DNA from: Candidatus Saccharimonadota bacterium
GTDB lineage: Bacteria > Patescibacteriota > Gracilibacteria > UBA1369 > 2-02-FULL-48-14
Length of the DNA stretch: 32,000 nt
Assembly (NCBI GenBank): GCA_965230905.1
Contig: OZ246396.1
Coordinates: 1-32,000, forward strand
Direction: 5' to 3'
In this document: positions 1-32,000 of the stretch, in pieces
Position numbering within the stretch: the stretch's first letter is position 1
Layout: the number at the start of each line of letters is the position of its first letter
Position numbers and translations under genes: made by a program
The notes under the pieces: model-generated
The model's database searches: none
What the model saw: the letters and a program-made list of their open reading frames with translations, nothing else
What the model was told of the DNA's origin: nothing

Positions 1-322
1 CCTTCCCTTTGGCTAATTCATCGATCAATTTATCCATGTAGCGGATTTTTTGCATAAGTTTGTCCTCAATTTCTTCTATGCGATAACCGCAAATTACTCC
101 TGTGATTTGCGAGGCATTCGGATGGAGCTGCGCTTCTGCAAAAAAGGTTTTGAAATCAACGGCCTTGTCGATTTGTTGCTGGAGCTCTTTTTGTGAGTAG
201 CCGGTTAGCCAGCAAATGACTTCATCCACCTCTGCCTTGCTGCGGCCTTTTTTCTCTGCTTTTTGAATATAAAGCGGGTAGACGCTGGCAAAAGACATTT
301 TAAATATTTTTGGGTTGTCCAT
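1..322 (-). CDS. DUF2200 domain-containing protein (C-terminus cut by the window edge)
   Basis: Not in the ORF track because it is truncated. Hand translation of the reverse strand from ATG 322..320 gives [107 protein letters not shown]... This matches the DUF2200 family as I remember it ([28 protein letters not shown]). Confidence 0.7.
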
Positions 323-326
323 GGTT

Positions 327-731
327 CTAGTTTTTCGTGCCCTTCAGTAAAGAGCTGTACGCCTTTCTTTCTTGCCACAGGAAGTAAAGGTTGAGAACCA
401 AAAGAACGTCCGCCATTATGGCACCGGGTGTGAAGAGCCCTCCATCCAAGAAAAGGTGGAAGCCCACAATGTTGACCGTGATGGGCAAAATGAGCAGCGC
501 AGCCAAGGCCACACGTTTAGTCCAAAGACAAACAATGGCGAGTGCAAAAACTACGGCCTCGATGATCATAATGTATTTGCCGGCCATGAGCATGGCGATG
601 AAGTCATAGGCCTCGGGAGTGTTGTAGAGTTCTGGCGTGGGCGCTGGAAAGACTCCAGTTGCTCCGAGAATAGGAGTCACAAGAATTAGGGTCAAAATGA
701 CCTTGAGGACGACGTTAAGGATTTTTTTCAT
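327..731 (-). CDS. integral membrane protein, about 4 TM helices, function unknown
   Basis: 134-aa ORF with four long hydrophobic segments ([71 protein letters not shown]). Its stop lies 4 nt before the DUF2200 start, which looks operon-like. Confidence 0.6.
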
Positions 732-842
732 GGGAGGGGGTGTGAGATAAAAACGCGGACATTATAGCAGAACCAGTCGCAGGGATGCTAGATCCAAGGA
801 TATGCTTAGCGTATCCTTTTCTCATTCTCTTATTCATCAAAT

Positions 843-1091
843 ATGACTCTTATCCCCATCGTCTCCATTGTCCTTGAGCTACTAATTGCTGTGCTAGCGC
901 TCGTTAGTGCAGTTCGCGGACGCACCTACATGGCTGGCCTAGCGCTGACCTTTGGTATTTACGTGTATTACGATTTGGCGCGACTCTATGAATGGTCCGT
1001 TTCGGAATCCTTGCTATCGGTTGTTTTTTTGATAGCCACGCTGGCGGCCTTGGTTTCGGTTGTTGGTATTTTTAAGGCTGGCTCCAAATAG
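843..1091 (+). CDS. small membrane protein (82 aa, 3 hydrophobic helices)
   Basis: The ORF has clear TM-like segments (LIPIVSIVLELLIAVLALVSAV, LALTFGIYVYY, LLSVVFLIATLAALVSVVGIF). Its last 106 nt overlap the 3' tail of the convergent Bro-N gene. Confidence 0.45.
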   Translation: MTLIPIVSIVLELLIAVLALVSAVRGRTYMAGLALTFGIYVYYDLARLYEWSVSESLLSVVFLIATLAALVSVVGIFKAGSK

Positions 1092-1945
1092 CTTTCTTTA
1101 CTCACCACTTTCTTACCGGTCTTCTGCTCTAATTCAAGGCGTGCGTTTTTAGCGACGCCTCCACCTGCCTTTCCAGCAGCCTTGTTCTCTTCCATTCCAT
1201 TTGCATTTTCACTATCAGCAATTTGACGAGTGGAAAGCTCCGCCAGAGCGGTAAAAATCAGTTCGGCCTCGGTCATGTGGTCGCGGAGGTTTTGCGACTT
1301 TAAGTTTTTGATTTCTTTATGTTCTTTAACACTTAGACCAGCCCACTCTGAATGGATGATATTGGTCAAAATGGCAAATTCCTTACCCTCCTTGATATCA
1401 TGCGTGCTCCAATAGTCGGTGAGTTTATTGCGTGTCTCCTGACCCATCATTCTTTGCTGAATCCACTTGTCACTGCGACCGTGCTTTTGCCAGTTTTCAC
1501 GAGCACGATTGAGCGACTTTTCCGGATCTGAAATTTCTTGTATTCTTTCGTATCCCACTTTTGCAAGCCATAGTTTTATAGGTTCAGCTTTTTTTGAGGG
1601 TATAGTTTGAATAAGACGTAATAAAGTTTCAATAGTTGCCACATCTGTCTTATAAAGTTTCCCGTCCGCAGATTTTAATTTCAGTTGGTCACATTTTGTG
1701 ACCAACTCACTACCCTCCTCTTTTAAGCGGTTTTTAAGGGTTGTCCAGTAGCTTTTTGCTTTTTTAAAATCAGTCTGTTCAGTCAAGGCTGCAACAATAT
1801 CAATCACAGAGAAATACCATGTTTCATTTTTCTCATCATAGTGCCTACGGATCTTGAAGTTTTCAAAGATGGCTAAAGCGTTGTTTCTCATAAGTATCTT
1901 GGATGCCTCTATCATAGGTGAGTGTCCACTCACCGTCAAGCGCAT
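986..1945 (-). CDS. Bro-N domain / DinD-like (DNA-damage-inducible protein D, antirepressor-type) protein
   Basis: The N-terminal FENFKIRRHYDEKNETWYFSVIDIVAALT is a typical Bro-N motif. The C-terminal half (NLRDHMTEAELIFTALAELSTRQIA ... AKNARLELEQKTGKKVVSKESYL) resembles DinD-type proteins. The real start may be M11 (1915) or M19 (1891). The last ~32 aa are low-complexity read-through into the antisense of 843..1091. The gene is visibly AT-richer than its neighbours. Confidence 0.8.
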   Translation of the reverse strand: MRLTVSGHSPMIEASKILMRNNALAIFENFKIRRHYDEKNETWYFSVIDIVAALTEQTDFKKAKSYWTTLKNRLKEEGSELVTKCDQLKLKSADGKLYKTDVATIETLLRLIQTIPSKKAEPIKLWLAKVGYERIQEISDPEKSLNRARENWQKHGRSDKWIQQRMMGQETRNKLTDYWSTHDIKEGKEFAILTNIIHSEWAGLSVKEHKEIKNLKSQNLRDHMTEAELIFTALAELSTRQIADSENANGMEENKAAGKAGGGVAKNARLELEQKTGKKVVSKESYLEPALKIPTTETKAASVAIKKTTDSKDSETDHS

Positions 1946-1958
1946 CCACTAAGAAAAA

Positions 1959-2165
1959 CTAAAGCGCCGCTTTATCGGCCGTAGCGCGTCTGTCTATTTC
2001 AGACTTTTGGCGAGTGGCTTCTTTGTCGAGCGCAGTTTTGTCTGCCGTGAGTTTTTGATCAAGCGCCGCTTTATCGGCGCGAGTTTTTTGGTCGACAGCC
2101 GCTTTGTCAGCCGTCACCTTTTGATCAATAGCGGTACGAGAAATGGCTTTTGCAGCTTCATCCAT
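1959..2165 (-). CDS. 68-aa protein made of 11-residue amphipathic repeats (LEA-3/apolipoprotein-like periodicity)
   Basis: Sequence reads MDEAA KAISRTAIDQK VTADKAAVDQK TRADKAALDQK LTADKTALDKE ATRQKSEIDRR ATADKAAL. It lies 13 nt upstream of and co-directional with the Bro-N gene. No family recognised. Confidence 0.4.
   Translation of the reverse strand: MDEAAKAISRTAIDQKVTADKAAVDQKTRADKAALDQKLTADKTALDKEATRQKSEIDRRATADKAAL
1962..2150 (-). repeat. 33-nt periodic coding repeat (5.7 x 11 codons)
   Basis: There is an 18-nt perfect direct repeat, aagcgccgctttatcggc, at 1962-1979 and 2061-2078 (offset 99 = 3 x 33). Degenerate 33-nt units lie between the two copies. Confidence 0.6.
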
Positions 2166-2208
2166 AAAAAAGGGGTTATTTGCGCTGAGTTTAGTGTACT
2201 CTCTAGTT

Positions 2209-2667
2209 ATGACGCAGAAACCACAAAAACTTTACCACGGAACGAACAAACGCATCAGTGGAGCGCTTAAGCCGATTTTTGCAACGGAAAGGCTCGATTT
2301 AGCGGCGCTGTTCATGTTCCCTTTCGACCATATTGCGAGCATAGGATTTGAGGAAGACACCGCCTACATCTGCATTTGGGGTACGCCGGAAGCATTTGAA
2401 GAAAAAGATTTTGGTGGATTTATTTATGTGCTCCCCAGTACGACTTTTGAAAAAATCGGCAAAGATTACGAGTACCAAAGCTTTGAAGCGGTGGAACCGG
2501 AGACCACGAAAGTTTTTGAATCCGTAATCGACGGAATGATGGATTGCGGTGTACAGGTTTATTTTATTGATGATGAAGCAGTTTTTGATCAGATTGTGGC
2601 CGATAAGAAAAATCGCGCGCCCTTATTGAAGACTCTGGTTTCGGAGAATGAGAAGGAGGAGGATTAG
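2209..2667 (+). CDS. hypothetical protein (152 aa)
   Basis: This is ORF 2143..2667 trimmed to ATG 2209 (MTQKPQKLYHGTNKR...), because the upstream 22 codons overlap the divergent 1959..2165 ORF. No motif recognised. The C-terminus is acidic. Confidence 0.55.
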   Translation: MTQKPQKLYHGTNKRISGALKPIFATERLDLAALFMFPFDHIASIGFEEDTAYICIWGTPEAFEEKDFGGFIYVLPSTTFEKIGKDYEYQSFEAVEPETTKVFESVIDGMMDCGVQVYFIDDEAVFDQIVADKKNRAPLLKTLVSENEKEED

Positions 2668-3137
2668 CCTAAAAGGTTTCTGAGTTTTGGGAAGCGTTTG
2701 CAGATAGGAAGTTTGCCGCACCATGCGTCGAGGCCGTAAACGCGCCCGGCTTGAATCGCGACGAGGAATAGTAGAGCAAAACTATAAATGATGTGTTCAT
2801 CCACAATGAGTGCGTGTTCATTTGGGTATGGGAAACCGAGAGCGAGGTAGTAAAGCATCATCAAAAGAATTCCCAGTACGCCACTGAGTCGGACAAAAAG
2901 CCCAAGTATGAGGGAAACTCCTAAAAGGGTAAGTCCCCACTCATTCATAAAGTCTATGGCTGGCAAAAAGCTGGAATTGGCCATCCATACATAAAATCCG
3001 GTGGAGTCCGTTGCGTTTTCTAAATAACCCTGGGACGTCCACTCTGGGTCTAGGACCTTGGAGATCCCTGCGTAAAAAAACATCCAACCCAAGCTCACGC
3101 GAAAAAGAGTGAGTGAAATTTTTTGGAATTTTTTCAT
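2664..3137 (-). CDS. DoxX family membrane protein
   Basis: The N-terminus LFRVSLGWMFFYAGISKV is typical of DoxX. There are four hydrophobic helices in 157 aa. The start overlaps the VKOR stop in an ATGA (3134-3137). Confidence 0.8.
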   Translation of the reverse strand: MKKFQKISLTLFRVSLGWMFFYAGISKVLDPEWTSQGYLENATDSTGFYVWMANSSFLPAIDFMNEWGLTLLGVSLILGLFVRLSGVLGILLMMLYYLALGFPYPNEHALIVDEHIIYSFALLFLVAIQAGRVYGLDAWCGKLPICKRFPKLRNLLG

Positions 3138-3577
3138 GAAGCGCGTTTGGTGAGTTTATAAAGCGAGAGCGCAAAGGCCCATTCAATCAAAATAATGATT
3201 TGTTGGGTGACGCAGAATAGACAGTAGGTATGCAGCACAAAACTTTCCACGGCGGTGAGGTAAAGGGTGAAAGCCACTCCCCCGCTCAAAACTAAAAAGT
3301 ACCAAGGGATGAAGCGGTTTTGATTTTTCCGCAGTCCGCGCAGGGCGAAAATAAAGAAGCTGAGGTAGGCCGCGAAGCCAATGGCGGCCACGGGAACGCC
3401 AGCGATTTCCGCATAAATACTTTTGTTCACGATTTCACAATTCCACTGCTCCCCCAAATTACAAAAATCCGTGAGAGAGGGCTCAAAATGAACGTAAACT
3501 AAATAGCCGCTCACCACCATGCCCAAAAAGTTCAAGACTGCGAGGACTTTGTAATGCGTTTTTTGAGTGAGTTTCAT
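3134..3577 (-). CDS. vitamin K epoxide reductase (VKOR) family thiol oxidoreductase
   Basis: It has a loop cysteine pair CNLGEQWNC, a conserved S.Y....GVP.A..G segment (KSIYAEIAGVPVAAIG), and a CxxC in the last helix (YCLFCVTQQ). 4-5 TM segments. Confidence 0.8.
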   Translation of the reverse strand: MKLTQKTHYKVLAVLNFLGMVVSGYLVYVHFEPSLTDFCNLGEQWNCEIVNKSIYAEIAGVPVAAIGFAAYLSFFIFALRGLRKNQNRFIPWYFLVLSGGVAFTLYLTAVESFVLHTYCLFCVTQQIIILIEWAFALSLYKLTKRAS

Positions 3578-3592
3578 GGCCTCACTGTAGCA

Positions 3593-4405
3593 CTAGACTT
3601 TCCGAATCACAAAACACCAATGCGTGAAGGCGCGGTCGAAGTCGGGTGCTTCCAGGTCGGTGATTTCTTCTACGATGCAGGGCGCGAGGCGGCGTTCGTC
3701 CATTTGAAAGCCGGTGCAGTTGTTGGAGAATAAAATGAAACCGTCGTCGGTGAGCAAGTCGAGCGCCCCGTTGATGAGCGCCGGGTAATCACGTTCCACC
3801 GAAAAGGTTTTGCCTTTGTTTTTGCTGAACGTGGGCGGGTCGATGATGATGATGTCGTATTTGAGTTCTTTGCGTTTGGCGTAGCGGAAAAATTCCAGCG
3901 TATCCATTTTGTAGACCCAGTTTTTTTCGGGCGGGAGGGCGTTGAGGGCCAGGTTTTTTTTGATCCACTCGCAGTAGGTTTCCGAAAGATCCACGCTCGT
4001 GGTTTTTTCGGCCCCGCCTGCTGCTGCGTACACAGAAAAACTACCGGTGTAAGCAAAGGTGTTGAGCACTTGTTTGCCGGCGCTTTGCTCGCCAATCCAC
4101 TTGCGGGTTTCGCGGTGATCCAAAAATAGCCCCACATCTAAATAATCAGAAAGGTTGATGAAAAAAGTGTGGCCGTTTTCTTCCACGGTGATTTCGCTGT
4201 GCGCAGTTTTCACCGGCTCCCCCGCTCCCTTGCCGCGGCGGTCTTTGTAAAAAAACTCGCTGATGGGCACTTGCTCACGCAGGTACGCTTCGAGGTCTGG
4301 CTTATGCGGCATCTCACCAAACACATGGATCACCGCCTTGTCTTTATAAATATCCACGGCCAGGTCGTCATCGCGGTATAAACGGTAGGCTTCATGGGTT
4401 TGCAT
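3593..4405 (-). CDS. rlmK: stand-alone RlmK-like 23S rRNA (m7G2069-type) SAM-dependent methyltransferase
   Basis: Collinear with the C-terminal (RlmK) half of E. coli RlmKL as I recall it. Shared segments are YRLY.DD, LSDYLDVGLFLDHRETR, VLNTFAYTGSFSVYAAAGGA..TTSVDLS.TY.EW, IIIDPPTFS and ILFSNN..GFQMD. Confidence 0.8.
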   Translation of the reverse strand: MQTHEAYRLYRDDDLAVDIYKDKAVIHVFGEMPHKPDLEAYLREQVPISEFFYKDRRGKGAGEPVKTAHSEITVEENGHTFFINLSDYLDVGLFLDHRETRKWIGEQSAGKQVLNTFAYTGSFSVYAAAGGAEKTTSVDLSETYCEWIKKNLALNALPPEKNWVYKMDTLEFFRYAKRKELKYDIIIIDPPTFSKNKGKTFSVERDYPALINGALDLLTDDGFILFSNNCTGFQMDERRLAPCIVEEITDLEAPDFDRAFTHWCFVIRKV

Positions 4406-4419
4406 GCGGGGAGTTTAGA

Positions 4420-4758
4420 CTAAGGCTGCTTTTTTGGCGAGCTTTGACGCCCGTACTTGGCCCGTAAACGCAGATTGGCTTCTTGGGAGGCTTTTTGAAA
4501 ATTGGTGAGCGCTGAAATGATTCCGTCGGCCCCGTTGTTCATGGAACTTTCAATTTCCTTTTTTATATCTTCCTTTTGTTTGTCGCCTAAATCGAGGTGT
4601 TCCATCCCATTACAGCTTGCATTGGTGAGCACATCCACCACCGTTTTAAGGGCTTCCGGGTCGCCAATGGCTGCCGAAAAAGCCGCTACGGCAAAGTCTT
4701 TAACGTTGCGCCAGTAGTTAGGGTCGTCTTTTGAAGCTGGGATTGGATTTATTTCCAT
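4420..4758 (-). CDS. hypothetical protein (112 aa)
   Basis: The ORF lies 14 nt upstream of and co-directional with the rlmK-like gene. The sequence is hydrophilic with a basic C-terminal tail. No motif recognised. Confidence 0.5.
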   Translation of the reverse strand: MEINPIPASKDDPNYWRNVKDFAVAAFSAAIGDPEALKTVVDVLTNASCNGMEHLDLGDKQKEDIKKEIESSMNNGADGIISALTNFQKASQEANLRLRAKYGRQSSPKKQP

Positions 4759-4820
4759 CTCTTTATTATAGCATTTTTTTGGAGTTTTCCCTATACTTCC
4801 TGGGCATTTTATAACACTCT

Positions 4821-5237
4821 ATGAAAAAATTCCTTATCCTGCTATGCTCTGCCCTCTTATTAACTTCTTGCGGCACTATGAAACCTACCGATGAAACTCC
4901 CGTTGATACTAGTTCAGCCGAACTCGGCATTGAAGATTTAACCGTTGGCGACGGGGACGAAGCCAAAGCTGGCGACACCGTTGAGGTTCACTATGTGGGC
5001 ACTCTGGAGGATGGAACGAAGTTCGACAGCTCTCGCGACCGAGGAGAAACCTTTAGCTTCACGATTGGTGAAGGTTATGTGATTGAAGGCTGGGAAAAAG
5101 GCGTGCCTGGCATGAAAGTGGGCGGCCTCCGAAAACTGACCATTCCTTCTGACATGGGTTACGGCGACTACGGAACTGGACCTATTCCCGGTGGAGCTAC
5201 CTTGATTTTTGAGGTGGAACTGGTGAGCATCCAATAA
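4821..5237 (+). CDS. FKBP-type peptidyl-prolyl cis-trans isomerase, lipoprotein
   Basis: It has a lipobox LLTSC|G. The FKBP core reads GDTVEVHYVGTLEDGTKFDSSRDRGETFSFTIGEGYVIEGWEKGVPGMKVGGLRKLTIPSDMGYG...ATLIFEVELV. Confidence 0.9.
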   Translation: MKKFLILLCSALLLTSCGTMKPTDETPVDTSSAELGIEDLTVGDGDEAKAGDTVEVHYVGTLEDGTKFDSSRDRGETFSFTIGEGYVIEGWEKGVPGMKVGGLRKLTIPSDMGYGDYGTGPIPGGATLIFEVELVSIQ

Positions 5238-5265
5238 AGACCGTGGCGTCAGCCACAAATTACTT

Positions 5266-5985
5266 ATGACTGAACGGCTTCATAAACGGATCGCCAGCAG
5301 CGGATATTGTTCCCGCCGAATGGCCGAACGCTTGATTGCCGAGGGTGAAGTGAGCGTGAACGGACAAGTGGTGAGCGAGATGGGCGTGCAGGTTTCGGAG
5401 AAAGACACCATTATTGTGGAGGGCACCAAACTCAAGTTCACGGGCGAAAAAATCACCCTGATGATGAACAAGCCGGTGGGCATTGTAACCACCCGTCACG
5501 ACCCCGATGGCGCAGAAACCGTGATGGACCTGCTCCCGCGCAAATACCAGCACCTCAACCCCGTGGGGCGGCTCGACCGTGAGTCCGAGGGACTTTTGCT
5601 TTTGACGACGGATGGCGATTTGCTGCTGCACCTCACCCACCCGCGCTACGAACACGAGAAGACTTATGAGGTGGGCTTGTACGGAACGGTGGAACCCACA
5701 ACTTTGGAAGCGTTGGAGGAAGGCGTGGAATTGGATGATAAAAAGTTGGCGCCCATGAAGGCCAGTGTGCTGCGTGAAGAGGGCCACCGAACTTGGGTTC
5801 AGGTGATTTTACGAGAGGGACGCAAACGCCAAATCCGCCGCGTGATGGAACAATTCGGCCACACCGTGTTTGCGCTGCGCCGCGTGGCGATTGGGAAATT
5901 GGAACTTGGGGATGTGAAGACCGGAAGCTTCCGCTTGATCACAGCGAAAGAAGTGAAATTGGCGCTTTCGAAGGGACAAGAATAA
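5266..5985 (+). CDS. pseudouridine synthase, RsuA/RluB family (S4 domain + catalytic domain)
   Basis: The N-terminal S4 motif is RLHKRIASSGYCSRRMAERLIAEGEVSVNG. The catalytic motif is GRLDRESEGLLLLTTDGDL. It also contains EGRKRQIRRM. Confidence 0.9.
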   Translation: MTERLHKRIASSGYCSRRMAERLIAEGEVSVNGQVVSEMGVQVSEKDTIIVEGTKLKFTGEKITLMMNKPVGIVTTRHDPDGAETVMDLLPRKYQHLNPVGRLDRESEGLLLLTTDGDLLLHLTHPRYEHEKTYEVGLYGTVEPTTLEALEEGVELDDKKLAPMKASVLREEGHRTWVQVILREGRKRQIRRVMEQFGHTVFALRRVAIGKLELGDVKTGSFRLITAKEVKLALSKGQE

Positions 5986-6026
5986 AAACTGTGCTAAACT
6001 TTTTGTATACTTTTTAATCCAAGCCT

Positions 6027-6287
6027 ATGTCAGCAACTCCATCTAAAAATTCTATCGACTTCAAAGATCCCTTTGTCATTTGGGGCGGCCTTTTGATCGG
6101 ACTGGGTATTGGTTTCGGCGGTGTCCTGGGAGGAGCCATTGGCGGAGGCGCAGGGCTTTACATCATTCAACTTGGTAAAAAAGTGGAGTACTCAAAATCC
6201 AAAAAAATCAGCATTGCAGCGGGGGTGACCGTGGTTGCAATTGTGCTATACATTTTGGTACTTGGACTTATTTTGAGCGCGCTCTAA
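6027..6287 (+). CDS. small Gly-rich membrane protein (86 aa)
   Basis: Two hydrophobic helices, the first glycine-zipper-like (GGLLIGLGIGFGGVLGGAIGGGAGLYII). It sits in an operon position between the pseudouridine synthase and znuA-like genes. Confidence 0.5.
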   Translation: MSATPSKNSIDFKDPFVIWGGLLIGLGIGFGGVLGGAIGGGAGLYIIQLGKKVEYSKSKKISIAAGVTVVAIVLYILVLGLILSAL

Positions 6288-6304
6288 TCACTTAGCTTTT
6301 ACAT

Positions 6305-7288
6305 ATGAAAAAACTCTTTTCGATTCTGCTATTGAGTGCTCTTTTTGCCGGCTGCACCGGTGAACTTGGTCAAGAACCGGAATCGGAAAAATTGCAGGTG
6401 GTGGCGAGCATTTATCCTTGGGCTTTTTTTGCGGAGCAAATTGGCGGTGACCTTTTGGAAGTGCGTACTCTGGTTCCGCTTGGACTCGAGCCGCATGACT
6501 ACGACCCCTCGCCCGATGACCTGAAGGCGCTGTATGACGCCAATTTGTTTATTTACAATGGCGCGGCTTTGGAGCCCTGGGTTACGGATGTGGAATTTGA
6601 ACTTCGCCAAGATGGCGTGCAGCTTTTTGCAGCAGCCGACAATGTAGAACTCATTCCTTTGGAAGAAGGACTTGAGCATGAAGAAGAGGACGAGCACAGC
6701 TTCATTCCCAGCGCTTCTGCGCACGACACTGGCGAGGAGCACACTGAGTACGACCCTCACCTTTGGCAGGATCCCGTGCGCGTGCGTATGGTGGTTCAGT
6801 CCATGGCGAATACTTTTGCGAGTCTCGACGCGGAGAATGCCGATGTGTACCTGGCCAATGCTAAAGTACTCATGAGTGAACTCGATGAAATAAATGAAAA
6901 TTTTGCGAGCGACCTACAAAGCTGCACGCTTAAAGAGTTTGTGGTTTCCCACGCGGCCTTTGCTTATTTGGCGAATCGCTATGGGCTCACCATGATTCCC
7001 ATTAGCGGGATTTCGCCTCACGATGAACCCACCATTAAGGAACTGGAAGAGATTTCCAAAGTTGTGGAGGAACATGGCATCGACACTATTTACACCGAGA
7101 CTTTGATCAATTCGTCTTTTGCGGAAACCATTGGTAATGAAACGGGTGCAGAGCTTTTGGTTTTGAATCCTTTGGAAGGGCTCACCGCAGCCGACGTGGA
7201 GGCGGGCGAAAATTTCCTCACGATATTTGCAAAGAACCTGGCGAATTTGAAGGTAGGCCTCGTTTGTAGCGAGCCTACAGATTCTTAA
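6305..7288 (+). CDS. znuA: metal (probably Zn2+) ABC-transporter substrate-binding lipoprotein, ZnuA/TroA family
   Basis: It has a lipobox LFAGC. Family-typical segments are VVASIYPWAFFAEQIGG, EPHDYDPSP and DPHLWQDP. The His/Asp/Glu-rich loop LEHEEEDEHSFIPSASAHDTGEEHTEYDPH is characteristic of Zn-specific members. Confidence 0.85.
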   Translation: MKKLFSILLLSALFAGCTGELGQEPESEKLQVVASIYPWAFFAEQIGGDLLEVRTLVPLGLEPHDYDPSPDDLKALYDANLFIYNGAALEPWVTDVEFELRQDGVQLFAAADNVELIPLEEGLEHEEEDEHSFIPSASAHDTGEEHTEYDPHLWQDPVRVRMVVQSMANTFASLDAENADVYLANAKVLMSELDEINENFASDLQSCTLKEFVVSHAAFAYLANRYGLTMIPISGISPHDEPTIKELEEISKVVEEHGIDTIYTETLINSSFAETIGNETGAELLVLNPLEGLTAADVEAGENFLTIFAKNLANLKVGLVCSEPTDS

Positions 7289-8478
7289 TCTTTGAGCATA
7301 ACGTAATACTTCAAATACTTCCCTTCTGGAAAGAAGAGGTTGAAGGGGTGGTCGATGGGCTGATTGCGCATTTCGAGCACGCGCAGCGTACAGTGAGCTT
7401 TTGCCGCCGCCATGACGAGCATCTTTTGGAAGAGTTCGTCGGTGACGTGAGCGGAGCAGGAACTGGAGACCAGTATGCCGCCTTTGGGCAGAAGTTGAAG
7501 CGCGCGTTCGTTGATGAAGGTGTAGCCTTGAAGTCCTTTTTTTAGACTCTTTTGATTTTTTACGAAGGCGGGCGGGTCGAGGATGATCACATCGAATTCG
7601 GTGCGCTGCTTGCGGTAGTCTTCTAAAAGATCGAACACGTCTTTGTCCAAAAATTCGTGTTTTTTGGGGTCGAGGCCATTGAGTTCAAAATTGCGTTTAG
7701 CGGTTTCCAGGGCCGGACCCGAGGAATCCACGCTGGTGACTTTTTTGGCTCCGGCAAGCGCCGCGTACAAAGAAAAACCACCGGTATAGGAGAAACAATT
7801 AAGGACGTTTTTATCTTTTACATAGGCTTGGAGCGCTTTGCGGTTTTCACGCTGATCCAAAAACATTCCCGTTTTTTGTCCGTCTTCAATGTTCACCAGC
7901 ATGGGCACCCCGTTTTCCAGAATTTCGATTTCCTTTTCAAAAGAAGCACCGTAGAGCAGACCCTTGGGCTGGTCGAGCAAACCTTCTTGAGCACGCACGC
8001 CAATGTCGCTACGTTCGTAGATGCTTTCGGGATTGAACACGGCCTTGAGCGCGGAGACCACCTCTTTTTTGAGGTATTCCATACCCATGGTGTGAACTTG
8101 AATCACGAGCACTTTATTGTAGCGGTCCACAATGAGTCCGGGCACGCCGTCGCTTTCGCCAAAGACCAAGCGATACGCGTTGGTGAGTTTGGTATCGATG
8201 AAGCGTTCGCGGATTTTTTTGAGTTCGGCGAAGCGTTTTACAAAAAAGTCAGTGTTGATGGGCTGTTGTGAGTCGAGCGTAAGGATGCGGACGGCGATTT
8301 GAGATTTTTCGTTGTAGTAACCACGCGCGAGGAATTTTTTTCCGCCGGAATCGTAGACGTCCACCAGGCTGCCACTTTCAATACCTCCAAAATATTGGAG
8401 GGCCATGGAAAAAATCCATGGATGACGGCTGTTCATGATGTGTTCTTTGCCCGGTTTTAGTAGAATTTTTGGATACAT
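7285..8478 (-). CDS. rlmI: 23S rRNA m5C1962 methyltransferase RlmI
   Basis: Collinear with E. coli RlmI as I recall it. Shared segments are RHPWIFS, YRLVFGESDGVPGLIVDRY, GQKTGMFLDQRENR, VLNCFSYTGGFSLYA, FDVIILDPPAF, GGILVSSSCS and PEGKYLK. Confidence 0.9.
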   Translation of the reverse strand: MYPKILLKPGKEHIMNSRHPWIFSMALQYFGGIESGSLVDVYDSGGKKFLARGYYNEKSQIAVRILTLDSQQPINTDFFVKRFAELKKIRERFIDTKLTNAYRLVFGESDGVPGLIVDRYNKVLVIQVHTMGMEYLKKEVVSALKAVFNPESIYERSDIGVRAQEGLLDQPKGLLYGASFEKEIEILENGVPMLVNIEDGQKTGMFLDQRENRKALQAYVKDKNVLNCFSYTGGFSLYAALAGAKKVTSVDSSGPALETAKRNFELNGLDPKKHEFLDKDVFDLLEDYRKQRTEFDVIILDPPAFVKNQKSLKKGLQGYTFINERALQLLPKGGILVSSSCSAHVTDELFQKMLVMAAAKAHCTLRVLEMRNQPIDHPFNLFFPEGKYLKYYVMLKD

Positions 8479-8482
8479 TGGG

Positions 8483-9016
8483 TCAATTTGATTCGTCCAT
8501 CTCTTTAGAAATTGCTTTTTTGAGAGCGGAAACGTTGGTTCGTTTTTTCATCTTCTTGAGTTCTGCGTCGTCTTCGGAGGCGAGCCCCAAATGATCGTGG
8601 ATTTCATCGAGCATAATTAGAATTCGGGTGATTTCTTGTTCGGCCTGTACGTTGATACGAAGGTCGATTTCTTCACGGAGATCCGCCACGCGGGAAGCCC
8701 GATTCTGGCTGATCAAAACAAAAATAGAAAGGAAAATGGCTTCCAAGGACACCATCATGGTGAGGAACCCAAAGGGATAAGGGTCGAACGGCGCAATGCC
8801 CGGCACCAGATTCAAATTGATCACAATCCAAATGGCGAACCAAAGGAAATTGGCGACAAAAAACCAGGTGGAGCCGAAAGCCTTGGTGATATGATCCGCG
8901 AGGCGATCCGTGAGGGTGCGCTCGGTGTCCATTTTAACCTTAAAACTCTTGATTTGGGCTTTCTTCTTTTTAAGAAGCTCGTTGGGGTCCTTGAGATCGA
9001 AAAATTCTTTGAACAT
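8483..9016 (-). CDS. DUF1003 domain-containing membrane protein
   Basis: The segment LTDRLADHITKAFGSTWFFVANFLWFAIWIVINL...PFDPYPFGFLTMMVSLEAIFLSIFVLISQNR matches the DUF1003 pattern. It lies 4 nt from both flanking genes. Confidence 0.8.
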   Translation of the reverse strand: MFKEFFDLKDPNELLKKKKAQIKSFKVKMDTERTLTDRLADHITKAFGSTWFFVANFLWFAIWIVINLNLVPGIAPFDPYPFGFLTMMVSLEAIFLSIFVLISQNRASRVADLREEIDLRINVQAEQEITRILIMLDEIHDHLGLASEDDAELKKMKKRTNVSALKKAISKEMDESN

Positions 9017-9020
9017 GCGG

Positions 9021-10496
9021 CTACTCTACCTTAAGGCTGATTTTTTTCAAAGGTGATAAGGCGGGGCCGTGCTGAACTTTGCCCAGAGCGGTGAATTGGG
9101 ACCCGTGGCAGGGACAGTCCCAGCACTTTTCACCGGTGTTCCATTTTACTATGCAACCCAAGTGCGGGCAGACCGCCGAGCGGGTGTGGAGTTTGCCAAA
9201 TTCGTCTTTATATACGGCCACTTTTTTCAGGTCTTTTTGAATGACGCAGCCTTCATTTTCTTTTAGGCCTTTGAGGGAGTCGCCGCCGATGGGAATGAGG
9301 TCCGCGTATTGGCAGGCCACGTTGAAGTTTTCTTTAAGATAAGTGGCGTTGAGTTTTTTTCGCGAGGGACGGTAGAGCGATTCCCAGGGAGATGTTTTGT
9401 GGAGTATGAGGTCGCGGATGAGGAGGCCGGACAGGGTTCCGTACGTAAGTCCGTTGCCGGAGAAACCGGTGGCTACATAAATGTGCTCGTTGCCGGGATT
9501 TTTTCCGATGAAGGCCAAGCCGTCCATGGTTTCCATCACCTGGCCCGACCAGCGGTATTCAATTTTATTTATTTGTGGGTAATTTTTGAGCGCCCACTTT
9601 TCGAGGTTTAGGAAACGGGCTTCCGTGTCTTTCTCTTGGCCGGTTTTGTGGTCCTCCCCTCCTATAATAAGGAGGTCGTGGGAGCTTTGTTTTTGAACGC
9701 GCACATAATGGTAGGCCTCCAGGTTGTCCCAAAACAGCATCGAGGGGACGCTGCCCGTGGGAATGCGCGCGGCGATGACGTAGCTGCGGTACGGATAAAG
9801 TTTAGTGTGGAGTTGAAAACGGTTCACCACCGGTGAATGCGTGGCCACGATGCAGTCCTTTCCCCAGATGGTTTGGCGAGTGCTGGTGGTCAGCGTGACG
9901 CCCTTTTTCTCGCTGAAGCCGGTGATGCGGGCTTGAAAAAAGCGGACGTTTTTAGCTTCGAGGATTTTGTGGAGGGCGCGGAGGTATTTTAGAGGATGGA
10001 ACTGGGCTTGGCGGGGAAAGTGCAGTGTGAGGTCTTTTTGAGTAGCAGCGCTGGGTGCGAGGCGGTCAAAGGCTTCCAGTTCTTTTTCCAGCTCTTCTTT
10101 TTGGTCTTCATAAAATTTCAGCTGGCCCTCCACGCGCTCAAAGTCGCAGTCGATTTTTTCTTTTTTAATAATGCGTTCGATTTCGCTGATGGCGGCATTG
10201 TGGCTTTCCCAAACCAGCTTGGCTTCTTTTTTGCCGTGATTTTTTTCGAGCTCAAAGTAGCGGTCGTCCAAAACGGCGGTGAGGTGAGCCGAGGTGTTTC
10301 CGGTTTCTCCCGCCGCGAGGCCACGCGAATCCAAAACCACCACACTTTTACCCGCTTCACTCAGGAGGTAGGCGGCGGTGATTCCACAGATTCCGGCACC
10401 CACAATAAGCACGTCTGCGCGCAGGTTTTTCTGCAAAGCAGCGAACGCGGCTGGCTTTTCATCGGATAGCCAAAAAGAAGTCGTAGACTTTTTCAT
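9021..10496 (-). CDS. FAD-dependent oxidoreductase with C-terminal Rieske [2Fe-2S] domain
   Basis: The N-terminal dinucleotide fold is [18 protein letters not shown]. The C-terminal Rieske ligand motifs are CPHLGC...(x)...CPCHGSQF. Confidence 0.85.
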
Positions 10497-10637
10497 AATG
10501 CGCCGGAAGGAGTGTTTTTAGCATAGCGAAGTTCAAGCCCATAAGCAAATAATCACCGCTCAGCAAATTTTGTTGAAAGGTCTTGGCGAGGAAAAACGTT
10601 TCAACTAGTGAACTGCCTATTTTTAACCCTTTTCATT

Positions 10638-11078
10638 ATGACCCACGCAGAAGAACCCAAGGAAGGACACTTTTTACTAGGGCTAGCGGTCACAGCTGCT
10701 ATTGCCACCGGACTCGGCATTTTTCTTCGCAGTGAAAAAGGCGAGGAATTCCGGGATGAAGTTTCGGACCGCGCGAAAAAAATCGCCAAAAACTTCAATG
10801 CCACGCGTGCAGAACTTCAAGAGCGGGTGAAGGAAACCTTTGGCCAAGTGACTGATGATTTGGAAGAAAAGTATTTGGAGATTCAAGGGATGCTGATGGC
10901 TCAAGCCGATGACATGAAAGACGGCGCTGAGATGAGCAAAGAAAAGTATGAGGAAATGGTGGATAAAGCTGTAAAAAAATACGCCAAAGGACGTGAGTGG
11001 ACTACAGATGCCGTTGGAAATTTGAGCCGTACGCTGAAACGTGATTGGAAGAATTTTAAACAAGACATTAGTTCTTAA
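10638..11078 (+). CDS. YtxH domain-containing (general-stress-like) protein
   Basis: ORF 10608..11078 trimmed to ATG 10638. It has an N-terminal TM followed by a charged helical region (FLLGLAVTAAIATGLGIFLRSEKGEEFRDEVSDRAKK), typical of YtxH proteins. Confidence 0.65.
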   Translation: MTHAEEPKEGHFLLGLAVTAAIATGLGIFLRSEKGEEFRDEVSDRAKKIAKNFNATRAELQERVKETFGQVTDDLEEKYLEIQGMLMAQADDMKDGAEMSKEKYEEMVDKAVKKYAKGREWTTDAVGNLSRTLKRDWKNFKQDISS

Positions 11079-11089
11079 CCCCTATTTAT

Positions 11090-11245
11090 ATGTCAGTACT
11101 CGATGTAATCCTCGTTATTCTTTTAGTCGCTTGGCTTGGCGGTTATGGTTTCAACATTGGTGGAAATATCATTCACGTCTTGCTGGTGGTGGCTTTGGTC
11201 GTACTGGTTATGCGCCTACTGGGCGTTGGACACGTCAGTGCGTAG
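11090..11245 (+). CDS. lmo0937-family small membrane protein (51 aa)
   Basis: Below the ORF-track size cutoff. Hand translation gives MSVLDVILVILLVAWLGGYGFNIGGNIIHVLLVVALVVLVMRLLGVGHVSA*. The pattern (W..G...........IH.LLV.A....) matches the lmo0937/DUF5670-type miniproteins I remember. Confidence 0.55.
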   Translation: MSVLDVILVILLVAWLGGYGFNIGGNIIHVLLVVALVVLVMRLLGVGHVSA

Positions 11246-12461
11246 CCGCTGATTCCCCAGCCAAGTGCCCGGTGGCCCAGGCACACTGAAGGTTGTAGCC
11301 GCCCGTGAACCCGTCGATGTTCAAAACTTCTCCGGCAAAATAAACGCCGGGCGCGAGTTTTGACTCCAGGGTTCGCGGGTCTACTTCCCTTAGCTCCACT
11401 CCACCAGCGGTCACAAATTCATCTCCGGCTCCCCTTCCAATCAGCGTGAGCGGGAGGTTTTTTATTCGCTCGATGGTTTTTTGAATGTCCTTCTTGGCGA
11501 TTTCGCAGTTGTTTTTTTCGCCGTCGATGGAGAGCAACGTGCAGAGAGTGGCGGCAAGCGATTTTGGCATCCAGCGCGGAAGCGTATTTTTAAACATTTT
11601 CTTAGGATTGGCGACGAGTTCGTCTTTTAGTTCGGCTTCAAAAAGCGCCTGGTTGGTGAAGGGCTGCAGGTCGATGCTGAGCGGGAGCGGATGCTCGGGA
11701 TTGTATTCTTCAAAGGCGATGAGCGAAGACAGCGCGAAAACGGCCGGACCCGTAAGCCCGCGGTGCGTGAACAAAATCGGGCCGGTGAATTTTTCTTTTT
11801 GGGCGCGTAGTGTAACTTTCTGTAGTGACACACCCGCGAGTTCCTTTGGCCAAGTTTCTTTAGTGATGAAGGAGTTGAGGCTGGGCGCGAGTGCCGTGAC
11901 GGTGTGGCCAAGGGATTCAGAAAACGTGTAGCCGTCGCCGGTGGACCCGGTGTGACGGTAAGCCTGGCCGCCGGTGGTGAGGATTATTTTATCGGCCGAA
12001 ATGGACTCGTGATTTTTGAAGTGAAGGATGAAGCCGGCGGCGGACTTTTCTATTTTTTGTACATCGTGGCGAAGCAGCAACTGCGTGCCGTGTTTATAAA
12101 AAAGATTCTCAAAAATTCGCACAATGTCTTTCCCGTTGTCGGACTGGGGAAACACCCTCAGATCTTCTTCCGTTTTCAGCGGCACGCCGTGCGCTTCCAT
12201 CCATTGGTAAACCCGTTCGGGCGGAAAAGCGTGCATGGCCGAGGTGAGGAATTTCCCGCCGCGTGGGTAGCGGTCCAAAATGAGCCTTAAATCGGAAAAA
12301 CCCGTGGTCACATTGCAGCGTCCCCCACCTGAAATGATCACTTTTTGCCCGAGACTCGCGTTCTTTTCAATCAGCACGACTTCGGCTTCTGGATTGGTCT
12401 CGATTACAGCGGCGGCGGCCATCATTCCGGCGGCGCCTCCTCCAATTACAGCTATTTTCAT
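11235..12461 (-). CDS. HI0933/BaiN-family NAD(P)/FAD-dependent flavoprotein
   Basis: Motifs are MKIAVIGGGAAGMMAA, ISGGGRCNVT, TTGGQAY..TGSTGDGY and YFAGEVLNIDG.TGGYNLQ.AW.TG. Confidence 0.85.
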   Translation of the reverse strand: MKIAVIGGGAAGMMAAAAVIETNPEAEVVLIEKNASLGQKVIISGGGRCNVTTGFSDLRLILDRYPRGGKFLTSAMHAFPPERVYQWMEAHGVPLKTEEDLRVFPQSDNGKDIVRIFENLFYKHGTQLLLRHDVQKIEKSAAGFILHFKNHESISADKIILTTGGQAYRHTGSTGDGYTFSESLGHTVTALAPSLNSFITKETWPKELAGVSLQKVTLRAQKEKFTGPILFTHRGLTGPAVFALSSLIAFEEYNPEHPLPLSIDLQPFTNQALFEAELKDELVANPKKMFKNTLPRWMPKSLAATLCTLLSIDGEKNNCEIAKKDIQKTIERIKNLPLTLIGRGAGDEFVTAGGVELREVDPRTLESKLAPGVYFAGEVLNIDGFTGGYNLQCAWATGHLAGESAATH

Positions 12462-12501
12462 AAACCCAGTCTAGCAGATTGACAAAATCTACAAAATCGT
12501 T

Positions 12502-13098
12502 TTGAATGAGACACTCTTATACAAGACTATGCCCAGACGCAATTCCTTTGAAGCTTATGCACCTCGTAGTGAGCCCCTTTATATCGTTCAAGATAGACAG
12601 GGACAAGGGGTGACTTCAGAGGGACTGTACCTTGGCCCCCAACTGACCACCACTCAACTTCAACTTGAAAGAAGTCAGCGAGAAAATTACGCTGCAAGAG
12701 GTGTACGTGCGCTCAGGGTCAATACGGATGATCCTCGCGGCATTCATCTCTTACATTTAGAGGCTCATAAGGGTTCAAGTTTGGTTATAGGTACGGTTGG
12801 ACCTCAATGCGCTGAAGAGATAACACTCTTCGGTGAAAATTGTAATTTTAGCGCAATGCGGGGTGAGGACGTAAACAATTTACGATTGATAAACATTGAG
12901 GCTTTAGCTCCAACTTTACTGCTCACGCGCCAAGCGCTCACCGATGCCTTTACAGAATTCCATGGAGCAACACTGCGACCCAACTCTGGGGAAGATGGTT
13001 ATTTCCCCTATCCAGAGCTTAAATACAGTTTTGATGACTTTGCATTTATAGTTGAGCGGCGTGCTTCAATCAAAGCATTGTTCGCACTGATCGACTGA
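12502..13098 (+). CDS. hypothetical protein (198 aa; TTG start, or ATG at 12529)
   Basis: The ORF ends 14 nt before polX. No motif recognised. It is AT-richer than its neighbours (hand counts 26/60 and 23/60 G+C on lines 12781 and 12841). Confidence 0.5.
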   Translation: MNETLLYKTMPRRNSFEAYAPRSEPLYIVQDRQGQGVTSEGLYLGPQLTTTQLQLERSQRENYAARGVRALRVNTDDPRGIHLLHLEAHKGSSLVIGTVGPQCAEEITLFGENCNFSAMRGEDVNNLRLINIEALAPTLLLTRQALTDAFTEFHGATLRPNSGEDGYFPYPELKYSFDDFAFIVERRASIKALFALID

Positions 13099-13112
13099 GT
13101 TAAAATCTCAGT

Positions 13113-14069
13113 ATGATCAACGATAAAGTCACTCAAATTTTCATGGATATCGCGGATCTGCTGCAAGTGCAGGGCGAGAGTATTTTTCGTGTGCGGGCTT
13201 ATCAACGTGCGGCGGAAGTCATAAAAGGTCTGCCGTTGGATTTGGAAGAAATGTATACAAAAGACGAAGCCTCGCTGGAGGAAATTCCGGGTGTGGGAGC
13301 GGAGCTTAAACTCAAAATCATCGACATTATTAAGACGGGCACTACGCCGATGTATGAAGAGTTGGTTCGTAAGCTTGGACCGGGAGTTTTGCAAATGCTG
13401 AGGGTGCGCGGAGTGGGACCAAAAAAAGTGAAACTCTTTATGGAGCAGCTCGACATTCACGATGTGCCAGCTTTGAAAGCGGCTGGTGAAAGTGGCGCAC
13501 TCGCAACCTTGCCCGGCATGGGCGAAAAAAGTCAGTCCGCCATCATGGAATCTTTGTCACAAATGACGCATTTGAAAGAACGAACGCCTTATGCAGTAGC
13601 GCTCAAACAAGCCGAAGACATGATCGCGTATCTGCAAACCTGCGAGTACTTCGACCAAATTCAGTACGCCGGCAGTTTGCGCCGCAAAATGAAGACCATT
13701 GGGGACGTGGATATTTTGACGACCGGTTCGAATCACGAGGCCATGATGAAACACTTCCTCGCCTATCCCGGGTGCAAACAGGTTTTGGCGGACGGTGCCA
13801 CAAAGTGCAGCATCGTGACCGACATGGACATGCAGGTGGATTTGCGCGCCGTGCCCGAGGAAAGTTTTGGTGCCGCGCTGTTTTATTTCACGGGACCCAA
13901 GCATTTCAATATTCATGTTCGTACCATTGCGCTTAAACGCGGCTGGAAGATCAACGAATACGGCCTCTATGAAGGTGAAAATTTATTGGCGAGCAGCACG
14001 GAAGAAGAAATTTTTGAGCAACTGGGCCTGCCTTACATGACGCCGCAGCAACGAGAAGATTTTAAATAA
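13113..14069 (+). CDS. polX: family X DNA polymerase, polymerase-beta-like core only (no PHP domain)
   Basis: HhH motifs are IPGVGAELKLKI, VRGVGPKKVKLF and LPGMGEKSQSAI. The nucleotidyltransferase motif is GSLRRKMKTIGDVDIL. It also has a thumb region (FGAALFYFTGPKHFN, INEYGL). It ends at LGLPYMTPQQREDFK*, where full-length bacterial PolX proteins continue into a PHP domain. Confidence 0.85.
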   Translation: MINDKVTQIFMDIADLLQVQGESIFRVRAYQRAAEVIKGLPLDLEEMYTKDEASLEEIPGVGAELKLKIIDIIKTGTTPMYEELVRKLGPGVLQMLRVRGVGPKKVKLFMEQLDIHDVPALKAAGESGALATLPGMGEKSQSAIMESLSQMTHLKERTPYAVALKQAEDMIAYLQTCEYFDQIQYAGSLRRKMKTIGDVDILTTGSNHEAMMKHFLAYPGCKQVLADGATKCSIVTDMDMQVDLRAVPEESFGAALFYFTGPKHFNIHVRTIALKRGWKINEYGLYEGENLLASSTEEEIFEQLGLPYMTPQQREDFK

Positions 14070-14104
14070 CAGTGCGCTAGCACCTCTACAAAAAGATATT
14101 CCAC

Positions 14105-14806
14105 ATGCAACACTTCATCCTTCCCCATCCGCTCGAAGCAGACAAAGTCCGTATTTTTGATCGCAATACTTTGCAGCAAATGACCAAGGTGCTGCGTTTT
14201 CGTAAAGGTGATAAGTGCATGCTCATGGATGGCAAGGGCACCAAGGCCGAAGCAACGGTGGAAGAACTGCATTCCAAGGTGGCGGTACTGCATGTGCAAA
14301 ATCGAAGCGTGACTCCGGCGCCCGCGCGCAAGCTGCGACTCTACTGCGCCCTTTCCAAAAAACCGGGAACCTTCGAATTCATTTTGCAAAAAGCCACCGA
14401 GCTGCGCGCCACTGACCTCATTCCCCTCATCACCGAGCGCTGCCAAGTGAAATTTTTGAAGAAGCAAGAACGTTTGCTCGCCATTGTGAAAGAAGCCACG
14501 GAGCAATGTGAGAATCCCTTTTTACCTGAGATGCACGAAGCCATTGAACTCGATGCGCTTCTGGAAAAACTGCCTAGTGGGAAAGTCCTGGCCGGCGACC
14601 CGTGGACCTTTGATGCGCGTTTGAAGGACGTTGAAGTGGCGGCGGACGAAGACATCAACCTCATCATTGGCCCTGAAGGTGGACTCACTAAAGAGGAGCT
14701 CGAAGCAATACGCGCGGTGGGCGGCACTTTGTTCCAGCTCGGTGAAAGTGTGCTGCGAATGGAAACGGCTGCGCTTGCGAGTTTGGCCGTGATTCAATAT
14801 GCTTAG
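14105..14806 (+). CDS. rsmE: 16S rRNA m3U1498 methyltransferase RsmE
   Basis: The N-terminal PUA-like region contains H...VLR.R.GD. The C-terminal SPOUT knot motifs are IGPEGGLTKEELE and LGESVLRMETAAL. Confidence 0.9.
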   Translation: MQHFILPHPLEADKVRIFDRNTLQQMTKVLRFRKGDKCMLMDGKGTKAEATVEELHSKVAVLHVQNRSVTPAPARKLRLYCALSKKPGTFEFILQKATELRATDLIPLITERCQVKFLKKQERLLAIVKEATEQCENPFLPEMHEAIELDALLEKLPSGKVLAGDPWTFDARLKDVEVAADEDINLIIGPEGGLTKEELEAIRAVGGTLFQLGESVLRMETAALASLAVIQYA

Positions 14807-14824
14807 CCCATATAACCTCCTCTT

Positions 14825-15316
14825 ATGCGACGCCTCGCTCCCCTCTCTCTCGTTTTACTCCTCAGTGCTTGCAGCCTGATTGCTCCTTACAACATTACAT
14901 TCACCACTCCTAAAGACAGCGTGGTGGATCCAGCTACGGACACTTTGGATTTTGTGGTGAGCGCCGCAACTTTGGCCTACATTTCTGAAGTGGAATGTGA
15001 CGATGCGGATGATATCGATCTTTTACCTGTAGTTACGGACGAGATGGGGGTGAAGACGGCTCACAACTTGGCTTTGACCATGCTGAACGGCGCTCCTGGC
15101 GCAGAATGTGAAGTGACGGTAACTGCTTTTGACCAAAGCACCACCGCAACGGCTCGGGCTACCACCACTGTGGTGATTTTTGGCGAACCGGTGGAAGAGC
15201 CTGTAGTGGAAGAAGTGCCCGTGGTGGAAACGCCAGTTGAAGAGGAAGTGACTGTGGAAACGACCGTTGAAGCAGAAGCTGAAGTGCTTCCTGTGGAAGA
15301 AACCCCAGCAGAATAA
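14825..15316 (+). CDS. lipoprotein with acidic PVEE-type C-terminal repeats
   Basis: It has a lipobox LLSAC|S. A ~100-aa beta-rich region is followed by EPVEEPVVEEVPVVETPVEEEVTVETTVEAEAEVLPVEETPAE. Confidence 0.65.
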   Translation: MRRLAPLSLVLLLSACSLIAPYNITFTTPKDSVVDPATDTLDFVVSAATLAYISEVECDDADDIDLLPVVTDEMGVKTAHNLALTMLNGAPGAECEVTVTAFDQSTTATARATTTVVIFGEPVEEPVVEEVPVVETPVEEEVTVETTVEAEAEVLPVEETPAE

Positions 15317-15363
15317 TTTACAGGTTAAGAGTAACCCCTAGGGGTGAATTTTCAGGTTCAAAA

Positions 15364-15996
15364 ATGGAAAATTTAATTGCAGTTCTACAAAAGAAAAGCA
15401 CTGAGCTGAATTTATTTTCAGCCGGTGACCGCCTGAAGCTCGCGGATAAACACATCCCCGACGCCCTGGCGGTTTTAGATTTCTGGGAACCGGGCGCGCG
15501 AGTGGCGGATATTGGAACCGGCGGTGGACTGCCAGGTTTGGCGCTGGCCTGTGAACGAAGCGACCTGGAGTTTACGCTGGTGGATTCTACGGCTAAGAAA
15601 ATTGAAGCAATAATGGATATGGCTGAGGAATTGGATTTGCAGAATGTTCAGGGGCTAGTGGGCCGCTTCGAAGAATTGGCGCACGAGCGAAAATGGCGCG
15701 AACAGTTTGATACGGTAACGGCCCGCGCGGTGGCGGAATTGCCCGTGCTTTTGGAATATGTCGCAGGATTTTTGAAAGTCGGTGGAAAGTTTTACGCGTG
15801 GAAGGCGGATTATGCGGCGGAGTTGGAAGCTTCGCGCGCCGCTCAGGATATTTTGGGTTTGGAATTTGTGCGCGCGCACAAGTACACCCTGCCGACTGGA
15901 GAGGATCGAGCGATTTTAGAGTTTGAAAAAGTGGCGGCGCTGGCACGAGAGTATCCACGGATGAATGGGGTGCCTAAAGCGAAACCTTTAGCCTAG
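15364..15996 (+). CDS. rsmG: 16S rRNA m7G527 methyltransferase RsmG (GidB)
   Basis: The SAM motif is ADIGTGGGLPGLALA. It also contains DSTAKK and the family-typical RA.A.L..L.E.....L..GG. Confidence 0.9.
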   Translation: MENLIAVLQKKSTELNLFSAGDRLKLADKHIPDALAVLDFWEPGARVADIGTGGGLPGLALACERSDLEFTLVDSTAKKIEAIMDMAEELDLQNVQGLVGRFEELAHERKWREQFDTVTARAVAELPVLLEYVAGFLKVGGKFYAWKADYAAELEASRAAQDILGLEFVRAHKYTLPTGEDRAILEFEKVAALAREYPRMNGVPKAKPLA

Positions 15997-16473
15997 AACT
16001 CGCCTCACCCTAGGATACTGCCGAACGATAAAGTCCTGCACGACACCAAGATCCAAGTATTCTTCCTGTAAATCAGGTGGGAGAAATTTGAAATCGGTTA
16101 CAATTCCACGGCAAGTCTCTGCTCCGCACGCACACGGCAGCGTCCAATTATCTTCATCCATAGTCGTCGAGTAGTCGAAGAAGATTTCAGTGCCGCGACG
16201 TATTTCTGTTAAGGCGGTGAGTGTGAATTTTCGCAGACCCGCATTGGGCATACAAGAATGGTTCACCAAAACGTCCGGCTCAGGAAGGTCTAGGTAGATT
16301 TCAGCTCCAATCTGCAGAGGGCATCCATCCACCGGTCGTGCGAGGGCTTCTTCAAGAGTAATGATCGGCCCTCTAAAATCCAAAATAGGCTCACCCTTTC
16401 GGATGTCTTCTTTTGCATAAACGCCACGTCCTGCTATTCTGGAATCTGCAACGGTGATTTTCTCAAGGCCCAT
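15988..16473 (-). CDS. SET domain-containing protein-lysine N-methyltransferase
   Basis: Motifs are GRGVYA...I.KGE, NHSCMPN, EIFFDYS and a post-SET-like Cys cluster CACGAETCRG. Its 3' end overlaps the rsmG 3' end by 9 nt. Confidence 0.85.
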   Translation of the reverse strand: MGLEKITVADSRIAGRGVYAKEDIRKGEPILDFRGPIITLEEALARPVDGCPLQIGAEIYLDLPEPDVLVNHSCMPNAGLRKFTLTALTEIRRGTEIFFDYSTTMDEDNWTLPCACGAETCRGIVTDFKFLPPDLQEEYLDLGVVQDFIVRQYPRVRRVLG

Positions 16474-16493
16474 GTGAAGTTTTCCTCATCCTA

Positions 16494-17093
16494 ATGCCAA
16501 AACCTTACAAAGTTCAAGATAAGTATTTCCAGCTCGCCAAGGAGCAAGGCTATCGGGCGCGCAGTGCGTTTAAACTGCTGGATATTCAGGAAAAATACCA
16601 CCTCATTCACCGTGGGGACACCGTGGTGGATTTGGGGGCGGCGCCGGGAAGTTTTTTGCAGGTGATTGCGGAATTGGTTGGCGGCGCAGGAACGGCGGTG
16701 GGCTTTGACCTTCAGGAAATCGATGCGTTTGAAGAAGAGAACCTCCACAGCTTTGTGCAGGACATTATGGAGAAAGATGGGATTTTTGCGCGCTTGGAGG
16801 AACTGGGCATCAAGCGAGTCGATGTGGTGACCAGCGATTTGGCGCCCAAGACCAGCGGGATCCGTGACCTCGACCAAGGGCGCAGCGCGGAGCTCACCGA
16901 TCAGGCTTTCTTTTTGGCGACGCGCATTTTGAAAAAGGGCGGCAATTTTGTGGGAAAGATTTTTGAAGGCGAAGAGATGCAGGCCGTTATTAAAAAAATG
17001 AAGACTCGTTTTAAAAAAGTTTCCGTCTTTAAACCACCCTCTTCCCGCGACCGCAGTTTTGAGACTTTTGTAGTCGGGATTCAGTTAATTTAA
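16494..17093 (+). CDS. rlmE: 23S rRNA Um2552 2'-O-methyltransferase RlmE (FtsJ)
   Basis: Motifs are YRARSAFKLLDIQEKY, VVDLGAAPGSF, VTSDLAPKTSG, GGNFVGKIFEGE and VFKP.SSR.RS.E. Confidence 0.9.
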   Translation: MPKPYKVQDKYFQLAKEQGYRARSAFKLLDIQEKYHLIHRGDTVVDLGAAPGSFLQVIAELVGGAGTAVGFDLQEIDAFEEENLHSFVQDIMEKDGIFARLEELGIKRVDVVTSDLAPKTSGIRDLDQGRSAELTDQAFFLATRILKKGGNFVGKIFEGEEMQAVIKKMKTRFKKVSVFKPPSSRDRSFETFVVGIQLI

Positions 17094-17302
17094 AATCACC
17101 TTTTCTCTCAAGCCTTTCTTCCGGCTCTTTTCAGCACGGGAGCACTCCGAAAAAGATACATGATCTTTTCCTTCGTTTCCTTTAGGGTTATGTGCTTCAA
17201 AGAGCCGGAAGAAACCCAATATAAAGGTGATTTAAAATTCACATGGAATCTTTCTGAGGGGAGGAGAAGTACATAAAGATTCAGTTAATTGTGAATTTTA
17301 AA
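17088..17302. repeat. nested inverted-repeat element (MITE-like or structured leader)
   Basis: Perfect pairings were read by hand. Outer stem: 17093-17103 AAATCACCTTT with 17223-17233. Middle stem: 17115-17130 TTTCTTCCGGCTCTTT with 17199-17214, plus 5 more bp (17133-17137 with 17192-17196). Apex: 17151-17157 AAAAGAT with 17163-17169. A second hairpin pairs 17231-17242 TTTAAAATTCAC with 17291-17302. A 13-nt direct repeat GATTCAGTTAATT occurs at 17078-17090 and 17278-17290. Confidence 0.55.
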
Positions 17303-17323
17303 GTTCACGTTTATAATCTGCTT

Positions 17324-18685
17324 ATGAAGACTCGAAAAGAAACCGATGCCCTGGGGACCGTGAAGGTTCCTGCCAATAGTTACGGGGGCAGTTTTTATGA
17401 ACGCGCTCACAGTACTTTCAAAATTTCTTCGCTGCGCATTCCCCATTCTTTTAAAGTGGCGCTGGCGTGGATCAAAATGTCTGCAGCGGAAGTGAATGCG
17501 GATCTGGGGCATTTGCCCAAGAATATGGCCAAGGCGATTCAAACGGCGGGTCAGGAATTTATAGACGGAAAATTTGACGAGTACTATGACCTGGATGTGT
17601 ATCAGGCCGGGGCCGGCACGCCTTTCAACATGACGTTGAATGAAATTTTGGCGAACCGTGCGACCGAGCTGCTGGGTGGGAAGAAGGGCGAATACAAAGT
17701 GCACCCCAACAATCATGTGAACATGGCTCAGTCGTCCAACGACACCATCCCCACCGCCATTCGTTTGGCGGCGCTTTTGGAACTTTTGCCGCTGATGCAA
17801 AATGCTGAGGATTTGGTGAAAGCTTTTGAAAAGAAGGCGAAGAAATTTGAGAAAATGATCAAGGTGGGGCGCACGCATTTGCAAGATGCGGTGCCGGTGA
17901 CCTTGGGTCAGGAATTTGAAGCCTACGCGTCCGCTTTGGAACGGGCCATGGACCGACTCGACTTTGCGGCGCCCGAACTGGGAGATTTGGGCATTGGCGG
18001 AACGGCTACGGGCAGCGGACTCAACACGCACCCCAAGTTTTCTGAAAAAATGGTGAAGAGTTTGTCGAAGCGAATGAAACTGCAACTCGGTTTCATGAAT
18101 CCTTTTGAAAACAGCCACAGCTTGGGGGTCTTTGTAAGCGTGTCGGGCTGTTTGCGCGCGCTTTCTATTGAGCTGCTCCGCATTTGCAGCGATTTGCGTT
18201 TGATGGTGAGCGGACCCGAAGCGGGCTTCAATGAAATTCATCTGCCTGAGGTGGAGCCGGGCTCGTCCATTATGCCGGGCAAGGTGAATCCATCCGTGCT
18301 CGAATGCGTGAGCATGATTGCTGTGCAGGTTCAGGCGCTAGACCAGGCGATTGCCTTTTCTGCGACGCAGGGACAACTGGAACTCAACTGGTACACCCCG
18401 CTGGTGGGCTGGGATCTCCTGCATCAAATTCAAATTCTATCCAATGGAATGACGCTGCTGCGCAAAGACTGTGTTGAAGGCATTGAAGCCAACGAGGCGC
18501 ACATGAAAGAGGTGCTGGGCCGCAGCTTTGCCATGGCCACCGCGCTGGCCCCTCACCTGGGATACCACGCCGTTGCGGAAATGGTGAACACCGCGAAGCG
18601 GACCAAGACGCCTTTCGTAAAACTCGTGAAAAAAGAGCATGAGAAATATTTGAAACTGGACGAACTCACGAGGCCCAATCTTTAA
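17324..18685 (+). CDS. class II fumarate hydratase / aspartate ammonia-lyase family lyase
   Basis: ORF 17291..18685 trimmed to ATG 17324 (MKTRKETDALGTVKVPANSYGG, a family-typical N-terminus). Signatures are SSNDTIPTA, GRTHLQDAVPVTLGQEF and GSSIMPGKVNP. Some motifs lean towards FumC (ANRATELLGG..G...VHPN) and others towards AspA (DVYQAGAGT), so it is left unresolved. Confidence 0.85.
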   Translation: MKTRKETDALGTVKVPANSYGGSFYERAHSTFKISSLRIPHSFKVALAWIKMSAAEVNADLGHLPKNMAKAIQTAGQEFIDGKFDEYYDLDVYQAGAGTPFNMTLNEILANRATELLGGKKGEYKVHPNNHVNMAQSSNDTIPTAIRLAALLELLPLMQNAEDLVKAFEKKAKKFEKMIKVGRTHLQDAVPVTLGQEFEAYASALERAMDRLDFAAPELGDLGIGGTATGSGLNTHPKFSEKMVKSLSKRMKLQLGFMNPFENSHSLGVFVSVSGCLRALSIELLRICSDLRLMVSGPEAGFNEIHLPEVEPGSSIMPGKVNPSVLECVSMIAVQVQALDQAIAFSATQGQLELNWYTPLVGWDLLHQIQILSNGMTLLRKDCVEGIEANEAHMKEVLGRSFAMATALAPHLGYHAVAEMVNTAKRTKTPFVKLVKKEHEKYLKLDELTRPNL

Positions 18686-19398
18686 ACGATTACCTGTGTG
18701 AGGTGGTCGTGGAACATTCGTGTGATGGCCGTTTTTTCCTGTGGAGAGCTGCTGAGCTCACTGTAGTCCAAGCTGATTCCCAAGCGAGCCGAGAGCAAAG
18801 CAGGATCTACTGTAGCAATCAGCGCCTTCTTATAATTTTCGTATGGATCAAATACACTTGTTTGCGCCGGAAGAAACTTGCCCAAGCCAAGAGTGCTGAG
18901 CTGCAGCGCTGCATGAGTCTGACATAGGTTCCATTCTCCACCGTGAATACGATAGCGATCATCAGGATGAAAACCTTGTGTGATTTCTAGAAATTTTCCC
19001 AGCTCTTCCACAGACAAATAGCCTGTGCCCATGCGAGTGTAGGAAAATACATCGAAAGCATCCTCAGTTCGTACGCTACGCTCCTGTCTAAAATTGAATG
19101 CTCTTTTTAGTTTTTCTTCACGATCACCCGCTGGAGAGCCCAGGCAAAAAATAAGATCACGATTTCTTAGTTCAGCTGCTTTTTCCATGAAAGTCCTGAG
19201 TCTAGAGCTTTCAAACGGTCTTAGAGTCAAGATCCAGTCTGCATGCATCATGACGTCGAATTCTTTACCGTCTCTTTTTTCGGCATTTCTTTTGGCTGCA
19301 TCCAAAATGGCTTGTAGTTTAGCCTTATCGGTTTCATTAAGTTCAGCGTCTAATGTGTCCCAGCCCTCCAGGAAAGTTTCACTTGCTTTTGGATTCAT
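18682..19398 (-). CDS. hypothetical protein (238 aa)
   Basis: Long ORF preceded by a strong sigma70-like promoter. No family recognised. Confidence 0.6.
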   Translation of the reverse strand: MNPKASETFLEGWDTLDAELNETDKAKLQAILDAAKRNAEKRDGKEFDVMMHADWILTLRPFESSRLRTFMEKAAELRNRDLIFCLGSPAGDREEKLKRAFNFRQERSVRTEDAFDVFSYTRMGTGYLSVEELGKFLEITQGFHPDDRYRIHGGEWNLCQTHAALQLSTLGLGKFLPAQTSVFDPYENYKKALIATVDPALLSARLGISLDYSELSSSPQEKTAITRMFHDHLTQVIV

Positions 19399-19415
19399 AG
19401 GTCAAATAAGAGCGG

Positions 19416-19443
19416 ACTATAGCATTTTTATATACTTGGTCAA
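19416..19443 (-). promoter_or_regulatory. putative sigma70-type promoter, TTGACC-16 nt-TGcTATAGT (extended -10)
   Basis: The reverse strand reads TTGACCaagtatataaaaatgcTATAGT and then 17 nt to ATG 19398. This would give a very short leader. Confidence 0.4.
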
Positions 19444-19453
19444 GTAGTTGGCT

Positions 19454-19482
19454 TTGTCAGACTTTCTGCTATTTGTTACGAT
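19454..19482 (+). promoter_or_regulatory. putative sigma70-type promoter, TTGTCA-17 nt-TACGAT
   Basis: It sits back-to-back with the promoter above (-35 boxes 10 bp apart) and 22 nt upstream of ATG 19505. Confidence 0.3.
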
Positions 19483-19504
19483 GGTTCATTCGTAATGGAA
19501 GCCT

Positions 19505-19915
19505 ATGGGAAGTTTTCCAAATAAGTTCACTGAAAGCGGGTATGCGAGTGTTTATTTGAATGATTTAGAAAGATGTCGGGGACAACTGACTCTAGACCAA
19601 TGTCGCGCTCTTTTTGATGCACTCAATTCATTTTTAATGCCGGTCCAAGCCACTGAATCCGAGCCTACTCCAGCTACGCTCGGCCTGCTCATTTTATTGG
19701 AGGCGAATGTGGGCCACAGAGGCCCTCTGGATAGTCTCACTAAGTTTGTAGAGATCTATGGATCGGAGCAAGCCAACGTGGATTATGCAGCAAATCGTCC
19801 TCATGAAATTCGCGGCGAAAAGCCCGAACTCACTCCTTCAGAAAAGCCCGTGGATCTTCAAGCGGTGAGCGCTCATATTAAGCTTTTGCTCAGAACTTGG
19901 GTAGGCCTCACTTAA
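19505..19915 (+). CDS. hypothetical protein (136 aa)
   Basis: ORF with a plausible promoter. No motif recognised. Its 3' end overlaps the PKD gene stop by 8 nt. Confidence 0.5.
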   Translation: MGSFPNKFTESGYASVYLNDLERCRGQLTLDQCRALFDALNSFLMPVQATESEPTPATLGLLILLEANVGHRGPLDSLTKFVEIYGSEQANVDYAANRPHEIRGEKPELTPSEKPVDLQAVSAHIKLLLRTWVGLT

Positions 19916-22079
19916 CCGTGATGGTCTTGGTGATGCTGTCCACGATGCCAGTGTCTTCAGTGATCTCAAGCGTGATCGTGTAGGTTCCTGCGCTGTCGTA
20001 GGTGTGGGTTCCCGGTTTGCGGTCGAAACTGATTTCGCCGTCGCCAAAGTTCCATTCATAACTTTGAATGGTTCCTTGTGAACAAGAAGGGTCCACCACC
20101 ACAAAGAGTGGCGCGTTACCGGTAGATTCGTTCACCGTGAAACATGCGGTGAGGGAAACGGGGCGTACCACCACTTGCATGGTATCAGTGGCTCGTTCAC
20201 CGTCATCGCCGATTACGGTGAGGGTCACCGTGTAGGTTCCCACGGCGTTGTATTTGTAAGTAACCGTGGCGTCGCCCACATAGAGGTCACTGCCGTCGCC
20301 GAAGTCGATTTCATAAGAAACGATGTCCCCTTCTTTATAAGTAGAAGCGGAGGCGTCGAAGGCAATGGTGAGGGGCACTTCTCCGTTGGAGCTGTTGGAT
20401 TCCAAAATGGCTACGATGCCTTGTTCGCCCACTTGCACAGCTACCGTGGTTTCGTCGGAATTTCCGGCGGAGTCGGTGACGATGAGGCGAGCTTCGTAGC
20501 TGCCGGTTTCGGCATAGGTGTAGGTCACCTTATTTCCGGTTTCGTCCACTTCGCCGTCGTTATCAAAATCCCATTCGTAATCCACAATGTCGTCCTCGGG
20601 ATCGGTGGAGCTGGATCCATCAAAGTCCACTTTCAAGGGCACGGCGCCAGAAACACTGCCAGCGGCAAGGGCTGGAGTGGTTTTGATCACGGCAGATGGA
20701 GGGGTTCCCTCTTCCACCACTTGGATTTCCAAAATGGCTTCATCCGAATTTCCATCCGCATCGAGCACGGTGAGAGAAACTTCATAGTCACCGGCGGTGT
20801 CATACGTGTGGCTCACGCTGCGGCTTTCGAGTTTGGTTCCATCCCCAAGGTCCCATTTGTATTTAACGATTTTTTGGTCGCGGTATTGGGAAAGCTCTCC
20901 ATCAAAGTCGTATTCTTCATCGATATAGTAAATTTCGCCGTCCCCGAGTGGAGGCGTGATGATGGCACGAAGTCCACCCACACTGCCGGCTTCAATGGTT
21001 TCGGTGACCGTAGCAAATTCTCCGTTGTTGTCGGTCACACGGAGCGTGATTTCGTAAGTTCCTTCCTGAAGGAATTCATACTCCACGATTTCTCCTTCGG
21101 CGTCATCAAAACGTCCATCGGCATCAAAGTCCCATTCGTAGGCCACGATTTCTCCATCTGGATCAAAAGAACTGGTGGCGTCGAATTCCACAAGCAGAGG
21201 CACTTCCCCACTGTCGGGCTTGGCCACAAAGGAAGCGGCCGTCATTTCGTTTTCAATCACTACTTCCGTAGAGGTTTCGTAATCGAAACGGGCTCCGCTC
21301 TTGAGGTCCATGTATTCCACATTCAATGTCACGGTGTAGATTCCGTTTCCTTCGGCTTTTTGAGTGTATTCATGCGTCACGGTCTGACCGTTCCCAGTGC
21401 TGCCGTCTCCAAAATTCCAGGTGTAAGCCAGGATGCTGTAGGTGCCGGTATCAATGGGAATCAAGCTCGCGTCAAAGGTAATAGTGATGGGCGACGTGAG
21501 TCCAATGGTGTCCTCCGGCGTGGTGATAATAGGTGAACCAAAACGCGCTTCGGTGACCAAGCGTGGACCCAGGAACCAAATTCCCACCAGCCACAAAACG
21601 GTGGCGAGTAAAAAGCCGAGTCCGTACCACAGCGCCATGCGAGAGAATTTTTTCTTCTTGTCGACTTCTTCTTTTTTAGTGAGCAAAGAACGTAGCAAAC
21701 CGTAGAGAGCCATGAGCAGTGTAATTCCCACAGTTACCCCCAAAAGCACATTGAAAATTCCGTAGAAGAATCCGCTCATGCTGGCTTGAGAAATGGGCAG
21801 GTAATTGAAAAGCGAAAGTTCTTTGTTGGCGAGGAAAAGAGCCCATGCAAACACAATCACCAGCAAAAGCACATAAGAAACGGCGCTCACGATTCCCAAA
21901 CGTTTGAACATGGCCTTACGCTTCGCCAACTTTTCTTCCGGCGTTAGCACTTTTTTAGGTGCGGGCGCGGGTGCCACAGCGGGAACCGGAGCCACTGGAG
22001 GCGGAACAGCAGAACCTGTCGGTTCAGCGGGGACAGGAATGCCTGAACCTGTCGGTTCAGTAGGCGTGGTTTCGTCCAT
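19908..22079 (-). CDS. membrane-anchored PKD-repeat protein (723 aa; Pro-rich N-terminus, 3 TM, 6 PKD domains)
   Basis: The N-terminus is PTEPTGSGIPVPAEPTGSAVPPPVAPVPAVAPAPAPKK. TM helices lie at about aa 61-83, 104-128 and 148-170. Six W-[DN]-[FL]-[GD]-D-G type PKD signatures are present: YTWNFGDGS, YEWDFDADG, YKWDLGDGT, YEWDFDNDG, YEIDFGDGS and YEWNFGDGE. Confidence 0.85.
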   Translation of the reverse strand: MDETTPTEPTGSGIPVPAEPTGSAVPPPVAPVPAVAPAPAPKKVLTPEEKLAKRKAMFKRLGIVSAVSYVLLLVIVFAWALFLANKELSLFNYLPISQASMSGFFYGIFNVLLGVTVGITLLMALYGLLRSLLTKKEEVDKKKKFSRMALWYGLGFLLATVLWLVGIWFLGPRLVTEARFGSPIITTPEDTIGLTSPITITFDASLIPIDTGTYSILAYTWNFGDGSTGNGQTVTHEYTQKAEGNGIYTVTLNVEYMDLKSGARFDYETSTEVVIENEMTAASFVAKPDSGEVPLLVEFDATSSFDPDGEIVAYEWDFDADGRFDDAEGEIVEYEFLQEGTYEITLRVTDNNGEFATVTETIEAGSVGGLRAIITPPLGDGEIYYIDEEYDFDGELSQYRDQKIVKYKWDLGDGTKLESRSVSHTYDTAGDYEVSLTVLDADGNSDEAILEIQVVEEGTPPSAVIKTTPALAAGSVSGAVPLKVDFDGSSSTDPEDDIVDYEWDFDNDGEVDETGNKVTYTYAETGSYEARLIVTDSAGNSDETTVAVQVGEQGIVAILESNSSNGEVPLTIAFDASASTYKEGDIVSYEIDFGDGSDLYVGDATVTYKYNAVGTYTVTLTVIGDDGERATDTMQVVVRPVSLTACFTVNESTGNAPLFVVVDPSCSQGTIQSYEWNFGDGEISFDRKPGTHTYDSAGTYTITLEITEDTGIVDSITKTITVK
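19911..21527 (-). repeat. array of six PKD/Ig-like domain repeats (coding)
   Basis: Units of ~85-95 aa each contain PL.V.FDAS.S.D.DG.I..Y.WDFGDG.....G....H.Y...G.Y.V.L.V.D..G. Confidence 0.8.
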
Positions 22080-22092
22080 ATTTAGCGTTTAA

Positions 22093-25000
22093 TTATAGGT
22101 TGTGGCTTCGCTTGGTTGACGATTTAAAAGTGAGGCTGATACCCGCGATGGCGGTTACCAGGGCGCTGACAATGAGCATCATCATTTCGCTGGGCGTAGC
22201 ATTGAAAAGATTAGCACTTCCCAAGGATCCTTCAAAGACAACTTGGAGCGTCGAAATGTCGCTCTCGCCGGTGTCTTCATCGGTCACGGTGAGTTTAACC
22301 ACCACTTGGCCGTAGGATTTGAAGAAAGGTGTCTTCCAGGTTCCTGAGGAATCGTCGTCGTAGTCTTCGTCGTTGTCACGGAGGCCGTCGCCATCGGTGT
22401 CGTAGAAAATGTTTTTATCCAGCACGTAGCTGAAGTTTCCACTTCCGCCTTCGGCTCCGTAGTAGAAGGTCACTTGATCGCCGTCGTCTTCCAAAATAAC
22501 TTGGCTCAGGGAGTTCGGCTGAGGCGTAGAGGTGAACAGCGCGGTCACGGGCTCAACCGGGTTGGGCACCTCCACGGTTTGAATCACGGTGTCGGTTTTT
22601 CCAAAGGTGTCTTCCACCAACATTTTCACTTCGTAATCCCCATAGTCGTCGTATTCAAAGGTAGGATTCTTGGTGGTCGCGTCGCTGTCGTTTTCAGGAT
22701 CGGTGTCGCCGTCCGTGTCGGCGGTGAGGTTGAGATCCCAGCTGTAACTGCGTACATCGGCGCCGTTGGCGGTGTCGAGCACGGTTTCATTTTTGAATTC
22801 AACGGTGCGATCTTCCACGTTATACGAGAAGCCGGCAACGGGTGCTTTGGTATCGAGCACGTTCACCGCTTGGGTTACGCTGTCGCTTTGGCCGGTGGTG
22901 TCCACCACGGTCATCTTAACTTGGTAGGTTCCCAAGGCTTCGTAAGTGTAGGAAGGATTTTCTTCAAAGGAATCGGAGTCGTCGTCCACGGTTCCGTTTC
23001 CATTGCTGTCCACAGCCGTGTTGAAGTCCCAGTAAATTCCCGTGAGGTCGGCTCCGTTTTCGGTGTCTATAATAGAGTTGTTGCGGAAGCTCACGGTGGT
23101 TCCGTTGATGTCCGCCAAGAAAGCGGCATCCGGCGCGGCAGAAACCGCGTCCACAAAAATGGTGAGCGATTCGGAGGTGGCGGTGGCACCAGAGCTGTCT
23201 TCTACTTTGAGTTGAACCTCCACTCCCTCAGGATGGATTTGGCTGAAAGCGTATTCCAAGGATCCGTCTTCGGTGGGCTCGTTATCAAAGAATCCGTTTC
23301 CTTCAATGTCCCACCAGTAGTTCACAATTTCTCCATCGGTATCGTAGGAGGTGCTGGAGAATGTGATTTCTTCACCCACATAAACCGAGGTGCGGTTCAC
23401 GGTGAATCCAGCCACGGGGGTGTCGTTGGGCCCATTGGTGACTTCCAAAGTTGGGATGGTCGCCGCTTCGAGTTCATCGAAGGACGACACGGTGTTGTTT
23501 TGATTGTCCGTCACTTCCACCGCAAATCCATATTCCAGCGCTTCGCCGGTTTCGCCTTTCGTATTAATAGTCATGCTGAAGGTATTGCTCGCGGAACTGA
23601 TGGTTCCGAGTTCGGTCGCGGTGTCGTTGAGGTCGTAGTACCACGCTCTAAAGTTAGTGAGCTTGCCGTCTTCATCGGTGGCATCCACCGTTACATTTAC
23701 TTTGAGCGGCGTTTCCAAACTGTCCCCTTGCGGAATCACGGTGAGCCCCAGAATCTCTGGGTCGATTCCTTCTATAGTGATGAGCAGTGAGGTTTCGTCG
23801 GTGATCGCGTTGTCGTCTTCATCACGCACTGTCAATTTCACGGTGTAGGTCGCGGTTTCAGTGAAGGTATGCGTTACGCTGGGTTGAGAGGAAGTGACTC
23901 CGTCTCCAAAATTCCAGCTGTATTCCAAGCCGTTCTTGCTTCCGTCCACGTTCACGGACTCGTTTGCGTCGAAACGGAACTGAGTTTTAATGCTTCCACG
24001 GAAATCTGCGCCGCTGCCAATGTCTTCTCCATTGGAACCGATGCTGATCACGGCGATAGGGCTGTCGCCCGCTCCTATATATACACGCTGGGTGATGGAA
24101 TTTCGGTCTTCCTCATCGTCGAGTGCGGTCAGCGTTACTTCAAAGACGCCGGCGGATTCGTAGATATGCGTGAAGATGGCTTCCCCACGAGTCACCGTGT
24201 CCGTGAAATCCACCGTGTCGTCTCCGTAGTCGATTTCAAAAGCAGTTCCCGTTTCGCTGAGAGCGCTGAATTCCACTTCGGCTTCTCCGTTTTCGTCCAA
24301 ATTACGAGCGGTTTCGCCTTGAATATCCAGGTCCACGTCGAGCACGGAATCTATGGTGATGCTACCGATGGCCGTGTCGCTCTTTTTGAGTTCGGCGTCG
24401 TGCTGATCGTAGGCGGTTAAGGAAACTGCGTATTCTCCTTCATTGAGGAATTGAACGGTGATTTCTTTATCTTCATTTTCGGTGTCGATGATTTCATAGT
24501 CCTGCCCTTCGATTCCATCAAAATCCCATTCCAAGGTCACTACGTCGCCTTCATCGGGGTCGTAGGTGGTGCTGGCGTCGAATAAGACGGTGGCGGGTTC
24601 AGTCGCATTGGGAATAGAGTACTCGTAAGTGGCCACGGGCGCCGTGGATTCCACTAAGACTTGGCCGGTTGCAGTGTCGGTTTTTCCGCTTCCGTCCGAA
24701 ACGGTGAGCGTTACGCTGTAGACACCCGGCTGATCCAAAACGGTGCTTAAGGTGGATTCGGTTCCGTTGGTCACGGGCACCGTCACGCCATTTTTACTGA
24801 TGTCCCACGAGTAACTCACTATTTTTCCATTTTCGGTGGTGGACCCAGAGGCATCGAAGTCAAACTCGGTGTCCACGGTTCCTTCGCTGGGGCTGGCTTT
24901 AAAGCGAGCTGCGGGCGAAGCCACGTAGAGTGTGAAGTATTTGCGGTCTTTGATTCCGGTGTCGTCTGTAACGGTGAACGAAACATTGTAGGAACCGGAT

Positions 25001-27099
25001 CCGGCGTAAGCATGGGTCACGGAGCTGCCTCCGTCTTGGCCATACGGACCGGAAGAAGTTTCATTGTCTCCAAAGTCCCATTCATAATAAACGATTCCGC
25101 CTTCGGCTCCGGTGTTGCCGTCTCCGTCGGTGGTTCCGCTGGCATCAAATAGGATGCCGGTCTTTGCTTCGGTCTCTGTCACTTTAAAGTCGTTTTGATC
25201 GATGTAAGGATAGGTTCTAAAATCTGCAATGGTGGCGGGCGTTTCGGTCCCCACTTGAGCGGTGAGCACCAGCATGGATTTAGAAGGTTCTACGGAAATC
25301 GTCACGGTAGAAACTCCGGCCGCGATGTCTGGATCCTTGCTGCGTACTCGTACGCGCACTCGGTAGGTTCCCGGCTCGCTAAAGGTCGCACTCACCGCGT
25401 CCCCGGACGTGTCTTCCGACGTCACGGCGGTGGTGTTTAAAGTTCCGGGAGCCTCGTCTGTTCCAACGGGTTCATAGGTTCCATCTCCGTTCAAATCCCA
25501 TTCAATTTGAGCATCTTCCACCGTCATTCCGCTGGGGTCTTCCGTTCCCAGTACATCGAAGCGCACAATGAGCGGATCGTTTCCAGAAGTGGTGCTGGCG
25601 GAGAGTCGTACTTTTACGAATTCCAAATTCTCCACCAAAACATAAAGGTCATTCATGGACGCCACAATTTGATTGGCGGTTTGAGCGTTTACATCGCTGA
25701 CGGTTGCGGCGGCGTTGAGCTTCTCGCTGGCGGTGGTGAAAGCCTCGAGCACAGCGGTGAGGTTGGACCCAGAATCAAAATCTCCGGTGTCAAAAAGCCC
25801 CTGCATCACATCAAAGCGAAACACGAGGTCCTCCACAGCCTCCGTGTAGTCGGCGATGGCTTTATTCTGAATTTCTTCCAAGAATCCACACACGTTGTCA
25901 TCTATATCCACAATATCCACTTCATAAATAGTCACACCCAATCCGAATTCCCGTTCCACTTCTGAGGAAACTTCACGGCTCGCACAAGAATCGCTTGTTT
26001 CAATGCCTTGCTCGATTTGCGTGATGATTTCTTCTACTGTGAAGGGGGCCGTGGGTATTGCGGCCGTGGCCTCAGGAATCACCAAGGCCCACAAGGTGTC
26101 TAGGATTGAAGATTGAGTCCCACTGCGCAAATAGTTGTAGAGCGCCTGTGCGGCTTCAAAGGTTTGGCTGAGGTTATCCACTTCTCCCTGAATATCATCC
26201 ACTCCTTCGCGGAGCATATCTATATAGTCTTCCACATCGCTTTCATCGATGAGCTTGTATTGGTCGGCAAAGTCATCGTCGGCCCCTTCGGCCCATTCTA
26301 TTAAGTACTGAAGCAATCCATCCAGCGTCCAGTCGGTTTCTTCCACATCCAGCAGGATCGGCATTTCTACCGATCGCATGTAGGCCACCTCCTGGCTCAC
26401 AGTGAGCAGGGTTTGGTAGGCTTTCACGTATTCCACGCTCACGTCTTCAATTTCTTCCAATACGCTTTCGGTATCAAAGGAAGCTCCAGTTTCGGTGATG
26501 GTGGTTCCATCTACGCTTTCGACGTCCCCGTTGGAATCTCCTCCTCCCGCTTGGAGCAAGGTGTTCACCAAGGCGTAGGAACCTAAAATAATGACAATAC
26601 CAATGGCGGCGTAGCCAATGCTCTTCTTTCCTTTAGAAGCCATTTCTTCATCCCCACGGCTCAGCACATACATAAGTCCTCCGTAGATCACAATCACCAC
26701 AGAGATCAATCCCAAAAATCCCAAGGCGTAGTTCACTATGCTTTGAATGAATTCACGGGCGCTCTTATTTTCGGTCAGGCTTTCGTCGTAACCCGCCTCA
26801 CTAGGTGGCTCCAATTTTCCATCGTACTCGGTAAAGTCGATCACTTCATCCGTACTGTCACACCCCAAGCCTCCACCAAAACCCTCGGCTAAGTCGGCAC
26901 ACTGCGATTGAATGATGTCTCCTTGAGCGGAATCAGAATCTCCTCCCGTTCCCAGCAAAGCGTCCACCGCGTCAGATCCTGATTCCACACACTCTCCATT
27001 GAGTGAAAAACTACACTCCTCTGCATTAGCAAAAGGCGCCGAAACTAAACTCAAACTAAGAGCAACAAGGAAGGTGGCAAGGGATCGGCGGAGGTTCAT
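22093..27099 (-). CDS. giant surface protein (1,668 aa): signal peptide, Cys-paired head, one VirB2/TrbC-like pilin hairpin, acidic region, ~11 PKD/Ig-like repeats, C-terminal TM + basic tail
   Basis: ORF 22093..27192 trimmed to ATG 27099, giving MNLRRSLATFLVALSLSLVSAPFANA|EEC, a good signal peptide. The hairpin reads IVNYALGFLGLISVVIVIYGGLMYVLSRGDEEMASKGKKSIGYAAIGIVIILGSYALVNTLL. PKD signatures include IEWDLNGDG, YEWDFGDNE, YSWDISKNG, LEWDFDGIE, FEIDYGDDT, YSWNFGDGV, YWWDIEGNG, IYWDFNTAV and YSWDLNLTA. The C-terminus is MMMLIVSALVTAIAGISLTFKSSTKRSHNL. Confidence 0.85.
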   Translation of the reverse strand: MNLRRSLATFLVALSLSLVSAPFANAEECSFSLNGECVESGSDAVDALLGTGGDSDSAQGDIIQSQCADLAEGFGGGLGCDSTDEVIDFTEYDGKLEPPSEAGYDESLTENKSAREFIQSIVNYALGFLGLISVVIVIYGGLMYVLSRGDEEMASKGKKSIGYAAIGIVIILGSYALVNTLLQAGGGDSNGDVESVDGTTITETGASFDTESVLEEIEDVSVEYVKAYQTLLTVSQEVAYMRSVEMPILLDVEETDWTLDGLLQYLIEWAEGADDDFADQYKLIDESDVEDYIDMLREGVDDIQGEVDNLSQTFEAAQALYNYLRSGTQSSILDTLWALVIPEATAAIPTAPFTVEEIITQIEQGIETSDSCASREVSSEVEREFGLGVTIYEVDIVDIDDNVCGFLEEIQNKAIADYTEAVEDLVFRFDVMQGLFDTGDFDSGSNLTAVLEAFTTASEKLNAAATVSDVNAQTANQIVASMNDLYVLVENLEFVKVRLSASTTSGNDPLIVRFDVLGTEDPSGMTVEDAQIEWDLNGDGTYEPVGTDEAPGTLNTTAVTSEDTSGDAVSATFSEPGTYRVRVRVRSKDPDIAAGVSTVTISVEPSKSMLVLTAQVGTETPATIADFRTYPYIDQNDFKVTETEAKTGILFDASGTTDGDGNTGAEGGIVYYEWDFGDNETSSGPYGQDGGSSVTHAYAGSGSYNVSFTVTDDTGIKDRKYFTLYVASPAARFKASPSEGTVDTEFDFDASGSTTENGKIVSYSWDISKNGVTVPVTNGTESTLSTVLDQPGVYSVTLTVSDGSGKTDTATGQVLVESTAPVATYEYSIPNATEPATVLFDASTTYDPDEGDVVTLEWDFDGIEGQDYEIIDTENEDKEITVQFLNEGEYAVSLTAYDQHDAELKKSDTAIGSITIDSVLDVDLDIQGETARNLDENGEAEVEFSALSETGTAFEIDYGDDTVDFTDTVTRGEAIFTHIYESAGVFEVTLTALDDEEDRNSITQRVYIGAGDSPIAVISIGSNGEDIGSGADFRGSIKTQFRFDANESVNVDGSKNGLEYSWNFGDGVTSSQPSVTHTFTETATYTVKLTVRDEDDNAITDETSLLITIEGIDPEILGLTVIPQGDSLETPLKVNVTVDATDEDGKLTNFRAWYYDLNDTATELGTISSASNTFSMTINTKGETGEALEYGFAVEVTDNQNNTVSSFDELEAATIPTLEVTNGPNDTPVAGFTVNRTSVYVGEEITFSSTSYDTDGEIVNYWWDIEGNGFFDNEPTEDGSLEYAFSQIHPEGVEVQLKVEDSSGATATSESLTIFVDAVSAAPDAAFLADINGTTVSFRNNSIIDTENGADLTGIYWDFNTAVDSNGNGTVDDDSDSFEENPSYTYEALGTYQVKMTVVDTTGQSDSVTQAVNVLDTKAPVAGFSYNVEDRTVEFKNETVLDTANGADVRSYSWDLNLTADTDGDTDPENDSDATTKNPTFEYDDYGDYEVKMLVEDTFGKTDTVIQTVEVPNPVEPVTALFTSTPQPNSLSQVILEDDGDQVTFYYGAEGGSGNFSYVLDKNIFYDTDGDGLRDNDEDYDDDSSGTWKTPFFKSYGQVVVKLTVTDEDTGESDISTLQVVFEGSLGSANLFNATPSEMMMLIVSALVTAIAGISLTFKSSTKRSHNL
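22234..25614 (-). repeat. array of ~10-11 PKD/Ig-like domain repeats (coding), the last three with Asp-rich Ca-binding-like inserts
   Basis: PKD signatures recur every ~90-110 aa. The inserts DSNGNGTVDDDSD, DTDGDTDPENDSD and DTDGDGLRDNDEDYDDD resemble thrombospondin-type-3 / DxDxDG calcium loops. There are no cysteines in the array. Confidence 0.75.
26551..26763 (-). other. single VirB2/TrbC-like pilin hairpin module inside the giant protein
   Basis: Two TM helices are joined by the loop SRGDEEMASKGKKS. This matches the six modules of the two upstream genes, and its helix-2 ending SYALVNTLL is like their third units. Confidence 0.7.
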
Positions 27100-27178
27100 T
27101 TTGATATCGCTTGCGCGATGTCTTATTAGGCACTGACGTGCTTGGTGGCGTATTTCCATGGTAGTATAGAGGTTTTTA

Positions 27179-28150
27179 TCAGGACGCATCAAGAGTAACC
27201 ACTGTATTCACAATGGCGAAGGCGGCGAGTGCCAGAATAATTCCCACGGCGGCTCCCATCATGATCTTCTTGGATTTGGCTACGTTGTCCTCGTTTTGAG
27301 CGCCCAGCGTGTACAAATAACCGGCGTACAAAAGGAAGGCAAAGGCCAAGGTTCCCATGGTTCCGACAATAAAGTTGGTGACTTGAACAAAGAGCAGCTT
27401 GGCTTCGTCGATTCCCAATTTGGTTCCTTGGTTTTGAAAAAGCACTTCTTTAACGGCGAACTCAGAAATTCCAATAACAAAGAGTCCCACCAAAGCCCAG
27501 GTGATTTGCTTCTTAGCTTTGGCGATTTGATCGTCGTTGGCGCTGCCGGCCACATAACGCATACCGGCCGTAACCAACATGAACACGGCAATGGAGGCAA
27601 TCACCACTTCCACCAGCCCATAAATTCCCGCAAAGAAAGTGGAGCTTTGTCGTCCAAATTCCTTAGCAGTGTCTTCTCCCGAACGTAAAATCTGGCCTTC
27701 GGCACCAAAGAACACTTCAATCAGTGAATCCGATACGAAGATGAGAATGAGTCCTTGCAGAGCATAACTGACAAAATTCTTGGATTGGCTGAGCACTTCT
27801 TCATTGTCTCTTCCGGCCGTGACCATACGTATTCCCATCATCACAATGAACAGAATGGCGATGGGGGTCACCATCAGTTTAAAAAAGTCCAGGAAGCGTT
27901 GAATGGCGGCCACAATGATGTCCGCCCCTTCCCCTTGTTCCGAGAAACTGGGCAACTCAATACCACCAGAGGGTTCAGCATCCGGATCGGCGTCTTCTTC
28001 TCCATCTTCCACTTGGCTGCTTTCTTCACTCACGTCTTCCTGCAAATCTTCCAGAATATTCTTATAATTGAAATCATCGGCCAGGGCCAACGCAGAGGGT
28101 GCGAAGACCAGGGAGGAAAGAATCGTCAATAAAAGAAGGATTTTTTTCAT
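27179..28150 (-). CDS. secreted membrane protein with three tandem VirB2/TrbC-like (T4SS_pilin-type) hairpin modules (323 aa)
   Basis: The signal peptide is MKKILLLLTILSSLVFAPSALALA|DD, followed by an acidic linker. The three units lie at nt 27707-27922, 27437-27643 and 27194-27403, with loops TAGRDNEEVLSQSKN, AGSANDDQIAKAKKQ and LGAQNEDNVAKSKKI. Confidence 0.8.
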   Translation of the reverse strand: MKKILLLLTILSSLVFAPSALALADDFNYKNILEDLQEDVSEESSQVEDGEEDADPDAEPSGGIELPSFSEQGEGADIIVAAIQRFLDFFKLMVTPIAILFIVMMGIRMVTAGRDNEEVLSQSKNFVSYALQGLILIFVSDSLIEVFFGAEGQILRSGEDTAKEFGRQSSTFFAGIYGLVEVVIASIAVFMLVTAGMRYVAGSANDDQIAKAKKQITWALVGLFVIGISEFAVKEVLFQNQGTKLGIDEAKLLFVQVTNFIVGTMGTLAFAFLLYAGYLYTLGAQNEDNVAKSKKIMMGAAVGIILALAAFAIVNTVVTLDAS

Positions 28151-28151
28151 A

Positions 28152-29081
28152 TTAGAAGGATCCGGTGATTACTGTGGATACCAGGGCAAAGGCTCCGTAA
28201 ATAATGATCACTCCAATGATGGAGTTGAAAACAATTTTTTTGGCGAGGCCGGTTCGTTCTTCGTCTCCACCGGCAGTAACATATAAAATTCCTCCTGCTA
28301 CGATTCCCAGCATCATGATGGGCCCCACAAAAGTAATGATTAAATTGGTGACTCCAACCAATTGTTGCACAAATTCATTTTGATCGAGCTTCACAATGGT
28401 TTGATTGGCGTTTTCATTGAATTCGGCCACGTAGAACACGCGGCGAATCATCAGGTCAGACACAATCACCATCAGGAGCCCTCCAGCCGCCAAGGCCAGA
28501 CTTTTCTTCTCCTTCCCCACTTCTTCTTCGTTGTCTCCGGCAACCACCATCATGGCTCCGCTTCGGATAAACATCAGGGAGGCGAGTCCTCCCAAGAGGT
28601 ATTTCACAAAAGTAATGATGAGACGGGTCGTGTTGTCGAAAAGTTGAATCCGCTGCACCAGCTTATCGGGGTCGGAAATAAAATTTCCTTCGCGGTAGTC
28701 GAAGACTTCGGCAATAGGGCCGGCAATACTGATCATTAGGAGTCCTATCAACCCGTAGGTCATGGACTTTTTCTGGGTTTTAGCCGTTTCTTCGTTGTCG
28801 CCGGAAATCACCATAGTGAACCCGGAAACCACAATAAAGAGCAGCGCCACCCCACCCACAATGATGCGCAAATTGCGTGCCGCGGGGCCGAGCAGGTTTT
28901 CCAGTTTTTCAAAGGCGCTGTCTCCTTCCGGAGCCGGCACGTCCAAGTCGTCGTTGCTTGGCAAAGGCAAGAAATCCGCTAAGGCATGCGGCGCATGAGC
29001 GGCCACCGCACCCAAAACCACAGCGAGCACAAGGCCCCCTAGGTGCAGTTTTCCAACTTTTTCAAACAGAGATCGTGCCAT
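28152..29081 (-). CDS. secreted membrane protein with three tandem VirB2/TrbC-like (T4SS_pilin-type) hairpin modules (309 aa)
   Basis: The signal peptide ends AAHAPHALA|DF. The three units lie at nt 28701-28904, 28431-28640 and 28164-28376, with loops ISGDNEETAKTQKKS, VAGDNEEEVGKEKKS and TAGGDEERTGLAKKI. The third unit (GGILYVTAGGDEERTGLAKKIVFNSIIGVIIIYGAFALV) is very close to the canonical single-hairpin CPR pilin-like proteins I remember. Confidence 0.8.
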   Translation of the reverse strand: MARSLFEKVGKLHLGGLVLAVVLGAVAAHAPHALADFLPLPSNDDLDVPAPEGDSAFEKLENLLGPAARNLRIIVGGVALLFIVVSGFTMVISGDNEETAKTQKKSMTYGLIGLLMISIAGPIAEVFDYREGNFISDPDKLVQRIQLFDNTTRLIITFVKYLLGGLASLMFIRSGAMMVVAGDNEEEVGKEKKSLALAAGGLLMVIVSDLMIRRVFYVAEFNENANQTIVKLDQNEFVQQLVGVTNLIITFVGPIMMLGIVAGGILYVTAGGDEERTGLAKKIVFNSIIGVIIIYGAFALVSTVITGSF

Positions 29082-29123
29082 GTTTTTTTGTATAGGACCC
29101 TATCGGGTCTGTTAAATCTTATT

Positions 29124-29152
29124 ATTATAGCAGAAAATGATCTGAAAGTAAA
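29124..29152 (-). promoter_or_regulatory. putative sigma70-type promoter of the hairpin/PKD operon, TTTACT-17 nt-TGcTATAAT (extended -10)
   Basis: The reverse strand reads TTTACTttcagatcattttctgcTATAAT. It is followed by a ~40-nt leader containing the hairpin GACCC-tatc-GGGTC (29096-29109) before ATG 29081. Confidence 0.4.
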
Positions 29153-29271
29153 AGGTCTGCGCTTGCGACGACGGATTAATCTTTGACCTTGCGTTTTCCT
29201 CCAAAGCCCCCTAGACTACTTGACGAAAGCCGGAAAGGCTCTTTCAGGGTGAACTACTAATAAATAAGCTT

Positions 29272-29499
29272 ATGTCAGAAAAATCTTCATCATCGTCCAA
29301 GCGGAATCCGGTTGTGGCGTATTTTAGTAGCGCGTGGGAAGAATTTGGAAAAGTGACTTGGCCAACCAAGGAACAAGCCGCTCTGCTCACCGCTATTGTG
29401 GTGGCCGTTTCCTTTGTAATGGCCGTGCTTATTGGAGCTTTTGACCTTGGACTTTCTGAGCTCTACAAGCTCGTACTTGATAAAATTTCACAACAATAA
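29272..29499 (+). CDS. secE: preprotein translocase subunit SecE
   Basis: 75 aa with a single C-terminal TM. It has the conserved E..KV.WP......L....V..... pattern (EEFGKVTWPTKEQAALLTAIVVAVSFVMAVLIG). It lies immediately upstream of nusG. Confidence 0.9.
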   Translation: MSEKSSSSSKRNPVVAYFSSAWEEFGKVTWPTKEQAALLTAIVVAVSFVMAVLIGAFDLGLSELYKLVLDKISQQ

Positions 29500-29502
29500 T
29501 CG

Positions 29503-30051
29503 ATGGCAAAACAGGCAAAAAACACCGGACGAAACTGGTACGTGATCCACACCTATAGCGGGTATGAAGACGCGGTTCGGGAAGCGCTTCTACAGCGTAT
29601 TGAATCCATGAACATGCAAGACAAGATTTTTGATGTGATTGTGCCTAAAGAAACGCAAATTGTGGTGAAGAAAGGTAAGCCAAAAACAGAGAAAAAACGT
29701 CTTTTCCCAGGTTATGTGCTCGTGGACATGACCGTAGACGATGAATCTTGGTACGTGGTGCGAAACACCCCCAACGTGACCGGGTTCGTAGGTTCTGGAA
29801 CCATTCCAGTGCCCGTTTCTGGAGAAGAATTCGGCGTGATTCAACGTTACCTCGAAGACGACAATGCTCCTAAGTTCAAGATCACGCTCAGCAAGACGGA
29901 TCTCGTTATGGTGCTGGATGGACCTTTTGCGGGTTACGAAGGAGTGGTGAACGAAATCGATGAAGAAAAGGGTAAAGTGAAGGTAATGATCTCCATCTTC
30001 GGACGCGAAACGCCTGTGGAATTGGATTTTGATCAAGTTAAGAAGAAGTAG
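29503..30051 (+). CDS. nusG: transcription termination/antitermination factor NusG
   Basis: The NGN domain shows NWYVIHTYSGYEDAV and FPGYVLV. The KOW domain shows DGPFAGYEGVVNEIDEEKGKVKVMISIFGRETPVELDFDQV. Confidence 0.95.
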   Translation: MAKQAKNTGRNWYVIHTYSGYEDAVREALLQRIESMNMQDKIFDVIVPKETQIVVKKGKPKTEKKRLFPGYVLVDMTVDDESWYVVRNTPNVTGFVGSGTIPVPVSGEEFGVIQRYLEDDNAPKFKITLSKTDLVMVLDGPFAGYEGVVNEIDEEKGKVKVMISIFGRETPVELDFDQVKKK

Positions 30052-30121
30052 TAAGATTGGATGGCTTCGCCACTTTTTAATAGGCACTAAAGTGCCTGGC
30101 CTCCGCTACGCTGCGGTCTGC

Positions 30122-30745
30122 ATGCAGAAACTCACCCTTTTTTCGGTTCTGCTTTCTATCTCCGTGATCCTCATCGTGGGAGACATTGTCTTTCATGACT
30201 ATTTAAACGAGTTCGAAGCCACAAGCCCCGTGGAGGAAACTTCTGAAGTCGCACCTTTAGATGAAGAGGCGCCTGTGGATCTTTCGGAAGAAACGGAGCC
30301 CACTTTGATTGAGTCATCGCTGAGTGCGGCGCTGTTCACGCAGGCTGGGTTTGTGCAACCGGTGCTCAAAGACACTATTTTTTCCGGCTTGGTATTCCAG
30401 TTCATTTCTTTTGCCGATCAGGAAGAGGCCACGGTCTACCAATGGAACGTTTTTGACGGCGAGCAGTACGTTGGCAGCGTGTATGAGATGAAGTACCCTA
30501 CCGAAACCGGCAGTTTTCAGGGTTATTTGGCTCTGCGGGAGCGCGCCATGAGTCTTATGGACTTGGGAAGCGTGAACGAAGTGAACAATTATGGAAACGC
30601 GTCTTTCTACTTCAATCACAAGACCAAAGTTAAGACTGTGCACGTGGTGGTTCGCAGTGGGAATGACATTTATGGCTTTGAGTACGCACAGACGAATCAT
30701 GAAAAGATGAAAAATGTGTTTGACAGCCTAAGCCCCCTTCTGTAG
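30122..30745 (+). CDS. hypothetical membrane-anchored protein (207 aa) inserted between nusG and rplK
   Basis: ORF 30029..30745 trimmed to ATG 30122 ([24 protein letters not shown], an N-terminal TM anchor). The upstream codons overlap the nusG end. An acidic linker is followed by a ~130-aa globular part. No motif recognised. Confidence 0.6.
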
Positions 30746-30767
30746 AATCGCCGGGCATTTCAAATTT

Positions 30768-31196
30768 ATGGCACCAAAAAAGATTCAAGCCATCGTCAAG
30801 TTGCAGATCAACGCCGGTAAGGCGAACCCTGCACCTCCCGTAGGAACCGCCCTAGGTCCTCACGGAGTTAATCTTCAGGATTTCTGTGGAAAATTCAACG
30901 ACGCTACCCGCGCCCTTGGAGAAACCGTGATTCCTTGTGTGATTACGATTTACGAGGATCGCAGCTTCAGTTTCATTACTAAGCAGCCTCCTGCAGCGAT
31001 CTTGATCAAGAAAGCCATCAGTTTGGAAAAAGGTTCAGCCGTTCCTCACAAGGATAAGGTAGGAACCATCAACCGTGCTCAACTCGAAGAAATTGCTAAA
31101 ATTAAGATGGAAGACCTCAACGCAAACGATATTGAGGCAGCTATGAAGATCATGGCTGGAACGGCTCGAAGCATGGGAGTTAAGGTAGAGTGGTAA
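30768..31196 (+). CDS. rplK: 50S ribosomal protein L11
   Basis: The sequence [34 protein letters not shown]...[14 protein letters not shown] is unmistakably L11. Confidence 0.97.
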
Positions 31197-31292
31197 CACT
31201 CGCCAAAGGCGAGCGCCCCTGTTTGTCTTAAATTTCAATACGTGGGAGGTCTCGCCTAGCGCGGACCGTTTGAACCACATAACCCTCTTTGT

Positions 31293-31991
31293 ATGAAACA
31301 CGGAAAAAAGTACCGCGATGCACTCGCGAAGGTAGACGCCAACAAGCGTTATTCTTTGGCTGAGGCCGCACAACTCGTTAAGGACACCTCTACTACTAAG
31401 TTCGATGGGTCTGTTGAGATCCACTTGAACCTGGGAATCGACATCACTCAAGCGGAACAACAACTCCGTTCAACAGTGAGCCTTCCGCATGGAACTGGTA
31501 AAACGGTTCGTGTGATCGCCATTGTGAGCGAAGACAAAGTGAAGGAAGCGAAAGCAGCCGGAGCTATGGAAGCCGGAGCGGATGAACTCATTGAAAAGAT
31601 TGAAAAAGGATGGCTCGACTTCGACATCGCGGTCGCCACTCCTGATATGATGAAGAACTTGGCTAAGGTTGCTCGTCAACTTGGTCAGGCCGGACTCATG
31701 CCCAACCCTAAATCTGGAACCGTTACGCCCGATATCGTGGCTAAAATTGGTGAAGTGATGAAAGGACAGGTTGAATTCCGTAACGATAAGCTCGGAAATT
31801 TGCACAACGTGGTAGGGAAAACTTCCTTCAGCGCTAAGCAAATTGAAGAAAATGCGGCAACTTACCTCAAGGCCGTGAATGAAAAACGTCCTGGAGCCAT
31901 TAAAGGTAACTTCATCAACTCAATTACCCTGGTTTCAACCATGGGACCTGGAATCAAAGTAACTGTGAACGAAACCCTCACCGCTCTGTAA
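31293..31991 (+). CDS. rplA: 50S ribosomal protein L1
   Basis: Motifs are HGKKYRDA, FDGSVEIHLNLGID, RSTVSLPHGTGKTVRV, FDIAVATPDMM, LGQAGLMPNPKSGTV and VEFRNDK.GN.H..VGK.SF. Confidence 0.97.
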   Translation: MKHGKKYRDALAKVDANKRYSLAEAAQLVKDTSTTKFDGSVEIHLNLGIDITQAEQQLRSTVSLPHGTGKTVRVIAIVSEDKVKEAKAAGAMEAGADELIEKIEKGWLDFDIAVATPDMMKNLAKVARQLGQAGLMPNPKSGTVTPDIVAKIGEVMKGQVEFRNDKLGNLHNVVGKTSFSAKQIEENAATYLKAVNEKRPGAIKGNFINSITLVSTMGPGIKVTVNETLTAL

Positions 31992-32000
31992 AGAGAGGGT

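Follow-up and report, generated by a model that had tools for sequence, protein, structure and literature searches.

What kind of envelope structure is specified by an operon in which pilin-type hairpins are joined in single polypeptides or fused to arrays of PKD domains, with no T4SS gene beside it? The operon belongs to a 1.3-Mb groundwater MAG of the Peribacteria (Patescibacteria) and lies within the 32-kb stretch of DNA analysed here (the window). ORF calls place four co-directional genes, g1-g2-g3-g4, on the minus strand from 29081 to 19908 (all features below are on this strand), with gaps of 1 (g1/g2), 79 (g2/g3) and 13 nt (g3/g4), just as an earlier reading of the bare sequence (the sequence-only reading) had laid them out; the second gap shrinks to 19 nt with the upstream ATG at 27159, the start picked by public gene callers. 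The native composition claimed for the locus was also borne out, its G+C content (0.50-0.53) falling inside the range of the rest of the window (0.43-0.54). The sigma-70-like promoter that had been proposed, TTTACT-17-TGcTATAAT (29124-29152), stood as to sequence and position, since it lies within the 190-nt divergent spacer between g1 and secE and is the top consensus match of the region (10/12, extended -10), but not as to number, promoter-like sites showing no excess over shuffled sequences (8 vs 7.5). It is therefore a plausible operon promoter to which site counts lend no statistical support.

The first two genes encode colinear paralogs (29% identity spanning all three modules), each predicted to consist of a Sec signal peptide and three two-helix hairpins, with 6 TM helices in the hydropathy scan, as had been recognized before. 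The g1 protein (28152-29081; 309 aa) matches Pfam PF18895 (T4SS_pilin) in three stretches (75.6 bits, E 3e-21) and is modelled by AF2 as three long helical hairpins (pLDDT 69); its homologs (n = 126) are about 300-310 aa long. The g2 protein (27179-28150; 323 aa) also matches PF18895 in three stretches (74.7 bits, E 6e-21), together with NCBIfam NF045849 (40.6 bits). The modules of g1 span aa 63-132 (28686-28895), 146-216 (28434-28646) and 239-309 (28155-28367), and those of g2 aa 79-150 (27701-27916), 169-238 (27437-27646) and 247-320 (27191-27412). All were assigned by profile match, by orthology (each module forming its own position-specific orthologous group) and by the hairpin loop motif, which was found again as first described. 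The third module of g1 is of a 'terminal type', akin to g2 module 3 and to the g3 module (36-38% identity).

The third gene, g3 (22093-27099; 1,668 aa from the ATG at 27099, the ATG at 27159 being the alternative), encodes, according to ORF, Pfam and TM analysis, a signal peptide, an acidic Cys-containing N-terminal region, one hairpin, a poorly conserved acidic helical region, ten PKD-like domains and a C-terminal TM helix with a basic tail; its orthologs, at 62 loci, are about 1,500-1,700 aa long. The hairpin that had been noticed at its front (aa 117-188; 26536-26751) scores 33.5 bits against PF18895 (aa 113-179; gathering score 26.6) and 25.7 bits against TrbC/VirB2 (PF04956), just under the threshold of 27.9. 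Its AF2 model has helices at 12-52 and 57-91 (pLDDT 77), and orthology shows it to be the most conserved of the seven modules, with a mean of 60% identity between species. The PKD/Ig-like array (aa 498-1625; 22225-25608) gives 9 stretches by Pfam and 10 by a purpose-built profile, and is colinear with that of distant relatives across 97% of its length (34% identity). Ortholog comparison and the TM scan further delimited a C-terminal tripartite element (22096-22230), made of a G-[GA]-A-N-[LI]-F motif, a TM helix (aa 1640-1658 in the hydropathy scan, overlooked previously) and the basic tail, which 45 of 60 full-length orthologs have and 15 lack. Thus, g3 appears usually to be membrane-anchored at both ends.

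The last gene, g4 (19908-22079; 723 aa), with orthologs at 55 loci, combines a Pro-rich cytoplasmic N-terminus, 3 TM helices and six PKD domains (aa 185-723; 19911-21527; PKD_4, 303.8 bits in 6 stretches), a count given by Pfam and by the purpose-built profile alike. This array is colinear, with a median identity of 42% in the distant group, and ranks with the best-conserved regions of the operon. TM2, a KKEEVDKKKK loop and TM3 (21567-21779) may form a degenerate hairpin, although profile similarity is weak: hmmsearch gives 4-13 bits over the orthologs, and hhalign a probability of 52% (E 1.5e-4, 47 columns). At the position of this look-alike, the 718-aa ortholog of locus L088, 37% identical to g4, has a single TM helix.

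All seven modules (three in g1, three in g2, one in g3) exceed the PF18895 threshold, and Pfam profile search thus upholds the proposal that they are true hairpins of the PF18895/VirB2 superfamily. Other multi-hairpin proteins give strong matches to PF18895 as well as to TrbC/VirB2 (up to 109 bits) and so bridge the two families, and proteins carrying 3 to 16 hairpin modules are frequent among the database entries of CPR bacteria and Altiarchaeales. Every hairpin is predicted to be N-out/C-out, with extracellular linkers and PKD arrays and cleavable Sec signals. Fold searches with the hairpin models returned no significant match and no separation from generic helical hairpins (ATP synthase subunit c ranked 31 in Foldseek, non-significantly); no PF18895 relative has a solved structure. 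Filament formation has been shown experimentally for no PF18895 protein (PMC12857230).

The operon occupies a chromosomal core position and is present in nearly every Peribacteria/Peregrinibacteria genome. The order g1-g2-g3-g4, on whose conservation in relatives the sequence-only reading had staked its model, is kept at 51 of 52 informative species-level loci; g2 adjoins g1 at 72 of 73. Hairpin counts are fixed at 3/3/1 (76/77 g1, 76/76 g2 and 62/62 g3 orthologs). Because the best cross-species match of a module is the one in the same position in 517 of 518 cases, while modules inside one genome share only about 28% identity, the seven hairpins are anciently distinct, individually constrained subunits and not interchangeable variants. 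A deep-branching relative repeats the pattern, with a multi-hairpin protein, a hairpin-Ig/PKD fusion and a g4-like six-PKD protein; there, the hairpin-PKD association comes in a different gene architecture.

No T4SS gene was found in the window or in 46 kb of the source contig (222,316-268,263), and in about 77 related species none lies less than 10 kb from the operon, so that the absence of such genes next to the operon, first noted for the window, holds far more widely. This absence is to be expected even with a T4SS, because, in a 2025 survey, pilin genes are separate from virB4 in about 40% of assemblies that contain both, and T4SS genes are scattered in the class Gracilibacteria (PMC12102498). 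The same survey reports VirB4 in 2,417 of 3,035 Patescibacteria genomes (about 80%), and Peregrinibacteria are apparently unlisted in the part of its table covered here (PMC12102498).

These observations could be integrated, tentatively and at slightly less than even confidence, in a model in which the operon encodes an envelope module common to the lineage and fixed in its chromosomes: an assembly of different hairpins embedded in lipid, bearing PKD arrays and linked to a T4SS. In this model, the seven non-interchangeable VirB2/TrbC-type hairpins would be inserted by Sec, with termini and linkers outward and the acidic-then-basic loops in the cytoplasm. They would then pack side by side into one heteromeric array in the lipid, which would be a short pilus or stalk of VirB2-like type, or else the base of one, resident in the membrane; gene-fusion 'Rosetta stone' logic would argue for such co-assembly. 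The g3 hairpin would bear a ten-domain PKD arm, and the membrane-anchored six-PKD g4 would join it at the cell surface. Finally, the module would most likely represent the pilin and surface part of a Patescibacteria-type, T4SS-like apparatus for cell-to-cell contact, with its VirB4-type ATPase encoded elsewhere in the genome; both the surface display of the PKD arrays and the dependence on a T4SS are inferred. The published record on VirB4 frequency and on the pilin arrays of S. epibionticum speaks for the T4SS link; the lack of T4SS genes around the operon, here and in the relatives, speaks against it. The second, C-terminal anchor of g3 and the N-in topology of g4 would be more natural in a complex that stays in the membrane than in an extruded pilus, and extraction from the membrane is mechanistically harder for a 6-TM polypeptide than for a 2-TM pilin, which counts against the pilus form. 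The earlier notion that the PKD arrays are distal binding parts was weakened, since they are conserved colinearly, domain by domain, a pattern more in keeping with a structural role than with fast-evolving attachment to a host, and since g3 usually has an anchor at either end. The seven hairpins also suggest that the pilin gene arrays of ultrasmall bacteria, so far a puzzle, may each specify one mixed assembly instead of interchangeable variants.

The model put forward by the sequence-only reading, a self-contained surface fibre or membrane lattice independent of any T4SS and of a VirB4 ATPase, is doubtful but a serious contender. Its Sec-inserted hairpins would self-polymerise or pack into an anchor lattice, or a lipid-containing protrusion, bearing the PKD arrays. 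It gains from the lack of T4SS genes near the operon here and in the relatives, from four other multi-hairpin loci (two CPR pilin arrays, two Altiarchaeales) with no VirB4 in up to 10 kb of flank, from the core position beside secE-nusG, from the anchoring of g3 at both ends and of g4, and from a Peribacteria genome paper in which T2SS, type IV pili and sortase are listed and a T4SS is not (PMC4736985). However, nearby absence would be expected even with a T4SS, given the separation of pilin genes from virB4 described above, and all characterised VirB2-family filaments require a VirB4-type machine (PMC9905601).

It is clearly unlikely that hairpin repetition made g1 and g2 into polytopic subunits of a VirB6-like translocon or platform, forming a membrane-resident channel part, and that g3 is comparable to an 'extended VirB6' whose extracellular domain is large. 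Their 6 TM helices, constant length and one-to-one orthology would suit such a role, Beltran et al. report homology of VirB2-like pilins to the N-terminus of VirB6/CedA (PMC9905601), 'extended' VirB6 proteins bear large hydrophilic domains (PMC12857230), and the 2025 survey reports VirB6 homologs as undetected in the class Gracilibacteria (PMC12102498). Yet the operon proteins have no Pfam TrbL/VirB6 match at E <= 0.1, the operon is not adjacent to VirB4, unlike most VirB6 genes detected in Patescibacteria (PMC12102498), and up to 16 hairpins per protein are hard to square with a defined channel subunit. Very unlikely is the notion of ordinary surface PKD proteins, S-layer-like or wall-spanning, with the hairpins as mere anchors, a functionally meaningless pilin resemblance, and g1 and g2 as unrelated small membrane proteins. 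The colinear arrays, conserved like those of structural proteins, and the fold searches agree with it, but the PF18895 matches are strong and specific (E 1e-21), seven modules with one motif are co-inherited with the PKD genes in the fixed order, and the hairpin-PKD link recurs in a distant relative. An origin of the operon as the pilin and adhesin part of a mobile element, conjugative or integrative, suggested by the family name and by an NCBIfam match to a mycoplasma ICE pilin-like protein, is effectively refuted, in line with the earlier assessment, by the same chromosomal site in 66 of 67 species (divergent from nusG, in a secE-nusG-rplK-rplA neighbourhood), by the native composition and by the lack of a relaxase, coupling protein, integrase or tRNA nearby.

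The nearest published systems to the preferred T4SS-linked module are the Patescibacteria pilin arrays, VirB2-like pilins, and pilin gene arrays 2-11 genes in size, having been described in 2023 and 2025 (S. epibionticum SEML1_0006-0019, Wang et al. 2023, PMC10633639; Quinonero-Coronel et al. 2025, PMC12102498). These are chromosomal, belong to the same families (PF18895, PF04956), lack a relaxase, have a monoderm host and place sequence-divergent hairpin paralogs side by side (average identity 25%, close to that found here). They are, however, separate small genes, often inside a T4SS cluster, as in S. epibionticum, where they are essential (PMC10633639), whereas the operon hairpins are covalently joined (3+3), with one fused to a 1,450-aa PKD protein, have no virB4 within 10 kb, and are one-to-one orthologous across the whole lineage. 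The novelty claimed for concatenated modules and PKD fusions therefore stands in part: no paper describing either was found, but pilins and arrays were already published and multi-hairpin proteins abound in databases.

The diderm VirB2/TraA/TrbC pili and the archaeal Ced/Ted systems (CedA1, TedC; PMC9905601) share with the operon a pair of long helices linked through a short, charged loop, removal of the Sec signal by signal peptidase I, and termini that both lie on the outer side, a geometry that would let hairpins be concatenated head to tail and further domains be displayed C-terminally. In those systems each pilin is one hairpin, and an adjacent VirB4/VirB6 machine assembles the pilins, together with lipid, into homopolymers. 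VirB6 proteins likewise have at least 5 TM helices, and some carry large hydrophilic domains, besides the homology proposed between VirB2 and their N-terminus (PMC9905601); unlike them, g1 and g2 consist of a pilin module repeated cleanly three times. Pam pili (bioRxiv 10.64898/2026.03.03.709456) are surface filaments specific to CPR bacteria that likewise contain Ig-like domains, but their pilins are Ig-fold subunits linked by donor-strand exchange. The two systems are unrelated, NCBIfam PamR matches reaching about 37 bits vs a cutoff of 300 and being confined to a PKD-like stretch. In the rotor-ring proteolipids of V/A-type ATPases, two or three copies of a homo-oligomerising 2-TM hairpin have been joined in a single polypeptide, so that stoichiometry is fixed and subunits can specialise. 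Although it bears no sequence relationship to them, the operon may, by analogy, exemplify the same evolutionary trick.

The sequence-only reading had taken the repeated units of g1, g2 and g3, the first three genes of the minus-strand operon, for VirB2-type hairpins, and profile searches bore this out. The Pfam family PF18895 (T4SS_pilin; gathering score 26.6 bits) was matched above its gathering score in g1 (75.6 bits), g2 (74.7 bits) and g3 (33.5 bits), over three, three and one stretches, respectively. Matches to PF04956 (TrbC/VirB2; gathering score 27.9 bits) stayed under the cutoff in g3 (25.7 bits, E 1.4e-5) and g1 (16.6 bits); a precomputed match to this family is present on many g1 orthologs, and an NCBIfam model for a mycoplasma ICE 'pilin-like conjugal transfer protein' was matched at or near its cutoff. 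NCBI labels the orthologs 'pilin' or 'TrbC/VirB2 family protein'. The layout of PF18895, namely a signal peptide, two membrane helices and a short charged loop, is predicted by hydropathy, AlphaFold2 secondary structure and alignment of the loop motif. By hydropathy and AlphaFold2, a Sec signal would precede three long helical hairpins in both g1 and g2, and g3 is predicted to run from a signal through a single hairpin and some 1,450 extracellular residues to a C-terminal transmembrane (TM) helix and a basic tail; the hairpin and the long extracellular part of g3 had been recognized from the sequence, but the C-terminal TM helix had been missed. In the predicted topology, every linker and both PKD arrays are extracellular. 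A profile search of g1 against PDB chains returned nothing relevant, and type IV pilins or T2SS pseudopilins were rejected, the N-termini being ordinary Sec signals that end in AxA and not class III signals with a prepilin peptidase site.

Three starts on the minus strand are candidates for g3 (27099-27192): TTG 27192 in the mechanical ORF, ATG 27159 in public gene callers and a third, ATG 27099. Only the last of them yields a canonical Sec signal peptide, and no clear Shine-Dalgarno sequence lies ahead of any of the three. The mature N-terminus of g3 contains four cysteines, and the window also encodes, in adjacent genes (2664-3577, minus strand), a VKOR and a DoxX/MauE protein, likely an extracytoplasmic disulfide-forming pair; Peribacteria proteomes have been reported to be Cys-rich (PMC4736985).

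The homologs of g1, whose own sequence is an exact match on a Hainich groundwater metagenome contig of 1,307,106 bp (ENA ERZ1292638 NODE_1), bear the names Peregrinibacteria, Peribacteria or 'Gracilibacteria', and when one genome per GTDB species was scanned, a g1 relative was encoded in 87 species, all of them MAGs under these three names. Synteny counts were based on the 77 loci with a complete g1 ORF: g2 comes directly after g1 in 72 of 73, nusG stands first among the divergent upstream genes in 66 of 67, and the complete order g1-g2-g3-g4 is kept in 51 of the 52 with sufficient downstream DNA, so that the four-gene arrangement is conserved in relatives. The g3 orthologs were taken from this genome scan, as a homolog search with the N-terminal 544 aa of g3 had given only three hits; its candidate list was probably crowded with acidic low-complexity words. 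Profile counts returned exactly three hairpins in 76/77 orthologs of g1 and in 76/76 of g2, and a single hairpin in 62/62 of g3. The two triple-hairpin proteins g1 and g2 are colinear paralogs, with 29% identity across all three modules, and modules inside one genome share a mean identity of about 28%; the closest module in another species was the one at the same position in 517 of 518 comparisons. This best match by position, together with the low identity within a genome, indicates on sequence grounds that the seven hairpins are ancient, separately constrained types.

The arrays of PKD domains, likewise proposed from the sequence, were matched above threshold by the PKD_4 profile in g3 (208.7 bits, nine stretches) and in g4 (303.8 bits, six stretches), and by the domain map g3 has ten PKD-like domains and g4 has six. 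Both arrays are colinear with their orthologs over the full length and are conserved equally to or above the hairpin proteins: in the distant group the median identity is 42% in the g4 array and 34% in that of g3, with g1 at 36%. The stretch between the hairpin and the PKD array of g3 is unconserved. This colinear conservation argues that the arrays would be structural parts (stalk, spacer or sheath) and not rapidly evolving, host-specific adhesins. The CPR Pam pilus (NCBIfam NF058578, PamR) was discarded as an identity, since its two matches reached 36.8 and 37.8 bits against a cutoff of 300 and covered about 45 residues of a PKD-like region. On the opposite strand, two long ORFs (20175-21536 and 22474-23790, plus strand; 453 and 438 aa) run antisense to the PKD-coding regions with repetitive, G/V/H-rich translations, and they almost certainly arise as artefacts from the codon composition of the PKD genes. 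The g4 protein is predicted to have three TM helices and a cytoplasmic Pro-rich N-terminus; the degenerate hairpin suggested for it was recovered as a weak match (hhalign probability 52%, E 1.5e-4), but a distant ortholog has a single TM helix instead. The C-terminal tail of g3 (22096-22230, minus strand) consists of the motif G-[GA]-A-N-[LI]-F, 5-8 residues, the TM helix and the basic tail. This tripartite tail is present in 45 of 60 full-length g3 orthologs and cleanly missing in 15, and it is laid out like a C-terminal sorting signal, with no match to known motifs such as LPXTG. A sortase-anchored LPXTG protein was rejected for g3, as G-[GA]-A-N-[LI]-F sits in the place of LPXTG, and no second protein with the motif was found among the loci collected from relatives.

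The operon is surrounded in the window by housekeeping genes, namely secE-nusG-rplK-rplA, upstream and divergent, and genes for rRNA/tRNA methyltransferases, a lyase, PolX, ZnuA and the VKOR-DoxX pair. The family X (Pol beta-like) DNA polymerase (13113-14069, plus strand) has only 318 aa, with HHH_8, thumb and weak palm matches. A Bro-N domain protein of 319 aa (986-1945, minus strand; 309 aa in the public gene call) also lies amid housekeeping genes, and an exact-match look-up of the 319-aa form was empty; Bro-N domains are often phage-associated. Between nusG and rplK, a 217-aa gene (30092-30745, plus strand) forms an unusual break in the secE-nusG-rplKA cluster; its product has a TM helix at the N-terminus and matches no Pfam family, and its position is kept throughout the lineage although its sequence is poorly conserved (median identity of 26% in distant relatives). 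The ORFs and spacing read originally for the operon agreed with the re-read sequence; its promoter-like site is present as described, but such sites are not more numerous than in shuffled sequence. As had been stated, composition is native (G+C of the locus 0.50-0.53, matching the surroundings), and on this ground, on synteny and on the absence of tRNA genes (none in the window) and integrase genes, a mobile element was rejected.

The lack of a type IV secretion system (T4SS) was also upheld: no T4SS genes were found in the window, in contig positions 222,316-268,263 (46 kb) or within 10 kb of the operon in about 77 species. Among all ORFs of at least 400 aa in the loci of 80 relatives, leaving out the operon and marker genes, a Walker A motif appeared in only two, one an ABC transporter and one without a Pfam match. 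On these results, a T4SS adjoining the operon is excluded lineage-wide, including the set just outside the window that would have made these genes ordinary T4SS parts. Among Patescibacteria, a 2025 survey found VirB4 in 2,417 of 3,035 genomes, VirB2-like genes in 1,948 of those 2,417 and near virB4 in only 1,135; in the class Gracilibacteria, genes for TrsD and VirB3 are unlinked to virB4 and VirB6 is undetectable (PMC12102498). The lineage may have been left out of this survey: the accessible portion of its genome table holds no Peregrinibacteria/Peribacteria rows, and NCBI taxonomy places Peregrinibacteriota outside the 'Patescibacteria group', so that they were possibly skipped. A Peribacteria genome paper lists a T2SS, type IV pili and sortase A without naming a T4SS (PMC4736985), and our literature search found no paper pairing Peregrinibacteria with VirB4.

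A search of 1.84 billion cluster representatives with a profile built from the seven modules of the window retrieved 56,496 proteins at E <= 0.001, and the best 150 of them were nearly all multi-hairpin, with 3 to 8, 10 or 16 modules. Concatenation is, by these matches, common in sequence space. The families PF18895 and PF04956 are linked by several multi-hairpin proteins with strong matches to both. The novelty claimed for the operon held in that no paper on hairpin concatenation or VirB2-PKD fusions was found, but multi-hairpin proteins proved abundant in databases. One contig (L088, 9925-16481) carries an operon variant in which the gene for an 820-aa eight-hairpin protein is followed by those for a 155-aa protein with one hairpin, a 383-aa hairpin-Ig/PKD fusion and a 718-aa protein with six PKD domains. 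The last of these has 37% identity to g4, a single TM helix and an N-terminus that is long, acidic and cytoplasmic. The NusA encoded on this contig shares about 50% identity with proteins of Peregrinibacteria and Gracilibacteria, which marks the contig as a deep-branching relative. An Andersenbacteria MAG (L091, 8649-12991) and a related contig (L090, 9005-14262) share a syntenic array that comes after gyrA and genes for a methyltransferase and a solute-binding protein; it comprises seven or eight pilin genes, among them one for a protein of 6 or 7 hairpins. In an Altiarchaeales MAG (L092, 4175-9247) and a syntenic contig with archaeal genes (L089, 10001-15328), PF18895/TrbC proteins of 1,039 and 1,775 aa with 10 to 16 hairpins are encoded next to genes for ribosomal protein L39e and an Mrp-type antiporter. 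No VirB4 was found in any of these loci within the flank covered, up to 10 kb.

Beyond what was directly established, i.e., family membership by profile, module number, conservation of the operon and of each position and the absence of neighbouring T4SS genes, gene-fusion logic bears on the arrangement of the hairpins: their fixed order of fusion and separate conservation at each position suggest that they most likely contact one another in one heteromeric assembly. In a VirB2-type hairpin, the N- and the C-terminus both face outward. Head-to-tail cyclisation is even reported for some pilins (PMC12037004), and with both termini on that side a head-to-tail linkage and a large C-terminal display would be geometrically compatible with VirB2-like packing. 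We tentatively favour, at somewhat under an even chance, a model in which hairpins and lipid would make up a heteromeric assembly to anchor or display the PKD arrays, in cooperation with a T4SS ATPase whose gene lies elsewhere. Its chief competitor is the T4SS-independent lattice or fibre of the sequence-only reading, whose observation was confirmed and whose interpretation stands in part; we regard it as unlikely, with the operon devoid of T4SS linkage, g3 doubly anchored and g4 membrane-anchored speaking for it. It seems quite unlikely that concatenated hairpins represent an undescribed class of heteromeric, lipid-embedded surface organelle, assembled after Sec insertion with no VirB4 ATPase, that belongs to the core of Peribacteria and has relatives both in further CPR lineages and in Altiarchaeales. 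Such an organelle would take the form of a pilus-like extension of the membrane or of a lattice with Ig/PKD arrays, and the label 'T4SS pilin' would then be misleading for a large share of the ~56,000 PF18895 cluster representatives. Finally, it is improbable that g1 and g2 are VirB6-like polytopic platform proteins, an idea prompted by the proposed homology of VirB2 with the VirB6 N-terminus (PMC9905601) and by the missing VirB6 of the class Gracilibacteria (PMC12102498) but without Pfam profile support, as no VirB6/TrbL (PF04610-type) family was matched by g1-g4 at E <= 0.1.

Whether monoderm Patescibacteria build a pilus with their T4SS-like systems is an openly stated question (PMC12857230), and so is why these bacteria keep divergent VirB2-like pilin arrays. 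The 2025 survey suggested that the paralogs provide versatility towards different hosts (PMC12102498), and the operon offers gene-fusion evidence for another answer: joining in a fixed order, conservation per position over the lineage and one hairpin that carries a surface array point to divergent hairpins making up one heteromeric assembly of fixed composition. The operon also provides a natural, covalently linked "pseudo-oligomer", for which modelling or structure solution should be less difficult than for loose subunits, and its proteins are candidate contact-surface proteins of an uncultured groundwater lineage. Should the genomes be without VirB4, a large part of the PF18895 family would be separated from type IV secretion. 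The value of the operon lies in its lineage-wide fused architecture and in its bearing on the pilin-array question. Patescibacteria contain 441 arrays of 2-11 pilin genes (PMC12102498), and, like such an array of two to eleven divergent units, the operon holds seven modules in three adjacent genes with a mean identity of 28%. Unlike those arrays, made of separate small genes (PMC12102498), its modules are fused three plus three, with one more fused to a PKD protein. The operon is, in sum, a variant of the Patescibacteria VirB2-like pilin arrays, set apart by a fused architecture that extends across its lineage.

Follow-up and report, generated by a model that had tools for sequence, protein, structure and literature searches.

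VirB2-like 'pilins' rank with the gene families most enriched in CPR/Patescibacteria, and with the least understood. In the current view they form the pilus of a Gram-positive-type T4SS: a role in building such a T4SS pilus has been proposed for the VirB2-like arrays of Patescibacteria (PMC12102498, PMC12857230). In Southlakia, the only species examined by Tn-seq, VirB2-like 'pilins' proved essential (PMC10633639). Here we analyze a giant 1,668-aa protein of a Peregrinibacteria (CPR) bacterium, which resembles VirB2/TrbC pilins and the Patescibacteria 'pilin arrays' (Quinonero-Coronel et al. 2025, PMC12102498; Wang et al. 2023, PMC10633639) in having a signal peptide, two hydrophobic helices and a short charged loop. 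As in the pilin arrays, hairpin genes stand in tandem in a CPR genome and match Pfam PF18895 above threshold. A canonical VirB2/TrbC pilin is a stand-alone protein of roughly 70-150 aa, whereas the hairpin accounts for about 4% of the length of the giant, and the giant's neighbors carry three hairpins per polypeptide. Unlike pilins encoded in T4SS clusters, its operon adjoins secE-nusG and not virB4. Our literature search returned no published description of this four-gene operon, and multi-hairpin or giant-fusion VirB2-like forms are not mentioned in the searchable papers.

Three further systems invite comparison. The Mbov_0395 family (NCBIfam NF045849, a pilin-like conjugal transfer protein of Mycoplasma ICEs) also places a VirB2-like hairpin in a cell that lacks an outer membrane; unlike the Mycoplasma proteins, the giant has no ICE or T4SS context at its locus. 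All three hairpin proteins of the operon are detected by the NF045849 model, whose cutoff is 40 bits: the 323-aa protein scores 40.6, the 309-aa protein 37.3 and the giant 32.6, and with this score we do not assign the giant to the family. Giant PKD/Ig proteins of CPR epibionts (Vampirococcus lugosii, PMC8080830; Peribacteria, PMC4736985) are likewise very large, membrane-associated and repeat-rich, and are thought to mediate attachment. In contrast to these, our protein does not vary in its number of domains, uses a pilin-type hairpin as its anchor and occurs in an obligate setting of four genes, and it is almost free of cysteine, unlike the Cys-rich Peribacteria proteins highlighted in 2016 (PMC4736985). 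Pam pili (bioRxiv 10.64898/2026.03.03.709456) are CPR-specific surface structures that are also made of Ig-like folds. Membership of the giant in the Pam system was rejected, as it scores 36.8 bits against PamR NF058578 (cutoff 300), over aa 953-997 only, a single PKD-like stretch. Pam pilins undergo donor-strand exchange with chaperones, and nothing of that kind is found at the giant's locus.

Domain architecture of the giant protein

The gene lies in a 32-kb stretch of DNA (32,000 nucleotides, the window), where we located the following features:

22093..27099, minus strand: gene of the 1,668-aa giant (NCBI MEK9160157.1, 'PKD domain-containing protein')
27022..27099, minus strand: signal peptide, aa 1-26, cleavage between ANA and EE, read from the sequence; all orthologs have an N-terminal signal-peptide-like segment
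26764..27021, minus strand: acidic, putatively extracytoplasmic head, aa 27-112, with conserved C67/C80 and F89..G94..P99..GYD..LT motif
26551..26763, minus strand: VirB2-like membrane hairpin, aa 113-183 (Pfam T4SS_pilin PF18895), two TM helices and a short charged loop
25615..26550, minus strand: acidic helical module, aa 184-495, four or five long predicted helices, family-specific
22234..25614, minus strand: cysteine-free array, aa 496-1622, 10 PKD domains and one divergent Ig-like domain (aa 1133-1208)
22096..22233, minus strand: juxtamembrane motif, TM helix (aa 1639-1658, nt 22126-22185) and basic tail
3134-3577, minus strand: VKOR
2664-3137, minus strand: DoxX

The open reading frame spans 22093..27192 (-). 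ATG 27099, the start preferred in a sequence-only reading of this DNA, yields 1,668 aa and is also the start of NCBI MEK9160157.1. That reading overlooked a third start, ATG 27159, which lies clear of the upstream gene (stop 27179), would lengthen the product to 1,688 aa and is chosen by another gene caller (P0014). Near-clade orthologs contain an extra Met 5-7 residues before 'MNLRR'. The mature protein is identical with either start, and the signal peptide (MNLRRSLATFLVALSLSLVSAPFANA, followed by EE) can be seen at residues 1-26, as had been proposed. The six cysteines previously listed are found exactly at positions 29, 37, 67, 80, 372 and 404. The suggestion that they form three disulfides is weakened by our comparison of orthologs: C67/C80 alone is widely conserved (31-32/54), C372/C404 is restricted to the near clade (11-14/54), and C29/C37 is unique to the source genome. 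Residues 27-66 of the head are missing from most orthologs. The VKOR/DoxX pair mentioned together with the disulfides is indeed encoded in the window.

The pilin-type hairpin that had been recognized near the N-terminus matches PF18895 above the gathering score (33.5 bits over aa 113-179, cutoff 26.6) and falls below the cutoff for TrbC PF04956 (25.7 versus 27.9 bits). Hydropathy analysis places hydrophobic segments at residues 117-149, 160-184 and 1636-1660; AlphaFold predicts hairpin helices at 114-146 and 151-184 (pLDDT about 70), and the loop, SRGDEEMASKGKKS, is short and charged. The following region (aa 184-495) is, as described, very acidic (22% acidic residues) and predicted to be helical, and we found no recognizable solved homolog for it. 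Confidence in the AlphaFold models of the giant is low to moderate (pLDDT 40 with 4 sequences, 55 with 10 sequences in the alignment); these alignments are thin, with word-index protein searches yielding family fragments only.

The estimate of about 11 repeats holds: PF18911/PF00801 match nine stretches above the gathering score (208.7 and 172.2 bits), and a profile built here finds 10 PKD units plus the divergent Ig-like unit. The array is free of cysteine, as no cysteine follows residue 404, and the Asp-rich DxDxDG-type inserts assigned to the last three repeats are present in repeats 9-11 (DSNGNGTVDDDSD, DTDGDTDPENDSD and DTDGDGLRDNDEDYDDD). A comparison of these PKD domains with those of the 723-aa partner encoded downstream returned repeats 9 and 10 as the sole close pair; a colinear duplication between the two proteins was considered and discarded, since no such pattern is seen.

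Conservation of the protein and its operon

In species genomes of Peregrinibacteria/Peribacteria we identified 53 orthologs that are full-length and colinear; their lengths run from 1,376 to 2,038 aa, and two are interrupted. All domains of the giant can be aligned position by position, every Ig domain is orthologous across species, and domain number and order are fixed. The label 'chimera' given to the protein earlier is thus misleading: the architecture is ancient, and 53 species share it in colinear form, which rules out a recent chimera or an assembly artefact. Mean pairwise identity among orthologs is highest in the hairpin (64%), compared with 31-51% in the Ig domains and 19-23% in the helical module, a pattern that would be expected of a docking module.

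The gene is the third of four in an operon whose order, 3-hairpin / 3-hairpin / giant / 3-TM + 6-PKD, is constant in about 50 species. The other members and a putative promoter are as follows:

28152..29081, minus strand: first operon gene, 309 aa, signal peptide and three T4SS_pilin hairpins
27179..28150, minus strand: upstream partner, 323 aa, signal peptide and three T4SS_pilin hairpins
19908..22079, minus strand: downstream partner, 723 aa, Pro/Ala-rich, putatively cytoplasmic N-terminus, three TM helices and six PKD domains
29124..29152, minus strand: promoter-like site upstream of the operon, TTTACT-17-TGnTATAAT, a consensus match only

In the window the genes are separated by 1, 79 and 13 nt. 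The operon is divergent from the upstream secE-nusG-rplK genes, which it adjoins wherever the contig extends that far. Promoter-like matches are not above the level of shuffled sequence in our promoter scan, and the terminator-like matches found on the operon strand all fall inside coding sequence. All seven hairpins of the operon match T4SS_pilin, and the count of 3+3+1 is kept in about 46 species. They form seven orthologous classes, and 84-100% of nearest neighbors in another species are of the hairpin's own class, in contrast to the hairpins of the described pilin arrays, which average 25% identity to each other (PMC12102498). Seven stable classes fit fixed positions in one assembly and not interchangeable or antigenically variable pilins. 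Stand-alone hairpin relatives of 135-148 aa occur in sister genomes.

Distribution of the C-terminal tail

The giant ends as had been read, with GSANLFNATPSE (1627-1638), the hydrophobic stretch MMMLIVSALVTAIAGISLTF (1639-1658) and KSSTKRSHNL. In ending a long Ig-repeat surface protein with a motif, a hydrophobic helix and a basic tail, the giant shares its layout with LPXTG/sortase substrates and with PEP-CTERM, GlyGly-CTERM and PGF-CTERM proteins. Unlike in those systems, the giant's tail carries no known motif and matches no known model, occurs in one family only, has no enzyme encoded nearby and is lost in one clade. An LPXTG-like pentapeptide is absent before the TM helix, where the sequence is GSANLFNATPSE, and the NCBIfam sorting-signal models do not match the last 42 or 59 residues even at E<=10.

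Genuine sorting signals are carried by several cargos in each genome. A search of other proteins for the same C-terminal pattern had been proposed as a check, and our searches returned orthologs only. A tail profile run against a database of 5.8 G proteins recovered one ortholog fragment and nothing else; the pattern G[GS]ANL[FL]NAT has 33 matches in 241 M metagenome records, four of which were confirmed by tblastn, all being ortholog C-termini; and a tail HMM searched against 9,498 ORFs (84 related loci, amounting to 1.3 Mb, plus the window) likewise detected orthologs alone. The TM anchor is present in 36/54 orthologs, and the tail is wholly missing in 16, which form one clade. Even between deeply diverged orthologs a juxtamembrane motif can be recognized, small-N-[LIV]-[FL], which stands some 8-12 residues ahead of the TM helix. 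Sequence comparison indicates that the tail is ancestral and was lost once; together with its restriction to orthologs, this fits an accessory anchor.

Proposed topology and assembly of the putative fiber

The positive-inside rule is satisfied both by the hairpin loop and by the C-terminal tail, suggesting a topology with the head outside, the loop SRGDEEMASKGKKS inside, the ectodomain outside and the basic tail inside. Such an arrangement would make tethering at both ends, one of the two options put forward in the sequence-only reading, the default outcome of Sec insertion, and the anatomy and topological logic of that option hold. Our preferred explanation, to which we assign a probability of about 0.5, is that the giant is the fiber subunit of a lineage-specific four-protein envelope assembly of Peregrinibacteria, and neither a canonical pilin nor a sortase substrate. 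The protein would be exported by Sec, with signal peptidase removing aa 1-26, and its VirB2-type hairpin (aa 113-183) would insert with both ends outside and the charged loop in the cytoplasm. The helical module and a Ca2+-stiffened PKD/Ig array, about 1,450 aa in all, would then come to lie outside the membrane. The C-terminal hydrophobic segment may act as a stop-transfer anchor, ancestral and dispensable, that leaves KSSTKRSHNL in the cytoplasm; combined with the hairpin, it would tether the fiber at both ends in the source organism.

It is plausible that the giant's hairpin joins the triple-hairpin proteins, a notion already raised from the sequence and strengthened here because synteny is conserved and the hairpins fall into seven orthologous classes. 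As a docking module, the hairpin would pack against the six that the two triple-hairpin proteins, presumably co-transcribed with it, supply between them, so that seven non-equivalent hairpins may build a heteromeric membrane platform, to which the 3-TM/6-PKD protein could add a second, shorter Ig stalk. The product would be a surface or wall-spanning fiber of fixed length, acting in envelope organization or in host-cell contact; at an assumed 4 nm or so for each Ig domain, it would measure very roughly 40-60 nm. VirB2-type hairpins elsewhere leave the membrane to build pili, which speaks against a platform.

If the motif, TM helix and basic tail were instead a new sorting signal, the other option of the sequence-only reading, a dedicated transpeptidase or protease would cleave there and the fiber C-terminus would be attached to the wall or released. 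The tripartite layout does recall LPXTG or PEP-CTERM signals, the family-wide persistence of the juxtamembrane motif could reflect recognition by an enzyme, and sortase A has been reported in Peribacteria genomes (PMC4736985). This is countered by the misfit to every known signal model and by the missing LPXTG-like pentapeptide, which applies to sortase A as well. A tail limited to orthologs of one protein departs from the several cargos expected per genome, the window contains no sortase gene and the conserved operon no sorting enzyme, and one clade of 16 orthologs dispenses with the tail. In the material searched, then, the pattern is unique to this protein and no sorting enzyme is seen, the very outcome that the sequence-only reading had named as weakening this option. 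We consider a sorting signal highly improbable, and the tempting claim of a new one was removed as unsupported. We also find it quite unlikely that the giant is a generic repeat adhesin, for which the hairpin is just a convenient membrane anchor and whose neighbor genes act independently. Surface adhesins often contain PKD arrays, related CPR bacteria such as Vampirococcus have giant membrane proteins with PKD domains (PMC8080830), and the NCBI label says merely 'PKD domain-containing protein'. Fast-evolving repeat adhesins, however, do not resemble a protein with orthologous Ig domains in fixed number and order; four genes would not be expected to keep a strict order in about 50 species, and a hairpin identity of 64% is far above the needs of a plain anchor.

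If a T4SS encoded at another locus of the genome powered the extraction of the triple-hairpin proteins from the membrane and their polymerization as a VirB2-type filament, the giant would be a minor pilin, placed at the base or tip and presenting a PKD adhesin. In the F-pilus structure both pilin termini reportedly lie on the pilus exterior, and with such a geometry short inter-hairpin linkers and a large C-terminal appendage are possible. That all seven hairpins match T4SS_pilin favors a pilus, as do the proposed pilus-building role of Patescibacteria VirB2-like arrays and the essentiality of those in Southlakia (PMC10633639, PMC12102498, PMC12857230), and in the clade that lacks the C-terminal TM helix a fiber end could be free. 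However, no T4SS gene adjoins the operon: neither VirB4 nor VirB6 is encoded in the 32-kb window, and ten large flanking ORFs of relatives, searched against Pfam (E<=1e-5), comprise nine without any family and one with Ig domains only, and thus no VirB4 domain. In addition, the C-terminal TM helix of 36/54 orthologs would hold the giant within about one fiber length of the membrane, and seven fixed classes in strict gene order resemble a stoichiometric complex and not a polymer of variable paralogs. On balance we regard the pilus as rather unlikely.

Returning to the four-protein envelope assembly, a bolder version of it, which we put forward as rather doubtful, is that the operon encodes an unrecognized T4SS-independent envelope organelle that defines Peregrinibacteria. 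It would consist of a ring or short stub of 3+3+1 hairpins in the membrane or wall carrying two PKD fibers of fixed length, with a host-contact or wall-organizing role. The hairpin is used differently here from the way current models have it, as a module of a giant Ig-repeat fiber and also within triple-hairpin polypeptides. Across more than 50 species the operon has kept its place next to secE-nusG and its domain counts, and no T4SS gene lies close by. For an entire uncultured lineage the locus provides a candidate for a core surface structure, and it offers a concrete test system for what such hairpins do where there is no outer membrane, i.e. whether they form a membrane platform or a filament. 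If the organelle reading is true, VirB2-type hairpins would be a general modular device for assembly and anchoring in CPR bacteria, beyond their role as pilus subunits.

The giant protein and its operon

An open reading frame of 1,699 codons (22093..27192, minus strand, in the ORF listing of the window) encodes the giant protein, which is 1,668 aa long when translated from ATG 27099. The NCBI call is MEK9160157.1, 'PKD domain-containing protein', on JBBTQH010000001.1 (assembly GCA_038078855.1). The sequence-only reading missed a third candidate start, ATG 27159, which stays clear of the upstream gene; translation from it yields 1,688 aa, lengthening the N-terminus by a basic stretch of 20 residues, and another gene caller picked it (database member P0014). 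In close orthologs the Met of 'MNLRR' is preceded, 5-7 residues earlier, by another Met. A promoter-like match at 27192-27163, though weak, would speak for 27099 over 27159. The mature protein is unchanged by the choice of start.

The N-terminus is a standard Sec signal peptide (MNLRRSLATFLVALSLSLVSAPFANA, followed by EE). Hydropathy peaks at residues 117-149, 160-184, and 1636-1660, and Pfam places a T4SS_pilin domain (PF18895) at aa 113-179 (33.5 bits, cutoff 26.6). In aa 184-495, 22% of the residues are acidic. The array scores 209 bits with Pfam PKD_4 and 172 bits with PKD, and a profile built from its own repeats resolves 10 clear PKD repeats besides a divergent Ig-like one (1133-1208), with DxDxDG-type Asp-rich loops in repeats 9-11. 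The C-terminus reads GSANLFNATPSE / MMMLIVSALVTAIAGISLTF / KSSTKRSHNL, and cysteines occur exclusively at positions 29, 37, 67, 80, 372, and 404. Reading frame, cysteines, hydropathy, Pfam domains, and repeat profile thus confirm the anatomy described earlier from sequence inspection.

AlphaFold models of the giant reach a pLDDT of 40 with 4 sequences and 55 with 10; in the latter, scores are ~70 in the hairpin helices and 74-88 in four long helices (210-243, 286-326, 402-433, and 446-490). The helical module gives only weak coiled-coil-like matches to PDB profiles and no Foldseek match in the PDB at E ≤ 1e-3. When 1.84 G representative proteins were searched with aa 184-500 by phmmer, seven matched, and the matches longer than 1,000 aa (three of ~1,600-1,700 aa) all align at the corresponding position. 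These results suggest a family-specific, helical module without a recognized fold.

The giant is gene 3 of four closely spaced minus-strand genes (gaps of 1, 79, and 13 nt), whose products carry no NCBI label beyond 'PKD domain-containing protein' or 'hypothetical protein'. The other three are:

28152-29081, minus strand, 309-aa protein with a signal peptide and three T4SS_pilin hairpins
27179-28150, minus strand, 323-aa protein of the same layout
19908-22079, minus strand, 723-aa protein whose cytoplasmic N-terminal part is rich in Pro and Ala; it has three TM helices and six PKD domains

The genes secE-nusG-(238-aa ORF)-rplK-rplA run divergently from the operon. The 238-aa ORF (30029-30745, plus strand) has no family match, and its position is kept in most relatives. 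The window's other ORFs either encode housekeeping functions or lack a family match. Precomputed Pfam hits include a 161-aa SET-domain protein (15988-16473, minus strand) and a PolX-like protein (HHH_8 / DNA_pol_B_thumb, 13113-14069, plus strand), both uncommon in small bacterial genomes. A 319-aa protein (986-1945, minus strand) has a Bro-N domain (27.2 bits, barely over the cutoff), which is characteristic of phage genes and genes of viral origin.

Conservation of the four-gene module

Relatives were sought in one genome per GTDB species. All 80 related loci belong to Peregrinibacteria, Peribacteria, or MAGs labelled 'Gracilibacteria'; 53 contain a full-length matching ORF (1,376-2,038 aa, standard-code frames intact), interrupted in two of these 53. 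The family is colinear, with nearly all members having an aligned counterpart of each domain of the window protein, and PKD10 is the sole clade-specific domain. Mean pairwise identity is 64% in the hairpin, 36% in the pre-hairpin head, 19-23% in the helical module, 31-51% in individual Ig domains, and 25% in the tail.

In practically all loci that extend far enough, the two triple-hairpin genes lie upstream and a ~690-830-aa protein with 3 TM helices and six PKD domains is encoded downstream; beyond the operon, secE-nusG-rplK lie on the opposite strand. This neighborhood is kept in ~50 species (loci L002-L065), with fixed hairpin and PKD counts. The hairpins split into seven orthologous classes (A1-3, B1-3, and C1): cross-species identity is 32-62% within a class versus 18-35% between classes, and 84-100% of nearest neighbors from another species share the hairpin's class. 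The fixed, colinear family and its fixed neighborhood rule out that the giant is a recent fusion or an assembly artifact; the four genes form an ancient, lineage-wide module, for which the earlier term 'chimera' is misleading.

In two MAGs the giant gene is interrupted, probably by a frameshift or an assembly error: one (L021:4923-9368) has a 1,200-aa ORF followed by a 281-aa ORF bearing the tail, and in the other (L031:10311-14942) the C-terminus is aberrant. Four related genomes contain a clade-specific gene after the operon, encoding ~810-880 aa with one N-terminal TM helix and no Pfam match, which has no counterpart in the window:

L018:17613-20057, plus strand
L023:7725-10316, plus strand
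L034:8896-11325, plus strand
L036:10426-13065, plus strand

Loci L066-L081 encode stand-alone VirB2-like pilins of 135-148 aa (near positions 9830-10320, 44-59% identical to the giant's hairpin), outside any T4SS cluster and directly downstream of a gene with a putative MurB-like N-terminus; some of these loci apparently use genetic code 25.

The C-terminal tail and the cysteines

From sequence inspection, the C-terminus had been read either as a second anchor, tethering the ectodomain at both ends, or as a sortase- or exosortase-like sorting signal whose pattern should be sought on other proteins. A TM helix and basic tail end 36 of 54 family members; 16 stop right after the last PKD domain ('...EIKF[KQE]'), and two are the interrupted genes. 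When proteins are clustered on their remaining sequence, all 16 tail-less members fall into one cluster and the tail is present in every other; the tail is thus an ancestral feature with a single loss. The near clade (the closest orthologs) has G[GS]ANL[FL]NATPx[EQ] as its juxtamembrane motif; family-wide, the motif loosens to 'small-N/S-[LIV]-[FL]', which precedes the helix by 8-12 residues.

No NCBIfam model, including the curated C-terminal signal families, matches the tail at E ≤ 10. A ten-tail profile found a single match among 5.8 G proteins, a 77-aa ortholog fragment; the word-index protein search has poor sensitivity for this family, returning only fragments (77-569 aa) and never a full-length member. 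Exact look-up finds the window protein in that collection, and HMMER over representatives recovers full-length members. In 241 M metagenome records the back-translated pattern matched 33 times; tblastn confirmed four of these matches, all of them ortholog ends (two of ~1,650 aa with the same last PKD domain, two fragments cut at contig ends). Among 9,498 ORFs from 84 related loci and the window, a tail HMM found no match outside orthologs. Within the DNA searched, which for the source genome was the 32-kb window, the tail appears to behave like an ordinary stop-transfer anchor: it marks one family, lies near no gene for a processing enzyme, and could be lost by a whole clade. These observations favor double tethering and do not support a new sorting signal.

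Three disulfide pairs had also been proposed. C67/C80 is kept in 31-32 of 54 members, C372/C404 is restricted to the near clade, and C29/C37 lies inside an insertion found in the window genome alone; only the first pair is broadly conserved, and a single conserved disulfide outside the cytoplasm is plausible. The VKOR/DoxX pair noted alongside is present:

3134-3577, minus strand, VKOR, 147 aa, overlapping the DoxX gene by 4 nt
2664-3137, minus strand, DoxX/MauE-like protein, 157 aa

The two likely form an extracytoplasmic disulfide-formation pair. They lie 19 kb from the operon, and their link with the giant is circumstantial.

Candidate architecture and its alternatives

Sec-insertion rules and charge distribution predict that the head is outside, the hairpin loop inside, the ~1,450-aa ectodomain outside, and the C-terminal tail inside; both ends of the fiber would then be tethered in the window organism, and only one in members of the tail-less clade. 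Conservation and gene order suggest that the giant's hairpin may dock with the six that its two neighbors contribute, in a heteromeric platform, and that the 3TM/6PKD protein would supply a second stalk. We assign this mechanism as a whole (tethered fiber, seven-hairpin platform, and second stalk) a probability of about 0.5.

The main rival holds that the hairpin proteins leave the membrane to form a VirB2-type filament, with the giant as basal or tip subunit; such a filament has been proposed for other Patescibacteria (PMC12102498, PMC12857230, PMC10633639). The giant's hairpin genuinely belongs to Pfam T4SS_pilin, but the giant is not a canonical VirB2 pilin, because its size and its genomic context both fail to fit, and we find no VirB4, VirB6, relaxase, or sortase among the ORFs of the window. 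We regard the filament as unlikely. A plain adhesin to which the neighboring genes are irrelevant has to be set against the constancy of those genes across species, and appears improbable. That the tail is a new sorting signal, given its restriction to orthologs in the sequences searched, seems very improbable. The tethered fiber on a seven-hairpin platform is the reading we prefer.

Catalogued VirB2-like arrays of Patescibacteria (441 arrays of 2-11 genes) are highly variable and often lie near virB4. The literature searched contains no mention of triple-hairpin polypeptides, of a giant Ig array joined to a pilin hairpin, or of a secE-adjacent four-gene operon. The main interest of our findings lies in the conserved seven-hairpin, four-gene module.

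Follow-up and report, generated by a model that had tools for sequence, protein, structure and literature searches.

A conserved Peregrinibacteria gene cassette encoding concatenated VirB2/TrbC-like pilin hairpins and PKD-domain proteins

VirB2-like pilins were unexpected in monoderm T4SSs and their presence in Patescibacteria has received recent attention; in the only patescibacterial species amenable to genetics, they are essential. To our knowledge, no member of the Peregrinibacteria has been cultured. Surface adhesins and pilus-tip adhesins of Gram-positive T4SSs include PrgB and the VirB5-type tip proteins. A design in which hairpins are joined in one chain is found in the archaeal A-type/V-type ATPases, where the proteolipid (c/K) hairpins can be duplicated, triplicated (Methanocaldococcus jannaschii) or present 13-fold (Methanopyrus kandleri). 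These are a parallel to the fused pilins described here, in that a small transmembrane hairpin protomer of a homo-oligomeric assembly is concatenated over a comparable range of repeats, with stoichiometry fixed and copies free to diverge. However, they are an unrelated family that makes rotor rings, not pilin assemblies, and the analogy is one of design only.

Pilins of the VirB2/TrbC/TraA type (PF04956) have a signal peptide, a hydrophobic two-helix hairpin, a short charged loop and termini on the same side. The genes A and B analysed here, which lie next to each other in a 32,000-nt stretch of DNA (the window), encode proteins with the same features, and matches of the A/B/C family to PF04956 range from sub-threshold to significant. 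The differences are that each A or B chain has three hairpins where known pilins have one, the earlier note on this DNA having been correct that the characterised VirB2/TraA pilins are single hairpins, and that the genes are not beside virB3/virB4. For A and B, no match to a solved pilin was found by sequence profile or by Foldseek.

The patescibacterial pilin arrays, among them the essential pilin series of the Southlakia epibionticum T4SS cluster, are of the same PF18895 family and the same phylum as A and B. Such arrays contain 2–11 genes (383 assemblies), have been described in Saccharibacteria, where they are essential (PMC10633639, PMC12102498, PMC12857230), and have an average identity of 25% (PMC12102498). 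As in the arrays (Quinonero-Coronel et al. 2025), B, A and the next gene, C, are adjacent, sequence-divergent PF18895 genes, in which divergent paralogous hairpins stand side by side at 17–39% pairwise identity among seven modules, and concatemers occur within such arrays in other CPR lineages. The arrays have one gene per pilin, whereas here six of the seven modules are fused as 3+3 in a fixed order. The cassette of fused genes keeps its number and order in 56 genomes, whereas arrays vary, and it is coupled to PKD proteins and is not near virB4. The family and the arrays are known; no published description of the concatenated PF18895 architecture was found in the literature.

Genes A and B and their repeated hairpins

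A and B each join three VirB2/TrbC-like (PF18895) pilin hairpins in one chain, preceded by a signal peptide. Gene B (28152..29081, minus strand) encodes 309 aa, with the signal peptide at about aa 1–35 (...HALA↓DF). Gene A (27179..28150, minus strand) encodes 323 aa, with a signal peptide at about aa 1–24 and an acidic region between this and the hairpins. All six units are on the minus strand. In B, units 1 (28686..28913, aa 57–132, loop SGDNEETAKTQKK) and 2 (28416..28673, aa 137–222, loop AGDNEEEVGKEKK) are hairpins of an internal type and unit 3 (28155..28397, aa 229–309, VTN...YGAFALVSTV) is of a terminal, canonical type. In A, units 1 (27695..27928, aa 75–152) and 2 (27425..27670, aa 161–242) are likewise internal and unit 3 (27182..27424, aa 243–323, VTNF...AAFAIVNTV) terminal. 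The two ORFs are as the earlier note described them and all six unit sequences that it quoted are exact in the translations. Its unit coordinates are within 3 nt at their low ends, but at the high ends they take in 9–13 surplus upstream residues.

Gene A starts 1 nt past the stop codon of B, an operon-like spacing. A promoter-like site (29124..29152, minus strand; TTTACT-17-TATAAT with a TG extension) lies in the 190-bp spacer that separates gene B from the divergent secE and is the best consensus match of the region, at 10 of 12 positions, yet it is suggestive at most because the region has no more matches than shuffling would lead one to expect. An alternative genetic code is ruled out, the ORFs being intact under table 11 and gene A ending in TGA. 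The protein identical to B in NCBI is hypothetical protein AAB383_05510, on a 1.3-Mb contig.

In Pfam HMM searches PF18895 (T4SS_pilin) matches A (6.1e-21, 74.7 bits) and B (3.2e-21, 75.6 bits) in three stretches each, and the 1,699-aa ORF of gene C downstream once (4.5e-8, 33.5 bits), all above the curated gathering score of 26.6 bits. It is matched by all 66 of the 66 B orthologues. For PF04956 (TrbC/VirB2), with a gathering score of 27.9 bits, the window gave 25.6 bits for C (E 1.4e-5) and 16.6 bits for B (E 0.009), this sub-threshold match sitting in B unit 3, and A was not listed; 40 of 66 B orthologues match at E <= 0.01, the best at 1.3e-9. A six-frame scan of the whole window found exactly seven significant hairpin modules. 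Smith-Waterman comparison of all 21 pairs of these gave z = 5.7–19 against shuffles, with the observed score reached by 0–1 of 300 shuffles, and pair scores of 55–135 against 23–60 for reversed-sequence controls, in which the hydrophobic pattern is kept. The matches listed include 120 homologue clusters for B, of about 305–310 aa each, and 120 for A, and among these matches three modules were found in 238 of 240 homologues. The claim of two neighbouring ORFs, each with three homologous pilin-like hairpins, is thus borne out by Pfam, by the repeat statistics and by the homologues.

Hydropathy gives each of A and B a signal-peptide segment and six segments of transmembrane length. The signal peptides were judged from the hydrophobic segment and the ALA↓D motifs. 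AlphaFold2 predicts three long helical hairpins in both proteins, with helices of 30–44 residues, both termini on the same, outer side, and a mean pLDDT of 70.9 for B and 79.1 for A (hairpin blocks 80–93). The pTM of 0.47–0.51 leaves the relative packing of the three hairpins uncertain, which counts against the scaffold reading put forward below. K+R density is about twice as high in the loops as in the connectors, and the acidic/basic motif [DN]EE...KxKK is held in all six loops across orthologues in the consensus lines. These predictions are consistent with a signal peptide followed by two-helix hairpins with short charged loops, as in PF18895, and agree with the proposed topology of six transmembrane helices with the charged loops inside. 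Linkers of about 20–30 aa had also been proposed, but the non-helical gaps are 4–18 residues and the remainder is a helical N-terminal extension of the following unit. The connectors are conserved and partly structured in model and alignment, with a beta-hairpin in B at aa 219–230. Neither a sequence-profile search against PDB sequences, which returned no pilin, nor Foldseek matched a solved structure.

Type IV pilins (T4P) have a short basic leader, a G↓F/M-T-L-x-E prepilin peptidase site and one N-terminal hydrophobic helix. A and B are not of this kind: their leaders are Sec-type, ending ALA↓D, a prepilin motif is absent and T4P Pfam families gave no match.

Relationships among the seven hairpins

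The third units of A and B (A3 and B3) and the C hairpin (C1) are one canonical "terminal" type, and units 1 and 2 of both genes are a derived "internal" type. In the set of close relatives A3, B3 and C1 group with 92% bootstrap. Profile-profile scores among the three are 106–124, against 51–86 with the other units, and in Smith-Waterman comparison A3 and B3 are the closest relatives of the C hairpin, scoring 124 and 135. By profiles, the single-pilin outgroup from other CPR bacteria is also nearest to the terminal type.

It had been suggested that each unit is orthologous to the unit at the same position in the other gene, and that triplication therefore came before the duplication of the gene. 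Grouping of all three units by gene received 0% bootstrap, which excludes that each gene underwent a recent triplication of its own; separate duplication in the two genes, with the lowest support (0–8%), is rejected as well. Orthology of unit 3 is solid, A3 and B3 grouping with C1. For units 1 and 2, however, the 1-1/2-2 pairing is not supported, because A1 is closest to B2, and the suggestion is only partly right.

The order in which units 1 and 2 were duplicated was addressed by pairwise scores, class profiles, four-point tests and NJ bootstraps, the last on both close and divergent sets, with answers that are conflicting or weak. Within the window, B2 scores 104 with B1, 103 with A1 and 84 with A2 (Smith-Waterman). 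With profiles drawn from 56 genomes, A1 scores best with B2 (120) and B1 is equidistant (97–98) from A1, A2 and B2, B2 being the internal unit nearest to A1, A2 and B1 alike. Four-point bootstraps gave A1B2|A2B1 71–81% against 17–20% for A1B1|A2B2, and in the set with divergent genomes any pairing of internal units was below 10%. Orthology of the 1-1/2-2 form is therefore rejected as a demonstrated result. A and B are ancient paralogues, and the triple architecture is ancient in both, since the 3x,3x,1x arrangement of hairpins is found in 56 of 65 species genomes.

The B-A-C-D cassette and concatemers elsewhere

B and A are the first two genes of a cassette with the order B-A-C-D. Gene C (22093..27099, minus strand) encodes about 1,668 aa from its likely start, MNLRRS. 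Its parts are a signal peptide, an acidic region with Cys, a single PF18895 hairpin of the terminal type (26539..26784, minus strand; aa 137–218 of the long ORF), at least nine PKD domains in a repeat part of about 1,450 aa, and a C-terminal transmembrane segment. Gene D (19908..22079, minus strand; 723 aa) encodes a membrane-anchored PKD protein with a Pro/Ala-rich N-terminus, three transmembrane segments and then six PKD domains. Its transmembrane segments include a hairpin with the loop KKEEVDKKKK. As a candidate eighth pilin hairpin, gene D scored 7.7 bits when tested as a single sequence, with E 0.23 over the whole window and an hhalign probability of 49%, and is left out of the total of seven. 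From their domain content, C and D are putative adhesins. In C, a pilin-type anchor would carry a large ectodomain for adhesion; in this the protein is comparable to PrgB and the VirB5-type proteins, but there is no sequence relationship with these, and C is a direct hairpin-PKD fusion with an extra C-terminal transmembrane segment. A published survey detected no PrgB-like adhesin in Patescibacteria (PMC12102498), so the PKD-pilin fusion could fill that role.

The four-gene cassette is vertically inherited and fixed in the Peregrinibacteria/Peribacteria. The hairpin architecture is exactly 3x,3x,1x in 56 of 65 species-level (GTDB) loci, most of the other nine being cut by contig ends; a C orthologue is at the same position in these 56 and a D-like PKD gene is downstream in 46. 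The cassette lies between secE-nusG-L11-L1 and a lyase gene, a synteny that is unchanged where identity of B is only 44–65%. Its conservation is similar to that of SecE and the housekeeping lyase and it is not hypervariable. A mobile-element or prophage setting is ruled out by the flanking ribosomal, purine and housekeeping genes with their conserved synteny. No T4SS genes were found in the 32-kb window, nor was a VirB4-type ATPase or other T4SS gene found within 10 kb in any of the related loci examined (56–65 loci), which leaves the scaffold reading below without a link to machinery for pilus assembly.

The earlier note proposed a search of protein catalogues for other concatenated PF18895 proteins, and these proved to be abundant in public data, with 2–16 hairpins, so that the A/B locus belongs to a wide class rather than standing alone. 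Of 60,330 library matches, the 148 newly returned top ones all have 2–11 hairpins on re-scanning, or up to 16 by library count, and come from other CPR lineages and Altiarchaeales; on these matches the fused design is common in metagenomes. The logic of B-A-C-D recurs independently in one locus (L004), where an 8x concatemer of seven internal-type and one terminal-type hairpins stands ahead of a 1x pilin, a fusion of pilin and PKD, and a further PKD protein. Other CPR loci have 6x–7x concatemers within arrays of classical 106-aa single pilins. The Altiarchaeales concatemers, of 8–16 hairpins, adjoin housekeeping genes and genes for Mrp antiporters, and pilus genes are absent from their vicinity.

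Possible assemblies of the fused hairpins

We infer, at a little below an even chance, that A and B are a fused, fixed-stoichiometry form of the patescibacterial VirB2-like pilin arrays and make a pilin-derived scaffold for PKD adhesins. The Sec pathway would insert A and B so that the N-termini and the connectors between units face outwards and the [DN]EE...KxKK loops lie in the cytoplasm. Packed together like pilin subunits, the seven hairpins (3+3+1) could make up a membrane-rooted bundle, or a short stalk resembling a pilus, in which composition and the order of neighbours are fixed. The C hairpin would plug into this A/B assembly, through which C and D would be anchored and displayed so as to attach to a host cell or a particle. 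Concatenation would be the covalent counterpart of the 2–11 separate pilin genes in other Patescibacteria.

On a wider and more tentative reading, perhaps correct but with the chances against it, concatemers of 2 to about 16 units are a class of T4SS-type pilin whose architecture is undescribed, present in CPR bacteria and in some archaea, in which linkage hard-wires the subunit order and stoichiometry of a pilin lattice. The earlier note had likewise suggested that the fusion would pre-set stoichiometry and register in any polymer. The Peregrinibacteria 3+3+1 set would then be a surface organelle bearing giant PKD adhesins at its tip or as decoration, independent of a neighbouring T4SS ATPase locus, and a new kind of attachment structure derived from pilins. 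Were the fused proteins to assemble as pilins do, they would show that individually specialised subunits joined covalently can make up a conjugative-type pilin lattice. The fixed order is a natural handle on subunit neighbours. B-A-C-D is a concrete candidate for the host-attachment organelle of the Peregrinibacteria. For annotation, numbers of pilin units are underestimated when "pilin genes" are counted, and PF18895 proteins distant from virB4 form a coherent conserved system rather than stray matches.

Alternatively, a genuine extracellular pilus of the T4SS type may have A and B as its major subunits, the three-hairpin chains being extracted and polymerised by a VirB4-type ATPase encoded elsewhere. 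The filament would be helical, probably with lipid, its asymmetric unit a covalent trimer and C a tip or decorating adhesin. Components of Gracilibacteria T4SSs are reported to be scattered, away from virB4 (PMC12102498), the homology to TrbC/VirB2 is remote but real, the helix lengths and outer termini suit the linking of neighbouring subunits, and 6x–7x concatemers do lie inside single-pilin arrays. This is nevertheless rather unlikely, as 56 genomes have no T4SS gene within 10 kb, conservation of the cassette resembles that of a housekeeping component of the envelope whereas pilin arrays diverge, and conserved, partly structured connectors would be unusual for a simple tether.

It is less likely again that A and B are stationary six-helix proteins descended from pilins, such as a channel, platform or transporter component, possibly a stand-in for VirB6, homologues of which are reported absent in Gracilibacteria (PMC12102498). 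The six helices, the conserved connectors, the moderate-to-high conservation and the setting of the Altiarchaeales concatemers would suit such a protein. However, no known polytopic fold is similar and no transporter family scored above threshold, every unit retains the pilin loop motif, the linkage to the pilin-PKD fusion is invariant, and the 2–16 repeats across relatives are a better fit to a modular, polymer-like unit than to a fixed channel fold.

TrbC-type pilins undergo C-terminal processing, and A and B could be polyprotein precursors in which the charged loop and second helix act as an internal signal-peptide-like element, a signal-peptidase-type cut releasing three single-hairpin pilins at 1:1:1. 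The loop (KxKK) and hydrophobic helix do resemble signal-peptide n- and h-regions, the end of B unit 1 is an almost invariant S-x-A-G-P (S118, A120, G121, P122), and type-3 units have [AS]-[FY]-A ahead of the C-terminal tail. This is very improbable, since the ends of A1, A2 and B2 have no common small-x-small site in the consensus lines, the second helices, at 30–33 residues, run past the membrane segment in the models and exceed cleavable signal h-regions, and the conservation of the connectors looks structural.

That the six helices are unrelated and only mimic repeats through similar transmembrane composition, for which there is nothing but the general caution that such segments align easily, is refuted by the reversed controls, z values up to 19, Pfam matches in each unit, and loop and flank motifs kept at each position in more than 100 orthologues.

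Modular anatomy of the A, B and C proteins

Genes B (28152–29081, 309 aa) and A (27179–28150, 323 aa) lie back-to-back on the minus strand, with a gap of 1 nt between the B stop and the A start. Each had been read in the earlier note as a chain of three pilin-like hairpins, and this observation is confirmed by PF18895, pairwise alignments, a module HMM, hydropathy and AlphaFold2. The six unit sequences that it quoted are all found exactly in the A and B translations; the low ends of their coordinates are correct, but the high ends take in 9–13 extra upstream residues. The proteins are members of PF18895 (T4SS_pilin), which hits A (E 6.1e-21) and B (E 3.2e-21) at three distinct stretches each and C at one (E 4.5e-8). 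All 21 of the 21 pairwise local alignments of these seven modules (A1–A3, B1–B3 and C1, numbered by position within the protein) score above shuffles (z = 5.7–19), at 55–135 versus 23–60 for reversed controls preserving the TM-loop-TM hydrophobic pattern. A six-frame scan of the window with an HMM of the seven modules returned exactly those seven.

Hydropathy identifies a leader and six TM-length segments in both A and B, in agreement with the topology proposed previously. In the AlphaFold2 models (66–69 homologues) each protein consists of three long helical hairpins, having a first helix of 36–44 residues, a second of 30–33 and a turn of 3–4, joined by connectors of 4–18 non-helical residues. 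The connector between units 2 and 3 of B holds a small beta-hairpin. A and B are modelled with mean pLDDT of 79.1 and 70.9, respectively, but pTM is just 0.47–0.51 and the mutual arrangement of the hairpins is therefore not fixed by these models. Lys+Arg density is about twice as high in the loops as in the connectors, and the N-terminal regions are highly acidic. Given a cleaved leader, this is consistent with loops inside and connectors outside, as had been suggested for the charged loops.

The gene C ORF (22093–27192, minus strand, listed as 1699 aa) is downstream of A, its likely start being the ATG at 27099, which gives a product with a signal peptide (MNLRRSLATF...). Gene D (19908–22079, minus strand, 723 aa) is next. 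Outside the hairpin match, C and D are PKD-repeat proteins by Pfam. Divergent from the cassette, upstream of B, are secE, nusG, a conserved hypothetical gene, rplK and rplA, and there is weak evidence for a possible promoter-like site 5' of B. The remaining genes are housekeeping, encoding rRNA/tRNA methyltransferases, a ZnuA-type binding protein, a fumarase-class lyase, and Pol-beta-like and SET-domain proteins. No T2SS, T4SS or type IV pilus gene was found in the 32-kb window.

The gene between nusG and rplK (30029–30745, plus strand, about 200 aa) is an unusual insertion for the secE-nusG-rplKA cluster. Its product matches no Pfam family and has a single predicted membrane segment, and two further Peregrinibacteria genomes have the gene in this position, at 56% and 36% identity (L001 8453–9076 and L003 8463–9053). 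The SET-domain protein (15988–16473, minus strand, E 7.7e-12) and the family X DNA polymerase beta-like protein (13113–14069, plus strand) are both uncommon in small CPR genomes. A 319-aa protein with a BRO-N domain (986–1945, minus strand, E 5.9e-6) and a faint AbiJ N-terminal match is possibly phage-derived or defence-related, amid a housekeeping stretch.

Two module types and the order of duplication

The modules are of two types. In profiles from 56 genomes, the terminal type (A3, B3 and C1) has mutual hhalign scores of 106–124 and the internal type (A1, A2, B1 and B2) of 97–120, with 51–86 between types. NJ analysis of close relatives recovers all six positional classes as monophyletic (88–100% bootstrap) and joins A3, B3 and C1 in a clade (92%), making the positional orthology of unit 3 secure. 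An outgroup of single-hairpin and 7x (seven-module) pilins from another CPR locus is nearest to the terminal type (81.5–97.5 versus 68–83), which suggests that the terminal unit is the canonical, ancestral-like form.

The claimed pairing of unit 1 with unit 1 and unit 2 with unit 2 between the genes does not hold. In the window, B2 scores 104 with B1, 103 with A1 and 84 with A2, and in profile comparisons A1 scores highest with B2 (120), while B1 is equidistant from A1, A2 and B2. These comparisons rest on 78 alignment columns and conflict between analyses: four-point bootstraps give A1B2|A2B1 71–81%, A1B1|A2B2 17–20% and A1A2|B1B2 2–8%, NJ on close relatives gives A1+B1 56% and A2+B2 21%, and no internal pairing exceeds 9% once divergent genomes are included. 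A and B were each three-unit proteins already in the common ancestor of the clade. Independent recent triplication in each gene is excluded, the three units of one gene grouping together with 0% NJ bootstrap among close relatives.

A conserved [SA]-[DE] pair marks the outer second helix of A1 (aa ~141), A2 (aa ~230) and B2 (aa ~209), at the position of the [SA]-F-A found in terminal-type units, and F-x-K-Y before the first helix is common to A1 and B2. These residues could form an intra- or inter-unit salt bridge peculiar to internal units.

Conservation of the cassette and concatenated hairpins elsewhere

Searches with B and A each found at least 120 cluster representatives of near-constant length, in MAGs labelled Peregrinibacteria, Peribacteria, Gracilibacteria or "Patescibacteria group" and annotated as pilin or hypothetical protein. 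Among the matches listed, 238 of 240 homologues have exactly three modules. An identical B protein is deposited at NCBI, encoded on a contig of 1.3 Mb. With each GTDB species represented by one genome, scanning gave 65 loci, 56 of which have the exact 3x, 3x, 1x order on one strand, the 1x protein being of ~1600 aa; the others are mostly interrupted by contig ends, with one split by a frameshift. Linkage to a PKD protein is invariant, and a D-like PKD protein then follows in 46 loci. On the flanks, purF, purD and the lyase recur. Across the scanned loci no large ATPase is conserved near the cassette, and the large singleton ORFs are without T4SS domains. Four cassettes (L049, L052, L053 and L055) are on contigs of MAGs labelled Nitrospirota (GTDB/NCBI), most likely mis-binned Peregrinibacteria contigs.

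The order secE-nusG-L11-L1, B-A-C-D, lyase is the same in two fully inspected genomes. Identities to these of B (65% and 44%) and A (58% and 36%) are close to those of SecE (64% and 53%) and the lyase (68%), and below NusG and L11. The cassette is therefore a vertically inherited, moderately constrained core feature of the clade, and neither mobile nor hypervariable.

The seven-module profile, searched against 1.84 billion representative proteins, had 60,330 matches at E <= 1e-3, 6,099 at <= 1e-10 and 246 at <= 1e-30. Modules were recounted in 148 new sequences among the best 150 of the 60,330: three modules are present in 95 proteins, four in 27, six in nine, five in eight, seven and eight in three each, two in two and 11 in one. 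The library's own stretch count reaches 16, in one protein. The last unit is of terminal type in 97% of 3x proteins, versus 7% of other units, with a weaker trend in proteins of at least four units (67% versus 31%). Concatemers with a named source are from Andersenbacteria and an Altiarchaeales archaeon.

Three contexts were found. In one, the genes after that for an 8x protein encode a 1x pilin, a pilin-PKD fusion and a PKD protein, the same logic as B-A-C-D. In the second, 6x–7x proteins lie inside arrays of classical 106–128-aa single pilins, and in the third archaeal 8x–16x proteins adjoin ribosomal L39e and Mrp antiporter genes. No VirB4 lies within 10 kb of any of these concatemer loci. 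Concatenated PF18895 hairpins are thus widespread, and the window locus is one well-conserved member.

On the related CPR contigs L005 (9005–14262) and L071 (8321–12663), the 6x–7x concatemer lies within a single-hairpin array with gyrA, a methyltransferase and a solute-binding protein upstream. The array has four 106-aa pilin copies of 62–79% mutual identity, and the concatemer units are 21–46% identical to each other and 21–45% to the array's other pilin genes. The Altiarchaeales-type contigs L072 (10001–15328) and L073 (4175–9247) carry multi-hairpin PF18895/TrbC proteins with L39e and Mrp antiporter neighbours, either as two adjacent genes (617 and 1039 aa) or as a single 1775-aa gene at the same position, which suggests concatemer fusion or fission.

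Relationship to VirB2 and possible function

The monoderm-type T4SS of Patescibacteria unexpectedly includes VirB2-like pilins. In 383 assemblies these pilins form arrays of 2–11 separate genes with a mean identity of 25%, and the pilin series of Southlakia epibionticum is essential (PMC12102498, PMC10633639, PMC12857230). In Gracilibacteria, T4SS components are scattered and VirB6 was not detected (survey, PMC12102498). The three-hairpin chains are a variant of these pilins, abundant in the data; no paper describing several PF18895 hairpins in one chain was found in a literature search covering less than all journals. PF04956 (TrbC/VirB2) scores 16.6 bits for B and 25.6 bits for C, under the 27.9 cut-off; of 66 B orthologues, 40 are matched at E <= 0.01, the best at 1.3e-9, making remote VirB2 homology credible. 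Sequence profiles and whole-chain Foldseek gave no match to solved structures. Classical VirB2 is a single hairpin adjoining virB4, whereas A and B have three hairpins per chain and no virB4 neighbour.

The hairpins of A, B and C would pack together in the manner of pilin subunits, generating a membrane-rooted assembly of fixed composition to which the PKD ectodomains of C, and perhaps those of D, would be anchored so as to mediate attachment. Fusion would then stand in for the separate genes of the pilin arrays. The most suggestive clue to a shared interface is the terminal-type module common to A3, B3 and C1. The assembly may take the form of a short stalk or of a true extended pilus, with polymerisation by a distant VirB4; a polytopic complex that stays in place is a further candidate. 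It is also possible that A and B are polyproteins that are cleaved, but they are without a common cleavage motif. Archaeal ATPases have multiplied proteolipid hairpins, where covalent concatenation of hairpin protomers is proven for fixing stoichiometry; the likeness to A and B is one of analogy only, in the concatenation of hairpin protomers in one chain. The earlier interpretation is partly right: the triple-hairpin architecture is real and ancient, though not unique to this locus, and its function is predicted. As a candidate for an attachment organelle derived from pilins, the 3+3+1-PKD cassette is concrete and testable, and its conservation is strict.

The C-terminus of C (22093–22200, minus strand) has a hydrophobic segment and a basic tail (MMMLIVSALVTAIAGISLTFKSSTKRSHNL), which would give C an anchor at each end. 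Five cysteines lie in an acidic stretch between the leader and the hairpin of C (26800–27020, minus strand; ECSFSLNGEC...QCADL...GLGC). The N-terminal membrane region of D (aa 102–175; 21555–21776, minus strand) contains a TM hairpin with the loop TKKEEVDKKKK, which aligns weakly with the pilin module (7.7 bits in a one-sequence test, E 0.23 window-wide; hhalign probability 49% with four orthologues) and may be a very divergent eighth pilin hairpin. Ahead of this hairpin, D has a further TM segment and a cytoplasmic N-terminus rich in Pro and Ala.
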